Source: a bacterium (GTDB taxonomy: Bacteria; Krumholzibacteriota; Krumholzibacteriia; LZORAL124-64-63). Taken from it: 29,205 nucleotides of DNA. Position 1 is the first letter of the stretch. The number at the start of each line of letters is the position of its first letter. The position numbers and the translations under genes were made by a program. The stretch covers positions 1-29,205 of the forward strand of contig PIVY01000046.1 in assembly GCA_003353795.1 (NCBI GenBank), in the 5' to 3' direction. This document shows positions 1 to 29,205 of this stretch, in pieces. The notes beneath the pieces are model-generated. The model was not told where the DNA came from. It ran no database searches and worked only from the letters and a program-made list of their open reading frames with translations.

Positions 1-2457
1 GCGAGAGCCAGGGCGAGATAGAGAGCGTACGCCCAGCCGGTCCGGTACCACGGCGGCAGGATCCTGATGGCGAGCACCCTCGGCTCGGGATTCCAGAGGC
101 CGTCGGCGTTGCTGCCCTGGACCTCGAATCCATAGACGCCCGGCGAGAGGTTGGTGTAGAACGCGCGGTGTTCGGCGCCCGGATCGCGCCAGGCATCGTT
201 CACGCCGGTGAGGCGGTAGCGATAGCGATTGCGCTCGGGGCGGGCGAAGTGGAGGGCGGCGAAGCTGAGGGTCAGGTCGTTCTGGTCGTGGTGCAGGATC
301 ACCTCGTCGGCCTGTTCCACGGGGACTTTGAGTGGCGAACCGTCGCCGGGTCGCAGCGGCACGTCCGCCACACGCAACTCGGTGACCACCACCGGCGGCA
401 CGAACTCGGAATCGCGGACCTCGGCCGGATCGAAGGTGACCAGACCGCGGGGGCCGCCGAGGTAGAGGCGGCCGTCGCGGCCCCGCCACTGCGCGGTATG
501 GGCCTCGTTGGTGGGCAGGCCGTCGCGCTCGTCGTAGGTCTTGATCTCCCCGGTCGTGGGGTCGAAGCGGACGAAGCCGCGGCCGGTGGAGAGCCAGAGG
601 CGGCCGGCGCCGTCCTCGAGCACGGACGCCACCATGTCGTTGGGTAGCCCGTCGTGGGAGGTCACCGTGCGGATCACCTGACCGTCCGGGTCTAGCTGGA
701 GCAGGCCGGCGACGGCGCCGAGCCAGAGGTTGCCCTGACGGTCCTCGGTCAGGACCTGGGGCGTGGTCAGGCCACGGTCGGGGTCGAAGCGGGGCGAGAA
801 TCCGTCAGTGGCCGCGTCGTACAGGGCGAGCCCGCGAGTATCGAGTCCGACCCACATCCGGTCGCGGCGGTCGCGATACACGAGGATCGGATTCATCTGG
901 GGCAGGCTCGTGGGATCGTCGGGGTCGGGAACGTAGTGGCGCAGGGCGCCGGTCCGACGACCGAGTACGAAGAGGCCGCGGCCGTAGGTCCCGATCCAGA
1001 TGTCGCCGGAGGGCCCGACGGCCAGGTCCTGGATGCTGCCGTCGTGCAGCGGCGCACCGGTGGCGGCCGCCGCCGCGGTGCGCCGGGGTTGCCATTGGCC
1101 CCGAGGGAGTTGCCACAGCCCGCGGTCCGTGCCGATCCAGAGGGTGCCGTCGGGGTCCTCGGTGAAGGCGAACACGGCCGCCGGCTGCAACGGGTCGTCC
1201 GTCGGGAAGGAATGCCGCTGGAAGTCGGTCTGGCCCGGCTGGCGGCTGTTGAGTCCGCCTCGGCTGAGGCCCCCGCTGCGGTCGCCGGTCCCCACCCAGA
1301 GCACGCCGCGGGAGTCCTCGAACACCGCTTGCACGGTTTCGAAATCCAGGGATCCGGGATCGTCGGGATCGTGTCCCACGGCCTCGAAGCGGCGTGCCAG
1401 CGGATCGAGCTTGTTGAGCCCCGCGTGCCAGGTGCCGCCCCAGACGATACCGGCACTGTCGCAACGAATGCTCAGGACGGGTCCGCGAAGGGGCGAGTCC
1501 TCACGCGTCGGGTCGTGGGTGAAGTGGTGGAAGGTGCCGGTGTCCGGCTCGAATCGATAGAGGCCCACGGCGGCGCCGATCCAGAGATCGCCCGCCTCGT
1601 CGTGATCGGCGCTGACGAGGTAGTTGGCCATGTCCAGGCGGTCGGCAGGAATGGGGATGGCCGTGGTGAATCGGTCGGACGCCGGATCCCACAGGCCGAG
1701 GCCCTGACGGGTGGTGACCCAGAGGCGTCCCTGGTCGTCGGTGTGCACGTTGGTGACGTTGTCCGAGGGCAGACTGCCGGGATCGGCGGGATCGTGACGC
1801 AGGTGGTGCCAGCGATCACTGCCCGCGGGCCGGTAGGCGACGCCGGCACTCTCGCTGGCGGCCCACAGGCGACCGGCCCTGTCCACCATCACGCTGCTCA
1901 ATGAGCCCGCCGGCGGGCCGGCCTCCACGGCTCCCTCGGTGACTGCGGACAGCCGCTGCACCGAGCCATCGCGCGGGTCGACCCCGGCCAGGCCGCCCTC
2001 GCCCAGTGCGCCCCAGACGATTCCGTCGCGGTCCTGACAGATGCTCGAAACGTGCAGACCGCCCAGTTGCCGATCGGGAGCCGACCCTGGGCCCCACTGC
2101 TCGAAGGTGCCGTTCACCAGATCGAGACGCCACATTCCCTTGACGAAGGTGCCGATCCAGAGGTCGCCGTCGCGGTCCTCCAGCAGCGCGATGGAGGCGA
2201 GATTGGTGGGGGCGCCGGTCTCGGGATGAGGCGGCCCGAACGGAACCATGGCGTGACCGTCGAAGCGGACCAGGCCATTGTGCGTGCCGAACCAAAGGAA
2301 GCCGAGTCGATCCTGGATGATGGCCCGGACCGAGTTGTCCGGCAGGCCGTCATTCACGGTCAGGCGCTCGAACGAGGGCGCCGTCTGCCCTCCGACACCT
2401 GAGGGCACGACGACGCAGAGGAGAAGAACCAGACTGATGCTTCGAATCGTGGGCAAT
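1..2457 (-). CDS. Periplasmic sensor protein: two-component-regulator propeller repeats plus Y_Y_Y domain plus a TM helix (N-terminal part only; C-terminal output domains lie beyond the window start). Start codon uncertain: TTG at 2457, or in-frame ATG at 2565.
   Basis: Not in the ORF track because no stop lies in the window. My minus-strand translation gives a signal peptide (LPTIRSISLVLLLCVVVPSGVGG). It is followed by more than 10 Reg_prop-type repeats (DRLGFLWFGTHNGLVRFDG, DRDGDLWIGTFVKGMWRLD, DGTLWIGTDRGLWQL, GRLWLSTGRGFVRFD). A Y_Y_Y domain follows (RYRYRLTGVNDAWRDPGAEHRAFYTNLSPGVYGFEVQG). A hydrophobic helix (WYRTGWAYALYLALALA) lies at the window edge. The antisense ORFs 168..647+ and 936..1904+ are shadows. 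Confidence 0.8.
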
Positions 2458-2563
2458 GTCCGTTCCTCGTGACGGGACTCGAGGCCAGGGCGGCGTTCAT
2501 GATACACGGGTCCCGGCTCGAAACGCCAGCGTCGGTGCGTATTGCCGTGACGCGGGGGTTCCA

Positions 2564-2592
2564 TTGACAGGCGCCAGGCCCGCCCATAGCAT
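2564..2592 (+). promoter_or_regulatory. Putative sigma70-type promoter for the PAS histidine kinase gene (TTGACA -17 nt- TAGCAT)
   Basis: TTGACA at 2564-2569, 17-nt spacer, TAGCAT at 2587-2592. GGAGG lies 8 nt upstream of the ATG at 2657. This is the divergent intergenic region shared with the propeller-sensor gene. Confidence 0.35.
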
Positions 2593-2656
2593 GCTGGAAT
2601 CAATTCCCAACAGGCCGGCCGCGCCCAGTGCTTGCCCGTGAACGGAGGCCCCGCCC

Positions 2657-4558
2657 ATGATGGATCGCGGAACCGGACCGGGCGATCCCGAACCCCGGGA
2701 CATCGGCCACGATATCTTCCAGGCCATGTTCGAGGCTTCGCCCCACGGCGTTTTCGTCTCCGATCGTGACGGACGCTATCTCCTGGTGAACGAAGCGGGG
2801 CGCCGGATCACGGGGTACTCCCACCAGGAACTCCTATCTCGTGGCATCCGTGACATGATACCCGAGGACGCCGCCCAGCTCGCCGCCGAGCACTTCGAGC
2901 GCGTCGTGGACACCGGACGCTCCTCGGGTGAGTTGCCGTTTCTGCGCCGCGACGGCACCCGCGGCTGGGTCTCCGTGGAAGCCGTTCGGATCTCGCCCGA
3001 CCGCATGCTCGGATTCGTCACCGACGTGACAGCGCGGCATGCCTTGCGTGAGAAGCTCGAGCTCAACGAGAATCGCCTGGCACGCGCCCAGGACATCGCC
3101 AAGGTGGGTTGGTTCGAGTTCGATCTCGCCGCCGGCACCGTGCGGGCGTCGAGCCAGGCCCGGACGATCTACGGTCTGGATACCGATCGCGAGTTCACCG
3201 TCGCCGAAGCGCAGCAGATTCCGTTGCCCGAGTACCGCTCGAACCTCGACCAGGCCCTCGCCGATCTGATCCGGCACGGCCGACCCTACGACGTCACCTT
3301 CCGCGTCCACCGCGTGTCCGACGGCAAGGAGGCCACCATCCATTCGGTGGCCGAGTACGATCGCGACCGGAACGTCGTGTTCGGCATGATCCAGGACATC
3401 AGCGAGGTCCGCGAACTGGAGGACATGCTGCGCCAGGCTCAGAAGATGGAAGCAGTCGGACGCCTGGCCGGAGGCGTGGCCCACGATTTCAACAACCTGC
3501 TCACACCGATCATCGGCTTCGCGGAGATGCTCCGGGACGGACTCGATGAGGACGATGAACGATTCAGCGACGTGGTCACCATTCTGCGCGCCGCCGAACG
3601 GGCGCGAGATCTCACGGCGCAGTTGCTGGCCTTCGGGCGCAAGCAGCTCCTGGACATGCAGGTGATCGACGTCAACGCGGTCATCGTCGAGAGCGAACCC
3701 ATGTTGAGGCGACTGCTACGGGAGAACGTTCGCCTCGATCTGAATCTCTCGGCGGCACTGGGCGCCGTGCAGGCCGACGTGTCGCAGCTGAACACGGTCA
3801 TGATCAACCTGGCGGTCAATGCGGCCGACGCCATGCCCGACGGCGGCGTCCTGCGGATCGAGACTCACGATGTGGAACTGGACGACGAGTACGCCCAGGC
3901 GCACCCCGGCAGTCGCCCGGGCCGGCACGTGATGGTGGCCGTGAGCGACGACGGTGCCGGCATGGACGTGGAGACCCTGGCCATGATCTTCGAGCCCTTC
4001 TTCACCACCAAGGGCGCCGATCAGGGCACGGGACTCGGGCTGGCCACCGTGCACGGTATCGTCAAGCAGCACGGCGGCAGCATCTGGGTCTACAGCGAGC
4101 CGGGCCGGGGCACGACGTTCAAGGTCTACCTGCCCATGGTCGCCGCCGAACCGGCGGCCGTGGAGATCGCGGCGGTTCCGATCCAGTTGCGGGGCGACGA
4201 GCGGATCCTGCTCGTGGAAGACGACGAATCGGTGCGCGCGCTCACCGAGGTGGTGCTTCAGCGCTACGGATACGAGGTGGTGGCGATGGGATCTCCCGCG
4301 GGCGCCGTGGAGTTGCTCACGGGCGACGTGAAGCCGTTCGACCTTCTGCTCACCGACGTGGTCATGCCCGGAATGAACGGCGTCCAGCTGCATCGGACAT
4401 TGCAGGGGGTCTGGCCGGATCTGCCGGCCATCTTCATGTCCGGCTACACCGACAACGTGGTGGCACACCACGGCATCCTGAGCCAAGGGCTGCACTTCAT
4501 CCAGAAGCCGTTCATGCCGACGGATCTGGTCCGCTGCGTCCGCGAGGTTCTCGACTAG
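2657..4558 (+). CDS. Hybrid sensor histidine kinase/response regulator with two PAS domains (PAS-PAS-HisKA-HATPase_c-REC)
   Basis: 633 aa. H-box GGVAHDFNNLLTPI. G-box GTGLGLATVHGIVKQHGGSIWVYSEPGRGTTFKVYLP. C-terminal receiver RILLVEDDESVR...LLLTDVVMPGMNG...IFMSGYTD. GC3-rich codons throughout. Confidence 0.92.
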   Translation: MMDRGTGPGDPEPRDIGHDIFQAMFEASPHGVFVSDRDGRYLLVNEAGRRITGYSHQELLSRGIRDMIPEDAAQLAAEHFERVVDTGRSSGELPFLRRDGTRGWVSVEAVRISPDRMLGFVTDVTARHALREKLELNENRLARAQDIAKVGWFEFDLAAGTVRASSQARTIYGLDTDREFTVAEAQQIPLPEYRSNLDQALADLIRHGRPYDVTFRVHRVSDGKEATIHSVAEYDRDRNVVFGMIQDISEVRELEDMLRQAQKMEAVGRLAGGVAHDFNNLLTPIIGFAEMLRDGLDEDDERFSDVVTILRAAERARDLTAQLLAFGRKQLLDMQVIDVNAVIVESEPMLRRLLRENVRLDLNLSAALGAVQADVSQLNTVMINLAVNAADAMPDGGVLRIETHDVELDDEYAQAHPGSRPGRHVMVAVSDDGAGMDVETLAMIFEPFFTTKGADQGTGLGLATVHGIVKQHGGSIWVYSEPGRGTTFKVYLPMVAAEPAAVEIAAVPIQLRGDERILLVEDDESVRALTEVVLQRYGYEVVAMGSPAGAVELLTGDVKPFDLLLTDVVMPGMNGVQLHRTLQGVWPDLPAIFMSGYTDNVVAHHGILSQGLHFIQKPFMPTDLVRCVREVLD

Positions 4559-4562
4559 AAGG

Positions 4563-4586
4563 GCAAGGCCCCGCCGGCGGCCTTGC
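4563..4586. terminator. GC-rich hairpin between the convergent HK and uspA genes (possible bidirectional terminator; no strong U tract)
   Basis: gCAAGGCC-ccgccggc-GGCCTTGc, an 8-bp stem. It sits in the 49-bp gap between the stop at 4558 (+) and the stop at 4608 (-). Confidence 0.3.
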
Positions 4587-4607
4587 GCGCGAAACCCATG
4601 ACGTCGA

Positions 4608-5120
4608 TCAGACGTCGAGGCTGAGCGCCTGCTTGCCATCGGGAACCTGGCACACCAGCACCGGTACCGGCGAGCGCTGCAGGACACGCTCTGCGGTGCT
4701 GCCCATGAGCCGCTCGATCAGCGAAGATTCGGCGTGGGCGCCCATGACCACCAGGTCGGCGTTGAGGCTGGTGACGTGACTGATGATCTGCTTGTGAGCA
4801 TGCCCCTCGGCCACGATGATCTTGGTGACCACGTCGGTCCAGTCCTCGTCGCCGAGCTCGCGCACGCAGAACTCGGCGATGCGTCTGGGGATACGAGCCA
4901 GCTGCTCGTCCTCCTGCTCGTCCATGATGTGCTCGATGACGCCTTCACCGGCCCAGCCGTCGATGACCTGCCTCTGGAGCTGGTTGGGGGCATCCACCAC
5001 GTGCAACACGTGCAATTCGGAATCGAACTTCTTGGCCAGGGCGTACGCGTAACGGAACACGTAGGCCGTGTTGGGGCCCAGCTGAGTGCAGTAGAGGATG
5101 CGTTCGAACTTCGGTAACAT
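4608..5120 (-). CDS. uspA: Universal stress protein (UspA family)
   Basis: 170 aa. It has the UspA-like LHVLHVVD...ADLVVMGAHAESSLIERLMGSTAERVLQRSPVPVLV motifs. A GGGAGG SD lies 4 nt upstream and overlaps the 3' end of the permease gene (stop at 5134), consistent with translational coupling. Confidence 0.9.
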   Translation of the reverse strand: MLPKFERILYCTQLGPNTAYVFRYAYALAKKFDSELHVLHVVDAPNQLQRQVIDGWAGEGVIEHIMDEQEDEQLARIPRRIAEFCVRELGDEDWTDVVTKIIVAEGHAHKQIISHVTSLNADLVVMGAHAESSLIERLMGSTAERVLQRSPVPVLVCQVPDGKQALSLDV

Positions 5121-5133
5121 CGTGTCCTCCCTC

Positions 5134-7560
5134 TCAGGCGGCGGCGAGCCGCTGTTCGTCGCGGCGGTTGCGGAGTTTCTGGCTTCCGTAGACCGCTGCG
5201 ACCAGGACGATACCCAGGGCGTCGGTGATGAAGCCGGGCCAGAAAAGTAAGACCGTGGCCGCGGCGAGCAACAACCATTCGGCCCAGTTGGTTTCCCGGA
5301 TCAGATAGAGCATGGTCAGCGCCGAGAAGGCCATGGTGCCGAGGAAGGCCGAGAAGAGTGACTGGAACGACATCAGTGGCGTGGCGCTGGTCTCGGCGAC
5401 CACCCGGCCGGAGTCGATGAAGGTGCCACCGGAAACGGTCAGATTCTTGATGACGCCGTCGCGGTTCGCGGTGATGTCCTTGAACTCCTCGCCGTCCATC
5501 ACCGTGGCGATGCGGTCGCCTTCCTTGACGCTCGCGCCGGGCGCCACATGGACCTCGGTGACCATGGCCCCCATGATCTCGTCCTGGAACGTGGGTGCCA
5601 ATAACGGCTGGCCCTCGAAGAGGATCGCCGGGGTGAAGGCGAACAGGATGGGCATCACGTAGAGCAGCTTGGCGAACTTGAATGCCGTCCAGCCGGTCTT
5701 CCAGGGATCGCTGCCCGCGATGGCGGCGCCGGCGTACGCGGCCACGCAGACCGGTGGGGTGATGTTGGAGTCCTGGCTGAACCAGTAGACGATCATGTGC
5801 GCGGCGATGAGCACCACGCCCATTTCCATGAGCGGCGGCACGGCCAGGACGGCGGTGATCAGGTAGGCTGCCGTCACCGGTACGCCCATGCCCAGCACCA
5901 GCGAGGCCAGGCCCACCAGCAGGATCGCCGGCAGCAGGTGTCCGCCGGCCAGCGAGATGATGATGTCGGAGAACTTGAGGCCGATGCCGGTGAGCGAAAT
6001 GGTGCCCACGATGATGCCGATCACGCCGAGGGTGGCGCCGATGATGAGCGTATTGCGGGCGCCGGTCTGGATGGCTTCCCAGATCTCCCTGGGACCCATG
6101 CGGGTCTCCTTCTTGACCCAGCTCACGGCGATGCACGAGAGCGTGGCCCAGAAGGCGCTGTAGCCGGGCGACTTGCCATTGATCATGAGCACCGTGATGA
6201 TCACCAGCGGCATGACGAAGTACCACTGCTCCTTGAGGACCGCGGTCCAGTGCGGCGCGTCGGGATCCTGGATCCCCTCGATCTTGTGCTTCTTGGCCTC
6301 GAAATGGATCATGCAGAAGACCGAGAAGAAGTAGAGCAGAGCCGGACCGATGGCGATGAGCATGATGTGGGAATAGGGCGTCTCGGTGAGTTCGGCCATG
6401 AGGAAGCCGCCCGCGCCCATGATCGGTGGCATGAACATGCCGCCGATGGAGGCCGAGGGCTCGATGGCGCCGGCCACGTGGGGGCGGAATCCCGCCCGTT
6501 TCATGAGCGGGATGGTGAAGGCGCCGGTGGAGACCGTGTTGGCGATGGCCGAACCGGACACCGAGCCGAAGAGCGCCGAGGCCATGACCGCGACCTTGGC
6601 CGGGCCGCCGGTGGTCTTGCCCGCGAGGGCCATGGGAACGTCGATGAAGAACCGGCCGGCGCCCGATTTCTGCAGGAAGGCGCCAAAGAAGATGAACAGG
6701 ATCACGTAGGTCGCCAGCACGTTGGCCATGACCCCGAACACGCCGTTGGTCGTGAGGTAGAGCGCGGTGCAAAGGCGCTCGACGCCGAAGCCGCGATGGG
6801 AGATGACCTCCGGCATGTAGGGTCCGAAATAGGCGTAGCAGAGCATGCTGATGCCGATGAAGGTCATGGCCCAGCCGAGCACCCGGCGGCAGACCTCGAG
6901 GCTCAGGACGATGCCGACGACGCTCACCAGGGCGTCGAGTTCGTTCTCTGCGCCGGCGCGGTAATTGAGGTTCTCGAACTCGAAGATCCAGTAGGCCACG
7001 ACCCAGGCCGAGATCAAGGCGAGCAGAAGGTCGGAGAAGCTGGGGTACTCGGGGTACTTGCGCTCGGCCCAGCGATCGGCGTAGACGAGAACGGCGCCGA
7101 CGATCACCGCTCCGAGCCCGAGCCACCAGAGGCTCATGGCGTCGGCCAGTCCGGCACCGGCACCCTGCTCTGCCCAGACGCCACTCACCCGGGTCACGCG
7201 GTCATGAAACGTGGTGGCGTCGGGGAAGAAGAACCAGGCGGCCACCGCACTGGTGGTGACCGCGCCCACGAAGAGATTCAACGGGTACCGGAGCCAGTTC
7301 TTGCCCACCGGATAGAGCAGGAAGATCAAGATGAAGGTGATGAACACGTACACGCCGCGGTGGAACTGCGTGGCCACCGACGCCACGCCGGCGGTGTAGA
7401 AGTAGAACACCACCATGGCTCCAGCGAGACCGGCAATCAGGGCGTGCCACAATCCCTTGGGGGTGCGGGTGGTCTTGTTGTCCTTCTCGATGATCTGTTC
7501 GAGCTTCTTCTTGTCACCCGAGGACCCTGGTTCCGGGGCGGAAATGTCGCTGCTGGCCAT
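5134..7560 (-). CDS. TRAP transporter fused permease (TAXI-type 4TM/12TM fusion, DctQM-like), with a C-terminal soluble beta-rich insert
   Basis: 808 aa and highly hydrophobic multi-TM. GGAGA SD 5 nt upstream. The off-frame 802-aa ORF 4718..7126- is Arg/Pro-rich junk. Residues ~668-725 (TEVHVAPGASVKEGDRIATVMDGEEFKDITANRDGVIKNLTVSGGTFIDSGRVVAE) look like a biotinyl/lipoyl-type hammerhead barrel. Confidence 0.9.
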   Translation of the reverse strand: MASSDISAPEPGSSGDKKKLEQIIEKDNKTTRTPKGLWHALIAGLAGAMVVFYFYTAGVASVATQFHRGVYVFITFILIFLLYPVGKNWLRYPLNLFVGAVTTSAVAAWFFFPDATTFHDRVTRVSGVWAEQGAGAGLADAMSLWWLGLGAVIVGAVLVYADRWAERKYPEYPSFSDLLLALISAWVVAYWIFEFENLNYRAGAENELDALVSVVGIVLSLEVCRRVLGWAMTFIGISMLCYAYFGPYMPEVISHRGFGVERLCTALYLTTNGVFGVMANVLATYVILFIFFGAFLQKSGAGRFFIDVPMALAGKTTGGPAKVAVMASALFGSVSGSAIANTVSTGAFTIPLMKRAGFRPHVAGAIEPSASIGGMFMPPIMGAGGFLMAELTETPYSHIMLIAIGPALLYFFSVFCMIHFEAKKHKIEGIQDPDAPHWTAVLKEQWYFVMPLVIITVLMINGKSPGYSAFWATLSCIAVSWVKKETRMGPREIWEAIQTGARNTLIIGATLGVIGIIVGTISLTGIGLKFSDIIISLAGGHLLPAILLVGLASLVLGMGVPVTAAYLITAVLAVPPLMEMGVVLIAAHMIVYWFSQDSNITPPVCVAAYAGAAIAGSDPWKTGWTAFKFAKLLYVMPILFAFTPAILFEGQPLLAPTFQDEIMGAMVTEVHVAPGASVKEGDRIATVMDGEEFKDITANRDGVIKNLTVSGGTFIDSGRVVAETSATPLMSFQSLFSAFLGTMAFSALTMLYLIRETNWAEWLLLAAATVLLFWPGFITDALGIVLVAAVYGSQKLRNRRDEQRLAAA

Positions 7561-7589
7561 GGTGTCTCCGTGGGCTGGCTGGTCGCTTG

Positions 7590-7623
7590 AGTAGAAAACG
7601 AGCGGGGCCCGGGGGCCCCGCTC
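7590..7623 (-). terminator. Intra-operon hairpin/attenuator between the TRAP binding-protein and permease genes
   Basis: Perfect 10-bp stem GAGCGGGGCC-cggg-GGCCCCGCTC at 7600-7623. On the minus strand it is followed by GUUUUCU. It lies between the stop at 7653 and the start at 7560. This arrangement is classically used to over-express the binding protein relative to the permease. Confidence 0.45.
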
Positions 7624-7652
7624 CGGGATCGGCTATGGCTGGATCGTTGGCG

Positions 7653-8639
7653 CTACCGCGCCGCCTGATCGGTGGAGATCACCAGTCCATGACCCTTCCA
7701 GAACGTCTCGGCGCCCTCGTGGACGGGCGTCACGATACCGTCGAGAGCGCCCTCGATGGACATGGCCTTGGCGGTGCTCTTGACCTTCACCATGTAGGCC
7801 ATGCCTTCCTTGGAGAAGACTTCTGCCAGGGCCTGCTCGACCCAGGTGGCGGACACGTGCTTGCCGGCCACCCAGAGGGCGGAGTCCTGGAACGAATGCA
7901 CGTCGTAGTCGACGCCGCTGTAGGTTCCGGCCGGGATGGTCAGCCTGGTGTAGAACGGGTAGGCTTCGAAGAATCCGCCCTCCTCGCCGGCCTCGACCAC
8001 GCTGAGGATCATGATCTTGTTGCTGGCGGCGGCCTGGATCACGGACGAGTTTGGGAAGCCGGCGAACACCCAGAAGGCGTCGATGAGCCCGTCGCCCAGA
8101 GCGGCGGCGGCCTTGCTGTAGCCCAGGAATTCGACCTTCATCTTGTCCCACAGACCCAGCGCGCTGAAGTAGCGCTGCGCAGCACCCGCGGCGCCGGAGC
8201 CCGCGCCACCCACGGCTACGCGCTTGCCGGCCAGGTCGTTGACCGACTCGATACCGCTGCCCTGCAGGACGATGAGGTGAGCAGGCGCTCCATACAGGTA
8301 TGCAAGCGCGTGGACGTTCTCGTACTTGTTGTCGTCCTTGGTCAGGCGCCCGTTGCGCCCGAGGTAGGTGTCGCCGGAGTAGACGATGCCGAAGTCCGCC
8401 TCGCCCGAGTTCACCCGGCGGAGATTCTCGAGGCTACCGGCCGAGGCCATGTTGGAGACCTCGAGGCCGGAGATGTTCTTGGTCAGACGAATGGCGATGC
8501 CGTTGGAGAAGTACTGAAACGTGCCGCCCTCGGGGCCACCGGAGAATGCCAGGCGGTCCTTGGCCAGACCAGCGGTAGGCAGGGCGAGCAGAATGCCGGC
8601 GAAGAGGATGCCGACAGTGAGGAGCCAACGTCGCGTCAT
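7653..8639 (-). CDS. TAXI-family TRAP transporter solute-binding protein
   Basis: I reset the start to the ATG at 8639 (MTRRWLLTVGILFAGILLALPTAGLA signal peptide) with AGGAGA immediately upstream. The track ORF extends 109 codons further upstream with no homology. The body (FSGGPEGGTFQYFSNGIA..., VAVGGAGSGAAGAAQRYFSALG) is typical of TAXI immunogenic-protein-type receptors. Confidence 0.85.
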   Translation of the reverse strand: MTRRWLLTVGILFAGILLALPTAGLAKDRLAFSGGPEGGTFQYFSNGIAIRLTKNISGLEVSNMASAGSLENLRRVNSGEADFGIVYSGDTYLGRNGRLTKDDNKYENVHALAYLYGAPAHLIVLQGSGIESVNDLAGKRVAVGGAGSGAAGAAQRYFSALGLWDKMKVEFLGYSKAAAALGDGLIDAFWVFAGFPNSSVIQAAASNKIMILSVVEAGEEGGFFEAYPFYTRLTIPAGTYSGVDYDVHSFQDSALWVAGKHVSATWVEQALAEVFSKEGMAYMVKVKSTAKAMSIEGALDGIVTPVHEGAETFWKGHGLVISTDQAAR

Positions 8640-8808
8640 GGGGAGTCTCCTTGGCCTTGGTGGAATCGACGAAACGGATGTCCGGATTGTAAAGAATTCA
8701 CCACGCTTTAAAAGGATAATATCACTCCCTGAATGATAAACTCGTAACAAAATTGCACGATCCGTTGACAGCCAGCGCCTGGCGGGCAGGATCGGCGTCA
8801 TCCGGGGG

Positions 8809-8836
8809 TGGACGCAGATTGGAGACGCCGTATAAT
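8809..8836 (+). promoter_or_regulatory. Putative promoter for the peptidase gene (TGGACG -16 nt- TATAAT)
   Basis: Perfect TATAAT at 8831-8836 with a weak -35. It lies in an unusually AT-rich 240-bp divergent intergenic region (8640-8880) that must also hold the TRAP operon promoter on the other strand. Confidence 0.35.
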
Positions 8837-8880
8837 CCCACAGCGCTGGCCCCTCTCTCCCTTCAAAGCCGGGAACCGAG

Positions 8881-11001
8881 ATGCGAACTCTGACCCTGAT
8901 CGTGACGACCATGGCCCTACTGTCCCTGGCCGGCTGTGCCGGCGATCCCGCTCCCCCGACCGCCAAACAGATTCCGCACGAGTTGACGGCCCATGGCCAG
9001 ACCCGTGTCGACGAGTACTACTGGCTGCGCGAGCGGGACAATCCCGACGTGGTTCGATACCTGGAAGACGAGAACGCCTATCTCCAGCAGGTGATGGCCC
9101 CCACGGAGGCGCTCCAGGACGAACTCTTCGAGGAAATGATCGGGCGGATCGAACCCGATGACGCCTCGGTCCCGCGGTTTTCGCGAGGCTACTGGTACTA
9201 CACGCGCTATGTCGAAGGTGGGGAGTATGCCCTCCATTGCCGGCGCGAAGGGACCATGGAGGCGCCGGAAGAGGTGATGCTCGACGGCAACCAACTCGCG
9301 TCCGGCGAGGGTTATTTCGCCCTCAGCGGCGTGCGGGTCGCCAGCGACAACCGCACCGTGGCATACGCCGTCGACACCGTCGGTCGGCGCAAGTACACCT
9401 GGCGATTCCGCGACCTCGCCACCGGCCAGGACCTGCCTGACAGGATTCCGGACATGACTCCCCGAGCGGTCTGGGCTGAAGACGGGCGGACTCTCTTCTA
9501 CGTCCGCCAGGACCCCGAGACCCTCCGCAGCTACCAGGTCTGGCGACACGAACTGGGGCAGGATCCGGCCAACGCTGTTCTGGTCTTCGAGGAGACCGAC
9601 GACACCTTCAGCGTCGGTGTCGGCAAGAGCAAGAGCCGGCGCTATCTGCTGATTCGCTCGTCTCAGACCATTGCCGACGAGGTCCGATACCTGCTGGCCG
9701 ACCAGCCCGCCGGACAGTGGCGAGTGTTCCAGCCACGGGAGCGTGGCCTCGAGTATTCGGTCGATCATATCGACGACCGGTTCGTGGTGCGGACGAATCT
9801 GGAAGCCGAGAACTTCCGGCTGGTCGCGTGCGGCCAAGACTGGACCGGCAAAGAGGGCTGGCAGGATCTGGTGCCCCACGATCCCGAGGTGCTGGTGACG
9901 GGATTCGAGTTGTACCGCGATTTCCTGGTCGTCCAGGAACGTCGAGGCGGCCTGGCTCATCTGCGCATCAAGCCCTGGCACGACACCGGCGAGCACGACC
10001 TCGAATTCGGCGAGGCCACCTACAGCGCCTGGATCATCGGCTCGCCGGAACTGGACACGACCACTCTGCGGTACGGATTCAGTTCCCTCACCACCCCGCG
10101 GTCGGTCATCGACTACGACATGAATTCCCGCACGCGGGTGGTGATGAAGCAGGACAAGGTGCTCGGGGAGTTCGACCCGCAGTGGTACCAGGCCGAGTAC
10201 ATCCGCGCCACGGCACCGGACGGTACCGAGGTCCCCGTCTCGCTGGTCTATCGGAAGGATCTCTTCGCGCGAGGCGAGAATCCCTGCCTGGTCTACGGCT
10301 ACGGCTCCTACGGCTCCAGTTCGAGCGCCGGATTCCGCAGCTGGCGGCTGAGCCTGCTCGATCGCGGCTTCGTGTTCGCCATCGCTCATGTGCGAGGTGG
10401 CCAGGAAATGGGCCGCCACTGGTACGAGGACGGCAAGCTGCTCCGGAAGATGAACACGTTCACGGACTTCATCGCCTGTGGCGAGCACCTGATCGACGCC
10501 GGGTACTCCGATCCGGATCGGATCTACGCCATGGGCGGCAGCGCGGGCGGCCTTCTGGTTGGCGCGGTGGTCAATCTGGCGCCGGACCTCTGGCACGGCG
10601 CCGTGGCGGACGTGCCGTTCGTGGACGTGGTCACCACCATGCTGGACGATTCTATCCCACTGACCACCGGCGAGTATGACGAGTGGGGCAATCCCCACGA
10701 GCAGGTCTATCATGACTACATGCTGGCCTACTCGCCTTACGACCAGGTGGAAGCCAAGAATTATCCCAACTTGCTGGTCACCGCCGGCTTCCACGATTCG
10801 CAGGTCCAGTACTTCGAACCTGCCAAGTGGGTCGCGCGGTTGCGAAACCGCAAGACCGATGAGAACCTGTTGCTTCTGCATACGAACATGGAGGCGGGCC
10901 ACGGCGGGCAGTCGGGCCGCTTCCGGCGCTACCGGGAAACCGCGCTGGAGTGCGCGTTCCTGCTTACCCTGGCTGATTCCCAGCGAGAGGACACACCGTG
11001 A
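8881..11001 (+). CDS. ptrB: S9A serine peptidase lipoprotein (oligopeptidase B / prolyl oligopeptidase family)
   Basis: 706 aa. Lipobox LSLAGC. N-terminal beta-propeller region. Catalytic serine in GGSAGGLLVG. C-terminal HD...H region. The antisense 661-aa ORF 8917..10902- is a shadow. Confidence 0.9.
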   Translation: MRTLTLIVTTMALLSLAGCAGDPAPPTAKQIPHELTAHGQTRVDEYYWLRERDNPDVVRYLEDENAYLQQVMAPTEALQDELFEEMIGRIEPDDASVPRFSRGYWYYTRYVEGGEYALHCRREGTMEAPEEVMLDGNQLASGEGYFALSGVRVASDNRTVAYAVDTVGRRKYTWRFRDLATGQDLPDRIPDMTPRAVWAEDGRTLFYVRQDPETLRSYQVWRHELGQDPANAVLVFEETDDTFSVGVGKSKSRRYLLIRSSQTIADEVRYLLADQPAGQWRVFQPRERGLEYSVDHIDDRFVVRTNLEAENFRLVACGQDWTGKEGWQDLVPHDPEVLVTGFELYRDFLVVQERRGGLAHLRIKPWHDTGEHDLEFGEATYSAWIIGSPELDTTTLRYGFSSLTTPRSVIDYDMNSRTRVVMKQDKVLGEFDPQWYQAEYIRATAPDGTEVPVSLVYRKDLFARGENPCLVYGYGSYGSSSSAGFRSWRLSLLDRGFVFAIAHVRGGQEMGRHWYEDGKLLRKMNTFTDFIACGEHLIDAGYSDPDRIYAMGGSAGGLLVGAVVNLAPDLWHGAVADVPFVDVVTTMLDDSIPLTTGEYDEWGNPHEQVYHDYMLAYSPYDQVEAKNYPNLLVTAGFHDSQVQYFEPAKWVARLRNRKTDENLLLLHTNMEAGHGGQSGRFRRYRETALECAFLLTLADSQREDTP

Positions 11002-11729
11002 ATCTGCGATCCAACACCCGATTCTTCCCGATCTTCCTGGCCGTGGTGATGCTACTGGTCACCGTAGGAGAGGCCAGCGCCCAGCGACGTGGGGGTTCGC
11101 CCCAGCGGGCGGCCGCTCCCCAGCACGACGAGAAGATCGACATTTCGGTCATGTACGGACACATGTGGGGCGGGAACATCGAGACCTGGAACGGAAACAG
11201 GTTTCGGCTCGGGACCGCCCCCAGCTGGCAGATCGCCCTGGACATCCCCATGGGGCCGGCCACCTGGGTGGAGTTGAGCTACGATCACCAGGACGGCAAG
11301 CTCGATTGGGACGAACGCGGCCAGCCGATACGGACCCTCAGCGACATGTCGGTCAACTACTGGCAGATCGGTATGGTGCGGGGTGTTCCGCGCGGCAACG
11401 TGGTTCCCTACGGAACGTTCGCCCTGGGCGTCACCTACTACAATCCCTCCGAGAGCAGTTTTACGATTCCCGAGGACAGTAACAATCCGGCCGATACCTA
11501 CTACCTGGATTCGGCCACCAAGTTCTCGATGTCGCTCGGCGTGGGCGTGAAGGCATTCTTCGGCGAGGCGCAGCGAATCGGCGTCCGCGCCAGCTTCCGG
11601 ACCATGCCGACGTTCTACAACACCGGCGCCGGCCTCTGGTTCGGCAGCGGTGGCGCGGGCGTGAGCGTGTCGGGGTACGCAATCTGGCAGTGGGAAGTGG
11701 CGGCCGGTTTGACGATCAAGATGGGTTGA
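10998..11729 (+). CDS. Small outer-membrane beta-barrel protein (OmpW/OmpA-like porin-family barrel)
   Basis: GTG start overlapping the peptidase stop by 4 nt (GTGA). Signal peptide ending ASAQ. Alternating amphipathic beta-strands. A C-terminal aromatic-rich strand. Confidence 0.7.
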   Translation: MNLRSNTRFFPIFLAVVMLLVTVGEASAQRRGGSPQRAAAPQHDEKIDISVMYGHMWGGNIETWNGNRFRLGTAPSWQIALDIPMGPATWVELSYDHQDGKLDWDERGQPIRTLSDMSVNYWQIGMVRGVPRGNVVPYGTFALGVTYYNPSESSFTIPEDSNNPADTYYLDSATKFSMSLGVGVKAFFGEAQRIGVRASFRTMPTFYNTGAGLWFGSGGAGVSVSGYAIWQWEVAAGLTIKMG

Positions 11730-11745
11730 GATAGCCGACCGTGAG

Positions 11746-11790
11746 AAAAAAAGAAGAGCCCCGCTCTCACCAGGAGAGCGGGGCTTCTTC
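11746..11790. terminator. Bidirectional rho-independent terminator
   Basis: Perfect 12-bp stem AGCCCCGCTCTC-accag-GAGAGCGGGGCT at 11757-11785. The plus strand is followed by TTCTTCGTCTC. The minus strand is followed by a U7 run (the A7 at 11746-11752). The site lies between the convergent OMP(+) and RRM(-) genes. Confidence 0.75.
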
Positions 11791-11836
11791 GTCTCGGCGT
11801 CTCTGGCGAACCGTTATCGGGTCCGCCGGACGCGAG

Positions 11837-12127
11837 CTACCAGCGGGAGCCGCCGCCGCCGCCACCGCCGCCGCCGCGCGGCTCGCGGGGCCGGGCCTCA
11901 TTGACGGTCAACGTGCGTCCGTCGATCTCCTGGCCGTTGACGGCCTGGATGGCGGACATGGCAGCGTTGTCGTCGGACATTTCAACGAAACCGAAGCCGC
12001 GGGAGCGGCCGGTGTCGCGGTCCAGGACCACCTTGGCGCTGACGACCTCGCCGTGCGAGGAGAACATGGCAGCCAGGTCGTGGTCGGAGCAATTGAAATT
12101 GAGGTTACCCACGTAGATCTTCTTCAC
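11837..12127 (-). CDS. rbp: Glycine-rich RNA-binding protein with a single RRM domain
   Basis: 96 aa. RNP2 IYVGNL and RNP1 RGFGFVEM. C-terminal GGGGGGGGG tail. Confidence 0.92.
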   Translation of the reverse strand: MKKIYVGNLNFNCSDHDLAAMFSSHGEVVSAKVVLDRDTGRSRGFGFVEMSDDNAAMSAIQAVNGQEIDGRTLTVNEARPREPRGGGGGGGGGSRW

Positions 12128-12206
12128 GAGAACACTTCTTTCGAAAACACAGGGCCAGGCTTCGTTTCCAGTATCGGCTCTACAGGCCGGACCCCATCAA
12201 GAACAG

Positions 12207-12226
12207 ACTGGCGCTGTCGCCAGTCC
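12207..12226 (-). promoter_or_regulatory. Stable hairpin in the 163-nt leader of the RRM gene, next to an 11-bp tandem repeat
   Basis: On the minus-strand sense: GACUGGCG-acag-CGCCAGUC (8-bp stem) followed by UGUUCUUG. At 12230-12250 sits the tandem GTTCAATTTTC/GTTCAATTTC (plus-strand reading). It could be a terminator/attenuator after the DUF481 gene, or a structure in a cold-shock-type 5'UTR. Confidence 0.3.
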
Positions 12227-12290
12227 CAGTTCAATTTTCGTTCAATTTCGTGGATTCGCAAGGGAATTCTCGCCACCGGCGGGGCGCGAT

Positions 12291-13382
12291 CTAGAAATCG
12301 ACGCCCAGTCCGTAAGCCATGGTCACGTCGTCACTTTTGGGCGTGATTCCTTCGGCATTCGTCTTGGGATTGGAGTTGTGGTCCCAGGTGACGGAGGCCG
12401 TGAAGTCGATGATGTCGCCCAGGATGTCGAAGGAAAGCATGAAATAGCTGTGGTGCAACGTGGTTTCGTCCGTGCCGAGAGTGCGGCGGATGCTGTATTC
12501 GGTGTCCAGCTCGATGTTCTTGGTCAGGTCCATTTCCAGCGTCGTACCCAGGGTGATAGTGCCATTGTTGACGGTGAGGTCCTCGCCCTCGCCAACCGAG
12601 ATATAGGTCGTCTTCTGGTAACCGCCGCTGGCGTTGATCTGCCAGTCGGTCTTGCTGCGAATGAGGTAGTAACCGAAACCGGCACTGAGGCCCGATCTCA
12701 GGTCGATGTTCTGGAATTCGTCGTTGAACAGATCCACGGCCAGCGGTGTGACGAAGAGCTGGCGCGAGAGGAACCAGTTGGCATCGACGTCGACGCGGCT
12801 GTTGGCCACCGTGCTCTCCCCGTCGGTGGAACCGTAATTGCCGCGGTACTCGGCGTTGAACTGGCTCCGGGTGGTCTGGCGCCGTAGCCGCAGAAATGAC
12901 GTGAAGTCGTTTTGCTCGGTATTGCCGGTGCGGGCGACGAGATTCGCAGTGGCCTTCAGCGACCAGTAATTGAGTTCGGTGGGTCGGCCCTCGATGATGG
13001 CGAGGACCTGGCTGGCCGAGTATTCCTCAACGCCCACTCCGGTGCGAATCCTCATGATCCCGTCGCTCATGGCGACCGTTCCCGACACGACCTTGCCACC
13101 GATCATGCCAACGGTGAGAATCCGCGCCGAGCGGATCTCAGCGACGTCTTCCCAGTCGAACTCGAGATCGTCCATCTCCTCGCTATCGAAGTACATCTTC
13201 TCGTACTGGAGCAACTCGATGGCTCCGCGGACCCACTCGCCGGACGACAATCGGACCCAGTCCTTGGATTCCGGCTTGGGTGTCGGAGGTTCCCAGTCGG
13301 CGGCGGAGGGCGCTGCGGGATACGCTGCCCAGGTGGCGCCGATCAGGAGGATGGCGAGGCCTATGCGCGTCGTGATCGACAT
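12291..13382 (-). CDS. DUF481-family (YdiY-like) outer-membrane beta-barrel protein
   Basis: I reset the start to the ATG at 13382 (MSITTRIGLAILLIGATWAAYPAAPSAA signal) with GGGAG 8 nt upstream. The C-terminal half has DUF481-like motifs (NTEQNDFTSFLRLRRQTTRSQFNAEYRGNYG). It ends in ...GLGVDF, the terminal Phe being typical of OMPs. Confidence 0.7.
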   Translation of the reverse strand: MSITTRIGLAILLIGATWAAYPAAPSAADWEPPTPKPESKDWVRLSSGEWVRGAIELLQYEKMYFDSEEMDDLEFDWEDVAEIRSARILTVGMIGGKVVSGTVAMSDGIMRIRTGVGVEEYSASQVLAIIEGRPTELNYWSLKATANLVARTGNTEQNDFTSFLRLRRQTTRSQFNAEYRGNYGSTDGESTVANSRVDVDANWFLSRQLFVTPLAVDLFNDEFQNIDLRSGLSAGFGYYLIRSKTDWQINASGGYQKTTYISVGEGEDLTVNNGTITLGTTLEMDLTKNIELDTEYSIRRTLGTDETTLHHSYFMLSFDILGDIIDFTASVTWDHNSNPKTNAEGITPKSDDVTMAYGLGVDF

Positions 13383-13764
13383 GAACGGAACTCCCGAAAT
13401 TGCATCTTCGTGAACATCGGCGCCTAGAATATAGAACCCGGCAGCGAGCGCCACGAAAATCTCTCGATATCGACGGGTCCGGACGCCGGCGGCATCCCGG
13501 AACGTTCATGACTATGCTGTCACGGCCTCGCCGCTTCGGCGATCCAGTTTGGAGTTCCCATGATCACCCTGCTGACGAATCCGAGTCTTCCGGGACCCTA
13601 TCTGGGCCTCCGATAGTCCCTGCGGTTCGTCGGCCGAGGGTCAGTCGCACCTGGCGCGATCCCCTTGCCGTGTTAACATCGCACTGGCTCATGGGCGCTG
13701 GCCCATCACCGGCCACCATGTCCGCCGCATGGCGGAAAGACTCTAGAAAGACGGTCGAACCACC

Positions 13765-14877
13765 ATGACACCCACGGTCACCGGAGTGCTCGAACTCCTG
13801 TCCCGCGGCGGAGGGTTCCTACGCGACCCCGCGCGTTCGCTGAAGGCCACCTCCGACGATCTCTTCGTGCCACAGACGCTCATCAAGAAATACAGCCTCG
13901 TGACCGGCGCCACGGTGACCGGTCAGGTCGGAAAGGGCAAGAAGGGGCCGCTGCTGGCCGCGGTCACCGACGTCTGCGGCCTGCCGCCCGACGCGTTCGG
14001 TGCTCGCACGCTTTTCGCCGACCTCACCGTGATCAATCCGGAGGAACGCTTCCGGCTGGGCGACGGCGGCAACCCGTCCATGCGTCTGGTGGACCTGCTG
14101 GCGCCGGTGGCCCGCGGCACTCGCGGCCTCATCGTGGCGGCGCCCAAGACCGGAAAGACCCAGTTGCTGGAGGAACTCGCGGTGGCCATCGCCGCCGATG
14201 CACCCGAGACCCGTCTGGTGGTGCTACTGGTGGACGAGCGACCGGAAGAGGTCACCCATTTCCGCCGGCGGGTACCTGCCGAGGTGCTCGCCAGCAGCAA
14301 CGATCAGGACACGGCCACCCACGTGCGTCTGGCCGAACTCTGCCTGGCCCAGGCCCGCTGTGAACTGGAGTGCGGCCACGACGTGGTCATCCTGGTGGAC
14401 AGCCTCACCCGCATGGGCCGCGCCTTCAACGTGCACGGCTCGGGTTCCGGCCGCACCCTCTCGGGCGGTCTCGATTCGCGGGCGCTGGAGATTCCGCGAC
14501 GCTTCTTCGGCCTGGCGCGCAACATCGAGGGTGGCGGATCGGTGACCGTGATCGCCTCGGCTCTCGTGGAGACCGGGTCCCGCATGGACGACCTCATCTT
14601 CGAGGAGTTCAAGGGCACCGGAAACATGGAACTGGTGCTGTCGCGCAAGCTGGCCGAGCAGCGCGTCTTTCCGGCCCTGGACGTGCGGCAGAGCGGTACC
14701 CGGCGCGACGAACTGCTCTACGACGAGGTCGAGTTCGCGGCCGTGAGCCTACTGCGGCGCGGCGCGGCGGCCGCCGAACCGGGACCGGCCATGGCGGGGC
14801 TGATGAAGCTGCTGGAGAAGCACGCCGACAACGCGGCGTTGCTGGCGGCCATGAAGCCGGCGGCCGGCTCGGCCTGA
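13765..14877 (+). CDS. rho: Transcription termination factor Rho (short form lacking the N-terminal helix bundle)
   Basis: 370 aa. The N-terminus aligns with E. coli Rho from about residue 49 (GVLELLSRGGGFLR vs GVLEILPDGFGFLR). OB-fold RNA-binding region. Walker A AAPKTGKT. LVDERPEEV. Q- and R-loop regions (LSRKLAEQRVFPALDVRQSGTRRDELL). An in-frame stop at 13744 rules out an upstream extension. Confidence 0.9.
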   Translation: MTPTVTGVLELLSRGGGFLRDPARSLKATSDDLFVPQTLIKKYSLVTGATVTGQVGKGKKGPLLAAVTDVCGLPPDAFGARTLFADLTVINPEERFRLGDGGNPSMRLVDLLAPVARGTRGLIVAAPKTGKTQLLEELAVAIAADAPETRLVVLLVDERPEEVTHFRRRVPAEVLASSNDQDTATHVRLAELCLAQARCELECGHDVVILVDSLTRMGRAFNVHGSGSGRTLSGGLDSRALEIPRRFFGLARNIEGGGSVTVIASALVETGSRMDDLIFEEFKGTGNMELVLSRKLAEQRVFPALDVRQSGTRRDELLYDEVEFAAVSLLRRGAAAAEPGPAMAGLMKLLEKHADNAALLAAMKPAAGSA

Positions 14878-14974
14878 TTGTAAGAGATCCCTCGAGCGGC
14901 AAACGGGAACGTTGGTACCCGCATCACGGGACCATCGTCTCGTATTCTCGTGACTTGTTCGAGGAGGTCATTCC

Positions 14975-15640
14975 ATGCTGAACCGGCAATGGTTCTTCGC
15001 CCTCGCGGTCCTGCTGGTCGCCGTTCCGGTGTTCGGCCAGGGCACGCCGGTGGCTGCCAACAGCACCGCCGTACTCAACTCCCCCCATCCCGCCGTCTCG
15101 ATCTTCGTGGTTCCCAACGGCAGTGGCTCGCCGCTCATGAACTGCTTCGGTCCCGGCGGCGTGCCCACGTCCGCCACCATCGTGGCCACGTTCGTCGACG
15201 CCTCCGGAGTCATGGTTCCCGGCGTTCCTCAGCGGGACATCCGTCTCGAGCATCTCAACTCGCCCATGAGCTGGTGCTCGGACGCCTTCTATCCACCGCC
15301 GCCGCACGCCGCCAACTGCGCCGACGGGCCGTCGAACCTGGCCGGTCAGGCCACGTTCTCCCTGGCCTATCACGGCGGTGGTCAGCAATTCCAGAACTGT
15401 CGGGTGTGGGTGCTCGAGGCGACCGGATCGTATCAGCCGCTCCCGCAGGTCCTGCCCGTGAGCATGAACAGCCCGGATCTCAGCGGCGACCTGGCGGTCA
15501 ACCTGTCCGACATCGTGCTATTCACCCAGGATCTCCAGGGCGGCGGCGCACCGTACCGGTCGGATTTCAACTGGGACGGCGCGATCAACCTGACCGACAT
15601 CGCCATGTTCGCGCAGACGCTGGCGACGAGTTGCCCGTGA
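14975..15640 (+). CDS. Secreted hypothetical protein with a C-terminal dockerin-like (EF-hand-type Ca-binding) repeat pair
   Basis: Signal peptide MLNRQWFFALAVLLVAVPVFGQG. GAGGAGG 8 nt upstream. C-terminal DLSGDLAVNLSDIVLF and DFNWDGAINLTDIAMFAQTL match the dockerin DxNxDGxIN/xxD pattern. Confidence 0.6.
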   Translation: MLNRQWFFALAVLLVAVPVFGQGTPVAANSTAVLNSPHPAVSIFVVPNGSGSPLMNCFGPGGVPTSATIVATFVDASGVMVPGVPQRDIRLEHLNSPMSWCSDAFYPPPPHAANCADGPSNLAGQATFSLAYHGGGQQFQNCRVWVLEATGSYQPLPQVLPVSMNSPDLSGDLAVNLSDIVLFTQDLQGGGAPYRSDFNWDGAINLTDIAMFAQTLATSCP

Positions 15641-15647
15641 TCGGAGG

Positions 15648-17426
15648 TTACCGCTCGCGCCGTCGCTGCTTGCGGCTCACCGGTGCGGGCGGGCCTCCCC
15701 GCGGCTTCTGGCGCTTGCCCCGATAGGCGGGCCGCGGCTCGCTGCTGCCGGCTCCGGCCCGCTCCATGGCCAGGGGCACGCCCAGCACGCGGACGCGTTG
15801 CAGCCGGTTCAGCACGTGGTCGGGCATGCCGGTGGGCAAGTCGACGAAGCTGTGCTCCTGGTGGATCTCGATCCGGCCGATGACGCGACCCTCGATGCCG
15901 GCCTCGCCGGTGATGGCGCCCACCAGATTGCCCGGCGCGATACCATGGGCACGGCCCACGGCCACCCGGAAACGTTCGAAGTCACCCTCCTTGGGAGGTC
16001 CGTGGCGGGCCGGTCGCTGATTGCGGGCATGACGCGGGCCGGCTCCCGGTGGCGGCGGCCGATCCGAGGGGTCGATCCAGGCGATGCGCTCCATGTCTTG
16101 CACCAGCAGCGGCTCGTCGCCCTGGAGCAGGCGGGCCAGGGCCGCGGCGACCTCGAGCTGCGGAGCGTCGTTGTCGCGGCAGTACCGGTCGACGATGTCG
16201 GCGAAGGGGCCGAGCTGGCCGACCGGTTCGCGGGCGGCGGTGATGCGGTCCTGGAAGCGGGCGATGCGGCGCTCATTGATGGCGCCGGCGTCCGGGGGAT
16301 CCATGCGCTCGATGCGCTGCTTGGTGGTGCGTTCGATGGTGGTCAGCAGACGTCGCTGCGCCGGGCTCACGAAGAGGATGGCGTCGCCCTCGCGGCCCGC
16401 CCGGCCGGTGCGGCCGATCCGGTGGATGTAGGCCTCGGGGTCGTAGGGGATGTCGAAGTTGACCACGTGGCTGAGGCGGTCGATGTCCAGTCCTCGCGCC
16501 GCCACGTCGGTGGCCACGAGGATGTCCAGCTTGCCCTTGCGGAGCCGGTCCACGGTGCGCTCGCGCAGGTTCTGGTCCATGTCGCCGTTGAGGGCGGCGG
16601 CGGCGATCCCGCGCAATTTCAGCTGCTCGGTGACCTCGACGGTGGCGGCGCGGGTGCGCACGAAGACGATGACGCCGTCGGTGGCCTCGCCCTCGAGCAC
16701 GCGGGCCAGCGCCTCCAGCTTCTTCGACTCGCTCACCAGCACGTAGCGCTGCCGCGTGGCTTCCACGGTGGACGTGCGCGCGGCAATGGTGACCTCGGCG
16801 GGGTCGTTCAGGTATTGGCGCGCGATCTTGCGGATCACCGGCGGCATGGTGGCCGAGAAGAGGGCGACCTGCCGCTCGTCGGGGGTCTGCTCCAGGATCC
16901 AGGTCACGTCGTCGATGAAGCCCATGCGGAGCATCTCGTCCGCTTCGTCCAGTACGAGGCAGGCGAGGTCGTCGAGGATCAGGGTGCCGCGCCGCATATG
17001 ATCCATGACGCGGCCGGGAGTGCCCACGGCCACGTGGATGCCGCGGCGGAGGCTGCGGAACTGCTTGCCGTAGTCGGCGCCGCCGTAGATGGGCAGCACC
17101 TTGAAGCCCTCCATGAACTGGGCGTATTCCTCGAAGGACGCTGCCACCTGCATGGCCAACTCGCGCGTGGGTGTGAGCACGAGGGCCTGGGGGTTCTGCA
17201 GTTCGGGGTCCAGCAACGAGAGGATGGGCAGGGCGAAGGCGCCGGTCTTGCCGGTGCCGGTCTGCGCCTGGCCCACGGCGTCGCGGCCGGCAGCGAGGTG
17301 CGGAATCAATTGCGCCTGGATGGGCGTGGGCGTGGTGTGTCCCAGCTCATCAAGAGCCATCTGCACGGGCTCGATGAGAGAAAGGTCGTGGAAACCCACG
17401 AGGTCTGACTGGTCTTCGCTGGACAT
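15648..17426 (-). CDS. deaD: DEAD-box ATP-dependent RNA helicase (DeaD/CsdA type) with a C-terminal DbpA-like RNA-binding domain and an RG-rich tail
   Basis: 592 aa. Q motif, AQTGTGKT, DEADEMLRMGF, SAT, HRIGRTGRAG. It is convergent with the dockerin gene, only 7 bp apart. The antisense 536-aa ORF 15798..17408+ is a shadow. Confidence 0.95.
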   Translation of the reverse strand: MSSEDQSDLVGFHDLSLIEPVQMALDELGHTTPTPIQAQLIPHLAAGRDAVGQAQTGTGKTGAFALPILSLLDPELQNPQALVLTPTRELAMQVAASFEEYAQFMEGFKVLPIYGGADYGKQFRSLRRGIHVAVGTPGRVMDHMRRGTLILDDLACLVLDEADEMLRMGFIDDVTWILEQTPDERQVALFSATMPPVIRKIARQYLNDPAEVTIAARTSTVEATRQRYVLVSESKKLEALARVLEGEATDGVIVFVRTRAATVEVTEQLKLRGIAAAALNGDMDQNLRERTVDRLRKGKLDILVATDVAARGLDIDRLSHVVNFDIPYDPEAYIHRIGRTGRAGREGDAILFVSPAQRRLLTTIERTTKQRIERMDPPDAGAINERRIARFQDRITAAREPVGQLGPFADIVDRYCRDNDAPQLEVAAALARLLQGDEPLLVQDMERIAWIDPSDRPPPPGAGPRHARNQRPARHGPPKEGDFERFRVAVGRAHGIAPGNLVGAITGEAGIEGRVIGRIEIHQEHSFVDLPTGMPDHVLNRLQRVRVLGVPLAMERAGAGSSEPRPAYRGKRQKPRGGPPAPVSRKQRRRER

Positions 17427-17576
17427 GATGTTCCTTGGGAAGGGGAGGAGGCGGGAAGATAGGAGGAATTGGGTGGGTTGACCAGGGGAATCGGCTGGGA
17501 AGCGACCGAATTCGGCCCGGTTCGGCGGGTCGGTTCGTCCGGTTCCACGGGTTCCAATCCGCCCGCCGGGCCGCCG

Positions 17577-17774
17577 CTACCTCGGCCGAGCCCCCAGCAG
17601 CCTCGCCGGCAGGAAGATCACGGCCTTGAGCAGCTCGAACACCCCGGCGAACGCGACCCCGACCAGCCGGAACGGCAGCAGCAGCAGCCAGACCAGCGGG
17701 TAAAGCACCACGAAGAGAATGGCCAGCGGCCAGCAAAGCACGAAGAGGATGAGCCAGAGCAGGACGTTCAACAC
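17577..17774 (-). CDS. Small two-TM membrane protein of unknown function (65 aa)
   Basis: GTG start with GGAGG 5 nt upstream. GC3-rich codons. Two hydrophobic helices (LLWLILFVLCWPLAILFVVLYPLVWLLLLPF). Located 150 bp upstream of deaD on the same strand. Confidence 0.4.
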   Translation of the reverse strand: MLNVLLWLILFVLCWPLAILFVVLYPLVWLLLLPFRLVGVAFAGVFELLKAVIFLPARLLGARPR

Positions 17775-17896
17775 GGGGCCTCCAGGGTTCGGGCACGGGT
17801 AGCGTACCCACGAACAACGTCCTGTGTTCGCCGATGTTACTGGTTGAAATAGCAGTAATTTGGTAGGGTTTGTAGCCTACCCTCACGGAGGTCGCC

Positions 17897-18835
17897 ATGG
17901 ACAAGCCCGCCGATATCGCCCGCTCCCTGTCCCGCCGGGGATTCCTGTTCACCTCGACCCTCGCGGCTGCCGGCGCTCTCGGTGCCCGGACAGCCCATGG
18001 TCAGTGCGAGCTCACCACCACTGACATCCTCGGTCCGTTCCACGTGGCGGATGCTCCCATGCGGACCGTCCTCGCCTCGCCCGACGAGCCCGGCGCCCGT
18101 CTCTTCATCGACGGCCGCGTTTTCGCGCGCGACTGCGCCGACCCCGTTGCCGGCGCCGTGGTGGACGTGTGGCACGCCACGGACGACGGCTGCTACAGCG
18201 TGCACGAGGCATGTCCCGACGAGGACCCCTTCAATTGCCGAGGCCAGATGATCACCGACGCGGCCGGGGCCTTCGCCTTCGAGACCATCCTGCCGGGGCG
18301 GTATCTCAACGGCGCCACCTTCCGACCGCGGCATCTGCACGTGATCTTCAGTCCCCCCGACGGCGCGGCCCTCACCACGCAGATCTACTTCGCCGGCGAT
18401 CCCTACATCGACGAGGACCGCTGGGCCAGCGATCCCGACGCCGCGGCCCGGATCATCCCGCTCATCGAGGATGGGGAGGCGTTTCGCGGTCTGCTGGAGA
18501 TCAATCTGGACGTGGATACCACGACTGCTGTCCCTGGCGACGATCACGGACTGCCCACGGCGACGACCCTGCTGCAGAACTACCCCAATCCGTTCAATCC
18601 GATGACCACGCTCCGTTACCAGCTCCGCGTGGCGGCTGCAGTGAACCTGGACGTGTTCACGGCCGACGGCCGGTTTGTGCAGACCCTGGTGAGCGAGCAC
18701 CAATCGACCGGTTACCATTCGGTCCGATGGACGGGTCGCGATTCGGCCGGTCGCGAGGTGCCCAGTGGGGTCTATCTGGCGCGATTGACGGCCGGTAGCC
18801 TCGTCGAGACCCGGAAGCTGCATCTCATTCGATAG
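17897..18835 (+). CDS. Tat-signal intradiol ring-cleavage dioxygenase-like protein with a C-terminal FlgD-Ig/T9SS-type sorting domain
   Basis: Twin-arginine motif SRRGFLF. Intradiol dioxygenase signatures VVDVWHATDDGCYS and FRPRHLHV. C-terminal LLQNYPNPFNPMTTLRYQL...SGVYLARLTAGSLVETRKLHLIR. GGAGG 6 nt upstream of the ATG. Confidence 0.85.
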   Translation: MDKPADIARSLSRRGFLFTSTLAAAGALGARTAHGQCELTTTDILGPFHVADAPMRTVLASPDEPGARLFIDGRVFARDCADPVAGAVVDVWHATDDGCYSVHEACPDEDPFNCRGQMITDAAGAFAFETILPGRYLNGATFRPRHLHVIFSPPDGAALTTQIYFAGDPYIDEDRWASDPDAAARIIPLIEDGEAFRGLLEINLDVDTTTAVPGDDHGLPTATTLLQNYPNPFNPMTTLRYQLRVAAAVNLDVFTADGRFVQTLVSEHQSTGYHSVRWTGRDSAGREVPSGVYLARLTAGSLVETRKLHLIR

Positions 18836-18852
18836 ACCGCATTCGACGCCAG

Positions 18853-18886
18853 ATCATTCCGTGGCAGTCAATCAGACTGCCTTTGA
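18853..18886 (+). terminator. Rho-independent terminator after the dioxygenase-like gene
   Basis: GGCAGTC-aatca-GACTGCC (7-bp stem) followed by TTTGATTTTAATTT. Confidence 0.6.
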
Positions 18887-19026
18887 TTTTAATTTCATAT
18901 CATGAAGTAAATAGCCGCCATTATCCCAACCTGCCGCCAGATCGCGTCATGGGGAACGATCGTCGGCTCTTCTTCGTCCCGCGGTGTGGCGGAGCCGGTC
19001 GCCGAATACCGTCCCAGAAAAAGCCC

Positions 19027-19072
19027 TTGACCAACGAAATGCCCTGATCTAAGCTTCACGACACGAAGTGAA
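19027..19072 (+). promoter_or_regulatory. Putative promoter of the microcompartment operon, with an overlapping inverted-repeat operator candidate
   Basis: TTGACC (19027-32), 17-nt spacer, TAAGCT (19050-55). The inverted repeat TTCAC-N8-GTGAA (19055-19072) spans the predicted transcription start. Confidence 0.35.
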
Positions 19073-19133
19073 TGTGCGGTCCGCGGGGGCGATGGAGCCG
19101 CTGTCGTCATGAGCCGGATATGGGTTTCATCAA

Positions 19134-19490
19134 ATGAAGGCAAACGATCTCGACGAGGTCCTGGGAATCCCCGCTCGGTTGGCCATCGTGGCGACCTTGA
19201 TGCCGGGACGGCAGCTGTCGTTCACCACACTTGGCGAGCAGACAGGAATCGCCGCCGGCAACCTGCACGTGCAGACGCGGAAACTCGTGGACGCGGGCTA
19301 CATCGTTGCCGAGCGGGGCAGGCAGGGTGGACGGGGCGTCACCCGATTCGAGATCACCGAACGCGGGAGGCTCCGATACCAGGAGCACGTGCGGAACCTG
19401 CGAGACGCCATCGAGGGACCTTTCGGGGTGGCTCGCGCGGCCACGGATTCCGGGCCGGTACGGCCGGGCGACCCCTCGAGGGTCTGGTAA
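19134..19490 (+). CDS. Winged-helix transcriptional regulator (HTH_34/ArsR-like wHTH)
   Basis: 118 aa. [48 protein letters not shown]...RFEITERGR matches the winged-helix DNA-binding (HTH_34) consensus. It is the first gene of the BMC operon. Confidence 0.8.
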
Positions 19491-19506
19491 TCATGCGAGG
19501 ATCGAG

Positions 19507-20805
19507 ATGATGATCGCCATTGGCGCAGATCACGGCGGATTCGAGCTCAAGCAGAAGCTGTTGAAGCACTTGCAGGGTCGGGGCCACCAGGTTCAGGACG
19601 TGGGGACCGGCTCCACCGATGCCGTCGACTACCCCGTCTTCGCCCGCAAGGTGGCCGAGGCCGTGGCCTCGGGAGCGGCCGAGCGAGGCATCATGATCGA
19701 CGGCGCCGGCATCGGCTCGTCCATGGTGGCCAACAAGGTGCCGGGCGTGCGCGCGGCCATGGCCTACGACGTGTCCAGCGCCCGCAACGGCCGCGAGCAC
19801 AACGACGCCAACCTGCTCACCCTGGGCGCGGGGCTCATCGGGGCCAACCTGGCCGCCCAGATCGTGGACGTGTTTCTGAATACAGTATGCAGCGAATCGC
19901 GCCACCAGCGCCGTGTGGCCATGATCGAGTCCGCCCCGACCGGCGGCGGCGCCACTCTCGGCATCTCGGACGCCGATTTCGCACGGGTCATCCAGCGGCT
20001 CGAATCCCTGACCGGCGATCGTGCTGGCCAGGCGGGTCCCTGCGTGGGCAGTTGCCCGGACACCGCCCGTCATTTCATCGGCCTCGGCGCCCGCCGCCTC
20101 ACCACTGGCCCCGGCAGCCCCGGCCGCATTCCCGAGGAACTGGCCCGCTACATCGACCACACCATTCTCAAGCCCGACGCCACCATCGAGATGATCGACA
20201 CCATCATCGCCGAGGCGCGCGAGCACGGTTTCCGTTCGGTCTGCGTGAACCCCTGCTGGGTGAAACGCGTGGCCGACGGCCTGCGCGGAACACGTGTGTT
20301 GACCTGCTCGGTGGTGGGATTTCCTCTCGGCGCCAGCGTCCCCGAGATGAAGGGCATGGAATCCCGCCGCGCCATTCGCGACGGGGCCAAGGAGATTGAC
20401 ATGGTCATCAACGTCGGTCGTCTCAAGGCCGGCGACGACGCCTACGTGCTGCGCGACATCATGGCCGTGACCGACGCCTGCCGCGACGGCAGTGCCGTGA
20501 GCAAGGTCATCATCGAGACCGCGCTGTTGACCGACGAGGAGAAGGTGCGCGCCTGTGAGCTGTCCAAGCGCGCGCGGGCCAACTTCGTGAAGACGTCCAC
20601 CGGATTCGCCTCGTCGGGCGCCACGGCCGAGGACATCGCGCTGATGGCCGGCATGGTGCATCCGGCCGGCATGGAAGTGAAGGCGTCCGGAGGCATCCGC
20701 ACCTTCGACGACGCCCGCCGCATGATCGACGCCGGCGCCACCCGTATCGGCGCCAGCGCCAGCATCGCCATCGTGGAAGAGGCCCAGAAGACTGCGAAAG
20801 TTTGA
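19507..20805 (+). CDS. Fusion enzyme: ribose-5-phosphate isomerase B (RpiB/LacAB) domain + linker + deoxyribose-phosphate aldolase (DeoC)
   Basis: I reset the start to ATGATG at 19507, with GAGGA 5 nt upstream and right after the regulator stop. The track ORF from 19231 overlaps the regulator out of frame. The RpiB domain runs [15 protein letters not shown]...GGG...RHQRRV. The DeoC domain has [23 protein letters not shown], the Schiff-base FVKTSTGF and VKASGGIRT. Confidence 0.9.
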
Positions 20806-20815
20806 GGGGACGAGC

Positions 20816-21436
20816 ATGGTCGACCTGAGAGCCTACTGCGTAATCGACAGCCTGCAGCCCCAGTTCGCCTCGTTCCAGGCGACCGTGGCCCAGGGGTTCC
20901 TGCCCAAGGTGGGGCAGGCCAGCCTGTTCGTGGAGATCGCACCGGGCATCGAGATCAACCGGGTCATGGACGTGGCGCTCAAATCCACGTCGGTGACACC
21001 GGGCATGCAGATCGTCGAGCGGCACTTCGGCATGCTCGAGGTGCACTCCGACAGTCAGGCCGAGGTACGGCAGGCGGGCATCTCCATCCTCGAGGCCCTT
21101 GAGCTCAAGGAGGAGGAGCGCCTCAAGCCGCGCATCGTCTCGGATCAGGTGGTGCGACATCTCGACGACCACCAGTGCATGCTCATCAACCGCATGCGCC
21201 ACGGCAACCTGATCCTCAGCGGCGAGACGCTCTTCATCCTGGAGTGCGAACCGGCCGCGTACGCCGCGCTGGCAGCCAACGAGGCCGAGAAGGCCGCGCA
21301 CATCAACATCCTCGAGGTCCGTTCGTTCGGAAGCTTCGGGCGCGTGTACATCGGCGGCGAGGAAAAAGACGTGGAAGTGGCCCGACCGGCGGCGGTCGCG
21401 GCCCTGGATTCCCTGAACGGTAGAACGATCAAGTAA
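20816..21436 (+). CDS. Tandem BMC-domain shell protein (BMC-T, pseudohexamer/trimer type)
   Basis: 206 aa. The second half ([28 protein letters not shown]...[23 protein letters not shown]) aligns position-by-position with the canonical BMC fold ([26 protein letters not shown]...GDVxAVxAA). The first half ([23 protein letters not shown]...[17 protein letters not shown]) is a diverged copy. GAGGGGA SD. Confidence 0.7.
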
Positions 21437-21450
21437 CAGGAGGAACGGCA

Positions 21451-21741
21451 ATGGCAGACGCTCTGGGTATGATCGAGTGCCGGTGTTTTTCGGCCACGGT
21501 GGAGGCCGCCGACGCCATGGTGAAGGCCGCTCGCGTGGATCTGGTGGGCTACGAGAAGACCGGTGGCGGCTACACCACCGCCATCGTGCGGGGCGACGTG
21601 GCCGCGGTGAAGGCCGCCTGCGAGGCCGGCCAGAACGCCGCCACCCGCGTGGGTGAAGTGGTGGCCGTGCACGTGATCGCGCGTCCACACTCCAACGTGG
21701 ACGCGGTGATCCCGTTGGGTCGCCAGACCGCCGAGGCGTAG
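21451..21741 (+). CDS. BMC-H hexameric shell protein (PduA/EutM/CcmK type)
   Basis: [57 protein letters not shown]...[17 protein letters not shown]. Confidence 0.95.
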
Positions 21742-21745
21742 ACCC

Positions 21746-22042
21746 ATGCTACTGGCACGGGTGCTGGGCCGGGTGGTGGCCACGCGCAAGGACGAGAAGC
21801 TCGAGGGCCTCAAGCTGCTCATGCTGGGCGTGGCGGGCCCCGACGGCAAGCTCACCGGCGCGAGCCTGGTCGCCGTCGATGCCGTGGGCGCGGGCGAGGG
21901 CGAGTACGTTCTCTATGCCGCGGGCTCGTCGGCGCGTCAGACCACCGTCACCGACCAGAAACCGGTGGACGCGGTCATCATGGCCATCGTGGACAGCTGG
22001 GACATCGAGGGCACCGAGAAGTACCGCAAGGGTAACGAGTGA
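21746..22042 (+). CDS. BMC-P pentameric vertex protein (EutN/CcmL/PduN family), copy 1
   Basis: MLLARVLGRVVATRKDEKLEGLKLLML...AVDAVGAGEGEYVLY. The stop overlaps the aldehyde dehydrogenase start (ATGA). Confidence 0.9.
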   Translation: MLLARVLGRVVATRKDEKLEGLKLLMLGVAGPDGKLTGASLVAVDAVGAGEGEYVLYAAGSSARQTTVTDQKPVDAVIMAIVDSWDIEGTEKYRKGNE

Positions 22043-23541
22043 TGGCGCGGCTCACCGACGCGCAGGTCGATCACATCGCCCGGGAACTCGCGGGGCGTCT
22101 CGGGGTTAGCGGTAAGTCGAACACATGGACCGACAAGACGATTACGGCGGCGATCAGGCCGGTCGCGGTGGCTTCTCCGGGCACCGCACCGGCCGCCGCT
22201 GTATCTGAACCCGGAAGCGGCGGCGTCTTCGCCACCATCGACGAGTGCGTGGCCGCTGCGCGAACCGCCTTCGAGGAACTGCGGGGCATGTCCCTGCAGA
22301 AACGCGCCGAGATCATCGCCGCCTACCGCGCCGCCATGCTGCGCGAGGCCGAGAGCCTGGCGCGCGAGGCGGTGCAGGAGACCCGGCTCGGTCGCGTCGA
22401 GCACAAGGTGATCAAGAACCGACTCGTGACCGAGGCCACGCCGGGCACCGAGATCCTGGTACCCAACGCCGCGAGCGGCGACGACGGACTGACGCTCATG
22501 GAGTGGGCGCCGTTCGGGGTGATCGGCGCCATCACGCCGACGACCAATCCCACCAGCACGATCATCTGCAACACCATCGGCATGGTGGCCGCGGGCAACA
22601 GCGTGGTCTTCAACGCGCACCCCAGCGCCAAGCGGTGTTCGCTGTCGACGGTGCGCCACCTGAACGCCGCCGCCGAGTCGGTGGGCGGGCCGCCCAACCT
22701 GGCGTGCGCGGTGGCCGAACCCACCATCGAGACCGCCACGGCGCTCATGCACCACAAGGGAATCAACCTGCTCGTGGTCACCGGCGGACCCGGCGTGGTG
22801 AAGGCCGCCATGAACAGCGGCAAGCGCGCGGTGTGCGCGGGTCCAGGCAATCCGCCGGTAGTGGTGGACGACACGGCCGATCTCGAGCGTGCGGGTCGTG
22901 ACATCGTGCATGGCGCCGGATTCGACAACAACGTCATCTGCGTGGACGAGAAGCAGGTATTCGTCACGGCGACGGCGGCGGATAAACTCCTCGATTCCAT
23001 GCGCGCGGCCGGGGCGTACGTCGCTTCATCCGATGAAGTCAGGCGCCTGGAGAAGCACATCTTCCAGGAGATCCGCGGCCCGCGCACCCACGGCGTGATC
23101 AACAAGCAGTTCGTGGGCAAGAACGCCGGGGTGATCCTGGCGGCGGCGGGCATCAAGACGGCCGGCGACGTTCCGCTCGTCGTGGCCGACGTGTCGGAGG
23201 ACCATCCGCTGGTCTGGAGCGAACAGCTCATGCCCGTGCTGCCGGTAGTGCGGGTGTCGCACGTGGCGCGGGGGATCAAGCTGGCGAAGGAGTCGGAGCA
23301 CGGGTTCGGGCATTCGGCCAGCATGCACTCCCACGACATCCAGGCCCTGAGCACCATGGCCCGCGAGATCAACACCAGCATCTTCGTCAAGAACGGGCCC
23401 ATCGTGGCGGGTCTCGCGGCCGGCGGCGAGGGCTTCACCAGCTTCACCATCGCCAGCCCCACCGGTGAGGGCATGACCTCGCCGCTCAGCTTCTCGCGGC
23501 AACGGCGGTGCGTGATGGTCGACCACTTCCGGATCGTGTAA
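22039..23541 (+). CDS. CoA-acylating aldehyde dehydrogenase (PduP/EutE-like) with an N-terminal encapsulation peptide and a Pro/Ala-rich linker
   Basis: 500 aa. N-terminal amphipathic helix LTDAQVDHIARELAGRL, then a ~45-aa A/P/G/S/T-rich linker. The ALDH core carries the catalytic Cys in GFDNNVICVDEKQ. The antisense ORFs 22323..23867- and 23026..24312- are shadows. Confidence 0.9.
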   Translation: MMARLTDAQVDHIARELAGRLGVSGKSNTWTDKTITAAIRPVAVASPGTAPAAAVSEPGSGGVFATIDECVAAARTAFEELRGMSLQKRAEIIAAYRAAMLREAESLAREAVQETRLGRVEHKVIKNRLVTEATPGTEILVPNAASGDDGLTLMEWAPFGVIGAITPTTNPTSTIICNTIGMVAAGNSVVFNAHPSAKRCSLSTVRHLNAAAESVGGPPNLACAVAEPTIETATALMHHKGINLLVVTGGPGVVKAAMNSGKRAVCAGPGNPPVVVDDTADLERAGRDIVHGAGFDNNVICVDEKQVFVTATAADKLLDSMRAAGAYVASSDEVRRLEKHIFQEIRGPRTHGVINKQFVGKNAGVILAAAGIKTAGDVPLVVADVSEDHPLVWSEQLMPVLPVVRVSHVARGIKLAKESEHGFGHSASMHSHDIQALSTMAREINTSIFVKNGPIVAGLAAGGEGFTSFTIASPTGEGMTSPLSFSRQRRCVMVDHFRIV

Positions 23542-23545
23542 CAGC

Positions 23546-24163
23546 ATGCAACAGGCACTGGCACTCCTCGAGTTCTCGGGCGCGGTGGCGGGCATCGCCG
23601 CCGTGGACCGCATGCTGAAAATGTCGCCCGTGGCGCTGCTGCGCTGCGGGACCGTGCATCCGGGTCGGTACCTGGTGCTGGTGGGCGGCTCGGTGGCGGC
23701 CACCGAGGAGGCGCACGCGGCAGCGGTGGCCGTGGGGTGCGAACTCGGCGCGTTGCATGACGAGGTCTGCCTGCCGGATCCGCATCCGCAACTGGCGGCC
23801 GCAGTCGGCGGAGATCGGCGCGCCGCCGAGGGTGAGGCGCTGGGCGTGATGGAGATCGCGACGTCACCGGGAATGCTTCGGGCGGTGGACGTCGCGCTCA
23901 AGGCGGTGCCGGTGGACCTGGTGGAGGTCCGGCTGGCCGATGATCTGGGCGGTCGCGCGCTGGCGGTGATCAGCGGCTCGCTCACCGACGTGCAGGAAGC
24001 GCTGGACATGGCTCGCGACCGTGGTGGCGAGACGGCCGGTTGGCTGGGTGGGACGGTGCTGCCGCGCCTCGACGACACCCTGCGCGACGTGCTGGGCGAG
24101 GGCACGAGTTTCCAGGCCTGCCGCTCGTGGGAACCCGCGGGCGCCGAGACGGTGGAGGAGTAG
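23546..24163 (+). CDS. Tandem BMC-domain shell protein, PduT-like (BMC-T)
   Basis: Two canonical BMC domains: ALALLEFSGAVAGIAAVDRMLKMSPVALL...GRYLVLVGGSVAATEEAHAAAV and ALGVMEIATSPGMLRAVDVALKAVPVDLVEV...GRALAVISGSLTDVQEALDMA. Confidence 0.85.
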   Translation: MQQALALLEFSGAVAGIAAVDRMLKMSPVALLRCGTVHPGRYLVLVGGSVAATEEAHAAAVAVGCELGALHDEVCLPDPHPQLAAAVGGDRRAAEGEALGVMEIATSPGMLRAVDVALKAVPVDLVEVRLADDLGGRALAVISGSLTDVQEALDMARDRGGETAGWLGGTVLPRLDDTLRDVLGEGTSFQACRSWEPAGAETVEE

Positions 24164-24166
24164 CGC

Positions 24167-24475
24167 ATGTTCCTTGGCCGCGTGATCGGAAGACTGGTGC
24201 CGGCGGTGGTGACCGCGGGCATGGAGGGGATCCCCCTCTTGTGGGTGCAGCCGCTGGACAAGTTCGGTGAGCCCGACGGGCTGGCATTCGTCTGCGCCGA
24301 TGGCACGCGCATGGCCGGGCCGGGCGAAACTGTCTACTGGGAAGCGAGTCGCGAGGCGGCGCTCACGCTGGAGCCGAGCTTCGTGCCGGTGGACCACGCG
24401 GTGGTGGGGATCGTGGACGACGTGCGGCTGGACGAGGTCGCCAAGCCGAAGCGGCGCAGGAGGAAGAAATCATGA
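24167..24475 (+). CDS. BMC-P pentameric vertex protein, copy 2, with a poly-basic C-terminal tail
   Basis: MFLGRVIGRLVPAVVTAGMEGIPLLWVQPLD... EutN/CcmL fold. Ends ...KPKRRRRKKS. Confidence 0.85.
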   Translation: MFLGRVIGRLVPAVVTAGMEGIPLLWVQPLDKFGEPDGLAFVCADGTRMAGPGETVYWEASREAALTLEPSFVPVDHAVVGIVDDVRLDEVAKPKRRRRKKS

Positions 24476-24735
24476 TCCTCGCGCGCGTCTGCGGCAGCCT
24501 CGTGTCGACCATCCATCACGACAGTATGAATGGGCGGAAGCTGCTGGTGCTCGACAAGCTTGATCAGGACGGTGAGCCGACTGGGGGGTATGTGATCGCC
24601 GTGGATACCGTGGGGGCCGGCGCCGGCGAGACCGTGATCATGCTGGACGAGGGGAACGGGGCGCGGCAGATCCTCGGCGAAGCGGATCTGCCGGTGCGGT
24701 CGGTGGTGGTGGGGATCGTGGATGAGGTGGGCTAG
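24472..24735 (+). CDS. BMC-P pentameric vertex protein, copy 3
   Basis: MILARVCGSLVSTIHHDSMNGRKLLVLDKLD...VIAVDTVGAGAGETVIMLDEG. Its start overlaps the copy-2 stop (ATGA). Confidence 0.85.
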   Translation: MILARVCGSLVSTIHHDSMNGRKLLVLDKLDQDGEPTGGYVIAVDTVGAGAGETVIMLDEGNGARQILGEADLPVRSVVVGIVDEVG

Positions 24736-24811
24736 CTCTGGCGTCCTCTACTTACCCGGCCTCCGACCTGCATGAAACTCCCACACGCGACAGAATCTCT
24801 TGCGGGATGAG

Positions 24812-24881
24812 CTCATCTCAACACCTCCGGGCTACACATAAGTAGCCTTTTCGAGATGTCGGAAAAAGGCAGGCAAGTCCA
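24812..24881. repeat. Left copy of a ~68-bp imperfect inverted repeat pair (partner at 28227..28294)
   Basis: The reverse complement of 24812-24881 matches 28227-28294 with 2 mismatches and 1 single-base indel over ~68 bp (TGGACTTGCCTGCC-TTTTCCGACATCTCGAAAAGG-CTTATGTGTAGCC-GGAGGTGTTGAGATGA). I aligned it by hand. Confidence 0.8.
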
Positions 24882-24933
24882 GACCCGGGTACTCGCGGGG
24901 TAACGAAACCGGGGGCCGCAGGGCCTCGATCGC

Positions 24934-25596
24934 CTAGTTCGCCGCCTGCGCTTCGGTCAGCCCGAACAGATCGAACGGCGGCTGCGCGAAGTTCTCGTGG
25001 AAGAGCACCGCGACCAGCACGACATAGCCGACGAAGGCCAGAATGATCACCGCCTGCACCGGCGACGTCTTCTGGATCTCCTGGCGCGATTTCACATCGC
25101 AAACCTCTCCCGGACAGTACTGGGCCTTGTCCCGGTAGATCAGCGAGTAGACCTTGCAGCCGATGCAGATCCCGAACGACGTCTCGAAGAAGAGGAAAAC
25201 CAGGCAGATCAGGCAGATCAATCCGGTAATGGGGCTGAACGAATTCACGACCACCTGCAGCGCGAACATGACCGTCGCCAGCACGATCCCGATGATCCAG
25301 GCAAACTTCTTCTGCTGGGCGCCGACGTATTCGGGGGTCTGGTTGCGCACGATCCAGCGACCCATGATCAGCGAGGGCGCATAGCGCGGATTGATCAGGA
25401 CCCGGATCAGGATGTCGGTCAGGAAGATGGTGACCGCGTACTTCAGCAGCGTGAAATCGCTCTTCATGATGGCCATCAGTATGGCGACGAACATCACGAC
25501 GAAGAGGATGCCGGCACCGGCGCGGATCTCGCGCTCGTTCAGGACGGGGATCTCGAAACCCGGTACCGTTTCGCCGAATTGAATGACCTTGCCCAT
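24934..25596 (-). CDS. Integral membrane protein, DUF4395-like (4 TM, conserved Cys pairs)
   Basis: 220 aa. N-terminus MGKVIQFGETVPGFEIPVLNEREIRAGAG, then hydrophobic helices. CIGC and CPGEVC motifs. GC somewhat lower than the window average. Confidence 0.65.
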   Translation of the reverse strand: MGKVIQFGETVPGFEIPVLNEREIRAGAGILFVVMFVAILMAIMKSDFTLLKYAVTIFLTDILIRVLINPRYAPSLIMGRWIVRNQTPEYVGAQQKKFAWIIGIVLATVMFALQVVVNSFSPITGLICLICLVFLFFETSFGICIGCKVYSLIYRDKAQYCPGEVCDVKSRQEIQKTSPVQAVIILAFVGYVVLVAVLFHENFAQPPFDLFGLTEAQAAN

Positions 25597-25741
25597 GAAC
25601 GACTACCGCCTTGTTGGGAGGTTGCTTCTGCGCCGACGGGCGTTTCCGCGTCGCGGACCAGAGCCGGCTGAATCGTGACACACTCGAACCGTGGGAATCT
25701 AGTACGCCGAGTCGCATTCGGCTCGTGAACAGCGACGGTTA

Positions 25742-26137
25742 ATGAAAATTTACGATTGCCAGGAGGCACGTGAGAAATTGCGGCTGCCTGAGGCCGAAAC
25801 AGCCGGCGCGGTCGACGCCGACGAACCCGGATCCTCGGTCGGCCGCCTCGCCGCCCATTGCTGGGCCCTGCTCCTGGCGCGGATCTACGAGTGCCTGCCG
25901 CTCGCGTGTCCGCGGTGCGGCGAGCCGATGCGGATCATCGCGTTCATCCTGGACCGGTCACAGGTCGAGCGGATCCTGACGCACATCGGGGAGCCCGCGG
26001 AGGCGCCGGAGGTCCTGCCGGCGAGAGGGCCGCCGCAAGTGGAGCTGGAGTTCGGCCAGGTGGACCAGACAGCCGGTCAGGATGCCTGGCCGGAGATGGA
26101 TCAGACGGCCGGCGACGGTGGCGACATCGGGGGATAA
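25742..26137 (+). pseudogene. Remnant of an IS91-family (rolling-circle Y2 transposase) gene: only the C-terminal zinc-binding tail is recognisable
   Basis: RLAAHCWALLLARIYECLPLACPRCGEPMRIIAFILDRSQVERILTHIGEPAEAP matches the characteristic IS91/IS801/ISCR transposase C-terminus (RLSWAALLKRVFGIDVL-CPxCGGxMRxIAxIxDP-VIxKILxHLGLP). No HUH/Y2 catalytic region precedes it, and there is an in-frame stop at 25700. Confidence 0.55.
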
Positions 26138-26497
26138 ATTTCCCATCATTCACGAGGCTCTCGAAAGAGCCGGACCGACGGGTCTGCGTGCTCGGGCGTC
26201 AAACTGATTGGTGGAGGCCGGATCTCGGCGATTCGCGGAGTGTCGGACGCATCTCGGAGGCCGCCGAATTGACCATGGTGAGTCGCCAGTGGTAGAATCG
26301 GGGTCGGACTGGGCAGCGGGAGGCGGGACTGTACGGTTGAAATGCCAATCCTCCTTGGCTCCACCAAACAGTACCCGACGGGTTATGCCAATGGCGTAAT
26401 CCGTTGTTTTTAAGGTGGGGGTCGACGACGCAACGGTTTTCCCCATTGAACCATGTACTGATCAAGTGGTATCGTTTGGATTTCGACTGGGGGAGCT

Positions 26498-28225
26498 ATG
26501 CAATACCGCTTCGGATTCTTATCCATTCTGATGGTCGTTTTCGTTGTCTTCGTCGCGGCCACCGGTTGCGACGATGGCGACGAGGCTCAAGATGGTGGGT
26601 TGATTGAACCTCCTGATCCGCCAGAGATCGTTCCCGGTGAGTTGGATCTCGAGTACGTCTGGTCAGGTCAAGGGGTCGACCTTCGCTGGTCCGCCTGGAC
26701 CGGCGACGAGGTGACTGGATACAGGGTCTACACCCAGCTCCTGAATTTTCCGCCCGTCTTGCGTGCGCTCACCGACGAAACATGGTTCATCGATCTGATG
26801 CCGATGGCGGGAGACCGGTATACGGCGACGGTGCAAGCGGTCGATGGCGACGACGTTGTGCTCGCGGAAACGTCGGAATTCACGTGGTCGATTCCGGGCA
26901 ACTACAAACGAGCGTCTCTGACGATCGCCAATGGAGACGAGTTCACAGACTCGCGCGCGGTTATGGTCCTCGTCGAGGTACCGTCAGACAGCATGTGGAT
27001 GTGGAACGGCCTTCCGGAGAACTCCGTCGGTGGTCGGTGGGAGGAGTTGCGTCACCATAGCGCGAGAATCCTCGATTGGCCGCTTGCGTTGCTCGACGAG
27101 CCAAAGGTCGTCACTGCTCGCTATCGGTCCAGCCTGGGACTGTTGCACGAGGTTTCCGACGACATCGCCGTTCAGCCTTTCAATCCGAACATTCGGTGTG
27201 ACGCTCCGGGGTTCGTCGCGGAACCGGTCGTCGATCTCTTGTTCGACGATCCGGCTGCACGATACGTCCGTGTGGCAAATACCGTGAACGAGCTGGGCCA
27301 AGCTCCCTGGCGCATCTTCGCCGATCGGCTGGAAGACTGGAATCTGCCGGACGACCCGGAACCTCACACAGTCAAAGTGCAGATGCGGAACGAATTCGAA
27401 CTTGTGTCCGGCGTCTATGAATCGACTCCCGTTCAACTGGATCTGGATCCTCCCGACCTATCCAACTTGTCAATGCAGCCGGTGGATGGCGCCGATGGAA
27501 TCGATGCCACATTGTCGCTCGCTTGGTCGGGAGCGAGTGACGCGCTGTCTGGTGTGCACGAGGTTGCCGTCTACTGTGATCGCGGCGGCCCGGCAACGAC
27601 GCTTGTGTATGATGGATCCGACGGCGGCTTTCAATTAGAGAATCTCATAGCCAACGAGGAGTATCGCTGGCGCCTGGAATTTCGCGACCTGGTCGGAAAT
27701 GTCGCCAGCGGGGACGAACAGTCATTCACTACGGGCGGCCACTTCGACCTGGTCACACTCAGTTTCGACCCAGAGGGTGAGCAGGTGGAAGCGCCGTCGA
27801 ATGTTGCCGGTGCGACGGGTACGATGTACCTGACGTGGCGCCACCCTAGCGTATCGACGCTCGGTACGGCTCTGGTACGGATCGTTCCGCCGGAGGGTGT
27901 TGGGCTGGTGTTTCACCCGCGTGATGGCTTCGAAGCAATCAATGGGGAAGGGCCAGACATCTATTTTATGTTTGGATCCTATGAGTTCGGAGATGCCAGT
28001 AGCATCTTACTGGCGGAACTCGAATACCAAGTCTATCAGGATGGCGCGACTGGCCCTGTTCGTGTAGGCCCCGCTGGTCCGCCCGACGAGTCCGGGGCGC
28101 CATTCCCGAATGTTCAGCCGCACATGACTTGGGGAGAATTCATCCATCTCGGCTATCCGCTGCGGCGGTCAGCGACGGACCCGGAGGAACTCACCGGAAT
28201 CGTGTGGTTCGGACCAGCGCCGTGA
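26498..28225 (+). CDS. Secreted lipoprotein with fibronectin-type-III-like domains, function unknown
   Basis: 575 aa. Signal/lipobox MQYRFGFLSILMVVFVVFVAATGC. FN3-like segments (VDLRWSAWTGDEVTGYRVYT; LSLAWSGASDALSGVHEVAVYCDRGG...EEYRWRLEFRDLVGNVASGDEQSFTT). Noticeably lower GC and more A/T-ending codons than neighbouring genes. Confidence 0.75.
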   Translation: MQYRFGFLSILMVVFVVFVAATGCDDGDEAQDGGLIEPPDPPEIVPGELDLEYVWSGQGVDLRWSAWTGDEVTGYRVYTQLLNFPPVLRALTDETWFIDLMPMAGDRYTATVQAVDGDDVVLAETSEFTWSIPGNYKRASLTIANGDEFTDSRAVMVLVEVPSDSMWMWNGLPENSVGGRWEELRHHSARILDWPLALLDEPKVVTARYRSSLGLLHEVSDDIAVQPFNPNIRCDAPGFVAEPVVDLLFDDPAARYVRVANTVNELGQAPWRIFADRLEDWNLPDDPEPHTVKVQMRNEFELVSGVYESTPVQLDLDPPDLSNLSMQPVDGADGIDATLSLAWSGASDALSGVHEVAVYCDRGGPATTLVYDGSDGGFQLENLIANEEYRWRLEFRDLVGNVASGDEQSFTTGGHFDLVTLSFDPEGEQVEAPSNVAGATGTMYLTWRHPSVSTLGTALVRIVPPEGVGLVFHPRDGFEAINGEGPDIYFMFGSYEFGDASSILLAELEYQVYQDGATGPVRVGPAGPPDESGAPFPNVQPHMTWGEFIHLGYPLRRSATDPEELTGIVWFGPAP

Positions 28226-28226
28226 T

Positions 28227-28294
28227 TGGACTTGCCTGCCATTTTCCGACATCTCGAAAAGGCACTTATGTGTAGCCTGGAGGTGTTGAGATGA
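28227..28294. repeat. Right copy of the ~68-bp inverted repeat pair (partner at 24812..24881)
   Basis: See the left copy. This copy carries GGAGGTGTTGAGATG in the sense orientation for a 25-codon upstream ORF. Confidence 0.8.
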
Positions 28295-28377
28295 ACCCGC
28301 CGGCCGAAATCCCGGACGTCGCCGCGAAAGTCGAGGCCGTCCGGTTCGGTAGGCAACCGGGAACATGAGGTGAAACC

Positions 28378-29061
28378 ATGATCATCAATCGCCTGACGAT
28401 CGTCATCATACTGCTGATGGGCTGCTACGGGATCGTGTCCGCCTGCCCGTCGCGCATGAACCGTCACGTCGATCCCTTGCCGGATGGACCCGCGAACCTC
28501 GCGTACACCGTCGTCTGCGTGTCGTTTCTCGAGATATACGGCGGAGAGGTGGAAACACCATCGACCATCGCCCTCTATCGTCGCCTGTGGTCCGTCTGCG
28601 TCGAGCGGAACGAGGCGGGAGAACCCCGGTTCGGTCCGAGCCACCTGCTTTTCAGCGTGCGCTCATCCGGCGATCCGATCCCCCCGCACCGTCATCTCTT
28701 CCTGAGCATTGCCGAAGACCACATCGAGGAATTCATTCAGGCCGTCCACGACGCAATCGCCTGCAACGGCGACGAGCACCTGGCCAAGGAACACGCCGTC
28801 GACGTGCGCGTGCTCGGCGACCCCGTGGTGCAACTACGAGTCGAGTCCGGATCTCGATCAACCGTCGTACACTCGGAGATCGACGACCTGACATTGAGCG
28901 AGATCATGGTCATCCACCGCACGGAGACGTTCCGCGACACATTCTGTCGCGAGTGCCCCGGGGTGCTGGAGATAGAGCTGCACGGATCCATTGCGGGCGA
29001 GACTATATGGGACGGATTCGCCTTGATCGACCTCTCACACGACCATCCGTGTGGCCAATAG
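28378..29061 (+). CDS. Cys-rich secreted hypothetical protein
   Basis: 227 aa. Signal peptide MIINRLTIVIILLMGCYGIVSA. GAGGTG 5 nt upstream. Lower GC. No recognisable domain. Confidence 0.55.
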   Translation: MIINRLTIVIILLMGCYGIVSACPSRMNRHVDPLPDGPANLAYTVVCVSFLEIYGGEVETPSTIALYRRLWSVCVERNEAGEPRFGPSHLLFSVRSSGDPIPPHRHLFLSIAEDHIEEFIQAVHDAIACNGDEHLAKEHAVDVRVLGDPVVQLRVESGSRSTVVHSEIDDLTLSEIMVIHRTETFRDTFCRECPGVLEIELHGSIAGETIWDGFALIDLSHDHPCGQ

Positions 29062-29088
29062 AAACAAGGCCTCGATCCCGCTGCCGAA

Positions 29089-29205
29089 TCAACGCACCAG
29101 CATCATCCGCCGGACCGTGCTTACCTCGCCGGCCTCGAAGCGGTAGAGGTAGACGCCCGAGGCCATGGACCGGCCGGTGTCGTCGTCGCCGCGCCAGTCG
29201 ATGTG
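29089..29205 (-). CDS. 3' end of a gene encoding a protein with a FlgD-Ig/T9SS-type C-terminal sorting domain (the rest lies beyond the window end)
   Basis: The minus-strand translation ends ...HIDWRGDDDTGRSMASGVYLYRFEAGEVSTVRRMMLVR*, closely paralleling the tail of the dioxygenase-like protein (SGVYLARLTAGSLVETRKLHLIR). The stop TGA is at 29091-29089. Confidence 0.55.
   Translation of the reverse strand, partial: HIDWRGDDDTGRSMASGVYLYRFEAGEVSTVRRMMLVR

Follow-up and report, generated by a model that had tools for sequence, protein, structure and literature searches.

The window, a stretch of 29,205 nucleotides, holds nine intact and co-oriented ORFs on the + strand (Table 1). We compared their products with Pfam, and each reached the gathering score. 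The matches follow the order HTH_34, LacAB_rpiB plus DeoC, BMC, BMC, EutN_CcmL, Aldedh, BMC twice, EutN_CcmL, and EutN_CcmL. This confirmed the nine-gene operon described in an earlier note on this DNA, and all of its putative shell proteins match the Pfam families BMC or EutN_CcmL. That note had also described several ATGA overlaps. The genes are indeed tightly packed, but the number of overlaps was overstated, because we found only one true ATGA junction (P2/P3, 24472-24475). The junction between P1 and the aldehyde dehydrogenase (AldDH) reads TGATG or GTGA (22039-22044), and the remaining six junctions are gaps of 3 to 16 nt. Among the window ORFs that we scanned, we found no PF06130, PduS, TPI, EutBC, or RuBisCO protein and no other BMC-related enzyme.

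Table 1. Genes, domains, and predicted regulatory elements of the operon.
Feature	Position	Strand	Remarks
O1, distal operator-like palindrome	18893..18907	+	TTTCATATCATGAAG; just 3' of the terminator-like hairpin (18863-18881) of the upstream gene
Promoter candidate	19027..19055	+	-35 TTGACC (19027-19032), 17-nt spacer, -10-like TAAGCT (19050-19055)
O2, predicted operator	19054..19068	+	CTTCACGACACGAAG; overlaps the -10 box and the likely transcription start
O3, predicted operator	19125..19139	+	TTTCATCAAATGAAG; overlaps the regulator ATG (19134); 71 nt from O2
Winged-helix regulator, 118 aa	19134..19490	+	HTH_34 (Pfam)
RpiB-DERA fusion, 432 aa	19507..20805	+	ATG 19507 behind a GAGGA Shine-Dalgarno sequence
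RpiB-like domain of fusion	19507-19929	+	Residues 1-141
Fusion linker, EP-like amphipathic helix	19963-20016	+	Residues ~153-170
DERA domain of fusion	20134-20802	+	Residues 210-432
BMC-T(dp), permuted tandem-BMC	20816..21436	+	Double-stacking CcmP-like trimer; gating pair Glu68-Arg69 conserved
BMC-H hexamer, 96 aa	21451..21741	+	Pore motif EKTGGGY
BMC-P1 pentamer, 98 aa	21746..22042	+	EutN/CcmL
CoA-acylating AldDH, 499 aa	22042..23541	+	ATG 22042; alternative GTG 22039
AldDH N-terminal encapsulation peptide (EP)	22051-22101	+	LTDAQVDHIARELAGRL, then Pro/Ala linker
BMC-T(s), tandem-BMC trimer	23546..24163	+	PduT fold; His38 in place of the [4Fe-4S] ligand Cys38
BMC-P2 pentamer, 102 aa	24167..24475	+	Basic C-terminal tail AKPKRRRRKKS (24440-24472)
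P3 Shine-Dalgarno sequence	24458-24463	+	AGGAGG, within the P2 tail
BMC-P3 pentamer, 87 aa	24472..24735	+	Start overlaps the P2 stop (ATGA)

The second gene encodes an RpiB-DERA fusion. We rejected the mechanical ORF start at 19231, since the Pfam match would then start at residue 95, a Shine-Dalgarno sequence precedes the ATG at 19507, and the recorded product is 432 aa long. An identical 432-aa product is already on record. There is no N-terminal extension ahead of the RpiB domain. The DERA domain scored 256 with the deoC model TIGR00126 (cutoff, 117) and was also above the cutoff for PF01791; by sequence, it is a bona fide deoC equivalog. We found that its catalytic Asp298, Schiff-base Lys362, and Lys392 align with those of solved DERAs and are invariant in 78 to 80 orthologues. 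Between the two domains lies an amphipathic helix with a motif similar to the AldDH EP. This helix is conserved in orthologues and may target the fusion to the shell. AF2 gave a moderate model of this protein (mean pLDDT, 69.5), with values below 50 over most of the linker.

We aligned the RpiB domain with Escherichia coli RpiB (1nn4) and found that Cys66, the catalytic base, is replaced by Asp65 and the proton-shuttling Thr68 by Ala67, while His99 is kept as His98. Thus, of the active sites whose careful alignment the earlier note had called for, the Schiff-base lysine of DERA is in place and the canonical RpiB Cys and Thr are not. The loss of these two residues is a family-wide SPU trait and not a defect of this locus, and the occurrence of Asp65 and Ala67 in the best 80 of at least 514 related loci is partly fixed by the pattern used in the search.

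The AldDH scored 623 with NF011927 (cutoff, 403), which marks it as an acylating enzyme of the EutE/PduP type. Its catalytic Cys (residue 301 in the 500-aa numbering) is kept in 64/64 orthologues. As predicted earlier, the enzyme carries an N-terminal EP; the amphipathic motif L(T/S)DxQVDxIAxxLAxRL, with a variable linker behind it, is present in the 65 orthologues with inspected N termini.

The six shell genes encode hexamers (H), two pseudohexameric trimers (the gated, CcmP-like T(dp) and the cysteine-less T(s)), and three pentamers. The pentamers form a triplet of PF03319 proteins, in which P2 and P3 are adjacent and P1 stands apart. We found that T(dp) aligns end to end with CcmP of the beta-carboxysome (E value, 4.5e-76) and with BMC-T2 and BMC-T3 of Haliangium ochraceum (E values, about 1e-66 to 1e-69). 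It shares a Glu-Arg gating pair with CcmP, and this pair is present in 76/76 orthologues. T(s) had been called PduT-like. The fold is that of PduT, but the Fe-S ligand is missing: the position of Cys38 is occupied by His in this protein and in 53/59 orthologues, and the score with TIGR02526 (PduT) is 69 bits (cutoff, 250). Because the ligand cysteine is absent, we rejected a PduT-like Fe-S function for T(s).

The first gene encodes the HTH_34 regulator, in which we recognized no ligand or effector domain. Upstream of it we found a conserved palindrome, CTTCA-N5-TGAAG, which is a putative operator and keeps a constant spacing to a TTGAC -35 box. In 53 related upstream regions, we observed 70 such palindromes (0.42 expected), and the sites are present at 46/47 loci with an HTH_34 regulator versus 4/21 without one. 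Many of the 53 regions have the TTGAC box 26 to 29 nt before the operator, upstream of the orthologous regulator gene. The promoter previously proposed at 19027 is a weak match (8/12 consensus positions), and a sigma-70 consensus scan of 18700-25100 called no promoter, this candidate included; yet it is supported, because the TTGAC box is conserved in relatives at a fixed distance from the operator. We infer that the HTH_34 protein is an autoregulating repressor. It would bind the palindromes that overlap the -10 box and the ATG of its own gene and would probably keep expression off. Another palindrome, inside the AldDH gene (23024-23038), was absent from the 23 orthologues compared and was set aside as private or due to chance. 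Terminator-like matches in the scan of 18700-25100 did not outnumber those in shuffled sequences, and when we folded the intergenic region 3' of the operon (24730-24935), no structure beyond shuffles emerged (z = 0.04). A weak hairpin only, GGCTAC-N6-GTAGCC plus TTTT, is found in this region at 24830-24851.

To place the operon among its relatives, we used the best 80 of at least 514 genome matches, which were pattern-matched and confirmed by tblastn. The fused cassette is found in all of these 80 loci; 78 matched over both domains, and in the other two the contig stops within the gene. The genes stand in the same order in 40 complete nine-gene loci and in 16 loci with eight genes, and the 24 loci cut by contig ends have a consistent order, with 0/80 deviating. 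The cassettes in these best 80 loci keep the same order across many phyla. Their neighbors include genes for a nucleoside phosphorylase, a PfkB kinase, a PGM/PMM-type mutase, an exo/endonuclease, and SorC/DeoR-type regulators. The operon's closest relatives are found in Candidatus Krumholzibacteriia. The earlier note had placed the DNA in an FCB-type, high-GC lineage, and consistently with this, Krumholzibacteria are the nearest named relatives of both Rho and the operon genes. In a literature search on Krumholzibacteria and microcompartments, the titles and abstracts concerned no compartments of that phylum.

We then compared the operon with the SPU3 subtype as described by Sutter et al. 2021 (Nat Commun 12:3809; Supplementary Data 2) and Dwyer et al. 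2024, and our assignment is a feature-by-feature match to that description. In both, the enzymes are an AldDH with an N-terminal EP, pfam02502, and pfam01791, the latter two fused with pfam02502 at the N terminus and an internal EP-like sequence, and there is no PTAC. In both, the shell comprises a single standard BMC-H, three BMC-P of which two are adjacent, a CcmP-like T(dp), and a T(s) that lacks both a PduS partner and a pore cysteine. The 2021 list of SPU3 phyla differs in having no Krumholzibacteriota-like host. The SPU assignment made earlier is therefore upheld. The shell inventory, which had been called unusual, is the standard SPU3 set. Likewise, the fused architecture had been offered as a new inference, but a fusion with an internal EP was already described for SPU3 in Supplementary Data 2 of Sutter et al. 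2021. We concluded that the locus is an ordinary representative of a catalogued, partly characterised type and not a new system.

The statement that SPU compartments have never been characterised experimentally no longer holds, since assays of SPU6 enzymes were published in 2024 (Dwyer, Sutter, and Kerfeld, Commun Biol 7:1562, PMC11585597); in addition, a self-assembling shell was reported for an archaeal SPU-type compartment in a 2025 preprint (PMC12747264). According to the 2024 paper, the purified SPU6 DERA is active on 2-deoxyribose-5-phosphate (dR5P), the only SPU orthologue for which DERA activity has been shown, the SPU6 RPI is inactive or negligible on ribose-5-phosphate (R5P), and the two form a complex. 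As described there, the SPU6 locus of Chloroflexi bacterium GWB2_54_36 shares with our operon DERA as the signature enzyme, the same catalytic Asp/Lys/Lys, the replacement of RPI Cys66 by Asp, and the physical association of DERA and RPI. In contrast to the fusion, its DERA and RPI are separate enzymes, each with its own N-terminal extension. It also differs in its AldDH, which is of another branch and has a C-terminal EP, in its GntR/UTRA regulator, and in its shell, with a T(dp) of another clade and no T(s).

Taking these data together, we put the probability that the operon is an SPU3-subtype metabolosome of a Krumholzibacteriota-like genome, dR5P-cleaving mechanism included, at roughly 80%. 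Its product is most likely a protein-shelled organelle in which deoxyribose phosphate from DNA is broken down. According to this model, dR5P would pass into the shell and be cleaved by DERA to acetaldehyde and glyceraldehyde-3-phosphate, and the latter would exit to glycolysis. The co-encapsulated dehydrogenase would convert the trapped acetaldehyde to acetyl-CoA and NADH. This DERA-to-AldDH logic, already proposed in the earlier note, is supported by the conserved catalytic residues of both enzymes and by the reported activity of SPU6 DERA. The gene neighborhoods of the related loci listed above also speak for the model. Neither a phosphotransacylase nor an alcohol dehydrogenase nor PduS is encoded in the window, so CoA and NAD+ would probably be exchanged via the large gated T(dp) pore. 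We assume a supply of NAD+ and CoA because no cofactor-recycling enzyme is encoded in the window, and neither is a route to dR5P. An R5P isomerase next to DERA has no obvious place in this pathway, which counts against the model. The RpiB-like domain may serve in packaging or ligand binding, or it may be an isomerase whose chemistry has changed.

The last possibility leads to the strongest alternative, in which the same architecture serves another substrate. Here an active isomerase with Asp65 as its base would feed DERA an aldose from another (deoxy)sugar phosphate, and the fusion would therefore channel a two-step reaction rather than cleave dR5P only. We found the RpiB domain to be conserved to the same degree as DERA (mean identity, 73% versus 70%; in each of them, 35% of positions are at least 97% invariant). 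Its substrate-binding residues Asp8, His9, His98, Asn99, Arg132, His133, and Arg136 are invariant in 79 to 80 of the best 80 loci, which exceeds the need of a pure scaffold. The domain also passes the TIGR01120 rpiB equivalog cutoff (149 versus 138.65), Mycobacterium tuberculosis RpiB works with a carboxylate base, and the domain order of the fusion is the gene order in unfused loci. Against this, the SPU6 RPI, with the same Cys-to-Asp change, is the enzyme with negligible R5P activity noted above, and SPU5 loci lack RPI entirely. LacA has Asp at the same position and is a noncatalytic partner. Finally, dR5P has no C2 hydroxyl and therefore cannot arise by aldose-ketose isomerisation. We consider this alternative unlikely.

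Automatic annotation of the shell genes (EutN, EutM, EutL/EutS, CcmP, CcmL) would instead suggest an ethanolamine-utilisation or carboxysome-type compartment. The best NCBIfam names are indeed EutM, CcmL, EutN, and CcmP, proteins in the T(dp) cluster carry the database labels EutL or EutS, and a satellite EUT module occurs in some SPU3 genomes. However, no shell protein reached an equivalog cutoff (CcmP, 304 versus 340; EutM, 115 versus 133; CcmL, 91, 35, and 78 versus 125; the PduT score is given above). EutBC, RuBisCO, and carbonic anhydrase are all missing from the window, and the signature enzyme of this catabolic DERA/AldDH operon is DERA. For the window, we consider this very improbable reading effectively refuted. 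Least probable of all is a decaying or nonexpressed remnant of horizontal acquisition: the identical order across many phyla in the best 80 of at least 514 loci implies frequent transfer, but none of the nine ORFs is broken, the residues for catalysis and gating are conserved, as are the promoter and operator elements, the operon resembles the window in GC content (0.66 to 0.70), and Krumholzibacteria are nearest for the operon and housekeeping Rho alike.

Two features are additions of the present analysis to the SPU3 picture, the HTH_34 regulator/operator pair and the basic tail of BMC-P2; we found no mention of either in the available portions of Sutter et al. 2021 and Dwyer et al. 2024. A K/R-rich C-terminal tail is common to about half of the close homologues of P2, with a length of 11 aa here and up to about 56 aa in relatives. 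The Krumholzibacteria-related clade combines a variable Pro/Ala spacer with a terminal K/R cluster (PRRxRRxP or KRRRRKKS). The tail is not a general SPU3 trait of P2, as most lineages have short acidic tails instead. A similar extension is known from Hodarchaeales (bioRxiv 10.1101/2025.11.08.687404). That report describes DNA-binding K/R tails on Asgard SPU-type P2 pentamers, proposes a DNA-scavenging role for the compartments, and calls the feature absent from bacterial compartments. The Hodarchaeales compartments share with ours the DERA and AldDH core, the BMC-P set, and the K/R-rich P2 extension. Their tails are 36 to 137 aa long with DNA binding shown, whereas the tail here has 11 aa. Their DERA is fused to a flavoprotein domain and not to RpiB, and the CPGK Fe-S motif is retained in their T(s), with MNdh present, whereas ours has His38 and no PduS or MNdh. 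By analogy, the P2 tail might tie the SPU3 compartment physically to a polymeric substrate, as a bacterial counterpart of the Asgard tails, and together with the previously undescribed HTH_34 repressor/operator circuit it might make the operon a self-contained, transferable DNA-scavenging module. We offer this tentatively and regard it as rather doubtful.

The SPU compartment type has been recorded in 26 phyla so far, and this locus extends it to one more lineage, Krumholzibacteriota-like. Fused loci reported so far number 12 (Sutter et al. 2021) and 20 (Dwyer et al. 2024); the fused RpiB-DERA cassette is far commoner than this and is a rigid module of invariant order. A promoter/operator/regulator model for the fused cassette is now testable. 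The K/R tails on a bacterial vertex protein are candidates for DNA binding. Lastly, the whole binding pocket of a supposedly inactive RpiB-like domain is under purifying selection, which sharpens the question of what this domain does.

We found nine same-direction open reading frames (ORFs) between 19134 and 24735, and all nine matched at Pfam gathering scores when the ORFs of the window were searched with Pfam profiles. The nine-gene microcompartment operon proposed in the earlier note is therefore real. The genes are separated by gaps of 3 to 16 nt, with one TGATG or GTGA overlap (P1/AldDH) and one ATGA overlap (P2/P3). The packing is thus tight, although "several" ATGA overlaps was an overstatement. 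The fusion of RpiB to deoxyribose-phosphate aldolase (DERA) starts at ATG 19507, which has a GAGGA Shine-Dalgarno sequence in front of it. We rejected a mechanical ORF start at 19231, as the Pfam RpiB match opens at residue 2 from ATG 19507. A database look-up found an identical 432-amino-acid product already on record.

Features of the operon and its upstream region (window coordinates)
Feature	Position	Strand	Match or location
O1 (CTTCA-N5-TGAAG type)	18893-18907		upstream of and overlapping regulator gene (O1 to O3)
O2 (same type)	19054-19068		
O3 (same type)	19125-19139		
Regulator	19134-19490	+	HTH_34
Fusion	19507-20805	+	LacAB_rpiB + DeoC
BMC-T(dp)	20816-21436	+	BMC
BMC-H	21451-21741	+	BMC
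BMC-P1	21746-22042	+	EutN_CcmL
AldDH	22039/22042-23541	+	Aldedh
BMC-T(s)	23546-24163	+	BMC x2
BMC-P2	24167-24475	+	EutN_CcmL
BMC-P3	24472-24735	+	EutN_CcmL

GC content is even over the operon and its surroundings and goes down to 0.59 to 0.61 at 25000-28300, downstream of the operon. A 575-amino-acid ORF (26498-28225) and a 131-amino-acid ORF (25742-26137) had no Pfam match. Elsewhere in the window, the large ORFs covered by our scan yielded no further microcompartment enzyme; their products are a PAS histidine kinase, a TRAP transporter, a prolyl oligopeptidase, Rho, a DeaD helicase, a secreted dioxygenase, and a DUF4395 protein. The secreted dioxygenase-like protein (17897-18835) carries a C-terminal FlgD_ig domain, which had been taken for a T9SS tail. 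Its gene is separated from the operon by a terminator-like hairpin and T-run (18863-18891). An 808-amino-acid ORF on the minus strand (5134-7560) has a DctM TRAP-transporter domain and weaker Biotin_lipoyl, FxsA, and DUF3394 matches at its C terminus; it is either an unusual fusion or an ORF-boundary artifact.

According to Supplementary Data 2 of Sutter et al. 2021, the sugar-phosphate microcompartment subtype SPU3 combines pfam02502, pfam01791, and an AldDH with an N-terminal encapsulation peptide (EP). The same entry gives a shell of standard BMC-H, a BMC-P triplet, and a CcmP-like T(dp), and describes N-terminal pfam02502 fused to pfam01791 in 12 loci with an internal EP-like sequence. We found every one of these items in the window locus. 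The SPU assignment was thus right, and the locus is a canonical example of SPU3. Therefore, the claims of novelty fail. The fusion, put forward as a new inference, is already described in that supplement, and the supposedly unusual shell (one BMC-H, T(dp), T(s), and three BMC-P) is the standard SPU3 set. The statement that SPU loci have never been characterized experimentally is outdated, since Dwyer, Sutter, and Kerfeld 2024 (PMC11585597) report assays of SPU6, not SPU3, proteins. The same paper counts 20 fused SPU3 loci.

The two-domain architecture of the fusion recurs in more than 120 database clusters with identities of 72% or above. A genome scan with one genome per species gave at least 599 pattern matches, at least 514 of which were confirmed by tblastn, and we mapped the nine window proteins on the best 80 of these. 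All nine genes occur in the same order in 40 of the 80 loci, eight genes without the HTH_34 regulator occur in 16, and 24 are interrupted by contig ends yet consistent; none of the 80 deviates in gene order. The titles of these loci include Krumholzibacteriota, Gemmatimonadota, Acidobacteriota, Eisenbacteria, Latescibacterota, Fermentibacteria, Woeseiaceae and other Gammaproteobacteria, Planctomycetota, Zixibacteria, Marinimicrobia, Calditrichota, and others. Krumholzibacteriota is absent from the phylum list that Sutter et al. 2021 give for SPU3. Among the matches listed, the closest relatives of the operon (about 78% identity for the fusion and up to about 90% for shell proteins) are mostly "Candidatus Krumholzibacteriia," some being titled just "bacterium." For the window's Rho, too, the relatives with a taxon name are nearly all "Candidatus Krumholzibacteriia." The locus thus seems native to a Krumholzibacteriota-like genome.

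At its C-terminal end, the fusion carries a domain that matches solved deoxyribose-phosphate aldolases (E = 1e-70) and scores above the deoC equivalog cutoff (256 versus 117 bits). No variation was seen at Asp298, the Schiff-base Lys362, or Lys392 across 78 to 80 orthologues. The N-terminal domain aligns with RpiB structures over its whole length and retains His98 (Escherichia coli His99), but it has Asp65 and Ala67 where E. coli RpiB has its catalytic Cys66 and Thr68. Of the catalytic residues expected for the fusion, those of DERA are thus present and this RpiB pair is not. Dwyer 2024 describes the same replacements in all SPU RPIs and reports that the SPU6 RPI is inactive on ribose-5-phosphate, that the SPU6 DERA cleaves deoxyribose-5-phosphate (dR5P), and that the two form a complex. 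Here, in contrast to the two SPU6 proteins, both domains are in one protein. Over the 80 loci (best of at least 514), mean identity is 73% in the RpiB domain versus 70% in the DERA domain, and 35% of positions in each are at least 97% invariant. RpiB positions 62-69 and 81-88 served as search patterns, so Asp65 and Ala67 are partly fixed by construction in these loci. The known substrate-binding positions Asp8, His9, His98, Asn99, Arg132, His133, and Arg136 are all invariant in 79 to 80 of the 80 loci, and this pocket conservation should exceed the need of a pure scaffold. The 68-residue interdomain region is weakly conserved (44%) apart from an amphipathic helix, (L/I)SDxD(L/I)xR(I/V)(V/A)xRLxx(L/I)(L/V)G. 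AlphaFold2 predicts this segment as a helix at residues 155-168, inside a low-confidence linker.

The AldDH belongs to the EutE/PduP-type subfamily (623 bits versus a cutoff of 403), and its catalytic Cys301 is conserved in the orthologue alignment. Behind its N terminus, LTDAQVDHIARELAGRL, comes a Pro/Ala-rich linker that varies in length. Motif and linker are kept in the 65 orthologues with N termini printed, which agrees with the EP predicted in the earlier note and gives it textbook form. The AldDH gene also holds a perfect palindrome, CTTCATCCGATGAAG, at 23024-23038 (ASSDEV, residues 329-334). It was present in 0 of 23 AldDH orthologues checked and is either a chance or a private site.

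Judged by its matches to CcmP (E = 4.5e-76) and to the Haliangium T2/T3 trimers (E of about 1e-66 to 1e-69), the first tandem-BMC protein, T(dp), is a double-stacking trimer of the CcmP/CsoS1D type. It keeps the gating pair Glu68-Arg69 in 76 of 76 orthologues and falls slightly under the CcmP equivalog cutoff (304 versus 340). Its 90%-identity cluster has 445 members; most of the 15 named members listed are "hypothetical protein" and three are EutL or EutS, so this type is easily missed in automatic annotation. The second, T(s), has the PduT fold previously proposed, but codon 38 (23657-23659) encodes His38 in place of the [4Fe-4S] ligand Cys38, as in 53 of 59 orthologues, so the trimer pore would be lined by three histidines, with metal binding or gating as candidate roles.

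The most likely mechanism is encapsulated dR5P cleavage: the DERA domain would cleave dR5P inside the shell, and the acetaldehyde would be trapped as acetyl-CoA. The scheme proposed in Dwyer 2024 runs from dR5P to G3P and acetaldehyde and on to acetyl-CoA, with acetyl-CoA exit via the T(dp) pore suggested for PTAC-lacking subtypes. No route to dR5P is encoded in the window. Beside the cassette in related loci, we found a PNP_UDP_1 nucleoside phosphorylase (16 loci), a PfkB sugar kinase (13), a TonB-dependent receptor (11), a PGM/PMM-type mutase (9), and an exo/endonuclease (7). In 11 loci lacking HTH_34, a SorC-family regulator with a sugar-binding domain is directly upstream. The SorC family includes Bacillus subtilis DeoR, which responds to dR5P. 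The window has no phosphorylase, PfkB, mutase, SorC/DeoR-type regulator, or exo/endonuclease neighbor; examples of these five in other lineages lie at L043 229-1401, L047 13307-14497, L076 1155-2546, L079 7002-7967, and L047 2474-4408. As indirect evidence, these neighbor genes fit deoxynucleoside or DNA scavenging.

The 298-nt intergenic region before the regulator contains three copies of YTTCA-N5-YGAAG, a motif with 5 matches in the whole window versus 0.15 expected. Across 53 regions upstream of orthologous regulators, we counted 70 occurrences of CTTCA-N5-TGAAG with no more than one mismatch, versus 0.42 in shuffles. The recurrent geometry in these regions is a TTGAC box with an operator 26 to 29 nt further on, overlapping the -10 position. 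About 71 nt from this operator is a partner site that, in the window's clade, overlaps the regulator start codon. TTGACC at 19027, a 17-nt spacer, TAAGCT, and O2, which lies +27 nt from TTGACC, fit this geometry exactly. The promoter candidate at 19027 is therefore supported by conservation, though a consensus promoter scan did not call it. Operator sites are present in 46 of 47 loci with an HTH_34 gene versus 4 of 21 without. We infer that the HTH_34 protein is a dimeric repressor that would occlude the promoter and autoregulate. This regulator lacks both a ligand domain and cysteine residues. In distant lineages (loci L019 to L056), ACTTCA-N5-TGAAGC lies inside codons 34-39 of the fusion gene, at the peptide GTSS[HNR]EAV (e.g., L020 8101-8115), with 28 perfect copies at one position and AT-ending codons in GC-rich genomes. 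This intragenic palindrome is absent from the window's clade. In Woeseiaceae loci, the palindrome occurs again 210 nt upstream, where it falls within the 3' end of the regulator gene. The operator circuit is new in the present analysis.

Also new is the tail of BMC-P2, which ends in the basic sequence AKPKRRRRKKS (24440-24472). The P3 Shine-Dalgarno sequence AGGAGG coincides with part of its coding sequence. Among the best 80 of at least 514 loci, only five close relatives have a terminal K/R cluster on P2, and other lineages have short acidic tails. Among close P2 homologue clusters, 52 of 119 carry four or more K/R in the final 12 residues, preceded by Pro/Ala spacers in whole tails of 17 to 56 residues. 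For Asgard SPU-type compartments, a 2025 preprint (bioRxiv 10.1101/2025.11.08.687404) describes DNA-binding K/R tails of 36 to 137 amino acids on the P2 pentamer, and it states that such tails are unobserved in bacterial compartments. The bacterial P2 tails resemble the Asgard ones and may be a counterexample to that statement.

What the first reader, a model, noticed from the sequence alone, without database searches (positions are those of the whole stretch)
19933..20136. Encapsulation-peptide-like amphipathic helix in the linker between the RpiB and DeoC domains
Between the end of the RpiB domain (...[12 protein letters not shown]) and the start of DeoC ([15 protein letters not shown]) lies a ~68-aa linker. 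It reads [66 protein letters not shown]. The central 18 residues (about nt 19960-20013) form a predicted amphipathic helix flanked by Gly/Pro-rich flexible segments. Its hydrophobic periodicity (F..VI..L..L) and DA-start mirror the N-terminal encapsulation peptide of the downstream aldehyde dehydrogenase (LTDAQVDHIARELAGRL). Encapsulation peptides are normally N- or C-terminal. An internal one would bring two sequential enzymes in as a single cargo unit, and the fusion has no terminal extension that could otherwise target it. The linker also holds a CxxxC (CVGSC) of unknown significance.
Basis: inference. Interest (0 to 1): 0.65.

Follow-up and report, generated by a model that had tools for sequence, protein, structure and literature searches.

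The report
Internal packaging helix in RpiB–DeoC fusion
The stretch between the two enzyme halves of this fused protein is a conserved helix that closely resembles the tags used to load enzymes into bacterial protein-shelled compartments, but the idea that it acts as an internal tag in this fusion family has already been published, so it is a sound but ordinary find.

Summary
Window 19507-20805 encodes a 432-aa RpiB–DeoC (RPI–DERA) fusion inside a sugar-phosphate-utilisation (SPU) microcompartment locus, and residues 141-209 join the two domains. This region is not a passive linker. It consists of a variable Ala/Gly spacer, a conserved helix (153-170), a variable Gly/His spacer and a highly conserved block (177-209).

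The helix belongs to the same motif family, L[ST][DE]xxhxxIhxxhxxxLG, as the N-terminal encapsulation peptides of the aldehyde dehydrogenases in this locus and related loci, and of standalone SPU RPIs and DERAs. The fusions themselves have no terminal extension.

The conserved block is homologous to the N-terminal extension of standalone SPU DERAs. The CxxxC is the degenerate remnant of a Cx2Cx3Cx3C motif found there, and both Cys are lost in deeper fusion lineages.

So the "linker" is the ancestral DERA targeting extension, internalised by fusion to RPI. Packaging function is inferred, not shown.

It is not new. Dwyer et al. 2024 (PMC11585597) described this chimera and suggested its linker acts as an EP. 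A 2025 preprint (PMC12747264) reports that predicted EPs, some in inter-domain linkers, were needed for shell recruitment in an SPU-type archaeal compartment. The "two sequential enzymes" premise is doubtful, because SPU RPIs lack the catalytic Cys.

The parts
19134..19490 (+). Winged-helix transcription regulator (HTH_34). It occupies the DNA upstream of the fusion gene in another frame.
   Evidence: Pfam PF13601, E 7e-16. The same gene precedes the fusion in L001/L002.
19507..20805 (+). RpiB–DeoC (RPI–DERA) fusion gene, 432 aa.
   Evidence: More than 110 orthologous fusion clusters at 70-84% identity.
19513..19926 (+). RpiB domain (residues 3-140). The catalytic Cys is replaced by Asp65 (nt 19699-19701); His98 is kept.
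   Evidence: Pfam E 8e-53. D65 and H98 are invariant in A1. Agrees with PMC11585597.
19927..19962 (+). Spacer 1 (residues 141-152): Ala/Gly/Ser/Pro-rich and variable in length and sequence.
   Evidence: Column identity 0.42, length 12-50 aa in orthologs. pLDDT below 50.
19963..20016 (+). Conserved amphipathic helix [18 protein letters not shown] (residues 153-170); the internal EP-like element.
   Evidence: AF2 helix 155-169 and 155-168 at pLDDT 80-84. D157 and R160 invariant, G170 109/110. PSSM links it to the AldDH, RPI and DERA N-terminal EPs.
20017..20034 (+). Spacer 2 (residues 171-176): Gly/His-rich and variable. The window has Q175 where 105 of 110 orthologs have His.
20035..20133 (+). 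Conserved block [33 protein letters not shown] (residues 177-209), homologous to the C-terminal half of the N-terminal extension of standalone SPU DERAs.
   Evidence: Column identity 0.84. An HMM of 48 standalone extensions hits it at domain i-E 7.6e-6, 24.7 bits.
20041..20055 (+). CxxxC (C179-C183): aligns with Cys3 and Cys4 of the Cx2Cx3Cx3C motif of standalone SPU DERAs.
   Evidence: census and alignment. C183 is A/S in 11 of 110 orthologs. Both Cys are lost in P0124, P0125, L004, L005 and L007.
20134..20802 (+). DERA (DeoC) catalytic domain (residues 210-432) with D298, K362 and K392 conserved.
   Evidence: Pfam. PDB DERAs align mostly from 210-212 (some from 196-201) to about 425. Invariant columns.
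20816..21436 (+). BMC-T shell protein (CsoS1D-like).
   Evidence: Pfam BMC. The ortholog in L001 carries CsoS1D_N.
21451..21741 (+). BMC-H shell protein.
   Evidence: Pfam PF00936, E 9e-29.
21746..22042 (+). BMC-P vertex protein 1.
   Evidence: Pfam PF03319, E 3.5e-28.
22039..23541 (+). Aldehyde dehydrogenase, the second cargo enzyme.
   Evidence: Pfam Aldedh at residues 65-457.
22048..22104 (+). N-terminal EP of the AldDH (RLTDAQVDHIARELAGRLG), in the same motif family as the internal helix.
   Evidence: Rank 6 of 36,813; p = 0.0044. The equivalent motif scores p < 0.05 in 85% of 40 related loci.
23546..24163 (+). BMC-T shell protein (two BMC domains).
   Evidence: Pfam, 2 stretches, E 2e-27.
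24167..24475 (+). BMC-P vertex protein 2.
   Evidence: Pfam PF03319, E 6.7e-15.
24472..24735 (+). BMC-P vertex protein 3.
   Evidence: Pfam PF03319, E 9e-27.

Best explanation
Residues 141-209 of the fusion are the N-terminal targeting extension that all SPU-type DERAs carry. The extension became internal when the adjacent upstream rpi gene was fused in frame and lost its own N-terminal encapsulation peptide.

The helix (153-170) sits between two flexible spacers of variable length. It most likely acts as an encapsulation peptide. Its hydrophobic face (F158, V161, I162, L165, L168) and its conserved D157/R160 charge pair would let it bundle with the similar helix on the aldehyde dehydrogenase, or dock on the luminal face of the shell. 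Either way, both enzyme domains would be loaded as one cargo unit.

The conserved block after the helix (177-209) is the rest of that ancestral extension. Its CxxxC is what remains of a four-Cys motif.

Shown here: the domain boundaries, conservation, helix prediction, motif kinship with other SPU cargo EPs, homology of the block to standalone DERA extensions, absence of terminal extensions, and the microcompartment context.

Inferred: the actual packaging or condensation role, and the order of evolutionary events.
For: (1) The locus is a compact SPU-type BMC operon with only two cargo genes, the fusion and AldDH. The other genes are a regulator, BMC-T, BMC-H, BMC-P, BMC-T, BMC-P and BMC-P. 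The same order occurs in L001/L002. Shell genes lie within 7 kb in 25 of 28 fusion loci.

(2) The linker has a conserved helix flanked by spacers of variable length, which is the classic EP layout. AF2 predicts the helix, at pLDDT 80-84 in isolation.

(3) A PSSM of the internal helix finds the AldDH N-terminus at p < 0.05 in 85% and p < 0.01 in 65% of 40 loci. It finds standalone DERA N-termini in 48% and standalone RPI N-termini in 29%. It finds the N-termini of the fusions in 0%.

(4) Most fusions have a stop codon 3-24 aa upstream of the RpiB domain, so they have no N-terminal EP. Standalone SPU RPIs do have one.

(5) Fusions from eight loci (Thermoanaerobaculia, other Acidobacteriota, Verrucomicrobiota, Lentisphaerae) keep only the helix plus a short spacer and lack block 177-209. 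The helix is therefore the element most widely kept: a helix-motif match at p < 0.05 in 90% of the fusion linkers scored.

(6) The HMM of standalone DERA extensions hits the window's block at i-E 7.6e-6, while the best non-DERA ORF scores E = 0.03.

(7) Literature. All SPU DERAs have an amphipathic N-terminal extension whose deletion makes the protein soluble. [quoted passage not shown] EPs predicted at termini or in linkers between domains in four enzymes (including the fusions Flav+DERA and CS+PTAC) were required for shell recruitment in an SPU-type archaeal compartment (PMC12747264). Metabolosome EPs carry opposite charges one helical turn apart and self-condense (PMC12339742).
Against: There is no experimental evidence for this protein or for any bacterial RPI–DERA fusion.

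The hydrophobic moment of the window's helix (0.36) is no higher than shuffles give (p = 0.26) and is lower than that of several helices in the TIM barrel.

In the full-length AF2 model the helix has only about pLDDT 56.

Local HMM search with the helix gave only weak hits (7 bits or less) outside the fusions. Similarity to model EPs (EutC, PduP and others, recalled from memory) is modest (p 0.007-0.17).

An internal position departs from the textbook definition of an EP as a terminal helix.

Confidence: 0.7

Rival explanations
1. The helix and the conserved block are a structural or oligomerisation element of the RPI–DERA enzyme itself. They would dock the two domains or build a higher oligomer, and packaging would occur through another surface or by piggy-backing on AldDH.
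For: [quoted passage not shown] Block 177-209 is as conserved as the catalytic domains (0.84). PMC12747264 reports RPI binding shells without a predicted EP.
Against: RPI still binds the N-terminally truncated DERA, so the extension is not needed for the complex. AF2 does not pack the helix or the block against either domain; the whole linker scores below pLDDT 60 in the full-length model. The helix motif recurs at the free N-termini of AldDH, RPI and DERA. Variable-length spacers argue for a tethered rather than docked element.
Confidence: 0.15
2. The functional core of the linker is the Cys-containing block, acting as a metal-binding or redox-sensing site. The helix would be secondary.
For: Of 53 standalone SPU DERAs, 30 have exactly four Cys in this block, most often as Cx2Cx3Cx3C. 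One fusion has a ferredoxin-like CxxCxxCxxxCP. Close orthologs of the window keep Hx3Cx3C.
Against: The window has only two of the four Cys, and Gln where orthologs have His. C183 is A/S in 11 of 110 orthologs. Both Cys are absent in several fusion lineages, and the whole block is absent in eight fusion loci that still keep the helix.
Confidence: 0.1
3. The region is a passive flexible linker with no function of its own, and the resemblance to an EP is chance.
For: The hydrophobic moment is not above shuffles. AF2 confidence is low in the full-length model.
Against: D157 and R160 are invariant and G170 near-invariant, and helix conservation is 0.74 over 110 orthologs while neighbouring spacers drift in length and sequence. 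The motif is retained in fusions from many phyla (81% at p < 0.01).
Confidence: 0.03

Closest known systems
SPU3 RPI–DERA chimera of sugar-phosphate-utilising microcompartments (Dwyer et al. 2024, Commun Biol, PMC11585597)
   Same: The domain order is the same (RPI then DERA), as is the Cys-to-Asp change in RPI. The region between the domains corresponds to the DERA N-terminal extension. The BMC context matches (AldDH, BMC-H, BMC-T including a CsoS1D-like one, three BMC-P). The authors already suggest that the region may act as an EP.
   Different: This is a different organism; the nearest genome locus is a Krumholzibacteriota MAG at 77% identity (L003). In this clade the Cys-rich part is reduced to CxxxC and the window also lacks the preceding His. 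The paper does not report the motif kinship with the AldDH/RPI EPs or the loss of the RPI EP in fusions.
N-terminal extension of standalone SPU DERAs (about 70 aa: amphipathic helix plus a further element; PMC11585597)
   Same: The order is the same: helix, spacer, Cys-rich/GAxR block, DERA core. The block is detectably homologous (i-E 7.6e-6).
   Different: It is N-terminal there and internal here. The helix there is longer and of the 'LVExITREVL' flavour. Four Cys is the commonest count there (30 of 53), two here.
Classical metabolosome encapsulation peptides (PduP, PduD, EutC and others; Aussignargues et al. 2015, PMC4594438; Trettel et al. 2025, PMC12339742)
   Same: A helix of about 18 residues with a hydrophobic face, opposite charges about one turn apart, a flexible and poorly conserved tether, absence from non-BMC homologs, and location in a BMC operon.
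   Different: Those are terminal and this one is internal, tethered on both sides. Sequence similarity to the model EPs is only modest (those sequences were recalled from memory).
Inter-domain EPs in Hodarchaeales SPU-type archaeal microcompartments (bioRxiv 2025, PMC12747264)
   Same: EPs are predicted at termini or in linkers between two domains of core enzymes, among them a DERA fusion (Flav+DERA). EP-deletion variants of the EP-bearing enzymes were not recruited to shells.
   Different: The N-terminal partner there is a flavoprotein domain rather than RpiB, and the host is archaeal. I could not compare sequences.

Membership tests
BMC encapsulation peptide | Short (about 15-20 aa) alpha-helix | tested here: met
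   AF2 helix 155-169 and 155-168 at pLDDT 80-84 in isolation.
BMC encapsulation peptide | Amphipathic, with a contiguous hydrophobic face | tested here: inconclusive
   Residues 158, 161, 162, 165, 168 and 169 lie in one 120-degree arc. However, the Eisenberg moment of 0.36 is not above shuffles (p = 0.26).
BMC encapsulation peptide | Joined to the catalytic domain by a poorly conserved flexible linker | tested here: met
   Spacer 1 is 12-50 aa with identity 0.42. Spacer 2 is 4-22 aa with identity 0.55. pLDDT is below 50.
BMC encapsulation peptide | Located at the N- or C-terminus of the cargo protein | tested here: not met
   The helix is internal, at residues 153-170 of 432. No terminal extension exists.
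BMC encapsulation peptide | Extension absent from homologs not associated with BMCs | tested here: met
   A profile of residues 150-212 found 8 hits among 1.84 billion representatives. Seven are RPI–DERA fusions or fragments of them; the eighth (P0127) is an unrelated repeat protein. No solved RpiB or DERA covers residues 142-195.
BMC encapsulation peptide | Oppositely charged residues about one helical turn apart (metabolosome EPs, PMC12339742) | tested here: met
   D157 and R160 are invariant. E156/R160 and R160/E163 appear in the ortholog consensus.
BMC encapsulation peptide | Necessary or sufficient for packaging; binds the shell or co-condenses with other EPs | not testable with these tools
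   Needs GFP-fusion, deletion and co-purification experiments.
SPU microcompartment locus with RPI–DERA chimera (SPU3) | PF02502 and PF01791 in one ORF, RPI first | tested here: met
SPU microcompartment locus with RPI–DERA chimera (SPU3) | Acylating AldDH with an N-terminal EP, plus BMC-H, BMC-P and BMC-T genes in the same operon | tested here: met
SPU microcompartment locus with RPI–DERA chimera (SPU3) | RPI catalytic Cys replaced by Asp, His retained; DERA catalytic Asp/Lys/Lys retained | tested here: met
   D65, H98, D298, K362 and K392 are invariant in A1, as reported in PMC11585597.
SPU microcompartment locus with RPI–DERA chimera (SPU3) | Formal subtype assignment by the BMC Caller shell-protein HMMs | not tested
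The subtype is inferred from the fusion and the CsoS1D-like BMC-T.
SPU-DERA N-terminal extension | Helix followed by a Cys-rich/GAxR block directly upstream of the IDHT start of the DERA core | tested here: met
   Alignment and HMM, i-E 7.6e-6. The Cys motif is degenerate: 2 of 4 Cys.

The most novel reading that the evidence does not exclude
The fusion may be more than a cargo protein with an oddly placed tag. It may be the nucleating scaffold of this minimal microcompartment. An RPI half lacking the catalytic Cys (RpiB crystallises as dimers or tetramers) and a dimeric DERA half would be joined by a doubly tethered sticker helix that pairs with the AldDH helix. That would form a multivalent network, like CcmM in carboxysomes, that condenses the core before the shell closes. 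In relatives, a four-Cys site next to the helix would add metal or redox control of that assembly.
Probability: 0.25. Interest if true: 0.55.

Novelty: already known. Interest (0 to 1): 0.3.

Why it matters
If the internal helix works, it shows that an encapsulation peptide need not be terminal. One helix tethered on both sides could load two enzyme domains at a fixed 1:1 ratio, which is useful for engineering synthetic microcompartments. It would also explain how a two-cargo SPU compartment assembles. Both points are already proposed in the literature, and partly tested for a different DERA fusion, so this window adds a further example and some comparative detail rather than a new principle.

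Tried and rejected
(1) Hydrophobic-moment statistics. The helix does not stand out from shuffles or from ordinary barrel helices, so I did not use this as evidence.

(2) Profile search with residues 150-212 against 1.84 billion representatives, hoping to find the module at the N-terminus of standalone DERAs or on other cargo proteins. It returned only 8 hits, seven of them fusions or fragments of them plus one repeat protein. Homology to standalone extensions became visible only with an HMM built from those extensions themselves.

(3) Local hmmsearch with the 22-residue helix model over six-frame ORFs of 82 loci. Non-self hits reached 7 bits at most, which is uninformative. The top one was an RPI N-terminal EP. 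I replaced this with an ungapped PSSM and an empirical null.

(4) The full-length AF2 model gave no confident packing of the linker, so it says nothing about docking.

(5) Antisense and off-frame ORFs across the region (19354-20817 minus strand, 19764-20063 minus strand, 19887-20399 plus strand) have no Pfam match. I treat them as high-GC shadows.

(6) The upstream in-frame 92 codons (19231-19506) were considered as a hidden N-terminal extension and rejected. A wHTH gene in another frame covers that DNA, and the orthologs start at the same residue as the window protein.

(7) The listing of cluster members gave no name or accession for the protein. The supplementary tables of PMC11585597 were not available.

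Full report
WHAT IS THERE

The + strand ORF 19507-20805 encodes a 432-aa protein. Pfam places LacAB_rpiB at residues 3-140 (E 8e-53) and DeoC at 215-416 (E 3e-14). Solved RpiB structures align to residues 1-140. Solved DERAs align from about 196-212 onward, most from 210-212, and nothing solved covers 142-195.

The gene sits in a compact bacterial microcompartment operon. In order it holds:
- a wHTH regulator (19134-19490)
- the fusion
- a CsoS1D-like BMC-T
- BMC-H
- BMC-P
- an aldehyde dehydrogenase (22039-23541)
- a second BMC-T
- two more BMC-P

The fusion and the AldDH are the only cargo enzymes. This is the sugar-phosphate-utilisation (SPU) type of locus described by Axen 2014, Sutter 2021 and Dwyer 2024. 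Antisense and off-frame ORFs over the region have no family match.

CHECKING THE OBSERVATION

The quoted sequence is right, and the coordinates are one codon off at each end. More than 110 orthologous full-length fusions (70-84% identity) were found. Aligning them divides the "linker" into four parts:
- Spacer 1 (141-152): Ala/Gly/Ser/Pro-rich, 12-50 aa long in orthologs, column identity 0.42.
- The helix (153-170): identity 0.74, consensus LSEEDLARIVERLQGLLG, with D157 and R160 invariant and G170 conserved in 109 of 110.
- Spacer 2 (171-176): Gly/His-rich, 4-22 aa, identity 0.55.
- A block (177-209), [33 protein letters not shown]: identity 0.84, as conserved as the enzyme domains (0.88 and 0.90).

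AlphaFold2 with a 63-sequence alignment models both enzyme domains confidently. In that model the linker scores below pLDDT 60, with a helix at 155-169. Modelled alone, the helix spans 155-168 at pLDDT 80-84, and a second, low-confidence helix spans 185-197.

The hydrophobic residues of the first helix fall in one 120-degree arc. However, the Eisenberg moment (0.36) is no better than shuffles give (p = 0.26) and is lower than several barrel helices. Amphipathicity alone is therefore not evidence.

The fusion has no terminal extension. The regulator gene covers the upstream DNA in another frame, 105 of 110 orthologs start at the same residue as the window protein (two residues before the RpiB domain), and C-terminal tails are about 15-18 aa.

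WHAT THE HELIX IS RELATED TO

I fetched 80 loci from species-representative genomes, which with L001/L002 makes 82. I parsed 82 sequences, the 80 genome loci found, L001 and the window; the L002 file was not yet available. By my parse, 28 of these are single-ORF fusions (the window makes 29). They come from many phyla, including Woeseia, Thermoanaerobaculia, Neomarinimicrobiota, Lentisphaeria, Planctomycetaceae, Ignavibacteria, Elusimicrobia, Calditrichia, Verrucomicrobiota, Terriglobia and Polyangiaceae. L003 (Krumholzibacteriota) also looks like a fusion, but my motif filter missed it. The remaining loci have adjacent but separate rpi and dera genes.

I built a 19-position PSSM from the close orthologs' helices and scored it against an empirical null of random 70-aa six-frame windows:

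| Region scored | p < 0.05 | p < 0.01 |
|---|---|---|
| AldDH N-terminus (40 loci) | 85% | 65% |
| Standalone DERA N-terminus | 48% | 13% |
| Standalone RPI N-terminus | 29% | 13% |
| N-terminus of the fusions | 0% | 0% |

The window's own AldDH N-terminus, RLTDAQVDHIARELAGRLG, scores p = 0.0044. The matched peptides share one pattern, L[ST][DE]x[DEQ]hxxIhxxhxxxLG. Examples are RLTDQQVASIARELAGRLG (AldDH), PLSDQDIHEIVSRVVRQTL (RPI) and NLDEATLERIIEQITRQVL (DERA).

Within the window, the AldDH N-terminus ranks 6th of 36,813 six-frame positions with a PSSM that excludes the window's own sequence.

Most fusions have a stop codon 3-24 aa upstream of the RpiB domain. Standalone SPU RPIs carry an N-terminal EP, often with a further module. 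The fusions have thus lost the RPI tag and keep only the internal helix. Shell genes lie within 7 kb in 25 of 28 fusion loci.

WHAT THE REST OF THE LINKER IS

Standalone SPU DERAs have an N-terminal extension with four parts in order: an amphipathic helix, a Cys-rich motif, a 'hhxxGAxRh' segment, and about 15 aa leading to the IDHT start of the DERA core.

- In 30 of 53 standalone DERAs there are exactly four Cys, most often as Cx2Cx3Cx3C. Examples are CPGCDGHCAESCPQK and CADCHGSCAAHCSDK.
- The window's [21 protein letters not shown] aligns with the tail of this motif. C179 and C183 correspond to Cys3 and Cys4.
- The His found four residues before C179 in 105 of 110 close orthologs sits at the Cys2 position. 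The window has Gln there.
- An HMM built only from 48 standalone extensions hits the window's block at domain i-E 7.6e-6 (24.7 bits, database of 8,141 ORFs). The best non-DERA ORF scores E = 0.03.

The reverse search failed. A profile of window residues 150-212 against 1.84 billion representatives found only fusions, their fragments and one repeat protein.

The Cys are not essential to the fusion family. C183 is A/S in 11 of 110 orthologs. Both Cys are absent in P0124, P0125, L004, L005 and L007. Eight fusion loci lack the whole block and keep only the helix and a short spacer. The helix is the element most widely kept, although a few fusions (L029, L031, L034) do not score with this PSSM.

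MECHANISM

The best-supported reading has three steps. First, the adjacent rpi and dera genes fused. Second, the DERA N-terminal targeting extension became internal. Third, the RPI EP was lost.

The doubly tethered helix would then act as the encapsulation peptide for the whole protein. It could do so by bundling with the AldDH helix, by docking on the shell, or both. Published work supports each mode. EPs self- and co-condense through a hydrophobic face and a charge pair one turn apart (PMC12339742). PduL's EP is modelled, with mutational support, to bind the groove between tessellating shell tiles (PMC11157265).

The domain boundaries, conservation, motif kinship, homology and gene context are shown here. 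The packaging role itself is inferred. I put it at 0.7.

Three rivals remain:
- A purely structural or oligomerisation role (0.15). The truncated DERA still binds RPI, and AF2 shows no docking.
- A metal or redox module as the main function (0.1). The motif is degenerate here and dispensable in relatives.
- A passive linker (0.03). The conservation pattern refutes this.

RPI and DERA are not known to be sequential. The RPI half has Asp65 in place of the catalytic Cys, as in all SPU RPIs. The characterised SPU6 RPI had little or no activity, and its authors suggest a packaging role instead.

COMPARISON WITH WHAT IS KNOWN

Dwyer et al. 2024 (PMC11585597) report the following:
- The RPI–DERA fusion occurs in 20 SPU3 loci.
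- Its apparent linker is the DERA N-terminal element.
- All SPU DERAs have this extension.
- Deleting the extension makes the protein soluble.

[quoted passage not shown] It reports that EP-deletion variants are not recruited to shells.

The central idea of the finding is therefore already published and partly tested for a different DERA fusion. This analysis adds four points:
- the quantitative motif link between the internal helix and the AldDH, RPI and DERA EPs
- the loss of the RPI EP in fusions
- the demonstration that the helix, not the block, is the element most widely kept
- the reading of the CxxxC as a remnant of a Cx2Cx3Cx3C motif, which the main text of the 2024 paper does not mention

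VERDICT

Novelty: already known. Interest: 0.3.

Noticed in passing
Loci L025-L082 (pre-DERA regions); window 20035-20100 is the degenerate counterpart: Standalone SPU DERAs carry a Cys-rich motif between the EP helix and the DERA core. Thirty of 53 have exactly four Cys, mostly as Cx2Cx3Cx3C. The fusion in L034 has a ferredoxin-like CxxCxxCxxxCP, and L013, L019 and L021 have 5-6 Cys. This could be a metal, Fe-S or disulfide site. The main text of PMC11585597 does not mention it.
   Followed up: partly
window 20704-20769 compared with 20035-20100: The HMM of standalone DERA N-terminal extensions also hits the DERA domain's own C-terminal alpha/beta unit ([22 protein letters not shown]; 18 bits, i-E 8.6e-4). 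Compare [17 protein letters not shown] in the linker. This may be an old partial duplication, or just a generic helix-Gly-strand motif, since RPI's KVARQVASGATRFGVIVDG is also hit in L008 and L011.
   Followed up: partly
window 20029-20031 (Q175): In 105 of 110 close orthologs a His lies four residues before C179 (H[GA]GPCVG[ST]CP). The window has Gln, so any three-ligand H/C/C site is further degraded here.
   Followed up: partly
window 19699-19701 (D65): The RpiB catalytic Cys (E. coli C66) is Asp in this protein and in all 63 aligned fusions. H98 is kept. This matches the report that SPU RPIs lack the catalytic Cys and may be non-catalytic.
   Followed up: yes
Loci L026-L028, L043, L057, L061-L065, L069, L074, L076, L077, L080, L081 (upstream of the RpiB domain); also the Terriglobia fusions L029-L031: Many standalone SPU RPIs carry, after their N-terminal EP, a conserved module of about 40 aa (…ITEDDV…G..L.I…A.VTPLA.D.A.ER.I.L…). 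The Terriglobia fusions keep this module but not an N-terminal helix. Its identity was not determined.
   Followed up: no
P0128 (147-aa fragment of a divergent fusion): In place of the CxxxC this fragment has HACTEACGFCQSCAEINP, a denser Cys cluster (CxxxCxxCxxC), before the conserved NPxxVRxFIxLGAxR.
   Followed up: no
P0127 (553 aa, from the profile search): An unrelated protein with six tandem repeats of about 80 aa. Each repeat starts with an EP-like helix (LSEAALDRVLNHLESSVGRKL). It scored E 1.8e-4 against the linker profile through the helix positions only. This may be chance or a multivalent helix scaffold.
   Followed up: no
window 24167-24735: Two further BMC-P genes follow the second BMC-T, the last one (24472-24735) overlapping the stop of the previous gene. 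That makes three BMC-P paralogs, as in the L001 locus.
   Followed up: yes
window 17897-18835 (+) and 24934-25596 (-): The operon is flanked by two genes. One is a dioxygenase-like protein with a FlgD-Ig domain and a weak T9SS sorting-tail match. The other is a DUF4395 membrane protein. No link to the compartment is evident.
   Followed up: no
L003 (Candidatus Krumholzibacteriota, 77% identity): This is the closest genome-collection relative of the window's fusion. My motif filter labelled it 'separate', but its upstream sequence (…RRVAMIVDSG…) shows it is a fusion whose RpiB motif the filter missed. The count of 28 fusion loci is therefore a slight undercount.
   Followed up: partly

Follow-up and report, generated by a model that had tools for sequence, protein, structure and literature searches.

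The window, that is, the whole stretch of 29,205 bp that was analysed, carries a microcompartment operon, and directly downstream of it lie two inverted copies of a short repeat (A and B). The features of this region, in which "IS" denotes the IS3-family insertion sequence described below, are as follows.

24736-24782 (47 bp): interval past the EutN gene, from the last EutN stop (24735) to the break point of copy A
24783-24881, minus strand: copy A, corresponding to IS positions 1-99
24748-24816, minus strand: stub ORF of copy A
24814-24816, minus strand: orfA ATG of copy A
24824-24828, minus strand: GGAGG ribosome-binding site of copy A
24855-24881, minus strand: left inverted repeat of copy A, 27 bp
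24881, minus strand: TG tip of copy A, facing the 3.35-kb segment
24882-28226 (3345 bp): bracketed segment between the two inward-facing tips, outside the IS
24934-25596, minus strand: DUF4395 gene (Pfam, E=1.2e-25)
25742-26137, plus strand: IS91/ISCR-like transposase C-terminal remnant (NCBIfam NF052416)
26138-26497: non-coding stretch
26498-28225, plus strand: orphan lipoprotein gene, 575 aa, with a lipobox
28227-28306, plus strand: copy B, corresponding to IS positions 1-68 (at 28227-28294) and a further 12 nt or so of a variant type
28227, plus strand: TG tip of copy B, 1 nt past the lipoprotein stop, facing the segment
28227-28253, plus strand: left inverted repeat of copy B
28279-28283, plus strand: GGAGG of copy B
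28291-28293, plus strand: ATG of copy B
28307-28377 (71 bp), plus strand: interval after copy B, up to the ATG of the next gene (28378)

A repeat search and MAFFT alignment paired 24813-24881 on the minus strand (69 nt, read as the reverse complement) with 28227-28294 on the plus strand (68 nt). The two substitutions and one 1-nt indel that the preliminary description of this DNA had reported are confirmed; the substitutions are at IS positions 15 and 53 and the indel at position 38, and the longest unbroken identity of the two sequences is 22 bp. The pair is real: sub-patterns of 22 and 30 nt occur exactly twice each in the window, and 0 of 100 shuffled controls gave a match. Its start had been placed at 24812, one base too far, since 24812 does not pair with 28295. 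The observation that the repeats extend on neither side was confirmed, the likeness ending inward at TGGACTTGCC and outward at ...GGAGGTGTTGAGATGA, and in the MAFFT alignment the sequences outside A and B showed no relation to each other. A sigma-70 promoter scan detected no promoter-like site within either repeat.

Both copies had been described as lying at convergent gene ends. This holds for copy A, but copy B is flanked by co-directional genes (lipoprotein stop at 28225, next ATG at 28378); it lies 84 nt upstream of the next gene and is co-directional with it. Between the copies, the DUF4395-like gene on the minus strand was correctly recognised. The ORF read as an IS91-family remnant does match the IS91-like ISCR model NF052416, but only over its C-terminal 72 residues and far below the cut-off (E=3.7e-5). 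As to the supposed FN3 lipoprotein, the ORF and its lipobox are present, but Pfam and NCBIfam profile searches detected neither FN3 nor any other domain, and in the collection searched its sole homologue was itself. When orfA and orfB of the IS were compared to the segment by tblastn, nothing was found apart from the weak ISCR-like match. The GC content is indeed lower here than in the operon (about 0.59-0.61 versus 0.67-0.70) and drops right at copy A, but it stays low beyond copy B as far as the end of the contig. Rfam searches at the gathering threshold returned nothing in the window, and in 20 related loci nothing but an unrelated tRNA. Exact-sequence look-ups of the window proteins returned no contigs, and all of those that were found in the collection form singleton clusters at 90% identity. 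An empty-site comparison was attempted by way of Rho homologues, but the relatives, whose Rho is 81-82% identical, share no synteny.

In public genomes and metagenomes, scans placed the 68-mer at about 30 unrelated loci. The preliminary description had listed a dispersed element among its options, and had named occurrence at many unrelated loci, as in a generic repeat family, as a refuting result; such occurrence is what was found. The sequence was found at 22 metagenome loci, and in MAGs of Ca. Krumholzibacteriia (3 contigs), of Fibrobacteraceae and of one unclassified bacterium. Rho puts the contig under study near Ca. Krumholzibacteria, a lineage containing the IS. In intact copies the 68-mer is the left end of an insertion sequence, and consists of a 27-bp repeat starting with TG (positions 1-27), a structured leader with a predicted stem-loop at about 21-63, GGAGG at 54-58 and the orfA ATG at 66-68. 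The conserved blocks of the left repeat are TG..CTTGCC and TTTCCGACAT, and, judging from other elements of the IS3 family, this repeat would be the place where the transposase binds and cleaves.

The complete element at L013:1451-2702, 1252 bp long, was taken as the reference copy. It contains orfA (HTH_Tnp_1) and orfB (rve) in overlapping frames, and scores 323.5 bits on the NCBIfam model NF033516 "IS3 family transposase" (cut-off 160), positions 1-86 of the model being covered by orfA and 91-369 by orfB. The ORFs of L007 match Pfam HTH_Tnp_1 at 1.5e-13, plus rve_3/rve_2/rve, and the gene calls of L031-L043 agree with the two-frame layout. The DDE triad is D132, D192, E228 (D-60-D-36-E), with K at E+7. 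The left and right terminal repeats, 27 bp each, end in TG and CA and are imperfect, matching at 19-21 of 27 positions in five elements. A 4-bp GACT duplication is present on both flanks of the L013 element; no matching flanks were seen at L031, L033/L034, L040 and L041. The orfA/orfB overlap reads CTAAAAAAAAC, with a run of eight A (A8), in L020, L019, L015 and L026, and CTTAAGAAGACG, without an A run, in L013.

Members of the IS3 family, which ISfinder divides into groups IS3, IS51, IS150, IS407, IS2 and IS911, have an orfA with a helix-turn-helix overlapping an orfB with a DDE/rve domain in which K or R stands seven residues after E, terminal repeats of 20-40 bp of the form 5'-TG...CA-3', target duplications of 3-5 bp and an AnG motif for -1 frameshifting (PMC5771124). 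The source element resembles them in its overlapping frames, TG...CA repeats and length, and may do so in the short target duplication seen at L013 and in the A8 slippery run of most copies. Five of the loci (L031, L033, L040, L041, L043) were found by the transposase protein alone, with OrfB identities of 73-79%, and share the same left end, so that the 68-mer is tied to the IS independently of the DNA search seed. Within the family, identity is 79-96% at left-end positions outside that seed versus 65-81% in orfA. The clade is apparently unnamed: no named close relative was present in the collections searched, and named IS3 transposases are about 45-51% identical or less at the amino acid level. 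In comparisons with annotated plasmid IS3 elements only 29% of the element aligned, at about 66% nucleotide identity, and none in the plasmid collection carries this left end. When viral contigs were scanned with the right half of the repeat, nothing was found.

Compared by blastn with the full-length IS of L013, copy A shows 96.5% identity across 85 nt and 92.9% across 99 nt. Its homology runs 33 nt past IS position 66, into orfA, up to position 99, and the first 11 codons or so of its stub ORF (MSSSRKRFCR..) retain homology to orfA. Copy B is 92.8% identical to L013 over 69 nt, and gives 81-nt alignments at 83-89% with L024, L011 and L022, extending to 28306; its extra 12 nt or so are common only to this variant type (L011, L024, L022:326-405). 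The identity between A and B, about 96%, is no closer than that of A to the metagenomic IS. The sequence had been called not a recognisable IS, but comparison with other genomes shows that it is part of one, of the IS3 family.

Searches of the window with the full IS, by blastn and by tblastn, found no other part of this element, in agreement with the earlier statement that no intact transposase is present, and both copies lack a transposase gene. Even when 6 errors were allowed, fuzzy matching found no right inverted repeat outside A or B, and when five right-end or inverted-repeat queries were aligned locally to the 77-83 nt outside each copy, the scores were within background (p 0.05-0.66). 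Right inverted repeats were suspected some 130-140 bp outside the copies (near 24747-24775 and 28338-28365) and rejected by scoring against background, and the same scoring disposed of an apparent TGA/TGAT duplication on the two sides of copy B. Neither IS homology nor a right inverted repeat was detectable in 28307-28377. The 47 bp at 24736-24782 show no detectable IS homology, with one 16-nt match of chance level to the fetched loci, and presumably are a deletion junction. Unlike IS3-family elements, then, the window copies retain only 99 and about 80 nt of left end (IS positions 1-99 and 1 to about 80), and they are fragments of a family member rather than members themselves.

We conclude, with a good deal of confidence, that the repeats are truncated left ends, or relics, of a dispersed IS3-family insertion sequence. 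The suggestion of relic terminal repeats of a decayed element had come close. Two family members would have inserted, probably independently and with opposite orientation, in the intergenic DNA that follows the microcompartment operon. A lies 52 bp beyond the stop codon of the DUF4395 gene, B 1 nt beyond that of the lipoprotein gene. Everything past IS position 99 or so in A and 68-80 in B, with the transposase gene and right end of each, would later have been lost by deletion. The relics are unable to transpose and are most likely inert. What is shown here is the homology, the orientation and the lack of a transposase and of a right end; the separate insertions, the deletions and the inertness are inferred. 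No part of the IS clade evolves more slowly than this left end, whose conservation would account for the identity and the sharp edges of the pair; the repeat also looks sharply bounded because A and B stem from different variants and were cut at different points. Solo IS ends and remnants are the category to which A and B belong, with no substantive difference: a terminal repeat and a few bases persist after deletion of the transposase gene, and the surrounding region is rearranged, low in GC and home to a second transposase remnant, the IS91/ISCR-like ORF.

Shortened forms of the family exist elsewhere. The left-end module recurs alone at many other loci, or fused to unrelated repeats, in different uncultured lineages. 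Its break points cluster around positions 37-38 and 63-68, which hints at more regularity than random decay would give. Within each of three groups (L010/L014/L029, L016/L025/L028 and L011/L024/L022) the left end is fused to the same non-IS sequence. Other derivatives keep both ends and are internally deleted, to about 600 bp in L007, 255 bp in L004 and 173 bp in L021.

These both-ended forms raise the question whether A and B are themselves complete, non-autonomous MITE-like derivatives, mobilised by a full-length IS elsewhere in the genome. The grouped fusions suggest that short forms can be mobile, copy B falls into one of the groups (L011/L024/L022) for about 12 nt, and like IS-derived MITEs both copies are short, lack a transposase and share a terminal repeat with an autonomous IS. 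A MITE, however, has two terminal inverted repeats around a short non-coding core, and a target-site duplication. In A and B the second repeat is undetectable (all p at or above 0.05), and their unrelated outer flanks show no evident duplication. We regard this origin as unlikely.

In the intact IS, part of the terminal repeat, CCGACAUCUC, is predicted to pair with the ribosome-binding site, GGAGGUGUUG, with modest supporting covariation; RNA folds of the individual copies by themselves did not stand out (z -0.8 to -1.7). In IS10 and IS50, read-through transcripts fold back and hide the transposase start (fold-back inhibition of translation). The likeness of the IS3 clade leader to these systems is one of likely, predicted mechanism and not of family membership. 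There is a small chance that the left end is a portable conserved module, combining a transposase-binding repeat with a stem-loop that hides the ribosome-binding site, and that copies such as B have been co-opted as leaders that control translation, or represent new MITE families.

It is very unlikely that the arrangement is partly an assembly artefact, in which blocks below 24.8 kb, from 24.9 to 28.2 kb and above 28.3 kb were joined via IS-end repeats. The window is an entire MAG contig, the GC drop coincides with copy A, and the repeats come from a multi-copy family. However, the junctions between IS position 99 or so (A) or 80 or so (B) and non-IS sequence could not arise from k-mers common to other IS copies, so the truncated copies must truly exist, and at most 22 identical consecutive bases shared by A and B are too few to mislead a modern assembler.

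Equally, inverted copies of one family around a lower-GC segment that has another transposase remnant might be read as the trace left when a composite transposon once mobilised the 3.35 kb, or when an IS-mediated inversion flipped it; we give this very little credence. In a composite transposon the repeat tips stand at the outer borders. Here both TG tips (24881 and 28227) face the interior and abut the segment, while the IS bodies and orfA stubs run outward, so that a transposase acting on these ends would mobilise the outside. The segment cannot be the cargo of A and B, and the composite boundary once envisaged is ruled out. The extension of low GC beyond the segment also speaks against such an origin, and the different variants of A and B argue against duplication in a single event. 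Last, inverted repeats at gene ends could in principle be inverton sites for a recombinase encoded elsewhere, as had been put forward, or substrates of RecA-mediated inversion, but this is extremely improbable, as the sequence is an IS end adjoining transposase genes in unrelated genomes, neither a recombinase nor a transposase domain turned up among the main ORFs scanned in the window, and the longest unbroken identity, 22 bp, is at or below the minimum for efficient homologous recombination.

On the preferred reading of two truncated left ends, the 3.35-kb segment is plain DNA lying between two decayed insertions, and the repeat pair is ordinary mobile-element debris, neither a new switch nor a new transposon. 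An odd-looking repeat is thereby accounted for as routine IS debris, of little biological import, and the DNA next to the microcompartment operon proves to be a decayed patch of mobile-element remnants with lower GC. An IS3 clade of Krumholzibacteria-like and other uncultured bacteria is now defined by the L013 reference, its 27-bp repeat and its conserved leader, with which annotators could mask such fragments. The predicted pairing between repeat and ribosome-binding site offers a small testable case of translational control of a transposase.

The preliminary description had reported an inverted pair of ~68-bp repeats differing by two substitutions and one indel, and direct alignment bore this out: the reverse complement of 24813-24881 (69 nt) matches 28227-28294 (68 nt) with 2 substitutions and one 1-nt indel. 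The repeats had also been said not to extend on either side, and the flanks of the two copies are indeed unrelated to each other on both sides. A repeat search over the window returned two adjoining arms, and sub-patterns of 22 and 30 nt occurred exactly twice each within the window (0/100 shuffles matched). Read outward from the 3.35-kb segment separating the copies, each begins TGGACTTGCC and finishes GGAGGTGTTGAGATGA, the latter being a ribosome-binding site followed by ATG.

Further copies of the 68-mer were sought in other genomes. A 19-mer taken from the repeat was scanned against 185,579 species-representative genomes and gave 8 loci, five of which contained the whole 68-mer: one Ca. 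Krumholzibacteriia MAG accounted for three, each on its own contig, and the remaining two belonged to one Fibrobacteraceae MAG and one unclassified MAG. A metagenome scan with a 21-mer added 22 further loci. At one retrieved locus, L007, the sequence after the ATG reads MKTPRRRFTRELKLEAVRRVQ..., and Pfam detects HTH_Tnp_1 (1.5e-13) and, farther along, an rve integrase core.

A complete element of 1252 bp was found at another locus (L013:1451-2702). Translation shows an orfA and an orfB in overlapping frames, and the NCBIfam model NF033516 ('IS3 family transposase') scores 323.5 bits against a cut-off of 160, positions 1-86 matching orfA and 91-369 orfB. The catalytic triad is D-60-D-36-E with a K at +7, the ends are 27-bp imperfect inverted repeats of the TG...CA type (19-21 of the 27 positions match), and GACT is duplicated on both flanks. 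Where orfA and orfB overlap, sister copies (L020, L015, L026) carry an A8 slippery run; this run is not present in L013, which reads CTTAAGAAGACG there (L013:1751-1850) in an element otherwise intact and with its target duplication. Frameshifting of L013 might therefore differ or be lost. ORF layout, triad, TG...CA ends, short target duplication and slippery run are features of the IS3 family (PMC5771124). Relatives at 73-79% identity were retrieved using the OrfB protein alone, and the same left end lies directly upstream of orfA in L031, L033-L037, L040, L041 and L043, which ties the 68-mer to the IS independently of the DNA seed. We conclude that the 68-mer is the left end of an IS3-family IS, comprising the left terminal repeat (IS positions 1-27), a leader, GGAGG (54-58) and the orfA start codon (66-68). 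The earlier statement that this is not a recognisable IS thus does not hold for the repeat, which comparison with other genomes identifies as part of one.

By blastn against L013, the first window copy (A, - strand) is 96.5% identical in an 85-nt alignment and 92.9% in one of 99 nt, and it therefore runs from 24881 down to 24783. It reaches into orfA, leaving a 22-codon stub that begins MSSSRKRFCR (MSPSRKRYSRE in L013). The second copy (B, + strand) matches IS positions 1-68, and its next ~12 bases, to 28306, resemble only the variant type of L011, L024 and L022:326-405. With the whole element as query, blastn and tblastn found no other IS part in the window, and no right repeat was detected outside A or B, either by fuzzy matching or by local alignment scored against background (p >= 0.05 with every query). 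Having neither a transposase gene nor a second end, the relics are unable to transpose, and are most likely inert.

Short two-ended derivatives exist elsewhere in the family (L004, L007, L021), and A and B might be taken for complete MITEs; this is not supported, as neither a second end nor a duplication was found for them. That the contig is an assembly chimera formed through IS repeats is quite unlikely, and the truncated copies themselves must be real, because junctions with non-IS DNA cannot come from shared k-mers. An inverton or a substrate for homologous inversion is very unlikely: no positive evidence was found, the repeat is an IS end, no recombinase was seen among the main ORFs scanned, and the longest uninterrupted identity between A and B is only 22 bp, so that homologous inversion should be rare. 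Finally, the borders of a composite transposon are excluded by tip orientation, since the TG tips at 24881 and 28227 both adjoin the 3.35-kb segment and each orfA stub points outward; the bodies of the two ISs would have been on the outer sides, and the segment cannot be cargo between such ends. Of the earlier interpretation, relics of a dispersed mobile element stood, and composite-element borders did not.

The sharp limits of the repeat are expected from two independent relics, and no special mechanism is needed. Among longer family members the left end is 79-96% identical outside the search seed, against 65-81% in orfA; A is as similar to B as to an IS from an unrelated metagenome, and the two copies differ in break point and source variant. 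A conserved left end broken at different points in different variants should give such a sharp ~96% repeat.

The terminal repeat holds two conserved blocks, TG..CTTGCC and TTTCCGACAT, which transposase would bind in the intact element, by analogy with IS3-family biochemistry (PMC5771124). The inner block is overlapped by CCGACAUCUC (IS 21-29), which is predicted to pair in the leader with the ribosome-binding site GGAGGUGUUG (IS 55-63), the helix enclosing a small hairpin (35-40/47-52).

Predicted leader fold: L013:1451-1525 and alignment A2; window equivalents 24814-24861 and 28247-28293

Single-sequence folding, RNAalifold (22 sequences) and a hand-drawn structure agree, and standard pairs occupy 91% of cells, against 34-57% with the partners slid. 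Covariation is modest: one pair reads CG in place of GC in three related sequences, another occurs as UG, CG and UA, and L033 has a UC-to-CU change that preserves both pairs by wobble. L043 has a different hairpin, of 7 bp, at the same place. The G-U pairs tie the predicted structure to the sense strand of orfA. Fold-back inhibition damps transposase translation in IS10 and IS50; the predicted leader fold of this clade would fit a similar damping.

The window, at 29,205 bp, is one whole NCBI contig. The surroundings of the repeats in it are as follows.

19231-24735, + strand, sugar-phosphate-type microcompartment operon, upstream of the repeats
24167-24475 and 24472-24735, + strand, two consecutive EutN/CcmL genes, Pfam-confirmed
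24882-28226, the 3.35-kb segment, including a DUF4395 gene
25742-26137, + strand, IS91/ISCR-like transposase C-terminal remnant (last ~72 residues of the model only, E=3.7e-5)
26269-26298, promoter-like site in a non-coding stretch that also holds one hairpin with a T run
26498-28225, + strand, orphan predicted lipoprotein of 575 aa, lipobox ..AATGC

The operon encodes an RpiB-DeoC fusion (524 aa), BMC shell proteins, an aldehyde dehydrogenase and at least two EutN-family proteins. GC content falls from ~0.67-0.70 in the operon to ~0.59-0.61 from copy A (~24.8 kb) to the contig end, so that the atypical composition (24700-29205) reaches beyond the 3.35-kb segment, a patch of decayed mobile DNA. 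The hairpin (26376-26416, 14-bp stem), ~240 bp downstream of the IS91/ISCR-like ORF and preceded by the promoter-like site, might represent either a terminator or an IS91-type end. The lipoprotein gene had been labelled 'FN3', a label for which no support was found: no Pfam or NCBIfam domain was detected, and its sole match among 5.8 billion clustered proteins was itself. Four window proteins are present in the protein collection, all as singleton clusters at 90% identity. The window Rho is closest to Ca. Krumholzibacteria proteins (68-71% identity); relatives at 81-82% Rho identity showed no synteny with the window. Separately, in an 808-aa ORF (5134-7560, - strand) a TRAP-transporter DctM domain is joined by a C-terminal biotin/lipoyl-attachment domain. 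The pairing is unusual, and may have arisen from faulty ORF calling in DNA of high GC content.

At other loci, solo left ends recur, cut at IS 37-38 or 63-68 and joined to non-IS sequence common to several contigs.

L010:556-630, L014:758-832, L029:845-919, solo left-end set
L016:1502-1576, L025:3894-3968, L028:1849-1923, solo left-end set
L009:4707-4781, L018:2039-2113, solo left-end set
L011:3893-3967, L024:610-684, L022:326-405, solo left-end set

L025 and L028 share 76% identity across 178 nt of downstream sequence. These sets may be separate MITE-like families with one terminal repeat in common. The L025 metagenome contig carries three left-end copies (3894-3968, +; 9803-9843, -; 13263-13311), the first two inverted with tips outward and bracketing ~5.95 kb; a composite unit would require this orientation, which is the reverse of that in the window. 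At L021:559-633, the tip of the terminal repeat makes up a near-perfect palindrome of 46 nt (TGGACTTGCCTGCCTTT...AAAAGGCAGGCAAGCCCA). The orfB 3' end and a right repeat follow it directly, and the arrangement is either a minimal back-to-back end structure or a nested insertion.

Both window repeats are solo left ends, and the IS3-family clade from which they come is apparently unnamed; in itself this is an ordinary finding. Of mild interest is the left-end module: its conservation is unusually strong, and it recurs on its own, joined to other repeated sequences, in several uncultured lineages.
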